From positions 1-64,000 of the forward strand of contig NW_026853344.1 in the NCBI RefSeq assembly GCF_026571515.1: DNA of 64,000 nt, in the 5' to 3' direction. Source of the stretch: Ruditapes philippinarum (lineage: Eukaryota). Positions 1-64,000 of this stretch are shown piece after piece. Numbering within the stretch: the stretch's first letter is position 1; each line of letters opens with the position of its first letter. The translations under genes were made by a program, and so were the position numbers. The notes below the pieces were generated by a model, which had not been told where the DNA came from, did not search any database, and worked only from the letters and a program-made list of their open reading frames with translations.

Positions 1-346
1 TACTTTAAGTTCAGTATATGTTTTAGAGCATATCTGTTGTCAAGACTGTCATGTTTGGAAAGCCAAAACGATCAAATGCCTGGTCTCTGTTTAAAACTTC
101 ATTTATATATGTAGCAATATCAGTTCATTTATTTCCAAGATGTCACAAAATATTATGGAATGCCGGTAGGGACATGCCACTTTGCTTATTTGCCAACTAC
201 TTAATTGCTTATTTGCTAATTGCTGATTTGCCAATTTGCTTATTTGCTGATTTGCCATTTTGCTTATTTGCTAATTGCTTATTTGCTTATATACATAAAT
301 TTTTTATGCTATTGTCAGGCGACACGTCCGACTCGCGAAGTTCTTG

Positions 347-1940
347 TTATCCCCCGCCGATGGAATCGGGAGGGGGATATAGTTTTGGCGTTGTCCGTCC
401 GTCCATCCATCCGTCCGTCCGAATTTCGTTTCCGGAGTAGTTCTCTGCAACTACTGGCTGGAATTCAACGAAACTTTATGGGAATCATCAATATCAAGAG
501 GAGATGCGCATATCGTCGGCTTGTTCCGGTCCGACCCTTTAACTCAGAGTTATGGCCCTTGATTAGTTATGTAGTATGCATATAGAGTAAAAATCGTTTC
601 CGGAGTAGTTCTCTGCAACTACTGGCTGGAATTCAACGAAACTTTATGGGAATCATCAATATCAAGAGGAGATGCGCATATCGTCAGCTAGTTCCGGTCC
701 GACCCTTTAACTCAGAGTTATGGCCCTTGATTAGTTATGTAGTATGCATATGGAGTAAAAATCGTTTCCGGAGTAGTTCTCTGCAACTACTGGCTGGAAT
801 TCAATGAAACTTTATGGGAATCATCAATATCAAGAGGAGATGCACATATCGGTGGCTTGTTCCGGTCAGACACTTTAACTCAGAGTTATGGCCCTTGATT
901 AGTTATCTAGTATGCATATAGAGTAAAATTGTTTCCGCACTACTTCTCTTCAACTACTGGCTGGAATTCAACGAAACTTTATGGGAACCTTCAATACCAA
1001 GAGGAGATGCGCATATCGTCAGCTTGTTCGGGTCAGACACTTTAACTCAGAGTAATGGCCCTTGATTAGTTATGCAGTATGCATATGGAGTAAAAATCGT
1101 TTCCGCGCTACTTCTCTGCAACTACTGGCTGGAATTCAACGAAACTTTATGGGAACCTTCAATACCAAGAGGAGATGCGCATATCGTCGGCTTGTTCCGG
1201 TCAGACACTTTAACTCAGAGTTATGGCCCTAGATTAGTTATGCATTATGCATATGGAGTAAAAATCGTTTCCGGAGTAGTTCTCTGCAACTACTGGCTGG
1301 AATTCAACAAAACTTTAGGGGAATCATCAATATCAAGAGGAGATGCGCATATCGTTGGCTTGTTCCGGTTTGACCCTTTAACTCAGAGTTATGGCCCTTG
1401 ATTAGTTATGTAGTATGCATATAGAGTAAAAATCGTTTCCGCACTACTTCTCTGCAACTACTGGCTGGAATTCAACGAAACTTTATGGGAACCTTCAATA
1501 CCAAGAGGAGATGCGCATATCGTCGGCTTGTTCTGGTCAGACACTCCAACTCAGAGTTATGGCCCTTGATTAGTTATGCAGTATCCATATAGAAAAATAT
1601 TTGTTTCCTCGCTACTTCTCTGCTACTACTGGCTGGAATTCAATGAAACTTTATGGGATACTAAGAGGAGATGTGCATATAGTCGCCTTGTTCCAGTCAG
1701 ATACTTATAACTCAGATTTATGGCCCTTGATTAGTTATATAGTATGCATACATCTCATTGGCATTTCCAGATTTTACTATTTAACACAAAGTTATGGCTC
1801 TGTTATTGCCCTGAATATTTATCAAGTTTAAAGAATATTACTGTTTATGCCATGATTAATATATAAATAAAGCCTTATGTCTTCAGTTGTTGTGTTAATA
1901 ATACTCGGCGGGGGATATAAATTCAACGAATTTGCTTGTT
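347..1940 (+). mobile_element. Non-autonomous Helentron/HINE (pearl-like) element with ~168-bp internal tandem repeats
   Basis: 5' TTATCCCCCGCCGA with a subterminal inverted copy TCGGCGGGGGATATAA near the 3' end, a (GTCC)n microsatellite, about 7 units of 168 bp plus a degenerate one, and a 3' hairpin AAATTCAACGAATTT followed by GCTTGTT. Second copy at 10784-11846. Confidence 0.8.
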
Positions 1941-2964
1941 TGATATAAAATAACAAGTCTTTGTAGACTTTATTTCAAGCTCATGAACCTATATCATGTT
2001 ATTATGCTTATAAAGTTTTGTTAATTATAACTAAATCTTGTGACAATTATGATCAATCCATCGATCATTACCTAGAATATAGGTAGAAAGACAGATGGAT
2101 ACATTTTAATCAATTTCAAAAAAATAAATTCAGTTTCAGAAAGTAGTTGTTTTTTTAATTATCTTGAGTTTCAGTTTTAGCTCCACTATTCAGAGAATAG
2201 GGATGCTATTCTACCCACCAATGCATTGGTTTTCTTGGTAACTTGTTTTTCTGTCATATCTCTGTTACTTTTGCTGATTCATGCATCTTACTGCAACTTT
2301 GCATAAACTTTGCGTTACAAGCATGCATACAAAGTACATGAAGAAGTTGTGCCCGTTATATACTGAATGTCAAAGTCACCAATGTATTGTACTGAGAAGC
2401 CTTTATTTTTCTGTCATATCTCTGTTACTATTGCTTATATCTAACTGTAACTTCACATAAGCATTAAATAGGCAGCATGCATACACAATATTCAAAGAGG
2501 ATTTGTCCATTAAACCCTAGGTCATGATCATGGTCATGGTCACCTGATAGCATGTAAAATGTACAACATGAAGAAATGGAAAAGTGTGACCAAATTTCAA
2601 AAACTTTGAACCAAAGCAAAATGTTGATGCACACACAGACATAAGTGATCTCAAAATCTTACAGAGCTAAAAACGATGCCTATTGCTTTAGTGCAAAGAC
2701 AAACACCCTTTTAAGCATGCGCCAAATGTATCATTCTTGATACTATATGTTCGTACCACTAAAATGAGGCCCTCTGTGACAAATCTGCTGAGAATAACGA
2801 CATTTTATATGTCATAAAATAAGAAATAGTTTTGTTTTCAAGTTCTTTTATTTTCAATCTTTACCCAATAATTTTCACTTATATATGACTAATCAAGTGT
2901 TTATTATGCCATCAATCTCTGACTTAAGCTGCACAAACAGATCTATAGCTGCAACACATTATAA

Positions 2965-3292
2965 GGCATTCTCAAGCACAGATGCTGGCGGGTCAGATCC
3001 TGCCCCTAACGTGATACGCGTCTGTAAACACTATATCAAAACTATTTTAATATTTATTTAAATACGAATTGGACATTTGTTACAACGATAAAACCATTAA
3101 GTACTTTATTGAGACTTGGTGGTATATGGTATTTTTTCATACCGGTATATGTAAAAATTGCTTGAAAACCAGTTTTAACGATGTCCAATTCGTGTTTAAA
3201 TATTAATATTATTTTAAATAGAGTGTTTACAGGGGCACGTATCATGTTGGGGTATGGGATCTGACCCCCAAGCGTCTGTGTTCTAAAGGACA
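2965..3292. mobile_element. MITE-like element with ~70-bp imperfect terminal inverted repeats
   Basis: CACAGATGCTGGCGGGTCAGATCC...CGTGATACGCGTCTGTAAACAC is mirrored by GTGTTTACAGGGGCACGTATCATGTT...GGATCTGACCCCCAAGCGTCTGTG around an AT-rich core. Confidence 0.55.
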
Positions 3293-4264
3293 TGTCAGCC
3301 ATCAGTTGTAGACATATATCTGCGTAGGCATCACTGCAACTAAATTCATTGACCAACAGTATTCTTGGGAAAACACTGAATTTACAAGAATACTGTTGGT
3401 CAAAGTTAACAGATCTGAATCAACTGGTTGTCTGTAGTCAGATTTTCCATATACTTCCGGCACAGTGTAAACCATTTCTATTGCAAAAAAGTAAATTAGC
3501 AATTGGCAAAAAAGCAAATACGTAAACCAGCGGTTAACAAATAAGCAAATTAGCAATTCAGCAATTGGCAAATAAGCAAATTTGTCGTTAAGACTATCAG
3601 CCATTAGCAAATAAGCAAATCGGCAATTATCAAATAAGCAATTCAGCAATTGGCAAATAAGCAAATTGGCATGTCCCTACCGACATTCCATATAAAATAT
3701 ACATTTCAAAGTAACAATCGAATATATTTTCGTCCGTAACAAAAAACGGAAAGTGTTCCTGGTATCACGGTGATAGGGCGTTTAACGCAACGTCACTATA
3801 TTGTACTTCTGACTGAGACACCGTATGTTTCTGTCATACAAAATGAATGTCAAGCCTGCATACGACAAAAAAAAAAATGATAATTTGCCCAAAACAAGGT
3901 ATTTATAGTAGATGAATTATGTTGAAGTGTATGCTTTCCTACTGTATTCGATAGAACGTTTCGGCTGTCAATGTTGTATTTAATTTAAATCTTTACCTAT
4001 TTACGACACTTTTTTTTCCAAAGATTCTTTGTATTTAATTTTAAAATAAATGAACATAACTCGTTCGTTGAGTGTTTTTCATCTTGTTTCTTCCTTTTTT
4101 ATTCAATTTTGATACCTTTTTTAAACTCCGAAATCTTAGTCGCCACGTCCTTAAATTACTGGGGTCATTTGTAATTTAAAATTAATTTATTTTTATTTGT
4201 TGTATTTCAATGTTTGCTCATTTCAAAATTAGAATATTTCTCCTCGATAAATATCTTTGAATGA

Positions 4265-5520
4265 TTACCCAGTGAAATATCCTTTAACTGAAGGTAATTC
4301 TTTATCAAGTTTTATCAGCAATTCCTTTGCTTTTTCAACTGCATCAGTGCTAGAATTTGCTAAAACTACATTATCTAAGCCAGCAGTCCATGTGGTGTGA
4401 TAGTTAGATATTTTACGCTGTTTGTTATCAATATATACGTGGGGGATATTGAGAAGTGTTGATAGAATATGACCGTGAAGACGATCAGTGATTACTACTC
4501 GACCTCTCTGTAAAAACATCATTCCATTGGTTGTCTTAAGAAACGAGTCTTCCATTGGCGAGTCCCCACGATGGGTTTTCCATATTAACCAATCAGAAAC
4601 GTGCATACGATAACCTTCCGGAGCTGCCGGTGTATTGTAGTGTGGAGACTCTTTATCGGTGCGCTTTAACCAAAGTATATCGAACGTTGGATGCATGAAG
4701 CGAGGAACGAAACCAATCTGGTAGGCAATATCTGGTGATAATAGGGAACGTACGTTAGGGAAGAGCTTCTTGCCAAGCTCGAAAGATACCTTATCTCGCC
4801 ATAGAAACGTAAGCTTCGGATGAGATGCATATATTTTCTGGCAGAACTTAATGTGAGAATCTGGTCCCATTGTCAAAATACTTTGTGGAAACATGACAAT
4901 GTTGAACGGCATGAATCGTTTTATTTGTTTACTACGAGAAAAATCTGACGAAGGCCAACCAATGACATTTCCGCCACCATGAAAAAGAATGACAAGATCT
5001 TTACTTGTATAATTTTTACTGATGTTATGAGCTCTGTATATTTGATTGTCTGTGCAAAATACTTTACATGCAAACACAATTTCGATTTTGAGTTTCCTCA
5101 AAAGCAATGTTTCTCCAACAGTAATCGCCGAGTCACCTTTGTTTTCCGAGGTAGAATAATCGAATAGCATTGCATATTTATACCCGCCCAACAGGGACTT
5201 GAAAATATTCATGTGAATTCTCTGAGCTTCGTCAATTACATCTGACCGTTTTGTATGTAATGGAGAAAGTTTATTAGTTTCTTCTGGATTGTGTACTAGA
5301 TCTAATGATAGGAAGTCTATGATGTTGAATGTCGCTTGCTTTGACAGAGATAAATTATTCCACAACAATTTATAGCTATCATTGTTTACATCAGTATATT
5401 TCATTTTATGTTTTGGTAGCCCTAACATCATCTTCGGTATCTCGAAGACTTGATATACTGCCAGAATAGCCAAAGTGAAAGTAACCGAAGTAAAGAAATG
5501 TCTCCTGTACCCCATCACAG
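4265..5520 (-). CDS. Polysaccharide pyruvyltransferase exon, copy 1 (Pvg1-like, N-terminal signal-anchor)
   Basis: Open 417-aa ORF with family motifs NKGD, GGGN, PQS, RD..S, PDIA and TDRLHGHI, and a hydrophobic N-terminal segment. Acceptor TATTTCAG| lies immediately upstream (AG at 5522-5521). Confidence 0.9.
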
Positions 5521-5898
5521 CTGAAATATAAAAACAAAGTTCAGTTTGATTCTAGATGATACTTTTTATATACAGGTACTTTCGTTTTTCTGAGACTTTT
5601 TCGAATAAATTGATACAACAATTGAACAACAACAACAACCATAATTGATGTAAGAATATTTTACTTAGACTATATAAAATGAACTAGTCATTTTCTACAT
5701 TTGATAATGAAAATATTATATATAATGTGTAACATCTCAAATAATGAAGTATATGTCATGGTTCACAACAAAATAGTTTACGCCTTAATATATTAATATA
5801 TATATTTATATATATAAAGGACTAAAGAAAGAAGGAATAACAAACCCATTAAGAACTATCATTAGTATCATAATGGTGTTACAGATTCTTCAACTCAC

Positions 5899-6814
5899 TT
5901 TTCAATATCTTACTTGACCCTTCGTTGATTTGGTTACTATTTAACTCTCGTAGTATAGAAAACGCATAAATTGCAAGACCTTTTACACAAATGAAAAGTT
6001 CAATGAAATTTACGATTGACGATGTTTTTGAGCCTGTTACGTATAATAAACCAAGAACAGCAAGTCTTTTCAAAATGTTTCCAAATGCATGACCAACAAC
6101 GGAGAAATGGTGAAGTACAACTACCGTAGATATGTAGCTATAAATAGCATGAAATAAAGAAGATCCTATGAGAAGAAAGTATAATTTTGCGGTTCCTGGG
6201 GGTGCTGTCCCGATATCAAAAAGAACCAATGCTCCTACGGCAAAAACAACAAATAGTCCATATCCAATAATGGTTTTGTTGATTATGAACTTAGAATGTG
6301 ATATGTGATTCTTTTTCATGTACACGTTTCTCAGGGATAAACATATATTAGAAATAAACGCTAGAACCGTGGCTTAGGAAACATTTAACTTCAATGTGTT
6401 ATTTTCTTGTGCAAATAATATTGCACCAAAAGCAACAGTTGGAATACTGATCCATTGTAGATATGGCAGTCTCACTTTCAGAATTATTTTTTGTAATAAA
6501 GCACTGGTGACAGGTTCCATGAGTTTAATAGAAAATGTAGAAGCCGCATATGTAACAGCCATGCTCCAGTTTGTCGCTAAAGTTGCGCATGCATGAGCAG
6601 TGAAAATGACAAGCTTGTGAACCATATCTCCTTTATTTGTGTCACCCGTAAACGATGCTACTTGCATGTAGAAGAACATCTGTAGTGCACTTAAAACAAT
6701 CACACTGTATTCTCTTTCATGAATAAACGATGTCGATTCTATGAGAAATAGTTTCGCACAGAAATGGCATGCAAACGATGTTAACGTTCAGAAAATGAAA
6801 ACGAACATCATCAT
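5899..6814 (-). pseudogene. TPT/PEP-translocator-family transporter exon, copy 1, with two in-frame stops
   Basis: Colinear with the intact copy 4 exon (IKLMEP, SLRNV, GNILKR). TGA replaces Trp at 6790-6788 and TAA replaces Lys at 6376-6374. Donor A|GTGAGT is at 5898-5893 (intron 5898-5521). Confidence 0.85.
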
Positions 6815-8909
6815 TTGGCTAAAACCTCCCAAGCTATGAAAAGAAGAATACAAAATCAAGGTTAGATTAAATGGTAACAGTTAATGTAAGTATAACTTGA
6901 AGTAAATATTTTCATATTTATTTCAAGATATAGTGTAAGTAAAAATATAATTTATATGTGTAAAATGCATAGTGCATACCTCTTTTCAAATTGTTACTTT
7001 TGTCGCATTTTTAGATTTATAAGTTAGTATAATATTTGGCAGAATTGACTTAGATATTTGAATATGCAATTTCAAGATCATCTGATTAGAATAAAAGGAA
7101 ATAAAAAGTAAACACCAAACACTTACTATAATCTTGTATGGCGAAATAGACGAACTATATTGCAATTTTATATCATGGTTCAATTAAACTACATTTATAA
7201 TTTTCGTTCGCTTGTTTTGTTTTAATCGCAATTCAACATATATTCGGTTATATATGCTTTATAAAATTCGCTTAGGCCTATATTATATTTCTTGTTATCA
7301 AGTTTTCTGATATTTGTGGAGATACACTATTATCATACACATTTTGTCTTTGATATCCATGGTTTAACGTTTGATCTTAACTATTTATGCGGTTGAAACA
7401 AGATTGTATCAACATAATTAAGATAATTGTGATCCAAAGTCAAAAATATCTTAATTATATTAATACATAAAAGAACAAATTCTGTTAACTTTTAATCGTT
7501 GTAAAAGAAAAACCTATCTGAATTCGAATCACATCAGGTGATACCGGTATTTTAAAAATATCTTAAATAATTGTAAATTATATGCATTTTAATTGTTTAT
7601 TCTGATTCAAATTAGAAACAGCGTTCCTTATAGAACTTGCAAATTCGCCACTTATTTTCGTCTTATGAAAAGCGGCGTATGGTCACCAAATAAAGAAATG
7701 TTAGATTTTGTTTTTAGTTTCATAAAATACTAATATAATAGCAGTGATTGAGCCAGAAATAATAGTTAAGAAGTTCTGCTCATTCGAACAAATCTCCCCG
7801 AAGGAAATGGTTCTTCCGGTGAGAACTTAAAAGTTAACATATAAATTAAATATTGCATGATATAAATGCGCCTTCGATCAGTACTTTAAGGACATTGTTT
7901 TTTTCTATTGGATAGCTTTTATTACGGTATTTATGGAATAAAATCTATCTAGAGCGCTCTGTTGATTTAATGCAATGAAGTATGACTTAATCAAACCGAA
8001 TCCGCAATTTTCATTTAATTTTGTTGTGATTAATGCTTCCGATGGATCACTTAGTGTCCAAAATTATAAAAATACTTGCCTACTTATTTCTTGAAATACA
8101 TTGTATACTCAGTAAAAATATTTTACGCTGTTTTTAAGATCTAACGGGATAGAATTTAAGGTATACAGGAATTCCTCTCTGAAGAATTTTCATTTGGAGT
8201 GAGTATACAAAGTTTGCATGAGGTGTTGGAAAAAGCCCTACTGGAAGTTAAATTTTTGTTCACTTTTACTTTTCCTGTCTGGTCATATTATTTTTTTTCT
8301 TTAGAAAAATCAAGGTTGAAGATGAATTTTTATGTATTTTTTAGCATAAAATGAGTGAAATATGGTAGTTTTACAACTCAAAATGTCATCTCCAAATCTC
8401 CAATCAATCTCCAAATCTGGATGATACCTCCTCCTCAAATGTTTAAAATTGTATCTCGATAAAAATTATACGAAGCTATAAGGTTATCCCATTGACAGAT
8501 GTCAAAAGGACCGATTTCCTCCACGCACCCTCTTTCCTTTTTTAATTAAATTTGATATAGTGTTAAGATATAAAGTTAAAAAAACTTTTGAACAGAAACC
8601 TTGTCAAACATTATCATTTTCATCAGCGTTTTTCATTGCAAAGCGATGCGTCAGATTTTGCTGGTAAGTAAAAACAATGTAACAATAAATTTTGATACCA
8701 TACCTGTCTTTATGGATACAAATAAAATCTCTACACAACTTGCAACACATAAGTTTTAAGGATAAATGGCCTCATGTGTGATAGAACAAACTATTATGTA
8801 ACAAAGTAATATGTAAATGATAGAAACTTTAACGGCTGTCAACAGCTTTCAATCTAGTTATCAAAAGTAGTTAAGTATACGAGGTTTCTGGATCAATAAC
8901 AAGAAAGTT

Positions 8910-9110
8910 GCGGCGTGGCCGAGTGGTAAACGTGTCGGACTAGTAATCTTCGGATTGCTGAACGCATTAGTTCATACCCCGTCAGGGGCAAGCATTTGGT
9001 TCCTTGAGCAAGAAACTTTAAATTCATTGCTTAGTGCTGGTTTGTTCCAGGAACGGATTTGAGAATGTTAGGTACCAACACAATCGAACTAAAATAAGTT
9101 TGTATAATAA
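8910..9110 (+). mobile_element. Degenerate tRNA-derived SINE
   Basis: A-box GTGGCCGAGTGG, a decayed B-box (AGTTCATACCCC) and the core TCCTTGAGCAAG. Confidence 0.55.
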
Positions 9111-10783
9111 ACTAAAAGTAAGAAAATTTCAAGAACATAATTTGCAAAGACAATTCAAAGAAATTATTCTTAACTTCCTAAGCTTAAGAAATAACAATAT
9201 CATTATTTTCAAAAAATCAATACTTTCCAACTCTACAAAAGAACATTTTTTTCTGAAAGCCTGTATTTAAGCATGTGAAATCAATGTAATTTAATTAATA
9301 ATAAATTTATGATTTCAACAATCAACAATCAATGGGCCCTCGACCCCCAAGCTTCATTGGTTAAGCTTATTTATGACATACAACATGTTGATTTTAACAG
9401 TGTTTAAACCAATTGCCATATTTTTTGCACAAAGTTTCTTGCCTAACCTATTGAAAAAGTGTACACAGTTATATATCAAAAGACTTAAACATATACGACG
9501 AAATTACAAATTACTGATCACAATACTGAATTTAATTTCATAACTTATTAAATATAAACAATGAATTTTCAGCGTTTGAACAACGTGATGTTCCAAAAGA
9601 AATCGTTATCGGGTCCAATCTTATCAATTTAGTTTCGTTTCCATTTCCAGAGTGCAAAACATTCGTTTTTAATGCATATCTCGCCCCCTTAGCCTCGTTT
9701 TTTATTTTCTTGAAGACCAAAACTATCTATTTAAAATTCATATCGTACTCCATATAGCCTCAATTCAAATTTCATGGTAAAAATATATATTAATTTCATG
9801 TCCAAAAGAATTCACTATTGAACTAAACAGTGAATAATAACCTTATTTTAATGGACGAATACGCTGCTGTTTAACCTATATTGGACCAGGCGCCTATGAA
9901 AGCATTTAGAGCTGTGTACAAGACCAAAAGTATCAATATTGTATTTAAAAATATGTCAATAAATTTTTTTTTCACACCACCATGTTTTGACATTATTTTG
10001 ATTTTTAAATATTTAAACTCTGAAAATAAAAACTAGACTAAATGGAGTATAACTGTGATTTGATAATTTTGGGTCTTGGAAAATAAAAAAAGCTCAAATA
10101 TATACTGCAAACGGTAAAGTTCATTGGTCGCAAATTATTAATTCTAACATGTGAACGGGTAAAATGTTTTGATTTTGATTAAGCCGACCATGTTGTATGT
10201 AACAATATTCGCTGATAATTCTACCTGAGTTTATTTCATTTCGCGATTTCAAAAGCAGATTATATTTATTTATCTTATATGATACATGTTATGTAAACTA
10301 CACATATACCTTGACATCCATATGTTGCCAGTTTATATAGATTATGTCTGATGTTCTCTGCTCATCTTTTTATTGTTTTTTTTTATTGTTGTCAATGTTA
10401 TACACTCAGAATGCTTGGATTTAAAATTCTTAAATCATCATCATATTGTCTCTCTATATGGTATTTTTTTTAATTTGAATATTTGTTAATATCTTCATGA
10501 GCACATCTGCGGATATATCTAAATTCTTAATGTCATGATTTTCACACTGATATGTTGAACAGACTCAATCAAGTCGAGACCGCAAAATGATGTTCCTCAA
10601 AGTTTCTGTTTTATCTTTAAACTCATTTCAAAATTAAAGGGTTAAAGCTATATCTTATGAAATATTTTTTTTTATAAAATCTATCAACAGTAAAATAATG
10701 TTCACGTAGTTTCATAATTGTCGTGAACGATATTCTTTTATTTTGTTTGTTAATTGGTTTTTGTTCGTTTATCTCCATATTTA

Positions 10784-11846
10784 TTATCCCCCGCCGATGG
10801 AATCGGGAGGGGGATATAGTTTTGGCGTTGTCCGTCCGTCCTTCCGTCCGTCCGTCCGAATTTCGTTTCCGGAGTAGTTCTCTGCAACTACTGGCTGGAA
10901 TTCAACGAAACTTTATGGGAATCATCAATATCAAGAGGAGATGCGCATCTGACCGTCCGTTCGTCCGTCCGTCCATCCGTCCGTCCGTCCGAATTTCGTT
11001 TCCGGAGTAGTTCTCTGCAACTACTGGCTGGAATTCAACGAAACTTTATGGGAATCATCAATATCAAGAGGAGATGCGCATATCGTCGGCTTGTTCCGGT
11101 CAGACACTTTAACTCAGAGTTATTGCCCTTGATTAGTTATGTAGTATGCATATAGAGTAAAAATCGTTTCCGCGCTACTTCTCTGCAACTACTGGCTGGA
11201 ATTCAACGAAACTTTATGGGAATCATCAATACCAAGAGGAGATGCGCATATCATCGGCTTGTTCCGGTCAGACACTTTAACTCAGAGTTATGGCCCTTGA
11301 TTAGTTATGCAATATGCATATGGAGTAAAAATCATTTCCGGAGTAGTTCTCTGCAACTACTGGCTGGAATTCAACGAAACTTTATGGGAACCTTCAATAC
11401 CAAGAGGAGATGCGCATATCATCGGCTTGTTCCGGTCAGACACTTTAACTCAGAGTTATGGCCCTTGATTAGTTATGCAGTATCCATATAGAAAAATATT
11501 TGTTTCCTCGCTACTTCTCTGCTACCAACGGCTGGAATTCAATGAAACTTTATGGGATAGTAAGAGGAGATGTGCATATAGTCGCCTTGTTCCAGTCAGA
11601 TACTTATAACTCAGATTTATGGCCTTTGATTAGTTATGTAGTATGCATACATCTCATTGGCATTTCCAGATTTTGCTATTTAACACAAAGTTATGGCTCT
11701 GTTATTTCCCTGAATATTTATCAAGTTCAAAGAATATTACTGTTTATGCCATGATTAATATATAAATAAAGCCTTATGTCTTCAGTTGTTGTGTTAATAA
11801 TAACCAGTACTCGGCGGGGGATATAAATTCAACGAATTTGCTTGTT
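10784..11846 (+). mobile_element. Second copy of the HINE/pearl-like element, with fewer 168-bp units and a duplicated head
   Basis: Near-identical to 347-1940. It sits at a TT within ATCTCCATATTTA..TTAATCTTATG, which is empty in sister units (~30265-30290, ~35770-35790). Confidence 0.85.
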
Positions 11847-12660
11847 AATCTTATGTACGCCAGTAAGGCGCAGTTTATAAGTAGTTAGCGGAGCATTGTA
11901 CATGAGATTTTTATAAGAGGAGCATTTAATGGCGGAGTATGTTTGTGACAATTTTCTCCTGCAACGGAGTATACTCATGGATTTCATGATATTCACATGA
12001 ACTTACGAAGAGTTTAAAACTTTTCATATATTCTCATGCATTTATTCGTTTACTTTCTTTCGGACAATTTAGACGCTAATGGCAAAGTTACAAAATGTGG
12101 TTACTTATCACTAGGATATAATTTGATATTTTGAATACAAACTGTAAAAATATATTTTCTTTTTCAATGTGGCTAAAAGTTTAATGTTTATTTTTTAAAC
12201 TTAGAAATAAAGAGATGTCAGCAACAATATTTCTATTATTAATTCTTGAAACAATAATAACATTACCTAACATAGAATGTCTCTGTTATTTAACACACAT
12301 GGATATTGCAGGGTAACGGAATAAAATGTTGCTATTTTAGTTGGAATTTGACCATTTAGCGATCATTCTGTGCATGCGTCATTTGCTCTTCAGGACATAA
12401 ACATGCATATATCTTTCAAACCGATATTTAACAATTATTCATTTTCAAATCCAACCAATAATTTGTAGCGGAAACGTAAACTTTGTATGCTTTAAGTGAA
12501 GTTTTGAACAACATCGTTTCACATTGTAACACGTTTATAAATCAATATAGGCGTCACATTATTTCACTTTGATAAAAAGCATATATTAGAAATGTACAAT
12601 TTTGCTTTACGTATGTTCAATCAACAATAACTATAAAACTTAAAAATAACCCTTTTCCAA

Positions 12661-13556
12661 ATGATGTTGTTTGTTTTCATTGGCTGGACAATAACATCGT
12701 TTGCATGTCACTTCTGTGCCAAACTATTTATAAAGGAATCGACATCATTCATTCCTGGAAGTTGAAATAACATACATGTAATTGTTTTTACTGTTCTACA
12801 AGTGTTCTTCTACATGCAAGTAGCATCGTTTACGGATGACAATGATAAAGGGGGTTATGGTTAACAAACTTGTCATTTTCATTGCTCACGCATGCGCGAC
12901 TTTAGCGACAAACTGGAGCATGGCTGTAACATATGTAGCTTCTACATTTGCTGTTAAACTAATGTAACCTGTAACCAGTGCTTTATTACAAATTTTTTTC
13001 TAAAAATCGAATTGTCAAATCGACAGTAGATCAGTATTCCTGCTGTTGTTTGTGGTTCAATATTATTTGCTCAAGAAAATAACACATGGAAGTTAGGAAC
13101 TGTTTTTGCGTTTATTTCTAATATATGTTTATCCCTGAGAAACGTGTACATGAAAAAGAATCACATATCACATTCTAAGTTCATAATTAACAAAACCCAT
13201 ATTGGATTAGGACTATTTGTTATTTTTGCCGTAGGAGCATTGGTTCTTGTGAACATCGGGATAGCACCCACAGGAACCGCAAAATTATACTTTCTTCTCT
13301 TAGGATCTTCTTTATTTCATGCTATTTATAGCTACATATCTACGGTAGTTGTACTTCACCATTTCTCTGTTGCTGGTCATGCATTTGGAAACATTTTGAA
13401 AAGACTCGCTGTTCTTGATTTATTATACGTAACAGGCTTTAAAACATCGTTAATCGTAAATTTCATTGGACTTTTCATGTGCAACAGGCATGACAATTTA
13501 TGCGTTTTCTAAATTACAAGAATTGAATCAGCATCAAATCAACAAAGAGTTTCAAA
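12661..13556 (+). pseudogene. TPT/PEP-translocator exon, copy 2, with multiple stops and frameshifts
   Basis: Homologous to 31108-32011 but carries GGA>TGA (~12763), an extra G in a G-run (~12850), GAA>TAA (~12965), TAC>TAG (~13027) and deletions. Donor A|GTGAGT at 13557 is retained. Confidence 0.88.
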
Positions 13557-13884
13557 GTGAGTGAAAGGAGTTATAATATATCATTATAAAGCTGTTCACA
13601 TTTCTAATTCTAAACCTGCTGATTTTGTGTTATGACTTAGCTTAGCTTTATTTTAGAATAGTCCATTGAAAGTTTTAGATACTTCAGTATCAAAATACAA
13701 TATTAAATTACAAAAAGCAAAGAGCCAGGTCAGATTTAACTGATATAATACATATATTTGTAGTTGGTTGCCATAGGTTAATTTATCCCTAACATATGCT
13801 ATGTCATTTAGAAAGACATAAGATAAAGTCTCAGAAAAAGATGGTTTTTTCAAGAATAAAACCAAATTTTATTTTATGTTTCAG

Positions 13885-15143
13885 CTGTGATGAGCTACAA
13901 AAGACATTTCTTCTTTGCCTTGATTCCTATCATTGTAATTATTCTGGCAATGAATCAGTTCTTCGAAGGGCATACAATGACGTTAGGGTTATTGAAATGT
14001 AGAACGAAAGTTGATAATGGAAATAATGATAGCTATAAATTGTTGTGGAATAATTTATCTCTGTCAAAGCAAGCGACATTCAACATCAAAGACTTCCTAA
14101 CATTAGATCTAGCACACAATCCAGAAGAAACTAATAAACTTTCTATATTGCTTACAAAACGGTCAGATGTAATTGACGAAGCTCAGAGAATTCACATGAA
14201 TATTTTCAAGTCCCTGTTGGGCGGGTATAAATATGCAATGTTATTCGATTATTCTCCCTCAGAAAACAAAGGTGACTCGGCGATTAGTGTTGGAGAAATA
14301 TTGCTTTTGAGGAAACTCAAAATCGAAATTGTGTTTGCATGTAGAAATTTTGCTGCTGCGGATTATCAGTTTGAAAGAGCTTACAACATCAGTAAAACAT
14401 ATACAAGTAAAGATCTTGTCATTCTTTTTCATGGTGGCGGAAATGTCATTGGTTGGCATGAGGCAGACGTTGCTCGAGGTAAACACATAGCAAGATTTAT
14501 GCAGTTCAATATTGTCATGTTTCTACAAAGTATTTTGATGATGGGAGGTGATTTCCTCATAGAATTTTGCCAGAAAATATATGCATCTCATCCGAGACTT
14601 ACGTTTCTATGGCGAGATAAGGTATCTTTCCGGCTTGGCAAGAAGCTCTTCCCTAAGGTACGTTCGTTATTTTCACCAGATATTGCCTACCAGATCGGTT
14701 TCGTTCCTCGCTTCATGCATCCAACGTTCGATATACTTTGGATAAAACGCACCGATAAAGAGTCTCCACACTACAATACACCTCTAGCACCAGAAGGATA
14801 TCGTATGCATGTTTGTGATTGGTTAATGTGGAAAACCCCGCGTGGGGACTCGCCAATGGAAAACATTTTTTTTATGACAACCAATGGAATGATGTTTTTA
14901 CAGAGAGGTCGAGTAGTTATCACTGATCGTCTTCACAGTCATATTCTATCAACACTTCTCAATATCCCCCACGTATATATTGATAACAAACAACGTAAAA
15001 TATCTAACTATCACACCACATGGACTGCTGGCTTAGATAATGTAGTTTTAGCAAATTCTACTATTGACGCAGTTGAAAAAGCAAAGGAATTGCTGATAAA
15101 ACTTGATAAAGAATTACCTTCAGTTAAAGGATATTTCATATAG
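13885..15143 (+). CDS. Polysaccharide pyruvyltransferase exon, copy 2
   Basis: Open 418-aa ORF with acceptor TTTCAG| at 13884 and ATG at 13890. It carries PQS>LQS and DRLHG>DRLHS relative to all other copies. Confidence 0.85.
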
Positions 15144-18079
15144 TAAGTAAGAAAAGACATTGCATTAGAGGAAAACAAGCTTACGATATGAACTTAACAC
15201 TATAGTTAAAATGTATTATACAAAAATGTCAGTAACGAAAGAAACTTCGGCAGTTTAAGAAGTTATATGCACAAATAAAACAAGCAGAGATGAGAATTCT
15301 ATATTTTAAAAATGTTTTTATTTTTGTATTAATAAACATGTACCAGGAATGTCTAGTGATATTTCTAAAATATATGATTGAAACAAAAAAGCATTCTAAA
15401 GGTCATCCATATCCCCTGTCTAAGTAAAACCTTTGACGGACCTTTAAGTATTACATTGACGTTAAAGAAACAACCTGGTTTTTGAGTTCTGCACATCATC
15501 TCATATTTGCTATCATTTGTTCCAAGTGATTTTGAAACTTTTTAAGCAAGCTAAAGGTTAATCAATCGTACACAAAAGTTGATTTTTATATTTTATCTGA
15601 AGGCATGGTCTTGGGTTAGCTACCTGTTTGTTGCGCTCCGTACATCGTTCAATAATGATGTTCAAAAGTGCCTAGGTATTTTTTAAAACTTTTCTTCGAA
15701 GCGGAGACGCAATGTTTATATATATATTTATTTTACCAATAAGAGTGTACTTTGCCTTGGGGGTAGCAACCTTGTTGCTGCACTCTTCAAGTCGTCTTGT
15801 CAATGAACAGTTATATTGTTGTGGAGCGGACACGAAAATGTTATAGACGGACATATTGATAGGCGGGATCAAATCCTATTTGACCTCCCCACTACGCGAC
15901 AGAGGCTTAATAATCGATCCTCATTACATTGCAAACAGAAGATTATGATAAGCTTTTCATATACCTAGTGAATAGTAGCGACCTCTCGACCCTCAAACAA
16001 AACCAACAGCAATACCTTTTTACAAAGTTTCTTCTCTAAATTATTGAAAAATTGACGAATTATGACAAAATGTAAAATTATTTCGGCTTTTACATTAGCA
16101 TTCACCATGGGCATAATGTCACTTTAATGTAAATGTTTTAACTTTATTCATAAAAAACAACAAACAAACAAACAAATCTCCCCACCAAAAAAAAAAAACA
16201 ACAAACAATTATCGATTTTTTTCATAATCCTTTGTGCACATCTGTATTGAAAATAACAGGTAAAACACTGGACAACAATTCAGAGGGTCTCTCTTTGGCA
16301 ATTAATATTAAATTCTTATTATTGAGCAGAAAATTTACGAAGTTTTTATCGTTTCAAAAGACTTAAACATATCGATGTAATTAAAAATTAGTGATCACTA
16401 TACTGAAATTTATTTCACAACTTATTAAATATAAAAAATGAATTTCCAGCGTTTAAACAACGTGATGATCCAAAAGAAATCATTATCGGACCCAATCTTA
16501 TCAATTTAGCTTCGTTTCCATTTCCAGGGTGCAAAACATTCGTTTTTAATGCATATCTCGCCCCCCTTAGCCTCGTTAAGTCCAAAACTATCTATTTAAA
16601 ATCCATGTCGTACCCCATCTAGCCTCAATTTCAATTTCATGGTAAAATATATATCAATTTCTTGTCCAATATAATTTACTATCGAAGTAAACACTGAATA
16701 ATATCAATATTGTATTCAAAAATATGTAAATAAACATTTTTTTAAGTATAATTAGCATTTGATATGGGCTATTAAGACTCTAAAAGTAAAAGATATATCA
16801 GAAAATTATCGCCATTGATGTACCCGAAATTATATCAGAAAATTATTTAAATATACAAATACAACATATAAAACATAAATGACACATGACATGAATATAT
16901 AAAATTACAAAATAATGGTTTATGTGATGTGAGAATGTTTAATGAGATACGAATTTACATGCATATGTTGCCAGTTATTTTTTTATTGATTTATATTATT
17001 ATATCTGATGTTCTTTGCTCATGTTCAATTAATAACATTTTTAATGTTGTCAATGTTATACACTCAGAATGCTTGGATTTAAAATTATTATTTTTTCTTA
17101 AATCATCATCGTCATAGTGTCTCTCTGTATGGTATTTTTTTAATTTGAATATTTCTTAATATCTTCATGAGCACATCTGTGGATATTAGTAAATTCTAAA
17201 TTTTATGATTTTCACACTGATATGTTGAATTCTGCCTGTCACTAAATTGGCGCGAGGACGATTGGCTCGCACTAAAAACTGACTTCCATAAAACAGACTC
17301 AATCAAATCAAGACTGCAATTTTACAAAAGGACGTTCTTCAAAGTTGCTATTTTATCTTTTAAACTCTTCAAAATTACAGGGTATAAAGCTATATTTTGT
17401 GAAATATTTTTTTATATAAAATCTATCAACAGTAAAATAATGTACTACACGTAGTTTCATTAGTGTAGTGAGCGATATTCTTTTTTTTTTTTGTTAAATT
17501 GTTTTTTGTTTTGTTTATATATTTAGTTAAATTTGTGTATGCCAGAAAGGCGGTATTTATAAGTAGTTAGCGGGACATTTTGTACATGAGGATTTTATAA
17601 AAGGAGCATTCAATGACGGAATATGTTTGTGACATTTTCTCATGCAACGGGGTATACTCACGGACTTCTTGATATTCACATGGGCTTACGAAGAGCGTGA
17701 AAGCTATCATACATTCTCATGCATTAATTCGTTTTCTTTCTTTCGGACAATTTGGACGCTAATGGCAAAATTCTAAAATTATAGTTACAAAATGTGGTAT
17801 CTTAATTATTAATTGGGTATAACTTAATATCGTGAAATTTAAACTGTAAAAAATTTTTTTTTCATACAGATATTTTACAATTACTATTATTCTTTATCAG
17901 ATCCAACCAATCATTTTTAACAGGTATGTAAACTTTGTATCTGAAGCTCGTTTATAAAATCAATATGGGCGTCACGTGATTTCACTTTGGTTTAACGTAT
18001 GCTCAACCAACAATGATTATATTTTTAATTCAAAGTTTACCTTTTTCATTTCATAACTTGACGAGGCAAGCTTTTTTAA

Positions 18080-18547
18080 ATGATGCTGTTTGTTTTCATT
18101 GGCTGGACACTAACATCGTTTGCATGTCATTTCTGTGCAAAACTATTTATAAAGGAATCGACATCATTCATTTCTGGAAATGGAAATAACATAATTGTTT
18201 TAACTGTTCTACAAGTGTTCTTCTACATGCAAGTGGCATCGTTTACGGATAACAATGATAAAGGGATTATGGTTAACAAACTTGTCATTTTCACTGCTCA
18301 CGCATGCGCGACTTTAGCTACAAACTGGAGCATGGCTGTAACATATGTTGCTTCAACATTTGCAATTAAACTCATGGAACCTGTCACCAGTGCTTTATTA
18401 CAAAAATTTATTCTTAATAATGAATTGTCATATCTACAGTACATCAGTATTCCAGCTGTTGTTTGTGGTTCAATATTATTTGCTCAAGAAAATAACACGT
18501 GGGAGTTAAATGTATCCAAAGGAACAGTTCTTGCGTTTATTTCTAAT
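18080..18547 (+). pseudogene. TPT/PEP-translocator exon, copy 3, 5' part (interrupted by retrotransposon)
   Basis: 156 clean codons ending ...AFISN. The exon continues in frame at 25658 once the element is removed. Confidence 0.88.
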
Positions 18548-19191
18548 TTATGTTTGCACCTGGCAAGACTCAGCAGTTTATTTATGTCAAGATAAAATAG
18601 AACAAATACCAAATTGGATGAAAATGTCCAGGCCCAGAGGGCACTGGACTGTTTATTTAAAAAACAAGAAAGAAAGGCATATAAAGCTTATATAAGTAAA
18701 AAACATGACATAAAGTTGGACAGCAATTCGTCCTGTACATATAAAAGTAACATGTAGTAAAACAAACAATATTAAAACTAGGCAAGGAGTTGTGGTGGGG
18801 TGGTGGCGGTAGAGTGAAACAATTTTCAGATAACAATTTTGCGTGCGACACCTAGTGGTGAAAAATTTTCTATGATCCGAAAGATAGAATTACACCGAAA
18901 AGTGTTTAAACACCAGAAATGCCTTAAATGTGCTAAGATGTAAAATAAGATGAAACTGTACAAACATAAATCACTTTATACTGTTCCACTATATAAAGTA
19001 TAATTTTATGTTTGCACCTGGCAAGACTCAGCAGTTTATTTATGTCAAGATAAAATAGAACAAATACCAAATTGGATGAAAATGTCCAGGCCCAGAGGGC
19101 ACTGGACTGTTTATTTAAAAAACAAGAAAGAAAGGCATATAAAGCTTATATAAGTAAAAAACATGACATAAAGTTGGACAGCAATTCGTCC
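18548..19191 (-). repeat. 3' split direct repeats B1-A2-(spacer)-B2 of the Ngaro-type element
   Basis: 18548-18733 equals 19006-19191 (TTATGTTTGCACC...GCAATTCGTCC). 18810-19005 equals 25462-25657. Confidence 0.93.
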
Positions 19192-19950
19192 ACCACTGGT
19201 CCAACCAAAGAGACTTGACAGGCGCAAATTTAGACGACAAAGAAATTTAAATTGTATAGATGCCTACCACTTTCCCAAACCACCAAAAAAAAACAAATAT
19301 ATGTTACAGCAAGTTCTAGAGAAAGTTATAACAAATCTACATGAGTATGATCAAGCAAATCATAGTAGAGAACACTAATGTGGAACAATTTGGAATTCCT
19401 ATCAGGTTACATATATGTAGTCATAAAGTGTAACTAATATATATATATATATATGTATAAGTAACATGAGAAAGAAAAATATTTACAGTTATAACAAAGC
19501 TATTTACAACAAAATGGGTATTAACAACTGTATTATTTTTAAGGGTAAAACTTGTCACATGAGCAAGTGCTTGAAAGTAAAAACTTACAATATAGAAGTT
19601 AACAGGGGTAGACCCTGCCACTAGCAGGTCTATTATTAAAACACTTTCGACTAGATAAATTATTATGAGGCTTATTAAAGCGATGTTAGACAAAAATATG
19701 TGATTTTATTTACTGGAATAATAGTGAGACAAATTGTCAGACTAGAATTATGTTGACTAGTTATGATAGTAAAAATTTACAATACATAAATATAAAAAGC
19801 AATAAAATAAATACAAAAGTACAGATCTTCGGCTCAATAAGGAGCAATTGAAGAAGCATTGCAATGGATTTCATTTTGACTAGCAATATTTTGAGTATGT
19901 ATATAGTTGTAAATAATTAGAAAATGTTACAAAAACCAGCATCAAGATAA

Positions 19951-20399
19951 TTGTGTCACACCCCAATGACACAATAAGCAAATACATATTAACAAAACAA
20001 TTGTCACTTATTTGTGTTTGCCCAATGACACAAAATGCACATACGGAGTAAAACCAAGTCCCTTTAATTGAATCACACTAATGACACACAAAGGCGTATG
20101 TACATGAATAAAAGCAACGTTATTTGTTTGTATCACACCCCGATGACACAAAAAGAGTAATTACACAATACTAGAATAAGATTAATATGATCGTGTCACA
20201 CCCCAATGACACACAAAGTCATATATATATACATGAACAGAAACTGTCATTTTATTTTGCATCACACCCCGATGACACAAAAAAGTAATTGCACAATATT
20301 AGAATAAGAATAATATGGTTGTGTCACACCCCAATGACACAAAGGAAGCAAATAGACATAAATGAAACACCCATGTTTGTGTCACACCCCAATGACACA
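19951..20399 (-). repeat. Array of 8 regularly spaced ~23-bp palindromic repeats (plus-strand TTGTGTCACACCCCAATGACACA) with variable AT-rich spacers, in the element's 3' UTR
   Basis: Copies start at 19951, 20012 (degenerate), 20068 (degenerate), 20128, 20191, 20257, 20319 and 20377, with period 56-66 nt. Each has a TGTGTCA/TGACACA stem. Confidence 0.85.
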
Positions 20400-20443
20400 G
20401 AAAGGCATTTAAATATGGGTAAGGCAGCAGATAGGATTTTTGA

Positions 20444-21394
20444 TCAAGAAACAGGATTTCTTACATTAGCTAGTCTGATGTATCTTTTAAAGGCATTTGA
20501 TTTCCATCTGCCCATTTGCATAATGGTTTGTTCGGGGATTCCTGACAAAATAGCTTGTGTACATGCCCCTATCCTAAAGCTGTGGAGATGATAATACTGA
20601 CGGCTGAGGTGACATAAGTCAAGTAGTTGATCAAAAACACCTTTGAATTTTGAAATAGTGATAGGAGTATTTAATGATGAAATAAAGAGGGGGCCATCAC
20701 GAGCACCCCTGATGGTCAGATACCTGTGAAGTGATTTAATTGGACAAAGAACTTTGGTTCTTTGTAAAGTGACATCAATTGGCTTGACCTCTTTTTTAGT
20801 CTTGTAATTATGTAACTTCAAAGATACATGGGACTTAGTCAGATGAACATGATTGAATTGAATGACTTTGTTACACTTCCTTAAATTTCTTGGAAGAAGT
20901 TCACCCATTCTAAAGAACCCATTGTAAGTGACCAGTATTATAGCTTTGTACAGATATCTATCATACATATTGTCTTTAAAGATATGGTCACAGGCCACTA
21001 TGAGTTTCTTTATGTGGACTTTTAACAGAGGCAAACGTTGATCAAAAGAGGGGGTTAGTTTTTTACACCCCAGGATCATTCTTTTAACAATTACATCATC
21101 ACAAGGGTCAGGGAACCTAGCCACTTGGTGGAAATAAGTTATTGCTGATAAGTGACTGCTAATTGAAGATGGCTTATAGTTCTTTAAATGTAAATAAGCC
21201 ACAAAGTCAGAAATGACAGTGGCAGAAAAAGGCACGTCATGGTACGAATTATTTGATGTTAGGAACTCAACAAATTTTGCCCAAAACCTGTCATATGCTT
21301 GTCTGGTAGTTCTTGCTAGGGACGCCGCTACCAAATTGCCTTTTATTTCAGCAATAGCCATGGAGTCATTGACAGTGGAATGGCTGCTGGGCAT
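20444..21394 (-). CDS. Tyrosine recombinase (YR) of the Ngaro-type retrotransposon
   Basis: 316 aa with catalytic motifs GFFRMGEL, HSFRIGA and GRWKSNAFKRY. Overlaps the RNase H C-terminus in another frame. Confidence 0.93.
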   Translation of the reverse strand: MPSSHSTVNDSMAIAEIKGNLVAASLARTTRQAYDRFWAKFVEFLTSNNSYHDVPFSATVISDFVAYLHLKNYKPSSISSHLSAITYFHQVARFPDPCDDVIVKRMILGCKKLTPSFDQRLPLLKVHIKKLIVACDHIFKDNMYDRYLYKAIILVTYNGFFRMGELLPRNLRKCNKVIQFNHVHLTKSHVSLKLHNYKTKKEVKPIDVTLQRTKVLCPIKSLHRYLTIRGARDGPLFISSLNTPITISKFKGVFDQLLDLCHLSRQYYHLHSFRIGACTQAILSGIPEQTIMQMGRWKSNAFKRYIRLANVRNPVS

Positions 21395-23206
21395 TTGTTT
21401 AGATGAGGAGCGAGTTGAAGGGCTTCTTTGACCTGTAATCGAGATAATTTATCACAGATTATATTAGTAGATGAACTAATATGTTTTGATTTAAAACAGA
21501 AGTTGTATTTGAGGGCCTTTAAAACTATAAATCTGATCAGTTTCATCATTATTTTGTCTTTAGAAGTTTGCTTGTTTAAACAGTAGACTACAGACAAGTT
21601 GTCACTTATAAACAAGACATTCGTTCCTGACCATAAATGACCAAACATTACAACTGCTAATGCTATTGGATAGAGCTCTAAGATATTGATATGGAGCTGT
21701 TGGATTTGAAGTGGAAAACAGCCAAATGTCCATTCATTTGAGTAAACAATTCCGAAGCCTTTAGAACCGGCTGAATCTGTGAATAGATTCATAGTTTGAT
21801 TTGATATAAATCTGTCCCCGGTAAGAAGAGTGCAACCATTGTAATCATGAATGAATTCATGCCACAATTGAATATCAGCCCTGCAATCATTATTCAATTT
21901 GATGTAGTGATGTTTACTATTTATGCCCATAGTTTTATCATATAGACGTCGTAAGAAACAACGACCCGGTTTAATGACTCTACAAGCAAAGTTTAAATGA
22001 CCTAATAATGATTGCAATTCCCTTAGAGTGACTTTCTTTTGTTTCCTGTACATGTTAAGTAAGGATCTTAGGGCTTGAACTTTGTTCTGAGGAAGTTTGG
22101 CGATCATTGACTTGGTATCAATCATAATACCATGTACTTCTACACAGGTCGAAGGTAATGACGTTTTAGCATGTTTGATTGGTAAATTCAAGTCTTTTGC
22201 CAGTGACATGAATTTATTCAATGAGTTTAAACATTCCCCAGTATCAGCAGAACCCACAAAAATGAAATCGTCTATAATGTGTGATACTTTTTGTACTTCA
22301 CATTTTGTTTTCAAAATCCACTGTAAAGAACATGAAAATTTTTCAAATATAGCTACCGAGGAAGAAGCTCCCATAGGTAGTGCTGTATCAAAATAAAATT
22401 TATTGTCAAATGAAAACCCCAATTTCCTGAAATCTAAAGGAGACATAGGGATAACTCTGTATGCATCTTCAATATCAGCCTTAGCAATTTCACAATTGTA
22501 ACCCGAAGATAGGACTAATTTAGCTACATCATCAAATAGTTCTAAACAAACCTCTAAATAATCTTGGAATAAATGAGTTAACTGAGGATCCCCATGAGGG
22601 GTAAGATAGATCATGTATGAGTCGAAAGGAGTTAGGGTCTTTCTTAGGGACGACACCTAAAGGGGAGCAAACTAAGTCATGGAATGGTTTAGTCTTGAAA
22701 GGCCCTTTAATTTTTTGCTTCAAAATCTCAGAGGATAGCTTTGTGCGAACAAAATCAAGGTGAGTGCTAACAGAGCGGTGGTTGTTGGCTGACAATGCCG
22801 GGACATAACCGACAGTACCTAAACTAAAGCCGTAAGTAAAACCATCAATTACCGATTGTTTGAGATAATAACCATCAAGATATTGTTGTAGGGAGGATAC
22901 ATTTATAGGGGTTGATACCTTAAAGCCCTTATTACTTGGCTGTGTTGTCACCTGTTTTGATGGGTTGTTTGAATTTCTTAAAATCAAGGTGGCAGGAGAT
23001 GGCTGCATGCTGTCCTTCACAGTTTGCACATTTGTGACTGACAGAACAGGACTTTTTTGAGCAAGAGGATCTTTTTTGAAATTCCCAACAATAACCTTTT
23101 CTTTGAAAGATGTGGGGCGGGAGGTATTTCCGAAAGGAATGGTTGTTGTTTTGGACTTTGTGATTGGCTGGCTTGTCAATTGAGCAAAAAAGGAATGTTT
23201 CAGCAT
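21343..23206 (-). CDS. Reverse transcriptase-RNase H (pol), split by one frameshift near 22565
   Basis: ORF 22532-23206 has SPLGVVPKK and FRLIHDLSYP. ORF 21343-22656 has KADIEDAYR, LPMG, HIIDDF, LFTDSAGS, INILELYPI and SDN. The frames switch at SVNSFIP/QDY. Confidence 0.88.
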
Positions 23207-23897
23207 GGATTATCCCCCATGGTTGAGGGTTGGTTGCCCTTAGCTGCCTAAACTTAGTGTCGTACAGCAACCAGTTATCAGTAGATTGGGCCATTTTTTG
23301 AATAATAGACATATATTGGAAGAGTTGGCTACTCTCCAAAGGGTACTTGCAACAATACACATCGGCGTATTGTTGAAAGGCTCTAGACCAAGTTAGTATA
23401 GTGCTTATTTGTTTCTTGGACCCCTCCTGAATAGAGGTGACCGTTCTATTTCCAGATTCCTGGATAGTGGTGGTTTTTGATATGTTTTTTTCTCTAAAAT
23501 AAAGAACCCCCAGATCTACAAATTCCCGATTCCATATCTGCTGCCTTAGTTTTGAGTCTATAGGCGGATGGACTAGACTAAAAGATCCTAGATCCACCGA
23601 GTTGTTACTTAAATCAAGGGGAACAGGTCCAGAATCTATGGTGCTTAAACTAACACCATCCTCACTAGTGTCCATTTGGTCATGGTTAGTGGACATGGAT
23701 TGGACATCCTGGTCTGGTTCAATTTCATAATTGGCCGTACCGTCATCTTTATCCGTGGTAGGCAGTAAATCCACAATTTCCTTGAGCACTTCCTCATCTT
23801 TGCTGATGGCAGTGGCGATGAGTTGTGCCAACTTGCTGCTACCATTTTTCTTCTGCTTCTTGCCAGATTTGGCTTTGTTTGGTGCGACTTTGGGCAT
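22932..23897 (-). CDS. Gag-like ORF of the Ngaro-type retrotransposon
   Basis: 321 aa with WLLYDTKFRQ and the C-terminal Cys/His finger CWEF..C....C...HKCANCEGQH....C. Overlaps the start of pol. Confidence 0.85.
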   Translation of the reverse strand: MPKVAPNKAKSGKKQKKNGSSKLAQLIATAISKDEEVLKEIVDLLPTTDKDDGTANYEIEPDQDVQSMSTNHDQMDTSEDGVSLSTIDSGPVPLDLSNNSVDLGSFSLVHPPIDSKLRQQIWNREFVDLGVLYFREKNISKTTTIQESGNRTVTSIQEGSKKQISTILTWSRAFQQYADVYCCKYPLESSQLFQYMSIIQKMAQSTDNWLLYDTKFRQLRATNPQPWGIIHAETFLFCSIDKPANHKVQNNNHSFRKYLPPHIFQRKGYCWEFQKRSSCSKKSCSVSHKCANCEGQHAAISCHLDFKKFKQPIKTGDNTAK

Positions 23898-24660
23898 TCT
23901 GAAATGTAATGTCTTACAAGAATTAATTATAGGTGGGAATATGCTGGGATACTCCCACTTTGATATGGTATAAGAATAGTCTACATGTACAATAAGTGAA
24001 TATAACCAACTGGAACCAATTGTTAAACCAGTGGTAAAAGTGTACTTGTAGAAAAGTATCCAACCAGTGTTACCCGGAAAAATTCACACGCAGGTGATAA
24101 AATTAAATAAATAATGTAAATAGTATGGTATAATTGTGCATCCCCAAACAAACACACGCACGTGTAAATATCTGACTAGCAGAATGTATAAACGGGGAGC
24201 AAACCATGTTCAAATGGTCAACCATACAACGAATATCCTGGGTATCAACTGGTGGATGTGTCGGTATAAAAAATTAACAATGCCAACTCAGGGCACTAAA
24301 TGTTGTTAACAGGGACCTTATTAGGATAATGGTCCAAAACTAAACAGAATAGATGAGAATTGTATGGCAACACAATTCATAAATAATGCAACAATGAAAG
24401 GCAAATTGAATTATCACTTACTTATCTATGGCAAATCTTTTAATGTTAGTTATACCAAATCAAATCTTTGCATGAAATAAATGTCCCACACAACTATCAC
24501 TCATTCACTGTTTTGTCAAATTGAGTGTATGTAATCTGAAACACAATGTATGAAAAGAACATGTAAAAGAAATACATATACAAATATATATAAATATATA
24601 CACATGTGAAGACAGGAAACTTATTGTGATAAACATTTTTCAGCCAATAAAATGGAGCCT

Positions 24661-25218
24661 CTAACTGAAGCATAGTAACGAGGCATAGTAACGAGGCATG
24701 CCCTTTTGGTTGTCAACATGGACCCCATCATTTGCAACATAATCCCTAATAAAACGACGGTTGAAGTTGTTCCGTTTGTGAGTCCAAAATATTAGGGAAG
24801 GCTTGTCTTCACAATATGATTTCAATAACTGATTTGTTGTGTCAGCCTTGGCATTATATACATGGTCACCAGCTCTATGTAAAATTTCATAGATGACAAC
24901 AACTTGACTACCACGACTAAATATATTTGAACATAAACTGATAATGCTATCCACCAACTGATTTGGCTGCAAATTTGGAATGCATAAATCATTACTTCCA
25001 ATATCTACAACTGTGCAGTTTATCTCCAATTCATCTACCAAATAAACATCGCACCAAATTGATTTCGCTTTAGACTTTGACGCGACATAAGCTCCGCCCA
25101 CTCCATGCCAATAAACTTGCACGCGGTCCGAATCTAAATTCAAATTCAACAAACATTTCGTACCACACCATCTCTGGAGGCGCTTTGTAAAAGAGTGGCC
25201 CAGTAACAAAACATTCAT
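24661..25218 (-). CDS. SGNH/GDSL hydrolase ORF at the 5' end of the element, C-terminus frameshifted by a 13-bp duplication
   Basis: Blocks LLLGHSF, GVGG, DIGSNDL and DGVH, with ATG at 25218. GCATAGTAACGAG is tandemly duplicated at ~24670-24695. Confidence 0.82.
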   Translation of the reverse strand: MNVLLLGHSFTKRLQRWCGTKCLLNLNLDSDRVQVYWHGVGGAYVASKSKAKSIWCDVYLVDELEINCTVVDIGSNDLCIPNLQPNQLVDSIISLCSNIFSRGSQVVVIYEILHRAGDHVYNAKADTTNQLLKSYCEDKPSLIFWTHKRNNFNRRFIRDYVANDGVHVDNQKGMPRYYASLLCFS

Positions 25219-25461
25219 AACTATTCTCAAACAAAGAGATTAATGAAAAGGAACGATACAAATTATGTAACAAACCCACGCTATCCACGCTGTCCTAAGT
25301 AGGTCACTCACGCTCGTCGTTGATGCTGTGACAGTGTCGCCGAGAAAACTAACTGCTTTTTAACCAGAAGCTATTTGCGACTACGTGGTAGATTAAATAA
25401 GCTTCCCCAAATAAATAATTATTGAGAATAACTGTTGACGAGCAATAAATAAAATATAAAA

Positions 25462-25657
25462 TAGAGTGAAACAATTTTCAGATAACAATTTTGCGTGCGA
25501 CACCTAGTGGTGAAAAATTTTCTATGATCCGAAAGATAGAATTACACCGAAAAGTGTTTAAACACCAGAAATGCCTTAAATGTGCTAAGATGTAAAATAA
25601 GATGAAACTGTACAAACATAAATCACTTTATACTGTTCCACTATATAAAGTATAATT
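25462..25657 (-). repeat. 5' terminal repeat A1 of the Ngaro-type element
   Basis: 196-bp match to 18810-19005. Confidence 0.93.
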
Positions 25658-26093
25658 ATATGTTTATCCCTGAGAAACGTGTACATGAAAAAGAATCACA
25701 TATCACATTCTAATTTCATAGTTAACAAAACCCATATTGGATTAGGACTATATGTTGTTTTTGCCATAGGAGCATTGGTTCTTGTGAACATCGAAATAGC
25801 ACCCCCAGGATCCCCAAAATTGTACTTTCTTCTCTTAGGATCTTCTTTATTTCATGCTATTTATAGCTACATATCTACGATAGTTGTACTTCACCATTTT
25901 TCCGTTGTTGGTCATGCATTTGGAAACATTTTGAAAAGACTTGCTGTTCTTGGTTTATTATACGTAACAGGCTCAAAAACATCGTCCATCGTAAATTTCA
26001 TTGGACTTTTCATATGTGCAACAGGGCTGACAATTTATGCGTTTTCTAAAGTACAAGAATTGAATCAGAATCAAATCAACAAAAAGTTTCAAA
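25658..26093 (+). pseudogene. TPT/PEP-translocator exon, copy 3, 3' part
   Basis: Resumes ICLSLRNV...GNILKR... with no stops. Donor A|GTGAGT at 26094 (intron 26094-26446). Confidence 0.88.
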
Positions 26094-26446
26094 GTGAGTG
26101 AAATGAGTTATAATATACCATTATAAAGCTGTTTACACTTCTAATTCTAAACCTGCTGATTTTGTGTTATTTGCTTAGCTTTAACATTAGAATTAACCAT
26201 TCAAAGTTTAAGATATTTCAGTATCAAAATACAAATATTAAATAACAAACAGCATAGAGCCAGGTCAGATTTAATCGGTATACTACATGTATTTGTATTT
26301 GGTTGCCCTAGGTATATTTATCCCTAATATATGCTATGTCCTTTAGAAAGGCATTTGATTAAGTCCCAGATAAAGATGAATTTTCTATGTGAATATAATT
26401 ATGTAGAATCATCTAGAATTGAACCAAATTTTGTTTTTTGTTTCAG

Positions 26447-27702
26447 CTGTGATGAGCTTCAAAAGACATTTATTCTTTACCTTGGTTACTATCATTGCAT
26501 TTTTTCTGGCAGTAAATCAGTTTTTCGAGGGAAATACGATGACGTTAGAGTTATTGAAATGTAGAACGAACTATGTTGATGTAAATAATGATAACTTTAA
26601 ATCGTTGTGGAATAACTTATCTCTGTCAAAGCAAGCGACATTCAACATCAAAGACTTCCTAACATTAGATCTAGCACACAATCCAGAAGAAACTAATAAA
26701 CTTTCTATATTGCTTACAAAACGGTCAGATGTAATTGACGAAGCTCAGAGAATTCACATGAATATTTTCAAGTCCCTGTTGGGCGGGTATAAATATGCAA
26801 TGCTATTCGATTATTCTCACTCGGAAAACAAAGGTGACTCGGCGATTACTGTTGGAGAAACATTGCTTTTGAGGAAACTCAAAATCGAAATTGTGTTTGT
26901 ATGTAAAATTCATTGCATAGATTATCAACTAGACAGAGCCCATAACATCAGTAAAAAATATACAAGTAAAGATCTTGTCATTCTTTTTCATGGTGGCGGA
27001 AATATCATTGGTTGGCCTTTGTCAGACGTTTCTCGTGGTAAACAAATAAAACGATTCATGCAGTTCAACATTGTCATGTTTCCACAAAGTATTTTGATAA
27101 TGGGACCAGATTCTCACATAAAGTTCTGCCAAAAATTATATGAATCTCATCAGAGGCTTACGTTTCTATGGCGAGATAAGGTATCCTTCGATCTTGGCAA
27201 GAAGCTCTTCCCTAAGGTACGTTCGTTATTATCACCAGATATTGCCTACCAGATTGGTTTCGTTCCTCGCTTCATGTATCCAACGTTCGATATACTTTGG
27301 ATAAAACGCGCCGATAAAGAGTCTCCACACTACAATACACCGGCAGCTCCGGAAGGTTATCGTATGCATGTTTCTGATTGGTTGATGTGGAAAACCCCGC
27401 GTGGGGACTCGCCAATGGAAGACTCGTTTCTTATGACAACCAATGGATTGGTGTTTTTACAGAGAGGTCGAGTAGTTATCACTGATCGTCTTCACGGTCA
27501 TATTTTATCAACACTTCTCAATATCCCCCACGTATATATTGATAACAAACAACGTAAAATATCTAACTATCACACCACATGGACGGCTGGTTTAGATAAT
27601 GTAGTTTTAGCAAATTCTAGTATTGACGCAGTTGAAAAAGCAAAGGAATTGCTGCTTAAACTTGATAAAGAATTACCTTTAGTTAAAGGATATTTCATAT
27701 AG
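26447..27702 (+). CDS. Polysaccharide pyruvyltransferase exon, copy 3
   Basis: Open ORF with all motifs intact. Acceptor TTTCAG| at 26446 and ATG at 26452. Confidence 0.9.
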
Positions 27703-27869
27703 TTAGTAAGAAAAGACATTGCATGAAAGGAAAACAAGCTAACGATATGAAATTAACACTATAATTTAAATGTGTTATACTTAAATGACACTCACGAAAG
27801 GAACTATGGCAGTTTAAGAATCTTTTTGCGCAAATATAATTAGCACAGATGAGAATTTTATATTTTCTA

Positions 27870-28790
27870 TATATTTGGATTGCCGAATGGCATATTTTCA
27901 AATCGAGCATTTCTAAAATGTATAAAACTTCTTTAAAAGACCATCATTATGAAACACTTACTTAGACAATATTGTTTTAACGAGCAAGACACAAACAAAA
28001 ATATTGCCTGAAAATATTAAAATAAAAGAAATATCTCATATATGGAATCATAAGACTGGTAAATTGAAAACTGAAAGTAAATGGGAAAGCTTATTTAATA
28101 TGGAGTAACAATGGAGTAAAAATATGATTCTTTTTCTTCATGCAAAGCTGTACAATTTCAGTGAAATTTTTACACAATGTTATTTATACAGAACACAAGC
28201 TGTCTCTTATGAATTTATCTGAGGGTAAATGTTGTATATGTAAATCTCACAGAGAAACTTTGTTTCATCTCTTCTGGGAATGTGATTTTGCAAAGAATGT
28301 TTGGACATTTGTAATTCAAAAACTTAAGTCTGCTAAAATCTTGGAAAATGATTTTTCAAATTTTCAATCTACTGCATCTTTTGGGTCTTTTGAACTCGCA
28401 ATTAACAATAAATTGACCAATACTGTTATATTCGAAACCAAATGGGCAATTTAGAAATATCGTAACAATTGTAAGCATAATTATTCATATCAACCAGTAT
28501 CTATTTTGTTAAGAAATTTGTTAAATGATATAAAATACCAATTTGAATACAAGTATAGAAATAAAGGCGATACTGTGACAGAAATTTTAAAATATTTGTA
28601 ATTTGTAAGAATTTTATCTTTAATGTATGGGACGCAACTCAATTGAAATTATAGAATTAATTTATCAAGAGTTAACTCGCTTTTCAACCTTGTCATTTTT
28701 CGTTTTTCGGACAAATAAATGATACCTTTGCGAACTCTTTTATTTATAACATTATCTGTTCTGCTTCTTATTTTATAAGAAATCAAATAA
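27870..28790 (+). mobile_element. 5'-truncated non-LTR retrotransposon fragment (L1/Tx1-like ORF2 C-terminus)
   Basis: CCICKSHRETLFHLFWECDFAK is a zf-RVT-type CCHC motif, with stops nearby. This block is absent from sister units, where ~250 bp of host sequence occupies the position. Confidence 0.7.
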
Positions 28791-31107
28791 ATCGTACACA
28801 AAAAGTGGATTTTTATATTTTTCTGTAAAGGATGGCCTTGACCTTGGGATAGCGACCTGATTATTTGCGCTCTGTACATCGTTCAATAATGATGATTAAA
28901 AGTGTATAGGTAATTTTTAATTTTTTTCTTCGAAATGGAGATGCAATGTTTTATTTTTATATATATTTGGCCATTAATAGTGTACTTGGCTATGTGGGTA
29001 GCAACCTAATTGCCGGGCTCTTCACGTTGTCTCGTAATGGTGATCATTGGACAGTTATATTGTTATGGACCGGACACACGGACATATTGATAGGCGGGAC
29101 AATTCCTATAGTCACCTCCCCACTACGCGGCAGGGGATTAATACACAATTGAAAATGCGAATAATTCTGATTACTGCATGTCAAATGCATGTCATACTCC
29201 ATCTAGCCTTAATTCCAATTTTAAGGTAAAATGTATATAAATTCCTTGTCCAATATAATTTACTTTCGAACTAAACAGTTAATAATAACCTTATTTTAAT
29301 GGACGAATACGCTGCTGTTTTACCTAAACTGGACGAGGCGCCTATGAAATCATTTAGAGCTGTGTACAAGACCAAAAACATCAATATTGTATTGTATGTA
29401 AATAATTTTTTTCACACCACTAATGTTTTGACATTATTTTGTTTTTTTAAGGATAATTAGGATTTGATATGGACTATTTAGACTCTAAGAATAAAAAAAA
29501 CTAGGCTAAAGTGAGTGTAACTTGGATTTGATAATTTTGGGTTTGTGAAAATAAACAACAAAGCTCAAATATGTACTGCAAACGCTAAAGTTCATTGGTT
29601 GCACATTATTAATTGTAACACCTGAACATGTAAAAATGTTTTCAATTTGAAAGTCGACCATGTTGTATGTAACTAGTATGCAACAATATTCGCAGACAAT
29701 TCTACCTGAGTTTATTTCGTTTTGCGATTTCAAAAACAGATTTTATTTGTTTATCTTATAAGATACATGTAACTTAAACAACACATATAATTTGACATCC
29801 ATATGTTGCCATTTGTTTTATAGATTATGACTGATGTTCTTTCCTCAACATTTTATTGTTTTTGTTTTTTTTGTTGTCAATGTTATACACTCAGAATGCC
29901 TGGATTTTAAATTCTTATATCATCATTATAGTGTCTCTCTATATGGTAATTTTTCTATTTGAATATTTCTTAATATCTTCATGAGCACATCTGCGGATAT
30001 TACCAAATTCTTAATGTCATGATTTTCACACTGATATGTTGAACAGACTCAATCAAGTCGAGACTGCAACTTTTTCAAAAGGATGTTTTCAAAGTTTCTA
30101 TTTTATCTTTAAACTCATTTCAAAATTAAAGGGTATAAAGCTATATCTTATGAAATATTTTTGTATAAAATCCATCAACAGTAAAATAATGTACACGAAG
30201 TTTCATAATTGTCCTGAACGATATTCTCTTATTTCGTTTGTTAATTTGTTTTTTGTTTTGTTTATCTCCATATTTAGTTAATCTTATGTATGCTTAGGGC
30301 GGAGTTTAAAAGTTGTTAGCGGGCATTTTTGAATATGAGCATTTTATAAGAGGAGCATTCAATGGCGGAGTATGTTTGTGACATTTTTCTCATGCAACGG
30401 AATATACTCATGCCTCATGGATTCCATGATATTCAAATGGACTAACGAAGAGTATAAAAGCTAACATATATTCTCATGTATTTATTCGTTTCCTTTCTTT
30501 CGGCCAATGTATGCTAATGTCAAAATTCTAAAATTATAGTTACAAAATGTGGTTAGTTATTACTTGGATATAATTTGATATTTTGAATACAAACTGTAAA
30601 AAATATATATTAATATTTTTTTTTCAATGTGGCTAAAAGTTTTATGTTTATTTTCTAAACTCAGAAATAAAGAGATGTCAGCAACAATATTTCTATTATT
30701 AATTCTTGAAACAATAATAACATTACCTAACATAGAATGTCTCTGTTATTTAACACACATGGATATTGCAGGGTAACGGAAGAAAATGAATTTTACCATT
30801 TAGCGATCATTCTGTGCATGCGTCATTTGCTCTTCAGGACATAAACATGCATATATCTTTCAAACCGATATTTAACAATTATTCATTTTCAAATCCAACC
30901 AATAATTTGTAGCGGAACGGAAACTTTGTATGCTTTAAGTGAAGTTTTGAACAACATCATTTCACATTGTAACACGTTTATAAATCAATATAGGCGTCAC
31001 ATTATTTCACTTAGATAAAAAGCACATATAAGAAAAGTACGATTTTGTTTTAAGCATGTTCAACCAACTATAACTATATTCTAAACTTAAAAATAACCTT
31101 TTTCCAA

Positions 31108-32011
31108 ATGATGTTGTTTGTTTTCATTGGCTGGACAATAACATCGTTTGCATGTCACTTCTGTGCCAAACTATTTATAAAGGAATCGACATCATTCACT
31201 CCTGGAAATGGAAATAACATAATTGTTTTAACTGTTCTACAAGTGTTCTTCTACATGCAAGTAGCATCGTTTACGGATGACAATGATAAAGGGGTTATGG
31301 TTAACAAACTTGTCATTTTCACTGCTCACGCATGCGCGACTTTGGCGACAAACTGGAGTATGGCTGTAACATATGTAGCTTCTACATTTGCTGTTAAACT
31401 AATGGAACCTGTAACCAGTGCTTTATTACAAAAACTTATTCTAAAAATCGAATTATCATATCTACAGTACATCAGTATTCCAGCTGTTGTTTGTGGTTCA
31501 ATATTATTTGCACAAGAAAATAACACATGGAAGTTAAATGTTTCCAAAGGAACAGTTCTTGCGTTTATTTCTAATATATGTTTATCCCTCAGAAACGTGT
31601 ACATGAAAAAGAATCACATATCACATTCTAAGTTCATAATTAACAAAACCCATATTGGATTAGGACTATTTGTTGTTTTTGCCATAGGAGCATTGGTTCT
31701 TTTTGATATCGGGATAGCACCCACAGGAACCGCAAAATTATACTTTCTTCTCATAGGATCTTCTTTATTTCATGCTATTTATAGCTACATATCTACGGTA
31801 GTTGTACTTCACCATTTTTCCGTTATTGGTCATGCATTTGGAAACATTTTGAAAAGGCTTGCTGTTCTTGGTTTATTATACGTAACAGGCTCAAAAACAT
31901 CGTCAATCGTAAATTTCATTGGACTTTTCACATGTGCAACAGGGCTGGCAATTTATGCGTTTTCTAAAGTACAAGAGTTGAATCAGCACCAAATTAACAA
32001 AGAGTTTCAAA
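31108..32011 (+). CDS. Transporter exon, copy 4 (intact): triose-phosphate/PEP translocator family (SLC35E-like, DMT fold)
   Basis: Multi-pass hydrophobic ORF with VKLMEP, SLRNV, FHAIY and HAFGNILKR, matching the K..EP and GN..KR motifs of phosphate translocators. Confidence 0.88.
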
Positions 32012-33611
32012 GTGAGTGAAAGGATATCATTATAAAGCTGTTCACATTTTTAATTCTAAACCTGCTGATTTTGTGTTATTTGCTTAGCTTTAATATTAGA
32101 ATTAACCATTCAAAGTTTAAGATATTTCAGTATCAAAATACAATATTAAATTACAAACAGCAAAGAGCCAGGTCAGATTTAACTGATATAATACATATAT
32201 TGGTAGTTGGTTGCCATAGGTATATTTATCCCTAATATATGCTATGTCCTTTAGAAAGACATTTGATATAGTCTCAGAAAAAGATGATTCTTTTGTATGT
32301 GAATATATTTAGACTCATCTAGAATAAAACCAAACTTTATTTTATGTTTCAGCTGTGATGAGCTATAAAAGACATTTATTCTTTAGCTTGGTTACAATTA
32401 TTGTATTTTTTCTGGCACTGAATCAGTTCTTCAGGGGACATACGATGATGTTAGAGTTATTGAAATGTAGAACGAAATATGTTGATGGAAATAATGATAG
32501 CTATAAATTGTTGTGGAATAATTTATCTCTGTCAAAGCAAGCGACATTCAACATCAAAGACTTCCTAACATTAGATCTAGCACACAATCCAGAAGAAAGT
32601 AATAAACTTTCTATATTGCTTACAAAACGGTCAGATGTAATTGACGAAGCTCAGAGAATTCACATGAATATTTTCAAGTCCCTGTTGGGCGGGTATAAAT
32701 ATGCAATGCTATTCGATTATTCTCACTCGGAAAACAAAGGTGACTCGGCAATTACTGTTGGAGAAACATTGCTTTTGAGGAAACTCAAAATCGAAATTGT
32801 GTTTGTATGTAAAATTCATTGCATAGATTATCAACTAGACAGAGCCCATAACATCAGTAAAAATTATACAAGTAAAGATCTTGTCATTCTTCTTCATGGT
32901 GGCGGAAATGTCATTGGTTGGCCTTTGTCAGACGTTTCTCGTGGTAAACAAATAAAACGATTCATGCAGTTCAACATTCTCATGTTTCCACAAAGTATTT
33001 TGATAATGGGACCAGATTCTCACGTAAAGTTCTGCAAAAAAATATATGCATCTCATCCGAGACTTACCTTTCTATGGCGAGATAAGGTGTCTTTCGATCT
33101 TGGCAAGAAGCTCTTCCCTAACGTACGGGCGATATTATCACCAGATATTGCCTACCAGATCGGTTTCGTTCCTCGTTTCATGCAACCAACGTTCGATATA
33201 CTTTGGATAAAGCGCACCGATAAAGAGTCTCCACACTACAATACACCTGCCGCACCGAAAGGATATCGTATTCACGTTTCTGATTGGTTAATGTGGAAAA
33301 CCCCGCGCGGGGACTCGCCAATGGAGGACTCGTTTCTTATGACAACCAATGGAATGATGTTTTTACAGAGAGGTCGAGTAGTTATAACTGATCGTCTTCA
33401 CGGTCATATTCTATCAACACTTCTCAATATCCCCCACGTATATATTGATAACAAACAACGTAAAATATCTAACTATCACACCACATGGACGACTGGCTTA
33501 GATAATGTAGTTTTAGCAAATTCTAGCATTGACGCAGTTGAAAAAGCAAAGGAATTGCTGATAAAACTTGATAAAGAATTACCTTCAGTTAAAGGATATT
33601 TCATAAAGTAA
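31108..33611 (+). CDS. Intact two-exon gene join(31108..32011,32353..33611): TPT/PEP-translocator-family transporter fused to polysaccharide pyruvyltransferase, 720 aa
   Basis: Donor CAAA|GTGAGT at 32012 and acceptor TTTATGTTTCAG|CT at 32352. A+CT gives Thr and keeps the frame into GTG ATG AGC. 904+1259=2163 nt, or 721 codons including the stop. Both sites are conserved in all five copies. Confidence 0.82.
32353..33611 (+). CDS. Polysaccharide pyruvyltransferase exon, copy 4
   Basis: Open ORF with NKGD, GGGN, PQS, RD, PDIA and TDRLHGHI motifs and an N-terminal TM segment. Confidence 0.9.
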
Positions 33612-36600
33612 GTAAGAAAAGATTGCATGAGAGGAAAACAAGCTAACAATATGAAATTAACACTTTAATTAAAATGTATTATACAAAAATGTCAGTAACG
33701 AAATACACTTCGGCAGTTTAAGAAGTTCTATGCACAAATAAAATAAGCGCAGATGAGAATTCAATATTTTCAAAATGTGTTCATTTTTGTATTAACAAAC
33801 ATGTACAAAATTTGTCTAGTGATATTTCTAAAATAAATGATTTAAAAAAGCATTCTAAAGGTCAGATATATCCCCTTTCACGGTAATTTTTTTTAAAACT
33901 TTTGACCGATCTTTAAATATTACCTTGACCTTAGAAGAAACAACCTGGTTTTCGAGTTCTGCCCATCATCTCATACTGGCTATCATTTGTTCCAAGTGGT
34001 TTTATAACTTCTTAAGCAAGCTAAAGGTAATTCATCTTACACCAAAATTGGATTTTTATTTTTTACCTTAAGGTATGTCCTTGGCCTTGGGATAGCGATC
34101 TGATTGTTTGCGCTCTGTACATCGTTCAATAATGATGATTAAAAGTGCATAGGTAATTTAAAAAAGTTTTCTTCGAAATGGAGATGCAATGTTTTATTTT
34201 TATATATATTTGGTCATTAATAGTGTACTTGGCCTTGAGGGTAGCAACCTTATTACTGGGCTCTTGATGTCGTCTGGTAATGGTGATCATCGGACAGTTA
34301 TGTTGTTATGGACCGGACACGAAAATGTTATGGACGGACAGATTGATAGGCGGGACAATTCCTATAGTCACCTCCCCACTACGCGGCAGGGGATTAATAA
34401 ACATTTGAAAATGCGAATGATTCTGATTACATTGCAAACAGAACATTATAATAAGCTTTTCATATATCATTATCGGTCGTTATGTTATTGTTCATTGGCA
34501 AAATAATTTTATGCATCTACCTTATGTTCAGATAGATGATTTGTAATCGTGATAAGATGTTTCAAACGAAATCATTATCGGACCCAATCTTATCAATTTA
34601 GCTTCGTTTTCATTTCCAGAGTGCAAAACATTCGTTTTTAATGCATATCTCGCCCCCTTAGCCTCGTTTTTCATTTTTTGTCCAAAAATATCTATTTAAA
34701 ATTCATGTCGTACTCCATCTAGCCTCAATTCCAATTTCATGGTAAAAATATATATCAATTTCTTGTCCAATATAATTTACTATCGAACTAAACAGTGAAT
34801 AATAACCTTATTTTAATGGACGAATACGCTGCTGTTTTACCTATACTGGACGAGGCGCATATAAAAGCATTTAGAGCTGTGTACAAGACCAAAAAATCAA
34901 TATTGTATTCAAAAGTATGTAAATATTTTTTTTTTACACCACCAATGTTTTGACGTTATTATTTTTTTTAAATATAATTAGGATTTGATATGGACTATTT
35001 AGACTCTAAAATAAAAAAAAAACTAGGCTAAATGTAGTGTAACTTGGATTTGATAATTTTTGGTCTGTGAAAATAAACAACAAAGCTCAAATATGTAATG
35101 CAAACGCTAAAGTTCATTGATTGCACATTATTAATTGTAACACGTGAACGTATAAAAATGTTTTGAATTCGAAAGTCGACCATGTTGTTTGTAACAAGTA
35201 TGTTTATTTCATTTTGCGATTTCAAAAACAGATTATATTTGTTATAAGATACATGTATTGTAACGTAAACAATACATAGAATTTGACATCCATATGTTGT
35301 CATTTTTTTATAGATTATGTCTGATGTTCTTTGCTCAACATTTTATTGTTTTTGTTTTTTTTATTGTTGTCAATGTTATACACTCAGAATGCTTGGATTT
35401 AAAATTCTTAAATCATCATCATAGTGTCTCTCCATATGGTAATATTTTTTTTAATTTGAATATTTCTTAATAACTTCATGAGCACATCTGCGGATATATC
35501 TAAATTCTCAATGCCATGATTTTCACACTGATATGTTGAACAGACTCAATCAAGTCGAGACTGCAGGACGTTCTTCAAAGTTTCTGTTTTATCTTTAAAC
35601 TCATTTCAAAATTAAAGGGTATAAAGCTATATCTTATGAAATATTTTTTTTTATAAAATCTATCAACAGTAAAATAATGTACACGTTGTTTCATAATTGT
35701 CGTGAACGATATCCTCTTATTTTGTTTGTTAATTTGTTGTTTTTTTTGTTGTTTTTTTTGTTTTGTTATCTCCATATTTAGTTAATCTTATGTATGCAAG
35801 TAGGGCGAAGTTTAAAAGTTGTTAGCGGGCATTTTGAATATGAGCATTTTATAAGAGGAGCATTCAATGACGGAGTATGTTTGTGACATTTTTCTCATGC
35901 AACGGAATATACTAATGCCTCATGGATTCCATGATATTCAAATGGACTAACGAAGAGTATAAACGCTAACATATATTCTCATGTATTTATTCCTTTTTTT
36001 GGAAATGGACAATTTGGATACTAATGACAAAATTCTAAAATTATAGTTACAAAATGTGGTTACTTACTTATTGGATATAATTTGATATTGTAAAATTTAA
36101 ACTGTAAAAATAAAGAGTAAAATAGATTTTTGAATGTGTCTAAAAGATTTTAAGTTATTTTTTAAACTTAGAAATAAAGAGATGTCAGCAACAATAATTT
36201 TATTATCGATTATAGAAACAATTGTAACATAGAATGTCTCTGCTATTTAACACACATGGATATTGCAGGGTAACGGAATAAATGTTGCTTTTTTAGTTGG
36301 GATTTAACCATTTAGCTATGATTCTGTGCAAGCGTCATTTGCTCTTTAGGACATAAACAATCATTTATATTTTATAACTATTCGTTTCAAATGCAACCAA
36401 TAATTTGTAGCGGTAAGGTAAACTTTGTATACTTTAAATGAAGTTTTGTACAACATCGTTTCACATTGTAGCACGTTAATAAAATCAACACTTTGATAAA
36501 AAGCATATATTAGAAATGTACAGTTTTGTTTTACGTATGTTCAACCAACAATAATTATATTCTCAACTTAAAAAAAGCCTTTTTTCATTTCTTAACTTAA

Positions 36601-36617
36601 GAGGCAAGCTTTTCCAA

Positions 36618-37526
36618 ATGATGTTGTTTGTATTCATTGGCTGTACAATAACATAGTTTGCATGTCATTCCTGTGCCAAACTATTTATAAAGGAATCAAC
36701 ATCTTTCATTCCTGGAAGTGGAAATGACGTCATTGTTTTAACTGTATTACAAGTGTTCTTCTATATATGCAAGTAGCATCGTTTGCGGGTGACAATGATA
36801 AAGGGGTTATGGTTAACAAACTTGTCATTTTCATTGCTCACGCATGCGCGACTTTAGCGACAAACTGGAGCATGGCTTAAACATATGTAGCTTCTTCATT
36901 CGCTATTAAACACATGGAACCTGTCACCAGTGCTTTATTACAAAAACTTATTCTTAATTAAATCGAAATGTCATATCTACAGTACGTCAGTATTCCAGCT
37001 GTTGTTTGTGGTTCAATAATTTTTTCTCAAGAAAATAACACATGGGAGTTAAATGTTTCCAAAGGAACTGTTCTTGCGTTTATTTCTAATATATGTTTAT
37101 CCCTGAGAAACGTGTACATGAAAAAGAATTACATATCACATTCTAAGTTCATAATTAACAAAACCCATATTGGATTAGGACTATTTGTTGGTTTTGCCGT
37201 AGGAGCATTGGTTCTTGTGAACATCGGGATAGCACCCCCAGGATCCCCAAAATTATACTTTCTTCTCACAGGATCTTCTTTATTTCATGCTATTTATAGC
37301 TACATATCTACGGTAGTTGTACTTCACCATTTTTCTGTTATTGGTCATGCATTTGGAAACATTTTGAAAAGACTTGCTGTTCTTGGTTTATCATACGTAA
37401 CAGGCTCCAAAACATCGTCAATCGTAAATTGTATTGGACTTTTCATATGTGCAACAGGCCTGACAATTTATGCGTTTTCTAAAGTAAAAGAGTTGAATCA
37501 GCACCAAATTAACAAAGAGTTTCAAA
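36618..37526 (+). pseudogene. TPT/PEP-translocator exon, copy 5, disabled in its 5' third
   Basis: TCG>TAG (~36654), a TA insertion (~36762) and a deletion creating GCT TAA (~36877). The 3' part is open. Donor A|GTGAGT at 37527 (intron 37527-37861). Confidence 0.88.
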
Positions 37527-37861
37527 GTGAGTTGAAGGAGTTGTAATATACCATTATAAAGCTGTTTACACTTCTAATTTTAAACCTGCTGACTTTGAAT
37601 TATGCTTAGTTTTGAAATTAGAATAGTCCATTCAAATTATAAAATATTTCAATATCAAAATACAAATATTCAGTTACAAACAGCGAAGAGCCGGATTAGA
37701 TTCAACCGATATGTATTTGTATTTGGTTGCCATAGGTTAATTTATCCCTAATATGTCATTTAGGAAGACATCCGATTTAGTCTCAGAAAAATAAGTTTTT
37801 TTGTATGTGAATATATTTTAGAATCACCTAGAATAAAACCAAACTTTATTTTATGTTTCAG

Positions 37862-39138
37862 CTGTGATGAGCTACAAAAGACATTTATTCTTTACCTTGG
37901 TTACTATCATTGTATTTTTTCTGGCAGTGACTCAGTTCTTCGAGAGACATATGACGTTAGAGTTATTGAAATGTAGAACGAAATATGTTGATGGAAATAA
38001 TGGTAGTTATAAATTGCTGTGGAATAATTTATCTCTGTCAAAGCAAGCGACATTCAACATCAAAGACTTCCTAACATTAGATCTAGCACACAATCCAGAA
38101 GAAAGTAATAAACTTTCTCCATTACTTACAAAACGGTCAGCTGTAATTGACGAAGCTCAGAGAATTCACATGAATATTTTCAAGTCCCTGTTGGGCGGGT
38201 ATAAGTATGCAATTCTATTCGATCTAACTCCCTCGGAAAACAAAGGTGACTCGGCGATTACTGTTGGAGAAATATTGCTTTTGAGGAAACTCAAAATCGA
38301 AATTGTGTTTGCATGCAAATATTTTGCTGCGGATTATCAGTTTGAAAGAGCTTACAACATCAGTAAAACATATTCAAGTAAAGATCTTGTCATTCTTTTT
38401 AATGGTGGCGGAAATGTCATTGGTTGGCATGAGGCGGACGTTGCTCGTAGTAAACAAATAGCAAGATTTATGCAGTTCAATATTGTCATGTTTCCACAAA
38501 GTATTTTGATGATGGGAGGTGATTCCCTCATAAAATTTTGCCAGAAAATATATGCATCTCATCCGAGACTTACCTTTCTATGGCGAGATAAGGTATCTTT
38601 TGAGCTTGGAAAGAAGCTCTTCCCTAAGGTACGGTCGTTATTATCACCAGATCTTGCCTACCAGATTGGTTTCGTTCCTCGTTTCATGCATCCAACGTTT
38701 GATATACTTTGGATAAAGCGCACCGATAAAGAGTCTCCACACTACAATACACCGGCAGCTCCGGAAGGATATCGTATGAATGTTTCTGATTGGTTGATGT
38801 GGAAAACCCCGCGTGGGGACTCGCCAATGGAAAACATTTTTCTTATGACAACAAATGGAATGATGTTTTTACAGAGAGGTCGAGTAGTTATCACTGATCG
38901 TCTTCACGGTCATATTCTATCAACTCTTCTCAATATCCCCCACATATATATTGATAACAAACAACGTAAAATATCTAACTATCACACCACATGGACTGCT
39001 GGCTTAGATAATGTAGTTTTAGCAAATTCTAGTATTGACGCAGTTGAAAAAGCAAAGGAATTGCTGATAAAACTGGATAAAGAATTACCTTCAGTTAAAG
39101 GATATTTCATAAATAAAGTAAGAAAAGACAATGCATAA
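37862..39138 (+). CDS. Polysaccharide pyruvyltransferase exon, copy 5
   Basis: Open 424-aa ORF with motifs intact and a short C-terminal extension through a lost stop. Acceptor at 37861. Confidence 0.9.
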
Positions 39139-40280
39139 GAGGACAACAAGCTAACGATATGAAATTAACACTATAATTAAAATGTTTTATACTAAAATGT
39201 CAGTAACAAAAGGAACTACTGCAGTTTAAGAAGCTTTATGCACAAATATAATAAGCACAGATGAGAATTGTATATTTTCAAAATGTTTTCATTTTTGTAT
39301 TAACAAACATGTACCAGATATGTCTATAAAATGTTTCTAAAATAAATGATTCAAACAAAAAAAAACCCATAAGCATTCGAAAGGTCTGATATATCCCCTT
39401 TCACAGTAAATGTTATAACCTTTGACCGACCTAAGTATTACCTTGACCTTAAAAGAAACAAGCTGGTTTTTGAGTTCTGCACATCATCTCATACTGGCTT
39501 TCATTTGTTCCATGTGATTTTAAAACTTCTTTAGCAAGCTAAAGGTAATTCATATAGGATATAAAAAGTGGATTTTTATATTTTACCTTAAGACATTGCT
39601 TTGAACTTGGGATAGCGACCTGTTACATCGTTCAATAATGATGATCAAATGTGCCTAGGAAATTTTAAAACTTTTCTTTGAAGTGGAGAAGTAATGTTTT
39701 TTGTTTTTTTTGTTTTTTTTATAAATTTGATAATTAATATTGTACTTGGTCTTGGGGGTGCAAACTTGTTGCTTGCGCTCTTCACGTCGTCTCGTAATGG
39801 TGAGCATTGAACTGTTATAATGTTGTGGAGCGGACACGAAATATTACAGACGGACAGACTGATAGACCAGACGGAAGCAATTCCTATAGTCACTCCTCCA
39901 CTACGCGGCAGGGGATTATTAAACATTTGAAAATGCGAATGATTCTGACTACATAGCAAACAGTAGATTATAATTAGCTTAGAATACAACACTATCTATC
40001 GGTGTATTGTTGTTCATTGGCAAAATAAGTTTATGTTTCTACCTTTTGTTCAAATAGATGATTCTTTGTCGTGATTATAGATATTTACTCAATAAGCAAA
40101 CCCATTTAACGAGAAATATGTGTACGCTTCCCAAAACCATTTGAAATCATTTCTTTGTGGACAAATGATAACATGATTAGCTGGGCAATGTGCTAATTGA
40201 AAAGACTAGAGTGACCTTTTTACAGTTTAGAGTATAATTATCTGGATACAATAAAACGAGTAGCATCCATCATGTTGAAC

Positions 40281-41235
40281 TTATAGATCTTTTTACAATA
40301 CGATTTTCCATAGCAACGAATGTTGCATTTCGCGCATGCGCATTATGCGTAGGGCAAAACGCAATAACGATGTCTACAGTTAATCATACTTTAAGGCTTT
40401 AATAGATGCGACTTCATGTTATGTCACCCAAAAAATACTAATTTTGGGATGACTTAAGGCGTAAAGTAAATATCATGATATAGTTAATCAGTTACGCTTA
40501 TTAAAATGGTAATTTATGTAACTTTTAAATATACCGATCAATGTTTATGGATTTTGAGAAGAGAAAAATTGTGTGAAGTGCATTATTAAAAATAACATGT
40601 ATTACGAAAAAAGGGGATAAAATGTGTGTTCATTATATATCTTCCAAACAACCCATCTTAATTTCTAAAGATTTTGAAAAAAAATTAATTATTTAAAATC
40701 TATTTATGTAACTTAAATTTTTCTGTTTGCATCACAGGCAAATCGGATAAAGGATATAATCAGCTAGGTATATTGAACACTAAAAATGCATTATCACATG
40801 TTCTGATATTTTTTCTGAATGATAATTAATCTCGATTTCATGTTATATAATTTCTTTTGTTTTTAAATGAACTATTTCAACAGCAAATAAGTTGACTTTG
40901 CATTTGCTAATAGATATATTTCCACATCTTCTTTAAAAAAATGATCTCAGTGTCAGGTCCGTGATCGTAAATTCTTAAACAAGTATCTTTCCCATGCCTT
41001 TTTATGGCATTCTTCGCCACAAAGCTACAAAGTCATCTATTCTATATTTGTTAAAAGCTATTTAATATAATTTTCTACCGTTTACCTTGAACTAACTCGG
41101 AATTGTCTATGAACTTCTACTATATTTCTATGTAGGGCGAAGCATTTTTGCCCTACGCAGATTGCGCATGCGCAAGACAATTCTAATTCCGGTCGATTTT
41201 TCATAGCAACGGACCGCGTCGTAAAAAGGTCTATA
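40281..41235. mobile_element. Non-autonomous TIR element
   Basis: Ends TATAGATCTTTTTACAA and TCGTAAAAAGGTCTATA, with subterminal inverted GCGCATGCGCA..TGCGTAGGGCAAAA / TTTTGCCCTACGCAGATTGCGCATGCGC. A related end fragment lies at ~56318-56390. Confidence 0.6.
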
Positions 41236-42996
41236 GTAGCGTAGTTAAGTCAAAAGCAGTGCTACGGGGCTTCTGGGTTGCTTGCATTTTCTATAAATTG
41301 TCATGAATAGATTCAATAAAACCTTGTCTGCGAGTTACAACCATATGTTAACGTTTTTATAATTGCAAATGCTAATCACAAATGACATCCCCTTTTCCAG
41401 ATTTTTGCCTGGTATCGTTGTATACGGAGAGTAACGAAACGCTTTTAAGAATAAAACATATAAGCGTATAAAGAAATTTATTCGAGTAGAAATAGTACAG
41501 GTTACAATAATTGTTAAACAAATATGAAATACATCTTTCTTTCTATCACAAAACATTGTAGTAATTGCATTAACGATCAAACCTTTTTTTCCCTTGGTAA
41601 ATACCTGTGAATCGGTATACACCACGTATTGTTTAAACTTTTCCAAGTTAACATGTTATGGACAGAACTTTGTAATATTCATTACTTTCGCCGAAAGAGA
41701 ATCATACAAAATGGAATGTTTATATACATGTAGATGCCAGGATTGTCAAGACGTTGTTTCTATAATAACGGATATATACATTGAAAGATAATGAAGTATT
41801 AAATGCAAGCGTATTAACGAGTGACATTCCTTTTTATTTTGGGCTAAGGGTGGAAATTTTTAAAAGTGAAGCTACACAAGGTGAAAGGTCAGCAAAAGAA
41901 ATAACGTACTCCTTTATCAATGAACATTGATAGAATCTAACATACATTTTCAATAAATATTATCTCACAAATAATTAACAATTTTTCAATTAAAATCCTA
42001 AAACAAAATGATCGAAAATAAGAAGCAAGAGGTCAAACATTTGATTTAAGTTTCTTATGCCTCATTGCAAAATTCAATTAACACATTGTTAAAACACATA
42101 TATAAAGAAACCTAAGGAAAAACAACACACTATCCAACTGAAAAGATTTTGAAAATAGATTTTAAGAATTGTGTAAATAATAAATGTAATTTAACATATT
42201 TAAAAGATAGTCTTCGAAAAAAGTGGGCTACCAAATGTTGGTGAAGAATACTGTACAAATAGGAGAAGAGGTAATGCATAGATTCTACAGTTTGAATGAG
42301 ATATGTAATACCTGGTTGTAAGTTGATGATGTAAATGAATCTCTTCATTTTATTTTCCGGCACGAAAAATTCGGTTAAAAAATTCTTTATTGCAAACCGA
42401 TGTGCTACTGACTACATTTGTAACTTACTGAATGCGAAAAAGAGTCCACTTTACTCTTTAATTGCATAAACTCTGCTCAAAACAAAGACTGACCGATCTG
42501 TGGTATCGAATACCATCGGTGCTTTAAGCGCTTTGATTAAGCTCTTGCTTGTGCTAATATGCTGTATATTTGAACAATCCTGGATGAGGGTGCAACTCTT
42601 TTCATGTATATCAAATGTTAAATAAGTAAGTAGTAAATATGATTTTAAGAATTGACAGGCGGAAGATTTATGTATGTTAGAAAAATACTGGAGATCGTGT
42701 ATTTTTTTTAAAAATTATTTGGCCTATTTTTATCAAAACTACTACGCCATTACAACTCCCCCCCCCCCCTATAATCTTTAACATAACTTTTAATTTATCA
42801 AACAAGTTTGATTCAACATTATATTTTTGTAAACATAAAGTCTAAAGTTAATATGTACATCTATATGGGATATTCTCTTCTATCAATGAAAGACATTTTC
42901 AGAGTTTTGATTTCCGCTCTAAAGGTATATACAAGAAAAACTATTTTCTTTGTTAAGTCATTGAAGAACTTTGATAAACTGATAAGAAATGGTACC

Positions 42997-43326
42997 TTTT
43001 TTTTTAATGCGTTTATTTAAGGTCGCCGCCGGAAGGCCCATATGGGCGACCGTACACTCAAGTCGGGCCATCCTAGAGCGTCCCGCCGAGATTTTTTTCG
43101 TCGATTTTTTCAAGCTTTATTGGTGGAGGAAGACCCCAGGTGCCCCTCCGGGCATTATTTCAGGCACGAGCGGTCACCTGGGTAGAACCACCGACCTTCC
43201 GTTAGCCAGCTGAATGGCTTCCTCACATGAAAGATTTCGACCCGAGTGAGGATCGAACCTACAGCGGTGAGGGACCTGTGATCTCAAGTCAGCGACCTTA
43301 ACCACTCGGCCACGGAGGCCCCACAT
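42997..43326 (-). mobile_element. Full-length tRNA-derived SINE with poly(A) tail and 12-bp TSD
   Basis: Minus-strand head GGCCTCCGTGGCCGAGTGGTTAAGG...GGTTCGATCC and an A-tail. AGAAATGGTACC is duplicated at 42985-42996 and 43327-43338. Related fragments at ~49620-49800 and ~56550-56770. Confidence 0.85.
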
Positions 43327-43743
43327 AGAAATGGTACCAACTGCTCGTCATTGCATTGGTTACGTCACGCTTTGCTTCTTTAACCAATAACACCATCAGT
43401 ATGAATCACGTGAGTTATGATATCACGTGGTCATTCAAAAGGAAATGGTATATCTCGAGCCTGATTTAGGTATTAAAGCACCCTATATGTATTTACATTC
43501 GTAAATGAAGAAGATTTCAAAAAAGTAGAACTTAACTGTTAACTACATTAAAACTGAAAAAATTTCAATCTTTGCAGAGGACGTTTAACTTTTAATGAAT
43601 TTTCTTGGTCTTATTTTTTTTATAATTATTGAATGATATTTATGGTTTGAAAAACAATTACACCTGAGTGAATTTGTTCAAATAATGGTACTCGTCATAA
43701 TACAGTCATTTCAAAAATATACAGTCATATAAAATATGATCAA

Positions 43744-43956
43744 ATTTGAGCCACGCCATGACAAAACCAACATAATGCGCTTGCGACCAGCATGGATACA
43801 GACCAGCCTGCGCAGTCTGATCAATATCCATATTGTTCGCTATCAGTTTCTTTACTTTTTATAGGGTTTATCAGCGAACAGCATGTATACAGGCTGGTCT
43901 GAATTCATGCTGGTCGCAAACGCGTTATGTTGGTTTTGTCATGGCGTGGCTCATAT
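43744..43956. mobile_element. Palindromic MITE, family copy 1
   Basis: TIR TGAGCCACGCCATGACAAAACCAACAT... / ...ATGTTGGTTTTGTCATGGCGTGGCTCA. Confidence 0.8.
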
Positions 43957-44088
43957 AATTATTATTCTACTTCAGTTCAATGCAACATCGGCAGGACAAT
44001 ACGAAATGTAGGTATTTCTGGCAGTACAATATTGCTTTTAACATTACACATATTTATAAGCATAGAAATAAGGCCCCGAAGTGAGACT

Positions 44089-47000
44089 TCAGATCAGTAC
44101 GGCCGTATTCTGTATGCGCTCAGTCGTCTCCTTGATACGCACTGTTCTCCCACTCCCATAATCCTCTGTTGCAGACATAAGTTTATATTTCATACGGGTG
44201 TTCCGTGCTCGAACATGATCGTTTTCTATTTCCGTGGTACAGCTGCTGGGGAACCAGCCCCTCTCACCGTCCCTGATTCTCTCACCCTCAAACATCCCTG
44301 AAATGTAAAAGGTGTTTGTGTGTTATTTTTGTCATTGTTGTTGTTTACCCCTGCCCCACCCCCTCTCCACCCCCGAAAAAAAAGTATGCGGCTCGGGATA
44401 TATTTCCAAACAACCATTTATATAGGGCCATATAACCTTTCAAAAATAATGATATAAGGCTTAAAAGTTCTTCTATTAATCCTTCAGCTAACGGAACTGA
44501 GAGTGAACCAGTTAAAATGCTAGACCCAATTTAAAAACATCAGTGTAGTTTGACCCAACTCTACATCCTGATTCACTGATACCAGATTATTTTGATGATT
44601 GATACATTGGTAAATCATTTCTTGCATTTTGATGTTGAAATCCACTAATTTTCAAATAGACTGTTCCAAATTCAAAGCAGGTCGAATCCATGACACACTG
44701 AGCAGGTTAACACTTACCGTCCTTAAGTTTTTTGAACACATTGACAACATCTGACAGTTCCAGTGTCAATTCATCCGGTTCCTTAGCAACGTATCTTTTA
44801 ACGCATCTCACTTGTGGACAGTCTATAAATAGATCAATGCATATTAGAAGCACAACAATCTCACTTGCTGACATTCCATAAATAGATCAATGCATATTAG
44901 AAGCACAACAATCTCACTTGCTGACATTCCATAAATAGATCAATGCATATTAGAAGCACAACAATCTCACTTGCTGACATTCCATAAATAGATCAATGCA
45001 TATTAGAAGCACAACAATCTCACTTGCTGACATTCCATAAATAGATCAATGCATATTAGAAGCACAACAATCTCACTTGCTGACAGTCTATAAATAGATC
45101 AATGCATATTAGAAGCACAACAATCTCACTTGCTGACAGTCTATAAATAGATCCATGCATATTAGAAGCACAACAATCTCACTTGCTGACATTCCATAAA
45201 TATATCAATGCATATTAGAAGCACAACAATCTAACTTGCTGACAGTCTATAAATATATCAATGCATATTAGAAGCACAACAATCTAACTTGCTGACAGTC
45301 TTTGAATAGATCAATGCATATTAGAAGCACAACAATCTCACTTGCGGCAGTCTTTAAATAGATCAATGCATATTAGAAGCACAACAATCTCACTTGCTGA
45401 CAGTCTATAAATAGATCCATGCATATTAGAAGCACAACAATCTCACTTGCTGACAGTCTATAAATAGATCCATGCATATTAGAAGCACAACAATCTCACT
45501 TGCTGACATTCCATAAATATATCAATGCATATTAGAAGCACAACAATCTAACTTGCTGACAGTCTATAAATATATCAATGCATATTAGAAGCACAACAAT
45601 CTAACTTGCTGACAGTCTTTGAATAGATCAATGCATATTAGAAGCACAACAATCTCACTTGCGGCAGTCTTTAAATATATCAATGCATATTAGAAGCACA
45701 ACAATCTCACTTGCTGACAGTCTATGAATATATCAATGCATATTAGAAACTTGTGGGCAGTTAAGTGTATACATTAAAAGATTTAAGCACTTCTTTCCTT
45801 AAAATTACAACTTTTCAACATATGCAAAAATTTCTTTAACGCCGTAAGGAATAGGTAATATTAATTTAGAGGATAAAAATAGTAAACTCTGCCATAATTT
45901 GTATAAAACATTCAAAGACTCAATTAATATGTTTCTTTAATATTCAATCATCCGTAGGCTTGCTCCTTTAACAACTATCTGCTGTTATTTTTCATTTATT
46001 TCATTGATTGATACATTGATACGTTATTGTTATGACTGATTCACTGAAACGTTATTTTGATGATTGATACATTAAAACCTTAGTTTGATGATTGATACTT
46101 TGATATGTTATTGTTATGATTGGTACATTGATACGTTATTTTGATGATTGATACATTAAAACCTTAGTTTGATGATTGATACTTTGATATGTTATTGTTA
46201 TGATTGATACATTGATACGTTATTTTGATGATTGATACTTTGATACGTTATTTTGATGATTGATACTTTGATACGTTATTTTGATAATTGATACATTGAT
46301 ACGTTATTTTGATGATTGGTTCATTGATACGTTATTTTGATGATTGATACTTTGAAACATTATTGTTATGATTGATACATCGATACGTTATTTTGATGAT
46401 TGATACATTAATACGTTATTTTTACGATTTATATATTGATACAGAACTTGATTAACCTTTGCAATCAGTCTAGATCCAGACCCAAGGGCCCCACCCCCTC
46501 CGAACACCCCAAACCGTTTTACCAGGCTGTTTGCTGTTGGTAGTTCAATTTTATTAATGAAATCCCATAAACTTTAGACTGTGCAAATGTAAAGCAAATT
46601 CGTCTAAAATATTCATAATGTTCAAAGAAAATAATATCATTTTTCATATTGACAAGTTGACATGAAATGCAACAGATTTAAAAATGAAAACAACATAACA
46701 ACAATGCAACATCTTTAATCTTGATTTGTCCTTGTCATGTTTTGTATGTATTCTTGCTAAAATCAATTACAAACAAACAAACAAACGATCATGGGATCGA
46801 TTTCAATGTTAATGTAAGTAGTACCTTACCCCAGTTCTCATAAATCTGTTCATTCTCGGTCACTTTAATTGGTGTTAGAGCTTCAACCCATCTTGCCCGA
46901 TCACTCCTGCAAGTATAAATAGATTAAGTAGTCCGTGATAAACCCAAAACAACAAAAACAACAACGAAAAACAACAACAACAACAAAAGCACACACAACT

Positions 47001-50000
47001 TGTATTAATACAAAATATTCTGGGGAGGGAAAGGCCACCAGGAACAAACGAAAATGAGGATAAATATTTGAAAGTCACGGGTTTGATTGAGTCTGTTTAA
47101 TGAAACAAGCTAGGGCAGTATTTGAACTTTGAAATTTCAAGTGTTTCTATCTATAATCCCGAAGGACATTAAAATTCAACAACAATACAGTGAGTGATGA
47201 AGTACAGGGCAACATTTTACAAATGAAACACAAAACAGGGCACCTTTTTACAAATGTCACACAATACAGGGCATTTTTTTTACAAACGTAACATAATACA
47301 GGGCAACTTTTTACAAATGCCACACAATACAGGGCAAATATTTTTATAAACGTTACACAATACAGGCTAATACCTTTTTACAAATGTCACCTTTACAGGG
47401 CAATTTTTTATAAACGTAACACAGTACAGGGCAAAACATATTTTTTACAAATGTTACACAATACAATGCAAAACATTTTACAAATGTGACACAATACAGG
47501 GCAAAACTTTTTAATAACGTAACACAATACAGGGCAACTCTTTACAAATACTAAATACCTGCTGTGGACTTGCAAACTCAGTTTTACTGAATTGAATATG
47601 TTTAAATTTTAGATTAAGGAGTTATTTAGGTTGTTTCTGAATTCATGCGGTGATAGAAGATGTGTAATTTGTCGAACTGATGATACTTTGATAAACTTAC
47701 TATATCCTTTAACAATGTGGAATTTGTGTAATAGATTTTCTCAGCTTTGAATTTGAAACAGCTGATTCAAAGTTTAAGGAATACGTTCCACCCACAGTAT
47801 AAAGTCTGTTGGCAAAGGATTATCGCATTTGATTCCAGCGGGTTGGAGACTTGGTACAAATATATAACGATTGTCACATCTTTCAGAACGAAATGGTCTT
47901 GAATGAACTCCCTTATCAGAATTATTTTGTCCTCCCTTGATCAGAGTTATTATGATCTCCCTTTATCAGCTCCCCTTATCAGAGTTATTATGATTTCCAC
48001 GTATCAGAGTTATTGTGATCTCCCGTTATCATAATTATTATAATCTCCCCTTTATCATAGTAATTACGATCTCCCCTTATCAGAGTTATTATAATCTCTC
48101 CTTATCAAAGTTATTATATATGTACGTTTGCTTATGATAATGAACACATGTTTCATTGCTTTTCAAAGATGTAGAGTAAACATATGGCGCTGAAAATAAC
48201 AATGCTGATACAGTTTCATGGCCATCTATACTTGAATGTCGTCTGTCATTTTTATTATTTAAAACAACAGTGAAGTGGAAAACATAAAACATCACTCAAG
48301 GCAAAACATTGTCACAGACGTTGAATGTGTATGATGACATTTGAATCAATAATCTTCAAGGAAAAAGATACAATTAACATCATTGAACAGATTTGAAACA
48401 AGGGGAGATTTTTCACAACCGCCACACACCACTTAATACCCTTTGCAATAAGTAAATAAGTTCCAAGGGGGGGGGGGGGGTTCATTCCTCGACGGCTATA
48501 AACAATATAAGTCTATAATAACATAATAAGTCTATAGCACTTGAGAAAATACTTAATAACTGTGAATTTGTGATTTTTAGTCAAAAACGATTGCATTGTT
48601 ATTTTTGTATAAAGCTTAAAGAAAAGGGTCTCTTCTCAAACAAATACTAGGACGATGTCCCACCGCTCTCTACTTATGTTCACAATGCAATAATAATCTC
48701 TCTTAGCCTGCTTAGAACGAAAAAAAGTCTTCCTTGGCAACTTGATACCTGACAAAAATATTCCGAGTACCAAAGCGCCTTGTCAGGCCAGGTTCCAAAG
48801 AACAGGATGGGTGATCATGTGACATTTATTTACGGTAACATTAGATCACCGCTCATGGCCGCGCCTATGACTTAAAAGGGATTTACTATTTTTTCGTTTT
48901 TTCGTTATATCTTTCAATATTTGAGTAACAAAAAATATACTATTATCCAGCCAAAAACGAAATAACCAAAAGGTGGCAAATACCTTTTGATTTATTCTCG
49001 CGGCCATTAGCGGTAACCCAATGTTACCTAGCCCAACAAATTGTGCGTTTTATGGCTTTTTATTATATAGACGATGGTCGTAAAGACAGACATCTATGAA
49101 ATACCAGATTATAAAATCGGTCGATCTTGCAGTCGAAATATTGAGACTAAAGGTTACCTGTTACTATGAGCTTTTTGACATCGTCGGATTTTGAAAAAAA
49201 TGACGACAAAGTGCAAAAATTAAGCAGACAATATTTGAAGCAGACGACAAATGCAAATGACTAATAATAACATACGCAGAATCACAGGAAAAGACGTCTT
49301 CCACTTGTTTCTTCTCACAGTTCTCCAGTGTAACCAGTAGGAATAAATTGCTGCAACCGCTCGGAACACCAAGGGGCAGTACTCGTGTATACTTATCAAC
49401 ACTGTCAATTTCTTCAATAAGCAGTTTGTTACGCTTAGCATAATCTATGACTTTGTAACGCTCGCTGGAAAATAGAACAAAAACACGTGGTTAAATTGGG
49501 GTAAAGCATTAAGAGTGTTAATTTTTTTAGTCAATGATATCAGAAAAAAATCTTTAATGTCTGGAATTCTTAGCGTTATTTCCGTATGTTTGTTACATGG
49601 TCACTGTAAAAGGTCATAAGGTCACTTTCCATCTTTGATTTTTGGTGTCCTTTCGTGAATATTTTTACATACAAGCGGAAACCTGAATAGAAAATCCGGT
49701 CTCTCGTAAGCTAACTGGAAAGCTTCCTCACAAGAGAGAATCCAAAGTTCCTGACAAGATTCGAACCTACAGCGGCTCGCGATCGGCTCGTCATTATGGC
49801 AACAATCATGCTGGTCACAGTGCTCGTCGTAAAACACAATTAAAACACAAGGCATTACTGTTTCGTGTATACATTTATAAAAATGGGTTAAAATAAATGT
49901 TTGTTTCATGGCTGTACTTAATGCGTTGTTAAATACATGTTTGTCTCCGGAAATAATGCATAAGTATATCAGTTAAATTTTTATAGCTATCTAAAAGTTT

Positions 50001-53000
50001 ACTTCTAAGAATACTTTACTTGTAAACCACGTGCGTAAAGATATTTCTGCAAATTTATCAAAGTTTTGTTTACAAAATAGGATAAATAATGATTATAGAG
50101 CTATACAAATATATTGTTCTTGTAACCACTTATGTCTAGACTGTTATTATCTTAACTTTATAAATACTATAAAACTTTTCTGCCTTTCTGTTTACCTTTC
50201 ACATAAGAATTAGACAATTAATAACTTAATTGTAATCACATTGTGAAAGACATTGTATGCCTAAGCCAAAAATATTTTTAATATAATTTCAATTGGCAAT
50301 GGGCAAAAATCCAGATTAGTTTAACAAAAAACGCCTTAATTCTTCTCAAATTATTTATCGGACAAGAACTTTATATAAAGTTTCACAGTGACCTTGACCT
50401 CTGACCTAAATATCTCAAAATCTACAGGGGCCTTAAATTGGCCATTGGAAATGTGTCTTCTCAGTTAAACAAACTTAGGTTCATTCCTTCTAAAGTTATT
50501 GATCATACAAGTATTTTACATAAAGTGTCACTGTGACCTTTACCTTTGACCTAATGACCTCAAAAGCAACAGGGACCTTAAACTGGCCATTGGAAAATGT
50601 CTTTACGCACTTAAATAAACTTAAGTTTATTCCTTCTCAAGTTATTGATCAAACAAGGATTTTACATATAAATGTCACTGTGACCATGACCTTTGACCTA
50701 ATAACCTCAAAATCAACAGGGGCTGGAAATGTCTCTACTCAGTTAAATAAACTTAGGTTTATTCCTTCTCAAGTTATTGATCATACAAGAATTTTACATA
50801 TAAGTGTCACTGCGACCTTGACCTTTGACCTAATTACCTCAAAATCAATGGGGGTCATCTACTGGCATGGACAATATATCCCTTCTATATTTAATAAACT
50901 TTGGTTTACTACTTTTCAAGTTATTGATCAGATAATGATAATAGGACGTACGGACGAACGGACGAAACCATTCTAGTATTTAAAGTGGTGGGATAACAAG
51001 AAGCTTATATTCATTGTTCCATCAAATGCTCAAAATAAAACGCATTTATATAAAAAAAACAACATGATTTGCCATTGAAACCGATTTACGCACTTTTCTG
51101 GGTTATTTTGATCTAATTAATTGCAGGTTTGTTATTTTGCTCTCACATTCATGAGATTTTGAAGACAGAAATTATGTTGGTACGCCTATAATTCAAAACA
51201 CTGAAGAGAAGAAATTCGGTTCCGTTCTGCCACACGTCATTAATTTCACAATTGAATGCTAGTGCACATTATATTAGGCGTAATATAAGAATAGATATTT
51301 CAGACAAAATGGATAATTACCCTTTTTTCTTTGTAATTAGCAACATGTCGGTGAATAAGAAAATATGTCGAATCTTTTTACTAGGTTTTGAGCTGCTGAA
51401 GATTTTACGATTGCCTGCCTCGTTGACAATCTTTGTAACGGTGCCCTGTTTTACCAGGAACCTTGATGTTGAGATCAATGGAATTTTTGTCATTTTCTAA
51501 AAATAGGAAGAAAAAAACCAAATAAATACAGACCAACCCCTATAGAGCAATACCCTTTGGACAACGGACAAATCTTGATTGCTGCTGCCATATTTTGTTA
51601 TACAGAGGTTTTTGTCTTCATAAAGAAGTCTTACTTTGGGATATAAATATCAATGCTGCTGTGAAGTGGTGATTGGTCTATAGATGGTCGTTCTGTTGAG
51701 GTTATGCTGTAGTCCAAGTGGTATAAACTGAGTTAAAATTGAAGACGAAAAAAAATCTTTAAAAAAAAGTTGACCGATTTATTAGAAAATGAAAAATGTT
51801 TGTTATATATTATTTAGTACTGATGCAATAGTAAAAATTCTAAGAAACAAAGTGATTAGGTAACGAGGATTGTTATCACTTGAACCACTGAATTATTGGA
51901 GCCTATATGTATCTCTTATCTCAAGCAGGTGAGGTAGTTTTGACCCCTGGTGATACTTTAAGTTTGTAACTCCCGAGGTAAGCCAAAATCATCTTTTCCT
52001 GTTTCGGTGCCATATGACCTTATTTGTGTTGGTGCGCCGTAAAATCAAACAAATCAAACAAACAAACTTGATCTAACTTGATTTAAAATGAGCTGCGTCA
52101 TGACAAAACCAACATAGTGCGTTTGCGACCAGCATGGATCCAGATCAGCCTGCGCATCCGCGCAGTCTGATCAGGATCCACGCTGTTCGCTTACCAACTC
52201 TATTTCATGTAGAAAAACTGATAGCGGACAGCATGGATCCTGATCAGACTGCGCGGATGCGCAGGCTGATCTGGATCCATGCTGGTCGCAAAGCCATTAT
52301 GTTGGTTTTGTCGTGACGCGGCTCAAATTAATTTTACATGGATTAGGAAGTCTTACATTGAGAGGAAAGTCTATCTTTTTGTCTAGCTCGATCATCTGTT
52401 CTGTCTGTTGCATTTTTCTTACAGCATCGTCACTCTTTCTTGCAACCTGAATCATAATATCAAGTGTATTATTTTGTTTGTGATAAAATATATTCATATT
52501 GTCATTTAACAATATTATTATTTCGCTTTCTGTATGATATAGCTATTTCTTTAAATCATAACAATCGCTATTCTTATGATATCGCCATTTCTTTATAAGC
52601 AAACGCTTCCAATGTGTTATTGCTATTTATACTGCAGTATATTCAAAAGTTTCCAATGAGTTATCGCTATTTCTTTACAAATACATTCGAACGCCTCCAA
52701 TTGTTATTGCTATTTCTATACAGTTATATTCACAGGTTTCCAATCCATGTTTGTTCTATTTCTTTAAACTACCAATGTGTTATTGCTATTTCTTTACAGT
52801 TATAAAAATTAAATTTTTGTCATTATTCTGAAGTTATACGACTCACTTTTGTTCTAAACAAGAATTGCCGGTAGGACAGCGTGCTCGACTTTTCTCACCG
52901 CTTGATAGTAAAACAAGAACCCTAGATAATGTAGAATTTTCTATGTTCTAAACAAACCCATAATTATGTCAAAGAGTTATGGGTCTTGGAAGTGACCTCC

Positions 53001-56000
53001 TATCATGCTCTCAAATAAGTTTGTGAAGTTTCAACCCATCCCCTTTAGTAGTTTTGGTGATAAGAACTTGCAAGCAAAAACTTAACCAAAGTGTGACCCG
53101 CCGTTTATGTGATTACAAAAGCTCTCCCTATTCTTCGAATAATCGGCCCAAAAATGATCGGAAAATTCAACAAAAAATATTGACAACTTACTTTATTCAA
53201 AGCTTTCATTGCACACATTGCCGATTTCTTGATGCTGCTTTTTTCATTATTTTGATTTTCATTTGCCACAAGATCTGACATCCTTTTCCGCTCGTTATCT
53301 ATTTTATCTACACGTTCACATATAGCGGCTACTAGGAGCAACAGACGAGGTATTCTTTGCACGGGTAAAATGAGGAATGATGCAAATGTTAATGATTTAC
53401 ACGTCTCGTGCCTCTCCAATGTTGCAAGGGCATTCTGAAAATCAGGCCTTTTTCTGAAACATATGAGTACCGTATGTAGAATTGGTTATATGTTTGTCAA
53501 GAAATTTAAAATCACATGGTGGTTATTATCATATACAGCTCCTCTGAAATTTTAAACATTTAAATTACATGTTTTTTCTTGTCATCAAAGCATTCAAAAT
53601 TGCATGCTGGCTTTTTACCATATACAGTTTTTTTCTGAATTATAAAATTATTGTTTTCACTTACAAAATACCAAACAACTCAATGAAAAATATATCATTG
53701 CAGTAAATATTAAATATTCCGTTTTTTAACCACCTCAAGAACTTTGTCATTTTATTGCCGTTGTCTTTGATTTTTAAGATATATCTTTAAACCTGATTGG
53801 AACTGACCAACACTTAATTGTTCATGTTTAGGAAAGATTTGTAAGCGGCCGAATAGTTCAGTCGGTACAGCCGCGGAACGATATTCCGAGGGTCGGTCAC
53901 GGGTTCGAGTCCCGGCCAGACTGCACATTTTTCTTTATCTGTGACATTTGGCAGCCGGGACCGTGACTGCATATAGCTTAGAATTAATTAGCACGAGAAA
54001 TTTGGGGACGAATTTCAGTTTCAGTTTCAGTTTTTATTAAACCAAGGCATATAATATGCAACTGGTTATAACAAACAAACAAACAGAAAAATAACAGTCA
54101 AAAATCACTAATATCACAATATAAAAATACAATTATGACTAGCTAAATAAACAAAAAGGAGATCATTGTTCATTTCAAGTACTGAATTCAATACAACATG
54201 TATTTTATATTGTAACAAATGGGAACGGAGAATGAGAAGTATTAGTTATCTAAATTTTAACATAATGTTTTTACAAAATAAAGATAACATAGCAGGGGAG
54301 TTTGTCACAGTTCAGAACTGAGAAGATGTGTAAGTGGCCGGATAGCTCAGTCGGTATATCCGCGGAACCATATTCCCAGGGTCACGGGTTCGAGTCCCGG
54401 TCAGGCTGCATATTTTTCTCACACAATGACAATTGCACAAGGTCTAGCATTTTTGCATACTTTAATGATCTTCTTTAAATATACACATGTAAAATTCACA
54501 ATAAATTCACCCATTGACCTAGAATTGCTTAATTACCAATTACATGTACATTTTGTAATTATAATATTCGACCTAATAAGTTTTCATATCTTAATTCGAT
54601 GAAAGCCATATAGGGTCGGCGCTTTGACTTAAAACCAGACAAATGACCAAGAAATTAGGCCAATTACTAATAAATCAACCGACTTGTTTCCCAGTGTTTA
54701 CCAATATCTTCATCTCTCCTTGGAAAAGGATTTGCTTAACAGAACATTTTTATTATTAACCAATATTTTCTAGGTCAAGTTAACATGGTTAGTAATGTTA
54801 TTGATTATTCAAATTTATAATCTATAGTTTGCTTGAAAAATGAGTCACGTGTAAAAACAAAAAGCATTATTCATGTCTGTTCGTGCATTATTGAAGATAA
54901 TATGTTTGTTTCTACTAAAAGGCGCATTATCCCTCAGAAAGAAATAAATATTTACTTCTTTACGAAGGTTAAACATGAATTTTATAATGTTAAAATAATA
55001 GTTTTAGAGAATGTAAGATGCTTGTTATCTGAAGAAAGTAGTGATAAATGTGATGTATTTTGTAGCGAAAAATGTTAAATATTTTGATGATATTTTGTCA
55101 TATAAGTAGCAAAATATAAACAAAGTAGTATTTTGACTTCCATACAAATACTGATTCTCTATAACTGTACATATTGCCAAAAAAAAGCAACAAATGCAAA
55201 AGATGGTTGAGGTAATTGACCAATTAGTAACATTTTGGGTACTATAAAAGTACACCAAAATTTAAAAACTTTACAGAAATTAAAAAAAAGCATTTCTGAG
55301 GTAAAATGGGCCTTTAAAATGAATTTAAAAAAGCAGAATGCATTGAAGGCATGTAAATTATTTTCTATGAAAGTAGTAAAACTTATTAAAGTAGTATATT
55401 GACTTCCATACAAAATACTTTATCACTATTAATGAACTTATATTACCAAAACAAAGAGAAGCAAAAGATAGTATGGCCAATGAAAACTTTTTTTCGAAAC
55501 ATATAACAAGACACTGAAAGAAGGAAAGGTATTGAGAAATGAAAAACAGCAAATTAGGGGCATAAAAGGCCTTTAAAGATATTGACCATCTTCGTTAAAT
55601 GAGCAGTTTAGGTAATCCTTCCTCAAGCTTAGTGCTATATATATGGATATATATGAGGGGAGCAATGGTTGGGTGGTAGGCGTTCTGGCGTCGAATGGTT
55701 CCGGGTTCGAGCCCTATCAGGGACACTGGTTATTTCGTTGACCAAGAAATTAACTTTACCAAGGTGTAAATCTATAGATGCGGACCTGAGAGGGCGGTCT
55801 TATTTTGCGGCTTCGCTTTAGTATGGGTTGTTATTAGCGAAGTGAAATACAACCGGAAGAGATTGGTCGATTAACTGTAAAGTCGGTTCAAATGTCATGT
55901 GTATGAAACGTTAATCGACTATAAAATACATTTACTTATATGTAAGGAAAACCCGAAATCAATGTCCTGCTAAATCTGAAACCCCAACGAAAGGAAATCC

Positions 56001-59000
56001 CGCATTTATGTATGTAACTCACAAACGTTAAGCAAGAACAACCTACCTTAAAGTTGTAGCAATTCTATTCTGGTATTCTTGGTTGCTGCAGTAAATCACA
56101 TAGCACGAGAAACTACTGTTGGCGTGTTTGGTTATAATATCACATATATCTAGCATTTTAATCGATTTCTTCCAAGATGATGTTAATTCTGACAGGAACC
56201 TGAAAATCAAACAAGTTGGCAAACATGGCGATTTTGTTGTTGGAAGTAAGATACATTTTATACATGGAAATTGCAGTGAAACCAACTATTGTTGTTAATA
56301 AAAAATTGGTTATTGCGCTTTTGCCCTACGCAGATTGCGCATGCGCGAAATGAAACATCCGTTGCTATGAAAAAATCGTAGGTCTATATATTTATGATAA
56401 TGTATTATTCCACAACTTGTAACATGTTTCCTTATACTTATTATCTTTTAAATTAATTATTATTATTTAAATATAATTTACATATATTAAAGGTGGAGTG
56501 GTGGCCTAGTGGTTAAGGTGTCTGCCTCTCAACTCAGGGAACCCAGTTTTTTTGTGGTTTTAAGTCACCAAGACATTGTAAATGTCTTATGGTGATTTTC
56601 TAGCTTTACTGATGGAGGAAGACCTAAGGTGCCCCTCCATGCATTATGTCAGGAACTACCTGAGTAGAACCATCGACGCTCTGTTAGCTAACGGGATAGC
56701 CTCTTTTACAAGAAAAGATTCAAAGTCCCTAGCGGAACCCTAACGGTGAGGTCCACCTGGTTAAAAGGCGAACCTCGAACAGTTTTTATTAACGAGCAGT
56801 GATACTACCTTTCGCTTGTTTTTCGTATCTCCTCTGTATTAGAGAAGATTACGTGACGTTCCTGCTTGGAAAGCACACACTTGCCCGGCTCGTTGGAGCT
56901 GAATTCCTCCGACTTAGCAAAAACCTCATCCAACACCTTCAGACTTTTCAGATATGTTGCTTCAGATGTGATGATTTCGAACATCAACTGAAAATATCGA
57001 ATTCGCATCTTTTAACATTTAAGAAAAGATATTTATTTTAACAATTTTCTGACGACCCAAACAAATAATGGTAGCGAAATTTCAGACCCTGATGTTCTTA
57101 TTTGCAAATGTCGAAAGTAGTCCATACTCCTCGAAGCGGTTACTTCCCTTCATATGTACATTAACGCCGAAAATTTAAGGGGAGATCACTGCGTAAAGAT
57201 TGTCAAATGACAGGCGCAATAATTTTCGTGACGAGCTTGATGACGGATATATTTCCTTAATGGGGATATCGTAATATTCTTGTATCTTAACTACTTACAC
57301 AACACGTGTAGATATTTCTTCCTGCAAACATAGTCACTTTATCTACAACTCATACAATTATCATAATATATATACAGACTTATTATCATCATACGTATAC
57401 GGAAGTAATGACTTGAAATTAGTCACTAAGTCATGTAGTTAAACTTCTTTTTCTTTAATGTCATTTTTGTCATTTGTTTTATTAAAGTACCCTTGATGTA
57501 AAGAAATTCAGCAAGAAGTTGATCAATAAAAAGAGGTACCTCCGTATGGCTTGAACTACTAAAATTAAAGAAAGTTTAGAGACAGATGCTATTAAAGTCT
57601 AAATTTAAATTTAAACCATATTCGAGTCTAAATCCAGCGAAGGTTACTTAAATTCACCACTGTTCAACCAACCTTGTAACATTTAAGTGTTGCTATGCTT
57701 AAAGGTTCTTCTATTTTATCTATATTCAGAATATTGTGCACAGCTTATAAAATGTCAAGGAGTGCACAGCATTACATCGACTAGTGTTCAATATCATGAT
57801 ATTATGTACTATGATATTGTTTTTAAGTGCACTTGAAAACAATTAGACTTTGTATAATTTTAGCTCACCTCATGAAGTTGAGTTTCATGTGATGTGATTG
57901 TCTTCAGAAGGCCACTTGACTGAACCTATAGAAGGAAAAAAAACAATTAAATTATACATGTCTGGCATAATGAAACGGAGATGAGTCATAGATGATCTAT
58001 TTCCTTTACTCAATGATATCGTCTGCTTTTAAAGCAGCATTTCTCCCGGATTTATGTTAATTTTCATGACAATTTTGAAACTGTATTTAAAAGTAAAATA
58101 TTGTGAAGTGAACAGAGAAAGTAACATACATTGTACACCATTGCAAACGGCATTGGCAATCACACGTAAATTGCCAAAAAGTGGTCAGAATATGCAAAAT
58201 AGAAAATCACACAGTAGAAATATGGTGATAAGAACTGGAAATTGAGTCAATAATTTAACATAACATGAGTCTCGATCATTTTTACTTTTCTTTAAATCTA
58301 GTAGTACATTTCCTTAAGTCTGATATTCTTGAAATATTTTGGCCCATCTTGACGTATGTAGCTTTAAAGGTGCAGGCCCACATAAGTAAAAAATGTCCAA
58401 TTCAAAGAAACAACTTTACAAACGAATTCTTATAATTAAGGAAACGTAGAAATATTCACCAACTATGAAAACCTTTGCAAAATGGCGGAATTTAACAGTT
58501 TTATCCCCATATATCTATCCTGTTTCTAACGGACAAAGGAATTTTTTTTATTTTTTACTTTTACTCTTCTGAAGTAAATTATATTTATACGTTTAAGCAT
58601 TTTAAGTAAATTGTCTGGATAGTTAGTGCATGCGACTAACTTATATAACATTATGTATACAATTAACAACATTTCCTAAAATTTTAAAAAAAGCATTTAT
58701 TTTTTTCTTCTAAAAATAGAACATATCTGTAGGCGTGTTGCTTTAAGTCGTATTGTTTGGAAGTATGTTAAGATATGAGCCGCGTCACGACAAAACCAAC
58801 ATAGTGCGTTTTGCGACCAGCATGGATTAAGACCAGCCTGCGCATCCGCGCAGTCTGATCAGGATCCATGCTGTTGGCTTACCAACTCTATTACAAGTGG
58901 AGAAACTGACAGCGAACAGCATGTATCCTGATCAGACTGCGCGAATGCACAGGCTTGTCTGAATCCATGCTGGTCGCAAACGCACTATGTTGGTTTTGTC

Positions 59001-60029
59001 GTGACGCGGCTCATATAACTGTTTGCCTTTTTTTTTGCTTCCTTAATCTCTAAAGAGATGTATATAATATACCATCATATCTGAATAACTTGGAGTAGTT
59101 GAAACCGACTTGACCTACTTTTATCTTTTTTTTCGAGTGTCAGTTTGTAAAAAGATTTTGTTCTCTATTTAATTTGAAATTTTGAAATTTAACATTGGTT
59201 GTTAAAGTGTCATTAATATCATAGAAATAAGCTCTAAAGTCGGTAAGAAAGACAATTTTGAAGACATATTCTATTCGTTTAACCTCATATTTTATCCTTA
59301 CAATTCCACTGAGGTTCAAAAGTCTAAAAATGTAAAATTTAAATTTCTTACATTGATCGGCTGGTGAACTTAAACAGAAAGATTTGAAGATTATTTAGAA
59401 ATATATCAAACAATATATTGAAAATCGTATTTTTGAGTTATTCTTAGTCCGACTTGAGTGATGGCCTAGTGGTTCAGGTGTCTGCCTCTCAATCCAGGGA
59501 TCATAGGTTCGAGCCCTACTTCTACATATGACACCAGTACTGATCGATTACATGAAACAGACTCGAAAGTGATTTATATAAGTTGCAAGATTATATTTCG
59601 CAATCGAGCTTCAATAAATATGTTTAAAACCAAGCAAAGCAACATTCACCCAACGGTCACGTTCAATTTACAACATTTGGACGTTAATAACGTAAACACG
59701 TCATCTGCCAATTAGACGAATTTCTTTGCAGTAAACAAAATTATATTAATTTTCAGGCTAATGGCAGTCTTTCTTTTTTTTTTAAATAATCCAGTTCTTC
59801 CGGTATATTTTCTGGAAATACATCTTGCCAGATTGAATAATTCGAAGTTAAAAAAAAATCGAAAAGGAAATATACATGTAGATAAATATTGTAAAATATG
59901 TTAAAGGAGAAAATACATGTACTTGTACCTCTTGCATCTCAGACCATATTGGCCTTGGGCTTTTGCCGAATTTTTCCAAAGCAATTTCTACATTTTCTTC
60001 GATTACCTCTATAGTTTCCGTGGATTCTT
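44089..60029 (-). CDS. Ephexin/SGEF (ARHGEF26-like) RhoGEF gene, DH-PH-SH3. Exons 60029-59929, 57925-57869, 56987-56809, 56199-56047, 53453-53192, 52446-52357, 51496-51321, 49464-49276, 46906-46830, 44822-44718, 44297-44089; 5' end lies further right
   Basis: All introns are GT-AG with compatible phases. Motifs: WSEMQE|[29 protein letters not shown] (DH); [35 protein letters not shown] (PH); [28 protein letters not shown] (SH3). Confidence 0.9.
44805..45748. repeat. 53-bp minisatellite (~17-18 copies) derived from the intron/exon junction of the SH3 exon
   Basis: Unit GACAGTCTATAAATAGATCAATGCATATTAGAAGCACAACAATCTCACTTGCT. The first unit overlaps exon 44718-44822. Confidence 0.92.
46005..46442. 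repeat. Degenerate minisatellite (ATTGATACATTGATACGTTATTTTGATG units)
   Basis: Visible tandem array of ~28-bp units. One similar unit at ~44575-44610. Confidence 0.8.
47200..47550. repeat. Degenerate ~30-bp minisatellite (ACACAATACAGGGCAACTTTTTACAAATGT)
   Basis: About 11 imperfect tandem units. Confidence 0.8.
47907..48117. repeat. Degenerate ~25-bp minisatellite (CTCCCCTTATCAGAGTTATTATGAT)
   Basis: About 8 imperfect tandem units. Confidence 0.75.
48834..49029. mobile_element. Short MITE-like element
   Basis: GGTAACATTAGATCACCGCTCATGGCCGCG is mirrored by CGCGGCCATTAGCGGTAACCCAATGTTACC. Confidence 0.6.
50380..50996 (-). mobile_element. HINE-like element with TGACCTTGACCTTTGACC-containing tandem units
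   Basis: About 4 units of ~140-150 bp, followed by a (GGAC)n-like tract and a GGGATAA end. Confidence 0.6.
52087..52328. mobile_element. Palindromic MITE, family copy 2
   Basis: ~100-bp near-perfect TIRs, same family as 43744 and 58773. Confidence 0.85.
53845..54410 (+). repeat. Two tRNA-like SINE heads (53845-53925 and 54334-54410)
   Basis: TAG(T/C)TCAGTCGGTA A-box and GGTTCGAGTCCC B-box in both, sharing downstream TTTTCT. Acceptor stems are poor. Confidence 0.6.
58773..59016. mobile_element. Palindromic MITE, family copy 3
   Basis: ATATGAGCCGCGTCACGACAAAACCAAC... / ...GTTGGTTTTGTCGTGACGCGGCTCATAT. Confidence 0.85.
59455..59625 (+). mobile_element. tRNA-derived SINE (related heads at ~55655, ~56495, ~60105)
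   Basis: TGGCCTAGTGGTT A-box and GGTTCGAGCCC B-box. Confidence 0.6.
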
Positions 60030-63000
60030 CTGTAAAAAGAAATATTTATGACCCTTTTAGAATGACATTTTGCATTATTTCAAGTACAAAAATAAATACA
60101 GAAAAGAGGTGGTCTAGTGGTTAAGGTATCTGCCTCTGCACCAAGGGACCTCTGGTTCGATTCTTACCAAGTTTTCCCAAATTTAAACCAGTTCTGGTTG
60201 CTTCAAGGAAGCGCGTGCGAAATTAATGAATAAACATCGCAAGAACTTGTTTCATAGTCAAGCTTTAATACATGTATGTACAACCTAACAAATGAGCTTT
60301 TGATTTCAGCATATTAAGTGTTGATAAGTGAGTACCCCTCAAGCCAGTGCTAGGGGGCGTGAGGGATGTTGCACTTTTTTTCATTACCCCCCCCCCCGTT
60401 ATTTTACAGACTCAGTCAAACCGAGTCTGCAATTTTCATGTAATTTTGTTGTTTGGGATCACCTTTATCAAGATTTTTAACTGAAAAAAACTATATTGCC
60501 TAGTTCGCAAGTGTTAGAAATGTGGGACGAGTGATTTGAAGTCAACGACCTTGAACTAGGGCAAATATTGATTGATGGTCACATATTCAATCAACCTGTT
60601 TCACTCTGGAAAAATAGTTATATTGAACGCTACTGTTAGGCGTGACCTACTGGTATCGATCAAATAATCATAGGTATAAATCGATTGTCGGAGCTGTCAA
60701 TCGATTAGAAACGCTAAATGTACATGTACTTGTATATGTGAATGACGATGAACTGATGTGTTCCAGTTAATTTTTTTGAATAAACTTCTATTTTGTTCTG
60801 TTCTGTTCTGCTTAATTGAAGCGCAAAATAGTTCTGCATTTTAATATGCAAAACAAGATTTTGTACGATCCTGACTTATGCTTGTTTAATTCAAATCGTT
60901 GAATAAGAACATCTATTATTCGAATGCACACTTATCAGTTATCAGTTTTCTTTTTTTTGAAGGCCAAAGTGCATGTACATGAATATTTCTGTCCGATCAC
61001 GCGATACAATAATATTTAACCATTTCACTGCCTTCTTGAGTACAGGGCAAACTGTACAAACATTGTGCTATAGAATCAACTTAAATTACAGATAGCAAAT
61101 ATTGAACCAACGAAGGTTAAATAAAAGATTACCAGACCATAATTTGTTCCTTATCTGGACCTTTATACGATGGGTAAATAAGCCAAATAAGTACTACGTG
61201 TGTAGGAGAGTTTGTATCCAGATACCATACTATATTGATCTAGTTATAAGTCAACTAAATCAGACATTTGGACATATTAGTGCAGTAACCGGTTAAGTCC
61301 TTCTAAATTTAAAAGGAGTGAAGCAGTCATTGCACTAAGGTGACGAATTTAAGTAATTTCATGATGACATTGTTATAAGTTAACATTTACTATTTCCCAT
61401 ATTTTTAAAACAAATTTTAAATTCATACATGCGAACTTTATGCAAAGTCCTCTGTTATTATTCTCAAAAATTATAAGTAAAACTTCATTGAACTTTGAAT
61501 TAATCTACATGTACACGTGACCTCCGTGCAAGCGGTCAATTGTTGTTATTATCAATTTCTTTCTTGTTCTGATAAATAAAAACAACTTCTCTAATCTGTT
61601 GAAAAGGGGAAAAGTTGAAAGTATACATAGATAAAACAAGACATGAACAATATTGTTTAAACATGTATATACTTACCAATAAACAAAGATTCCAAGAGAG
61701 TTTTTATGTTCTCTTTTCCAAATATCAAAACAAACACCACGCAGACGATTGCCAACGTAAACAAAATAGTAAAAAAATCCATTTTCCCTCCCTTTTTCCG
61801 CTGCTATCAGAATACGTGCAAACCAATTTGTGGAACACTGTACTATTATATTTCACTTTTATTTTTTAAACTTAAACTTCATGTTTATCTGTCAAGTATA
61901 AAACGGAATCAAATTACACATGGGTTATAAATAAGCATTTCTTGCAATCCATCCGAAGTTATTATAATTGACACAGTAGCATATGTTTCTGCTTCATATC
62001 ACATTAAAATAAAACACTATTTCCAGGGAAAAAACACATCACACGTTTGTTCTAATTAAAATCAACAACCATCTGTACTTCACATGTGGGTATAACTATA
62101 AGTGTCCCTTGAGAAATCGAGCGTTCTCTTCCAATGGTTTTATTGGTTAATTGCAATTTGACAGCATCGCTCTGTCTTTGGCACATATGATCTAAAAATA
62201 GAAACAATATATTCCATTCAATCAATAGAACAATGTCTTCCTTTTCTCACGAACAAAATACATGTACATCACAAAAATAACAACAGGCCACTCACTATAC
62301 ATTTATTAGCTCTTAACTGAATCATACAAGTGTGTATAAATATTTAGTTCCGGAAATTGTCAATAAATTCAATGTATATAGATAATAGTCCTACATATAA
62401 ATATGAGGAAGAACGCTGTGTTTGCCTATATTTACTATGTGACAAAATGTTGACACAATATGAATACTTATAGCGTTATGTAGCGTTCTTTCTTTCATCG
62501 TATGCTAATTTCATATCGCAAACTCCCAAACACATCTATCGTCCTATTTATATATGGTACAATGTAATATATAATTATATCTGATGATTTCATATATTCT
62601 AAGATTTCTTTGTAGTAAAATATATCCAAATCAACGTTTTCAACGGTACAAAAAAAATATATTAATATTACATAGTGTTACTCCATCTGTAAAAAGTACT
62701 ACTTATTCCCCCGTGGTATTACTATTCATCTTGGTTTATTGTAACTATGAACTCTCGCCGTAAATGACATTAAAGGCTGAATGTATATCATCGGGAAATA
62801 GATAACTTCCCTAAACTACAGTATACACAAACAACATCATCATCATCACCGCAGCAAACATAGCATATAAACAACAACATGTAAATAAAAATGACTAAAA
62901 TGTTGGCTTAAATGTTACATGTTTAATGCACTTTTACAGTTTTTGACACAAATTTTCTCGTTTTAATTTACTTGTATGTCCACTGCAAACAATAAAATCG

Positions 63001-63969
63001 CCAATGTAAACGGTATTTATTACAGTTCTCAATACATCCCATAAACATTAACTTTTATTTATTGGCTAGGTCAATATACATATAGAAGAAGAGCGACCAT
63101 GTTCAGCACATTTGATGGTTTTGAGAGTTTTTCTTCTCTTATTTAAAATGTGTATCCGTTTCAGTGAACGAGGCCATGAAATCGATTTATTAGCCCAGAT
63201 AATGTTCATTTTATGTTGTAATGAGGGGGGGGGGGGGGGGGGGGACATTACAGGCAGTGAGATCAATATAATAATGTATCTATTTTCGTGGTGAAACTGA
63301 GATTTAAGGACTTATATACACGAATATTGAGACTTATATATCCTGAGAATAAAAAACTTGGTGAAAAAAATATTTTGGTAGATAAATGTGTTTTAGTTTA
63401 AGTATATACTTTACATATCAGGTTTTTATACCCATATCGTACAAAAGATACAAGCTTACATTCATTGTACATCAGCAAAAGTAAATTTTTAAATAATCAC
63501 AATTGCACACAATGCAGGCAGCGCACCCTAATCCTGATTTTACTAATGATCGTCTTTCAATTGTTTTATAACTAGTAAAGCATTGTACGATAGAACAGAC
63601 TTAAGTTACTTTTTCATGCGTGCGTATCATACATATTTTGTATTTAAAAGTTTCATAGATGCAATCTTAATTAAATGGCTGTGTCTAATAGATTTTTTAT
63701 GAATATTTTATCCAGACTACGTAGATGCGCGATATTACATAGATAATAATCGCGCTTCTAAGTAGGACATTAATTTTAATTTAACACAAAGGAAAAAATA
63801 ACCATTCAGCGGAACCAATTTTATATGTTTCTAGTATATCTACAGTTGTATATAAATCTAGTATATGAATATGACTTATGGAAGAAATTCCTTAAATTCT
63901 CGGCTTAACTAGGTTTTATCCACATTCATCCGTTACTGTATTTGAAAAGTGATAAAAATAATTTCTTAC

Positions 63970-64000
63970 CTCTGTATATTTTGACCAACTTATATAAACT
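63970..64000 (-). CDS. Possible upstream exon of the RhoGEF gene, truncated by the window edge
   Basis: Donor AG|GTAAGA at 63969. The frame SLYKLVKIYR+G is phase 1 and compatible with the exon starting at 60029. Confidence 0.4.

What the first reader, a model, noticed from the sequence alone, without database searches (positions are those of the whole stretch)
19951..20399. CRISPR-like array of hairpin repeats directly behind the tyrosine recombinase in a Ngaro retrotransposon
Seen: eight ~23-nt repeats at 56-66-nt spacing begin 44 nt after the YR stop, separated by ~35-43-nt spacers that diverge far more than the repeats. On the element's sense (minus) strand each reads UGUGUCA-UUGGGGUG-UGACACA, a 7-bp stem with a G-rich loop. 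Stem substitutions in the well-preserved copies (3' arms UGAUACA at 20128, UGACACG at 20191, UGAUGCA at 20257) all give G-U wobble pairs on the minus strand but A-C mismatches on plus. That points to selection on RNA structure in the element transcript. Inference: these could be multivalent Gag-binding or packaging signals, processing sites releasing small RNAs, or YR-binding palindromes. Spacers 4/6 and 3/5 resemble each other, so the array probably grew by duplication rather than spacer acquisition. I know of no description of such arrays in DIRS/Ngaro elements.
Basis: partly seen in the sequence, partly recalled or inferred. Interest (0 to 1): 0.78.

Follow-up and report, generated by a model that had tools for sequence, protein, structure and literature searches.

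The report
Conserved RNA hairpin arrays in retrotransposons
Eight short hairpin repeats lie in the non-coding tail of a tyrosine-recombinase jumping gene; related elements keep the same loops while swapping the paired stems, so the repeats are likely a multi-site RNA signal, most likely bound by the element's own Gag protein to pick out its RNA for copying, and they are not a CRISPR-like system.

Summary
The array is real: eight 19-22-nt repeats (six intact hairpins) start 44 nt after the YR stop of an Ngaro retrotransposon and occur in six near-full copies. It is not CRISPR-like: spacers are element DNA, partly duplicated, unchanged between copies, without phage matches. It is under structural selection. 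In this genome 17 of 23 families of one Ngaro clade, against 3 of 30 of the other, carry three or more same-register hairpins behind YR. Loops are lineage-specific; lower stems change but stay paired (89% versus 58% in controls). Other organisms show similar arrays (15 of 27 metagenomic families). RNA contigs place the array in the shared 3' UTR of spliced isoforms, and one spliced RNA was retrotransposed. A protein-free Ngaro family shares with coding relatives only terminal-repeat patches and this loop. Best reading (0.5): multivalent RNA docking sites for Gag's CCCH-CCHC fingers that recruit the RNA for reverse transcription; binding is untested. Conserved loop with free arms argues against YR sites on double-stranded DNA. 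The scan noted similar arrays in sea-urchin and fungal Ngaro elements before; ten paper searches found no description.

The parts
20378..20399 (-). Hairpin 1 (7-8 bp stem, cap A-UUGGGGUG-U), 44 nt after the YR stop
20320..20341 (-). Hairpin 2, perfect copy
20258..20279 (-). Hairpin 3, two G-U pairs on the sense strand
20192..20213 (-). Hairpin 4
20129..20150 (-). Hairpin 5, one G-U pair; duplicate of hairpin 3
20070..20088 (-). Repeat 6, degenerate (shortened loop)
20014..20032 (-). Repeat 7, degenerate (3' arm lost)
19952..19973 (-). Hairpin 8, perfect copy
20444..21448 (-). Tyrosine recombinase ORF (334 codons stop to stop)
   Evidence: Pfam PF00589 E 3.5e-9 and PF02899
21343..23209 (-). RT/RNase H region; in this copy broken into two frames near 22.55 kb; no methyltransferase domain found
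   Evidence: RVT_1 E 6e-11
22932..23897 (-). Gag-like ORF with C-terminal CCCH plus CCHC zinc fingers; its ATG follows a splice acceptor
24661..25218 (-). SGNH-hydrolase-like ORF upstream of gag, inside intron 1
   Evidence: Pfam Lipase_GDSL_2 E 0.005, below cut-off; motif alignment
24536..25275 (-). Intron 1 (GT-AG), removes the SGNH ORF
   Evidence: RNA contig joints in X17, X13
23899..24421 (-). Intron 2 (GT-AG), ends just before the gag ATG
   Evidence: joints in 4 of 4 runs
21433..23740 (-). Intron 3 (GT-AG); its removal puts the first 52 Gag codons in frame with YR
   Evidence: joints in 3 of 4 runs; phase counted from the ATG at 23897; precisely missing in genomic copy L005/C10000
25462..25657 (-). 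Split direct repeat A1 (5' end)
   Evidence: 98-100% identical to A2; end placed against the empty paralogous site
19006..19191 (-). Split direct repeat B1
   Evidence: 100% identical to B2
19171..19209 (-). Conserved palindrome at the start of B, shared by related families and the non-coding family; likely the recombination/replication site (inferred)
18810..19005 (-). Split direct repeat A2
18548..18733 (-). Split direct repeat B2 (3' end)
18080..18547 (+). 5' half of a TPT-family transporter gene split by the insertion (3' half about 25658-26101)

Best explanation
The array is a set of structurally conserved hairpins in the shared 3' UTR of the Ngaro element's transcripts, and it likely works as a multivalent cis-signal that the element's own Gag protein would bind through its CCCH-CCHC zinc fingers to recruit the RNA into the particle where it is reverse-transcribed. 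Shown: the hairpins, their covariation, their lineage-specific caps, their place on all splice isoforms, their retention by a protein-free family. Inferred: that they act as RNA of the sense strand; that each cap (a G-rich loop, in most lineages above a 3-bp stem and a 1-2-nt 5' bulge) is a protein site and the lower stem only presents it; that copy number (2-12 per element, spacing from about 30 to several hundred nt) adds avidity; that the ligand is element-encoded and is Gag. The signal would mark element RNA against host RNA, not unspliced against spliced RNA.
For: (1) Covariation: in 131 distinct capped hairpins from 22 own families and 9 metagenome loci, lower-stem positions 1-5 are 89.5% paired against 58% (max 63%) for cross-family and 78% (max 81%) for same-family swaps; in the window's class 7 of 9 pairs change on both sides, score 0.78 vs 0.22 shuffled and at most 0.26 slid. 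The 3' UTRs of these families are otherwise unalignable. (2) Unbiased scan: three or more same-register hairpins in 17 of 23 clade I and 3 of 30 clade II families, 0 of 53 in shuffles; 15 of 27 metagenomic families, 0 of 27 shuffles. (3) Caps differ between lineages inside one host genome yet recur in other organisms along the RT tree, which points to an element-encoded ligand. (4) Zinc-finger subtype follows cap class, and at matched RT divergence finger identity is 0.39-0.62 for same-cap pairs, 0.13-0.16 for different-cap pairs, 0.19-0.44 for clade II pairs. (5) A non-coding family with 98-99% identical split repeats, no Gag/RT/YR/SGNH hit and no ORF of 100 aa keeps 3-6 hairpins with the window's cap on new stems, at 4 insertions with different flanks; BLAST finds only short patches of repeat B shared with coding relatives. 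(6) A spliced RNA that kept the array was retrotransposed. (7) Retroviral zinc knuckles bind G-rich loops such as GGAG and GGUG (PMC3247676, passages).
Against: No binding was measured. The zinc-finger trend is not significant on independent pairs (finger/RT identity 0.76, n=9, vs 0.57, n=12; p=0.11) and is confounded with ancestry. Clade II has the same two fingers but mostly no array, so Gag can work without one. The array lies on all isoforms, unlike retroviral psi. Array-less copies with both termini exist (C11784, C6685/C11326, C15016, C12494); the two junctions searched did not spread (C15016 single; C6685/C11326 share a 3' flank), but they do not prove a requirement. The non-coding family may have kept the array passively with its 3' end; hairpin columns are only weakly more conserved than flanks there (3 of 80 vs about 10%, p=0.08). 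Cap patterns were drawn by eye from these sequences, so loop conservation is partly circular. Sense-strand preference is p=0.06 against background. The Gag model matched no solved capsid.
Confidence: 0.5

Rival explanations
1. The hairpins are template-recognition or priming sites for the element's RT (like hepadnavirus epsilon or the 3' stem-loops of L2/CR1 LINEs; both recalled).
For: Bulged-hairpin shape; lineage-specific caps fit any element-encoded ligand; retention by a non-coding family; the primer of YR elements is unknown and DIRS-1 RT acts in trans (PMC7192593, passages).
Against: Priming needs one site at a fixed place; copy number is 2-12 and the first cap lies 9-370 nt after the stop; the array is more than 700 nt upstream of repeat B, which must itself be copied.
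Confidence: 0.15
2. The hairpins bind a host protein and control export, localisation, stability or translation of element RNA (like IRE arrays, constitutive transport elements or dynein localisation signals; recalled).
For: Present on all isoforms of an intron-containing element that must export unspliced RNA; 3' UTR position; multi-copy arrays are typical of host regulatory sites.
Against: At least six different caps coexist in one host and follow element ancestry; the 10-nt cap is not enriched in the host genome (1194 vs 1733 for the reversed control); no Rfam match; kept by a family with nothing to translate.
Confidence: 0.18
3. The hairpins act on single-stranded cDNA, as YR substrates like integron attC sites (recalled), or as double-stranded YR binding palindromes.
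For: DIRS-1 cDNA intermediates are single-stranded (PMC7192593); bulged bases recall attC; Watson-Crick stems fold on both strands (12 of 23 families score on the antisense strand).
Against: Loop conserved and arms free, the reverse of a recombinase site; stems of 4-10 bp are short; G-U over A-C favours the sense strand; element ends lie at the B/A junction, which resembles the empty target site, and a separate palindrome sits at the start of B in both clades.
Confidence: 0.06
4. A CRISPR-like array whose repeats are cut to release about 60-nt guide RNAs.
For: Palindromic repeats at 56-66 nt spacing in this family.
Against: Spacers unchanged among six copies, two pairs are duplicates, no match in 50,697 phage records or repeat match in viral contigs; other families have irregular spacing; RNA contigs run through the array; no cas-like ORF in the element.
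Confidence: 0.03
5. A neutral decaying minisatellite.
For: Grew by duplication; within-family conservation of repeats over spacers is not significant (p=0.27); family F17 has a plain tandem expansion.
Against: The cap survives between families with 43-48% YR identity and unalignable UTRs, with compensatory stems, and in other organisms.
Confidence: 0.03

Closest known systems
Ngaro-like tyrosine-recombinase retrotransposons (order DIRS)
   Same: A1-ORFs-B1-A2-B2 split direct repeats, gag / RT-RH / YR overlapping, no methyltransferase, extra SGNH ORF (definitions from PMC3783388, PMC4157794, PMC9210276; passages).
   Different: Published SGNH ORF lies after YR (PMC9210276), as in clade II here; in the window's clade it lies before gag inside an intron and the place after YR holds the hairpin array. 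No hairpin array, splicing pattern or non-autonomous family appears in the passages read.
Retroviral psi stem-loops bound by nucleocapsid zinc knuckles (HIV-1 SL2 GGUG, SL3 GGAG; PMC3247676, passages)
   Same: Several short hairpins with G-rich loops, some bulged; Gag with zinc fingers; clustering of sites proposed to promote Gag-Gag contacts.
   Different: Psi lies in the 5' UTR and excludes spliced RNA; this array is 3', made of repeated copies of one cap, and is on all isoforms. Gag here has CCCH plus CCHC and no capsid match was found. Binding untested.
Tandem-repeat arrays between pol and 3' LTR of plant Retand/Tat/Ogre elements (PMC11963269, passages; PMC7004042, search listing)
   Same: Family-specific repeat arrays in the 3' non-coding region of a retrotransposon.
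   Different: Those are head-to-tail tandem repeats; the words hairpin, stem and secondary structure do not occur in PMC11963269. Here only a cap is conserved and stems covary.
CRISPR arrays
   Same: Palindromic repeats with similar-length spacers in this one family.
   Different: No spacer acquisition, no foreign spacers, no cas genes, irregular spacing in relatives.
MS2/PP7 operators, TAR, hepadnavirus epsilon, IRE (all recalled)
   Same: Lower stem, 5' bulge, short upper stem, conserved loop: the shape of a protein-binding hairpin (cap classes B, C, E).
   Different: No sequence relation tested; no Rfam family reached its threshold over 18500-20500.

Membership tests
Ngaro-like YR retrotransposon | Split direct repeats A1 ... 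B1-A2-B2 with internal repeats downstream of YR | tested here: met
Ngaro-like YR retrotransposon | gag, RT/RH and YR ORFs on one strand, overlapping | tested here: met
   pol frame is broken in this copy
Ngaro-like YR retrotransposon | No methyltransferase domain | tested here: met
   Pfam gives only RVT_1 for pol; YR overlaps its end
Ngaro-like YR retrotransposon | RT groups with reference Ngaro sequences | not tested
   No named reference Ngaro was in the trees
CRISPR array | Conserved palindromic repeats with spacers of similar length | tested here: met
   this family only; relatives are irregular
CRISPR array | Unique spacers of foreign origin | tested here: not met
   two spacer pairs are duplicates; no phage match; only family copies match in the own genome
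CRISPR array | Polar spacer gain or turnover between copies | tested here: not met
   same seven spacers in six copies
CRISPR array | Adjacent cas genes | tested here: not met
   14 ORFs of the element and its neighbourhood scanned against Pfam gave none
CRISPR array | Processing into unit-length RNAs | not testable with these tools
   only assembled contigs were served
Retroviral-type packaging signal | Conserved RNA stem-loops with G-rich loops | tested here: met
Retroviral-type packaging signal | Bound by Gag zinc fingers | not testable with these tools
   indirect only: (p=0.11)
Retroviral-type packaging signal | Confined to unspliced genomic RNA | tested here: not met
   downstream of all three introns; a spliced RNA was retrotransposed
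Retroviral-type packaging signal | Required in cis for mobilisation | tested here: inconclusive
   kept by a non-coding family at 4 insertions; array-less single copies also exist
YR recombination site on double-stranded DNA | Sequence-conserved inverted arms around a variable core | tested here: not met
   core conserved, arms free
Known Rfam RNA family | Match at gathering score | tested here: not met
   best E 0.19, far below cut-offs

The most novel reading that the evidence does not exclude
One widespread clade of Ngaro retrotransposons uses arrays of a repeated RNA hairpin as an identity code: each lineage has its own cap and a co-evolved Gag CCCH-CCHC reader, giving many mutually orthogonal protein-RNA pairs within one genome, which non-coding parasites copy to hitch-hike. 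This would be the first RNA-selection signal known for tyrosine-recombinase retrotransposons and a natural source of MS2/PP7-like pairs.
Probability: 0.35. Interest if true: 0.82.

Novelty: new variant of a known kind. Interest (0 to 1): 0.67.

Why it matters
How tyrosine-recombinase retrotransposons choose and prime their RNA is unknown; even for DIRS-1 the primer is not known (PMC7192593). A 20-nt hairpin with natural compensatory variants, at least six lineage-specific caps and a candidate 45-residue reader turns this into a direct binding experiment with built-in specificity controls. The work also shows an Ngaro clade with the SGNH ORF moved in front of gag, a three-intron expression plan yielding a Gag-YR fusion, a retrotransposed spliced RNA and a non-coding Ngaro family; none appeared in the paper passages read.

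Tried and rejected
Rfam scan of 18500-20500: nothing near threshold. Whole-region folding z-scores: weak on both strands. Phage BLAST of the array and viral-contig scan for the repeat: no match; viral-contig search for related YR: none. Gag profile against PDB sequences: best E 0.53. Gag AlphaFold model (mean pLDDT 64, pTM 0.41): Foldseek no match at E 0.001, VIA-align best Z 5.1; this neither shows nor excludes a capsid fold. Maximum-likelihood tree did not finish; FastTree trees were used, without named references. The 78 exact matches of the non-coding family's hairpin are not 78 retrotranspositions: 11 of 20 fetched loci are passengers inside a DNA element with about 640-bp inverted repeats. 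The shared array-less deletion at C6685 and C11326 first looked like mobility without the array, but the 3' flanks are homologous, so it is probably one insertion. A cap cluster at C610 is a 30-nt tandem repeat without pairing. Transcription-factor sites on DNA (KLF, T-box, TALE; recalled) were considered and dropped, since they do not explain paired stems. Expression of a class-B family and of the non-coding family was not obtained, so it is open. Poulter and Butler 2015 and Goodwin and Poulter 2004 are not held; Repbase entries could not be seen; no supplements were read; any of these may mention the repeats. No complex prediction was run, since RNA cannot be the partner.

Full report
OBSERVATION. 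Eight repeats start on the minus strand at 20399 down to 19973, 56-66 nt apart, with 36-44-nt AT-rich spacers, the first 44 nt after the YR stop. Six match the 22-nt motif with 0-3 mismatches and no shuffle of the window gives a match; two are degenerate. Each intact repeat folds as an 8-10-bp hairpin; the two copies with stem changes fold well only on the sense strand, but they come from one duplication (spacers 88% and 68% alike). The exact motif occurs 20 times in the 1.4-Gb genome, on 9 contigs that all hold copies of this family, and the reversed control 0 times. Six near-full copies carry the same eight repeats and seven spacers.

THE ELEMENT. It spans about 18548-25657 on the minus strand with A1 ... 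B1-A2-B2 split repeats, gag with CCCH plus CCHC fingers, RT/RH (frame broken in this copy), YR, no methyltransferase, and an SGNH-like ORF in front of gag. It interrupts a TPT-family gene at a site resembling its B/A junction. This fits the Ngaro definition read in PMC3783388, PMC4157794 and PMC9210276 (passages). The host is probably a mollusc (run labels; inference).

RNA. Contigs of four runs from three studies (two on record as RNA, two guessed) cover YR and the array continuously, start at 25491 inside A1 (3 of 4 runs) and stop at 18810 at the end of A2 (2 of 4, one more at 18815); flanking host DNA has almost no cover and intron 2 little. Three GT-AG joints appear: one removes the SGNH ORF (2 of 4 runs), one ends at the gag ATG (4 of 4), one joins gag codon 52 to YR (3 of 4; phase). 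All isoforms therefore share the array. The genomic copy on C10000 lacks exactly the third intron and keeps both termini and the array, so a spliced RNA was reverse-transcribed and integrated; that copy could also be the source of the RNA joint. Contigs show no strand, level or small RNAs.

RELATIVES IN THE GENOME. A YR search scored 128 of 864 candidates; I analysed 121 and left out five fragments and two of the weakest. They form 53 families at 80% identity (F31 is probably F05) in two clades (FastTree). Clade II (30 families) has the SGNH ORF after YR in 29; clade I (23, with the window) never does, and has it before gag in at least 14 (upstream sequence reached only 5.5 kb). A scan that knows no motif found three or more same-register hairpins within 1.5 kb of YR in 17 of 23 clade I and 3 of 30 clade II families (best member each), and in 0 of 53 shuffled sets. 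Read by eye, clade I arrays have lineage-specific caps: A-UUGGGGUG-U (F01-F04); bulged A, 3 bp, 7-nt loop ending AGG (12 families); 2-nt bulge, CAG/CUG, 7-nt loop (F05, F20); and three smaller classes. With patterns for the caps alone, 143 hairpins were collected, 131 distinct. Their lower stems are 89.5% paired at positions 1-5, against 58% when arms are swapped between families and 78% between copies of one family; 53 different fully paired 4-bp stems occur. For the window's class, 24 hairpins give 71 cells with two-sided change against 24 shuffled and at most 22 slid. The UTRs are otherwise unalignable. These counts are not tree-corrected, and the caps were defined from the same data. G-U outnumbers A-C 32 to 10 inside stems (p=0.001 against 1:1; p=0.06 against distal background; 25 to 10 per family, p=0.23 against background), so the sense strand is favoured but not proven.

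OTHER ORGANISMS. A metagenome scan kept 80 of 216 loci; 57 reach YR, 43 have 300 nt or more downstream (one rearranged locus left out), in 27 families, of which 15 have three or more same-register hairpins and 0 in shuffles. The closest relative of the window's group has a longer version of the same cap, and a relative of the bulged-A group has that cap with further upper-stem variants. Hosts were not identified. The scan's earlier notes report arrays in sea-urchin and fungal Ngaro tails (unchecked; the fungal one was judged not hairpin-based).

A NON-CODING FAMILY. The 10-nt cap is not enriched genome-wide, but one cluster led to a 7.3-kb element with 98-99% identical split repeats, the clade's B palindrome and 3-6 hairpins bearing the window's cap on new stems, with no Gag, RT, YR or SGNH hit and no ORF of 100 aa in two full copies. 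Four insertions have different flanks and keep hairpins (C1136, C10218, C10627, C8840; the last ends at a single B). With coding relatives it shares only short patches of B. Against this: 11 of 20 loci first fetched are passengers of a DNA element; three of six further loci have both termini but no array or no interior; and hairpins are only weakly more conserved than flanks against a sister family (p=0.08). The two array-less junctions searched have not spread (40 candidates scored each).

WHICH LIGAND. Six or more caps coexist in one host and follow element ancestry, which points to an element-encoded reader. Finger subtype follows cap class. At equal RT divergence fingers are more alike in same-cap pairs and less alike in different-cap pairs than in clade II pairs, while the Gag core shows this only at the deepest level. 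On independent pairs the finger effect is a trend only (p=0.11) and YR, Gag core and hydrolase show none. Retroviral knuckles bind G-rich loops (PMC3247676, passages). I therefore favour Gag (0.5) over a host factor (0.18), RT (0.15), YR on single-stranded cDNA (0.06), guide-RNA processing (0.03) and neutrality (0.03). No step from hairpin to protein is shown.

KNOWN VERSUS NEW. Ten full-text searches and passages of PMC3783388, PMC11963269, PMC6681497, PMC7192593, PMC4157794, PMC3247676 and PMC9210276 gave no description of hairpin arrays in Ngaro or DIRS elements. The two founding reviews are not held, and Repbase and supplements were not seen. The element is a member of a known superfamily; the array works like a packaging signal but fails one defining feature of retroviral psi (it is on spliced RNA too); it fails the CRISPR tests. 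Verdict: real, selected, clade-wide, undescribed as far as searched; new variant of a known kind; interest 0.67.

Noticed in passing
window 21433-23740, 23899-24421, 24536-25275; L005 (G000:C10000): Three GT-AG introns; the third fuses 52 Gag codons to YR in frame, and one genomic copy lacks exactly that intron while keeping both termini and the other two introns.
   Followed up: yes
L355/L301 (C1136), L353 (C10218), L356 (C10627), L351 (C8840): Non-coding Ngaro family of about 7.3 kb with 98-99% identical split repeats and the window's hairpin cap; its autonomous partner was not found.
   Followed up: yes
L342 (C1055), L350 (C5318): Related non-autonomous element that carries an SGNH ORF (HMM E 4.5e-35) and hairpins but no gag, RT or YR.
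   Followed up: partly
L336, L338, L340, L344, L347, L349, L352 and others: A DNA element with about 640-bp terminal inverted repeats captured the array and B end of the non-coding family and spread it.
   Followed up: partly
L070-L189, families F01-F53: At least 53 Ngaro families in this genome form two clades: SGNH ORF after YR in 29 of 30 clade II families and 0 of 23 clade I; before gag in at least 14 of 23 clade I.
   Followed up: yes
L138 (F37), L081 (F08), L153/L098 (F18): Three clade II families carry unrelated repeated hairpins, between YR and the hydrolase or inside repeat B.
   Followed up: no
L138, L161, L119, L136, L139, 3' of YR: A conserved short motif pair between YR and the hydrolase in families F28, F35, F37, F38, F43; may be another structured RNA.
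   Followed up: no
window 4265-5551, 13860-15143, 18080-26101, 26407-27702, 31054-33611, 36962-39138: Tandem cluster of apparently intronless polysaccharide pyruvyl-transferase (PF04230) and TPT transporter gene pairs, unusual for an animal; the Ngaro element splits one TPT copy.
   Followed up: no
L362 (C634) 7077-8050: Six class-B hairpins at about 190-nt period with no YR, RT, Gag or SGNH hit in 9.9 kb; perhaps a non-coding derivative of family F19.
   Followed up: partly
L011 (C12992), L008 (C4376): Two truncation points of family copies fall in repeat 7 and at the foot of hairpin 4; too few to say whether RT pauses there.
   Followed up: no
window 426-1750, 10996-11649, 44805-45748, 50342-50848: Ordinary satellite arrays (168, 53, 132-145 nt periods).
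   Followed up: no

What the first reader, a model, noticed from the sequence alone, without database searches (positions are those of the whole stretch)
31108..33611. Spliced fusion of a PEP/triose-phosphate translocator and a pyruvyltransferase: a candidate self-contained glycan pyruvylation module in an animal
Seen: the two ORFs look separate in the ORF track. A perfect GTGAGT donor hidden in the last codons of the transporter and a TTTCAG acceptor before the transferase join them in frame (phase 1, 341-nt intron, 720 aa). The same sites and phase are kept in all five copies, including the divergent inverted one. Established: ketal pyruvyltransferases use PEP as donor, and in S. pombe Golgi pyruvylation needs Pvg1 plus separate Pet PEP transporters related to plastid phosphate translocators. 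Pyruvylated galactose has been reported in a few animals (sponge aggregation factor glycans, Aplysia glycolipids), and I know of no identified animal enzyme. Inference: the transporter imports PEP into the Golgi, and the extra TM helix at the start of exon 2 places the catalytic domain in the lumen, coupling donor supply to transfer. I cannot tell whether this architecture is already annotated in databases.
Basis: partly seen in the sequence, partly recalled or inferred. Interest (0 to 1): 0.88.

Follow-up and report, generated by a model that had tools for sequence, protein, structure and literature searches.

The report
Fused PEP transporter–pyruvyltransferase gene in clam
The two ORFs are the two exons of a Manila clam gene, already in RefSeq as an unnamed protein, that joins a phosphate-translocator-type membrane transporter to a yeast-Pvg1-like sugar pyruvyltransferase; this design also occurs in many molluscs, copepods, starfish, a chytrid fungus and red algae, and nobody appears to have studied it.

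Summary
Exon 1 (31108-32011, TPT family) and exon 2 (32353-33611, PS_pyruv_trans) join in phase 1 across a 341-nt GTGAGT...TTTCAG intron. The resulting 720-aa protein is identical to RefSeq XP_060579718.1 (LOC132736578, Ruditapes philippinarum), so the architecture is already annotated, as "uncharacterized".

All five copies keep the splice sites. Only this copy has an intact transporter exon; the other four carry stops, frameshifts or a retroelement, while all five transferase exons stay open.

The fusion is not a clam or animal peculiarity. The same domain order occurs in 15 or more gastropod and bivalve species including Aplysia, in Tigriopus copepods, Asterias starfish (with a third glycosyltransferase domain), the chytrid Spizellomyces and Gracilaria-type red algae.

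The Pvg1p catalytic residues and the four phosphate-binding residues of plastid phosphate translocators are conserved. An AlphaFold model gives 10+1 membrane helices followed by a Pvg1-like domain.

I found no paper on it. Another first-stage note in this genome (s1-793148) reports a pseudogenised pyruvyltransferase-like gene elsewhere.

The parts
31108..32011 (+). Exon 1 CDS of LOC132736578: a 10-helix TPT/pPT-like transporter (residues 1-301 plus the first base of codon 302). Phosphate-binding residues: K97 (31396-31398), Y225 (31780-31782), K249-R250 (31852-31857).
   Evidence: Pfam TPT. Best PDB sequence match is 5Y78. Identical to residues 1-301 of P0165. AlphaFold helices. Residue conservation.
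32012..32352 (+). Phase-1 intron of 341 nt, GTGAGT...TTTCAG, 27% GC. It contains one AATAAA at 32323.
   Evidence: The same junction is used in RefSeq models P0165, P0001, P0163 and P0168.
32353..33611 (+). Exon 2 CDS (stop codon at 33609-33611): 11th membrane helix, stem, and Pvg1-like ketal pyruvyltransferase domain. Catalytic residues: D432 (32742-32744), R544 (33078-33080), R649 (33393-33395).
   Evidence: Pfam PS_pyruv_trans. 5AX7 E 8e-42 by sequence. Foldseek E 2e-17, TM 0.84. Invariant columns.
32373..32429 (+). Hydrophobic core of the 11th helix (residues 309-327), preceded by K307-R308.
   Evidence: Hydropathy 2.25. AlphaFold helix 300-339. Charge distribution.
4265..6814 (-). Copy 1 (inverted). 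Transporter exon 6814-5899 with 2 in-frame stops; intron 5898-5521; transferase exon 5520-4265 intact.
12661..15143 (+). Copy 2. Transporter exon 12661-13556 with 6 stops and frameshifts; intron 13557-13884; transferase exon 13885-15143 intact.
18080..27702 (+). Copy 3. Transporter exon split at about 18556/25655 by a roughly 7.1-kb retroelement; intron 26094-26446; transferase exon 26447-27702 intact. The RefSeq model P0163 starts after the insertion.
36618..39138 (+). Copy 5. Transporter exon 36618-37526 with a frameshift and 3 stops; intron 37527-37861; transferase exon 37862-39138 intact. RefSeq LOC132736574 isoforms X1 (truncated transporter) and X2 (alternative first exon into the same acceptor).

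Best explanation
This is a two-exon gene (RefSeq LOC132736578) encoding one 720-aa membrane protein. Residues 1-295 form a 10-helix transporter of the plastidic-phosphate-translocator type. An 11th helix (about 309-327) carries the chain across the membrane. Residues about 390-710 form a Pvg1-like ketal pyruvyltransferase. The proposed mechanism is inferred. In a Golgi membrane the transporter exchanges cytosolic PEP for luminal phosphate, and the luminal domain transfers the pyruvyl group from PEP to a terminal sugar of a glycan or glycolipid. That reaction releases the phosphate that serves as the counter-substrate, so supply and use are matched one to one. The gene belongs to a pan-eukaryotic, uncharacterised family with this architecture. 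It sits in a birth-and-death tandem array in which the transferase exon can also be used on its own.
For: Gene model: consensus splice sites in phase 1, and identity to XP_060579718.1. The same junction is modelled at three sister loci. A deep paralogue on contig C2182 (46% identity in the transporter, 62% in the transferase) has a different, roughly 1.9-kb intron at the same place in phase 1. Uninterrupted fused ORFs of 723-791 aa lie on 2.7-4.1-kb Logan contigs, and a Trinity transcript ORF of Gracilaria changii has both domains. Selection: dN/dS is 0.16-0.35 between intact transporter exons, against 0.85 for the disabled copy 1 versus its intact twin. Transferase: Pfam match, 5AX7 at E 8e-42, and Foldseek TM 0.84. 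D432, R544 and R649 correspond to Pvg1p D106, R217 and R337 and are invariant in 28 fusions. Transporter: the only PDB sequence match is the Galdieria TPT 5Y78, and Foldseek ranks it above the nucleotide-sugar transporters. K97/Y225/K249/R250 correspond to the phosphate-binding K204/Y339/K362/R363; Y225, K249 and R250 are invariant and K97 is kept in at least 90% of the 28 fusions. Topology: 10+1 helices. The family has both termini on the inner side. K+R counts are 13 on the predicted cytosolic side and 7 on the luminal side, and sequons N138 and N144 lie in a predicted luminal loop. Pathway precedent: S. pombe Pvg1p plus the Golgi PEP transporters Pet1p/Pet2p (PMC6801904; PMC4872226). Ketal pyruvyltransferases use PEP and release phosphate (PMC8615578 abstract).
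Against: No RNA reads could be laid on the junction, so the splice rests on gene models and on homologues. His185 of GsTPT2, which binds the substrate carboxylate, is Thr78 here. The position that discriminates PEP (Phe263 in TPT, Asn in AtPPT1) is Leu159, so PEP specificity cannot be read from the sequence. Four of five local copies have lost the transporter exon but keep the transferase exon open, and RefSeq models a transferase-only isoform, so the fusion is not essential for the transferase. An ATG sits two codons into exon 2 and an AATAAA lies in the intron, so separate products are possible. Pyruvylated glycans have not been reported from this clam.
Confidence: 0.62

Rival explanations
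1. The locus mainly produces two separate proteins. One is a 303-aa transporter ending at the TGA just past the donor, with polyadenylation in the intron. The other is a type II membrane pyruvyltransferase starting at the ATG at 32358 or from an alternative first exon. On this reading the fused model is a minor isoform or a gene-prediction artefact.
For: An ATG lies two codons after the acceptor and is also present in the deep paralogue. AATAAA occurs at 32323. RefSeq isoform X2 at copy 5 is transferase-only. Four copies keep only the transferase exon. S. pombe runs the pathway with separate proteins.
Against: The frame is kept across the junction in paralogues with different introns and across a 15-nt indel. 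The stop after the donor is not conserved among copies. Fused proteins are modelled in 15 or more species and occur as uninterrupted ORFs on short Logan contigs and in a Trinity transcript. A 341-nt AT-rich spacer is short for a terminator plus a promoter in an animal, and one AATAAA is expected by chance at 27% GC.
Confidence: 0.15
2. The fusion is real, but the transporter carries something other than PEP. Candidates are a phosphate exporter that removes the product, another phosphorylated metabolite, or a nucleotide sugar for the acceptor glycan.
For: His185 is not conserved and position 263 is Leu rather than the Asn of PPT. The Pfam TPT family also holds nucleotide-sugar transporters, and the fold search also hits SLC35 and Vrg4 structures. 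The starfish versions add a glycosyltransferase domain that would need a nucleotide sugar.
Against: All four phosphate-binding residues of the pPT family are conserved. The only PDB sequence match is a pPT. The fused enzyme needs PEP in the lumen, and the S. pombe precedent uses pPT-like PEP transporters.
Confidence: 0.15
3. The whole array is decaying and copy 4 is open only by chance, so it has no present function.
For: Four of five transporter exons are broken. dN/dS of the transferase exons is only moderately low, at 0.23-0.59.
Against: dN/dS is 0.16-0.35 between intact transporter exons. At least seven intact transporter exons exist genome-wide. All five transferase exons are open although the adjacent transporter exons carry 2-6 stops; a rough Poisson estimate gives about 3-11 disabling hits per transferase exon if they were neutral. 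Catalytic and binding residues are all intact.
Confidence: 0.05

Closest known systems
S. pombe Golgi pyruvylation system: Pvg1p pyruvyltransferase plus Pet1p/Pet2p PEP transporters
   Same: It uses the same two activities: a Pvg1-type enzyme (about 31-32% identity in the Foldseek alignment, same fold, same catalytic D/R/R) with a membrane anchor in front of a luminal domain, and a TPT-family transporter with pPT-like features.
   Different: Here the two are one polypeptide joined through an 11th helix, while in yeast they are separate genes. Orthology of the transporter part to Pet1p/Pet2p was not tested, because no Pet sequence was available through the tools. The acceptor is unknown: Pvg1p H168, which shapes acceptor choice, is Ser here.
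Plastidic phosphate translocators (TPT, PPT, GPT, XPT; structure GsTPT2, PDB 5Y78/5Y79)
   Same: 10-helix DMT fold, and the phosphate-binding Lys/Tyr/Lys-Arg tetrad is conserved, which implies 1:1 exchange of phosphate for an organic phosphate.
   Different: About 21% identity in the Foldseek alignment. There is no transit peptide. His185 is replaced by Thr and Phe263 by Leu. It is fused to an enzyme and presumably sits in the secretory pathway rather than a plastid.
Bacterial ketal pyruvyltransferases (CsaB, EpsI/EpsO, WcfO; PF04230)
   Same: Same Pfam family and PEP-dependent chemistry.
   Different: They are soluble cytoplasmic enzymes with no transporter, and only about 27% identical (P0156). 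The clam protein is much closer to eukaryotic Pvg1p.
Database-only fusions of the same architecture: Aplysia californica LOC101845863, Asterias rubens LOC117305368, Spizellomyces punctatus SPPG_09475, Gracilariopsis chorda PXF40522.1
   Same: Same order of parts: TPT domain, a hydrophobic segment, then PS_pyruv_trans.
   Different: Starfish add a C-terminal Gly_transf_sug/Gb3_synth domain. The red algal and chytrid versions are only about 24-28% identical. Whether all descend from one fusion event is untested.

Membership tests
Pvg1-like ketal pyruvyltransferase (Pfam PS_pyruv_trans PF04230) | Domain match above the curated threshold | tested here: met
   72.1 bits against a cut-off of 25.3.
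Pvg1-like ketal pyruvyltransferase (Pfam PS_pyruv_trans PF04230) | Pvg1p fold (two alpha/beta/alpha halves) | tested here: met
   AlphaFold model with pLDDT above 88 for most of residues 380-710. Foldseek to 5AX7: E 2.2e-17, target TM 0.84.
Pvg1-like ketal pyruvyltransferase (Pfam PS_pyruv_trans PF04230) | Proposed catalytic residues D106, R217, R337 of Pvg1p | tested here: met
   D432, R544 and R649 align to them and are invariant in 28 fusion proteins.
Pvg1-like ketal pyruvyltransferase (Pfam PS_pyruv_trans PF04230) | PEP-dependent pyruvyl transfer to a sugar | not testable with these tools
   Needs an enzyme assay.
Plastidic-phosphate-translocator-like transporter (Pfam TPT PF03151, DMT superfamily) | Domain match above threshold over the full profile | tested here: met
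   48.6 bits against a cut-off of 30, profile positions 4-290 of 291.
Plastidic-phosphate-translocator-like transporter (Pfam TPT PF03151, DMT superfamily) | Ten transmembrane helices | tested here: met
   AlphaFold helices between residues 2 and 294 form ten membrane-spanning segments. Foldseek to 5Y78: E 4.7e-8, TM 0.70.
Plastidic-phosphate-translocator-like transporter (Pfam TPT PF03151, DMT superfamily) | Phosphate-binding Lys204, Tyr339, Lys362, Arg363 (GsTPT2 numbering) | tested here: met
   K97, Y225, K249 and R250 align to them. In 28 fusions Y225, K249 and R250 are invariant and K97 is kept in at least 90%.
Plastidic-phosphate-translocator-like transporter (Pfam TPT PF03151, DMT superfamily) | His185, which binds the substrate carboxylate | tested here: not met
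   It aligns to Thr78. A nearly invariant His74 lies one helical turn away, but its role is unknown.
PEP/phosphate translocator subtype (PPT) | Small or polar residue (Asn in AtPPT1) in place of Phe262/263, to make room for C3 of PEP | tested here: inconclusive
   The position is Leu159, conserved in most fusions. Leu is smaller than Phe but is not Asn.
S. pombe Pet1p/Pet2p Golgi PEP transporters | Orthology and Golgi location | not tested
   No Pet sequence could be obtained through the tools, and location needs an experiment.
Single-polypeptide transporter-transferase fusion | One mRNA spanning both exons | tested here: inconclusive
   RefSeq models, uninterrupted ORFs on short Logan contigs and an algal Trinity transcript support it. 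Junction reads for this locus could not be examined.

The most novel reading that the evidence does not exclude
A widespread but undescribed eukaryotic enzyme class: a PEP/phosphate antiporter covalently fused to a luminal ketal pyruvyltransferase, in which the phosphate released by the transferase is the antiporter's counter-substrate. It would be present in molluscs, copepods, echinoderms, chytrids and red algae. It would then be the missing enzyme behind the pyruvylated galactose of Aplysia glycolipids and red-algal galactans.
Probability: 0.5. Interest if true: 0.72.

Novelty: new variant of a known kind. Interest (0 to 1): 0.56.

Why it matters
Pyruvate ketals give glycans a sialic-acid-like negative charge. 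They have been chemically documented in a few animals, in Aplysia nerve glycolipids and in sponge aggregation factor (PMC6994554, PMC6801904), but the papers I could search name no animal gene. This family supplies concrete candidates, including two fused genes in Aplysia californica. It also suggests a simple stoichiometric logic for coupling donor import to transfer. The questions can be tested with existing S. pombe mutants, proteoliposome assays and glycomics. The same family may also explain pyruvylation of agar-type galactans in red algae.

Tried and rejected
As a result the Logan contigs carrying uninterrupted fused ORFs could not be inspected or typed as RNA or DNA.

Each exon was searched by reference, and all full-length work used the database proteins P0165 and P0001 returned by the tools.

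The exon-1 search in the search for homologous proteins found only 5 proteins in its length range, so it did not identify stand-alone relatives. The exhaustive search was the informative one.

Eight literature searches found no paper on animal Pvg1-like genes or on the fusion. The search was too loose to be useful. The library lacks most subscription journals, so absence of a paper is not proven.

I rejected recent bacterial transfer as the origin. The nearest bacterial-type hit is about 27% identical (P0156), against about 31-32% identity and E 8e-42 to yeast Pvg1p. The roughly 50%-identical unnamed hits lie on contigs of up to 12.9 Mb, too long for bacterial genomes, so they are presumably eukaryotic.

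I did not build a tree to decide between one and several fusion events. Many apparently unfused hits are likely exon-level ORF calls from unannotated genomes, which would confound the test.

I did not use complex prediction, because no binding claim is made.
Full report
**What is in the sequence**

The window is contig C1831 of a 1.41-Gb Ruditapes philippinarum (Manila clam) assembly.

- ORF 31108-32019 (303 aa) is a full-length TPT-family domain (PF03151, 48.6 bits).
- ORF 32355-33611 (418 aa) is a PS_pyruv_trans domain (PF04230, 72.1 bits).
- GTGAGT starts at 32012, so exon 1 ends at 32011 with one base of a codon.
- TTTCAG ends at 32352, so exon 2 starts at 32353 with two bases. The split codon A|CT codes for Thr.
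- The intron is 341 nt long with 27% GC.
- The open frame ends two codons after the donor and opens nine codons before the acceptor, which is what exon boundaries look like.

The database held the joined product. P0165 (RefSeq XP_060579718.1, LOC132736578, 720 aa, on a 77,733-nt contig) equals the exon 1 translation over residues 1-301. Residue 302 is T, and residues 303-720 equal the exon 2 ORF.

**The five copies**

tblastn finds five transporter-plus-transferase units:

| Copy | Position | Transporter exon | Transferase exon |
|---|---|---|---|
| 1 (inverted) | 6814-4265 | 2 in-frame stops | open |
| 2 | 12661-15143 | 6 stops plus frameshifts | open |
| 3 | 18080-27702 | split by a ~7.1-kb insertion | open |
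| 4 (the finding) | 31108-33611 | intact | open |
| 5 | 36618-39138 | frameshift plus 3 stops | open |

All five keep AAAGTGAGT and TTTCAG|CTGTGATG in phase 1. The disabling changes come, and the open transferase exons.

If the transferase exons were decaying at the rate of their neighbouring transporter exons, a rough Poisson estimate gives about 3-11 disabling hits in each. They are therefore probably still used.

RefSeq models fit this picture. P0163 (copy 3) and P0168 (copy 5, isoform X1) start inside the damaged transporter exon and use the same junction. P0002 (copy 5, isoform X2) splices a short alternative first exon into the same acceptor, giving a transferase with only its own membrane helix.

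Introns of copies 2, 3 and 5 are 87-94% identical to this one, much like the exons. Better evidence comes from three places:

- Copy 1 has 75% intron identity and a 15-nt in-frame insertion just before the donor.
- Paralogues on contig C10294 are about 80% identical in the transporter and have a roughly 1.8-kb intron.
- A deep paralogue on C2182 is 46% identical in the transporter and 62% in the transferase. It has a donor GTAAAT, a roughly 1.9-kb intron and an acceptor TTTCAG, again in phase 1 at the homologous place.

dN/dS is 0.16-0.35 between intact transporter exons. It is 0.85 between disabled copy 1 and its intact twin on contig C14120.

**Is the fusion expressed as one product?**

The indirect evidence is:

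- Identical junctions in four RefSeq models.
- Full-length fused models in Lottia, Haliotis (4 species), Patella, Gigantopelta, Pomacea, Elysia, Plakobranchus, Aplysia, Physella, Bulinus, Nucella, Littorina and Tigriopus.
- Fused ORFs of 723-791 aa called as single uninterrupted genes on Logan contigs of only 2.7-4.1 kb. These are probably transcripts.
- A Trinity transcript ORF from Gracilaria changii with both domains.

Separate products remain possible as additional isoforms. An ATG lies two codons into exon 2 and one AATAAA lies in the intron.

**How widespread is it?**

An exhaustive search with exon 1 found only 164 representatives at E of 0.001 or better among 1.84 billion proteins, so this is a small, distinct transporter group.

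Many hits are 600-1180 aa long. Of the 20 long hits scanned with Pfam, 15 had PS_pyruv_trans above its cut-off downstream of the TPT domain, and one more had it just below.

Named examples:

- Gracilariopsis chorda PXF40522.1 (a red alga, annotated as a chloroplast triose-phosphate translocator).
- Spizellomyces punctatus XP_016605134.1 (a chytrid).
- Asterias rubens XP_033646128.1 (1176 aa, with an added Gly_transf_sug/Gb3_synth glycosyltransferase domain).
- Tigriopus californicus.

Seven of the eight distant fusions scanned show a hydrophobic peak just after the transporter domain; the Asterias protein P0272 shows none at the threshold used. The architecture is therefore pan-eukaryotic and not an animal invention. 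Whether it arose once is untested.

**Function inferred from residues and fold**

*Transferase.* The best solved relative is S. pombe Pvg1p (5AX7, E 8e-42). The residues proposed as catalytic there, D106, R217 and R337 (PMC4872226), align to D432, R544 and R649. These are invariant in an alignment of 28 fusions. Pvg1p H168, which influences acceptor choice, is Ser here, so the acceptor is open.

*Transporter.* The only solved sequence relative is the Galdieria triose-phosphate/phosphate translocator (5Y78, E 1e-8). Its four phosphate-binding residues K204, Y339, K362 and R363 are strictly conserved in plant pPTs and essential for exchange (bioRxiv 10.1101/169169). They align to K97, Y225, K249 and R250. 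Y225, K249 and R250 are invariant and K97 is kept in at least 90% of the fusions.

Two specificity positions differ. His185 is Thr78. Phe263, which clashes with PEP in TPT and is Asn in AtPPT1, is Leu159. A phosphorylated substrate exchanged for phosphate is therefore well supported, but PEP in particular is inferred from the attached enzyme and from the yeast precedent (Pet1p/Pet2p, PMC6801904).

*Structure.* An AlphaFold model of P0165 built on the 28-sequence alignment has mean pLDDT 83.2. It shows ten transporter helices, a long helix at 300-339 with a hydrophobic core at 309-327, and an alpha/beta domain. Foldseek returns Pvg1p (E 2e-17, TM 0.84) and 5Y78 (E 5e-8, TM 0.70) ahead of the nucleotide-sugar transporters.

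**Topology**

The pPT fold has both termini on the inner side. With the N-terminus cytosolic, helix 10 ends in the cytosol. The linker carries K298, K307 and R308, and helix 11 takes the enzyme to the lumen.

Basic residues number 13 on the predicted cytosolic side and 7 on the luminal side. Sequons N138 and N144 lie in a predicted luminal loop.

**Mechanism proposed (inferred)**

PEP enters in exchange for phosphate. The luminal domain makes the pyruvate ketal and releases phosphate (PMC8615578 abstract), and that phosphate leaves in exchange for the next PEP. Fusion would fix a 1:1 ratio and keep the two activities close together. The broken-transporter copies suggest that transferase-only paralogues can rely on a transporter supplied in trans.

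**Novelty**

The gene model and the domain pair are already in RefSeq and UniProt. Searches of the available library found reviews stating that pyruvate occurs on Aplysia glycolipids and sponge glyconectins. None of them names an animal gene or mentions the fusion. I rate it a new variant of a known system (Pvg1 plus Pet): correct, neat and testable, but reachable by ordinary domain annotation.

Noticed in passing
window 18556-25655 (minus-strand ORFs 20444-23897): The transporter exon of copy 3 is interrupted by a roughly 7.1-kb element. Its ORFs match reverse transcriptase (PF00078) and a tyrosine recombinase (PF00589, PF02899), so it is a DIRS/Ngaro-type retroelement. An imperfect repeat of about 12 nt (TAATTTATGTTT / TAATTATATGTTT) flanks the insertion.
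   Followed up: partly
G000 contig C14120 (L001-L004), 39142-65286: A second array is colinear with the window at 94-98.5% identity and encodes RefSeq XP_060571655.1 (P0001, 719 aa). It is either a haplotig or a recent segmental duplicate. The damage is reciprocal: its inverted copy has an intact transporter exon but a frameshifted transferase exon, the opposite of window copy 1.
   Followed up: partly
P0272 (Asterias rubens XP_033646128.1); also P0295 and P0280: Triple fusions of 1105-1176 aa: TPT, then PS_pyruv_trans, then (in P0272 and P0295) Gly_transf_sug/Gb3_synth. This suggests one polypeptide that adds a sugar and then pyruvylates it.
   Followed up: no
P0026: A protein labelled 'MAG: Candidatus Thiodiazotropha sp.' is 49% identical to the clam transferase exon and sits on a 2268-nt contig. 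It is probably DNA of the clam host binned into a symbiont genome.
   Followed up: no
window 32358; L008 (contig C2182) start of the transferase exon: An ATG lies directly behind the acceptor, both in the local copies and in the 62%-identical deep paralogue. It may be a vestige of, or still serve as, an independent start codon for a transferase-only product.
   Followed up: no
G000 contigs C10294, C2182, C3213, C2328, C7950: The genome holds at least seven intact transporter exons of this family and several further transferase exons, including a heavily disabled one on C7950. This looks like a birth-and-death gene family.
   Followed up: partly
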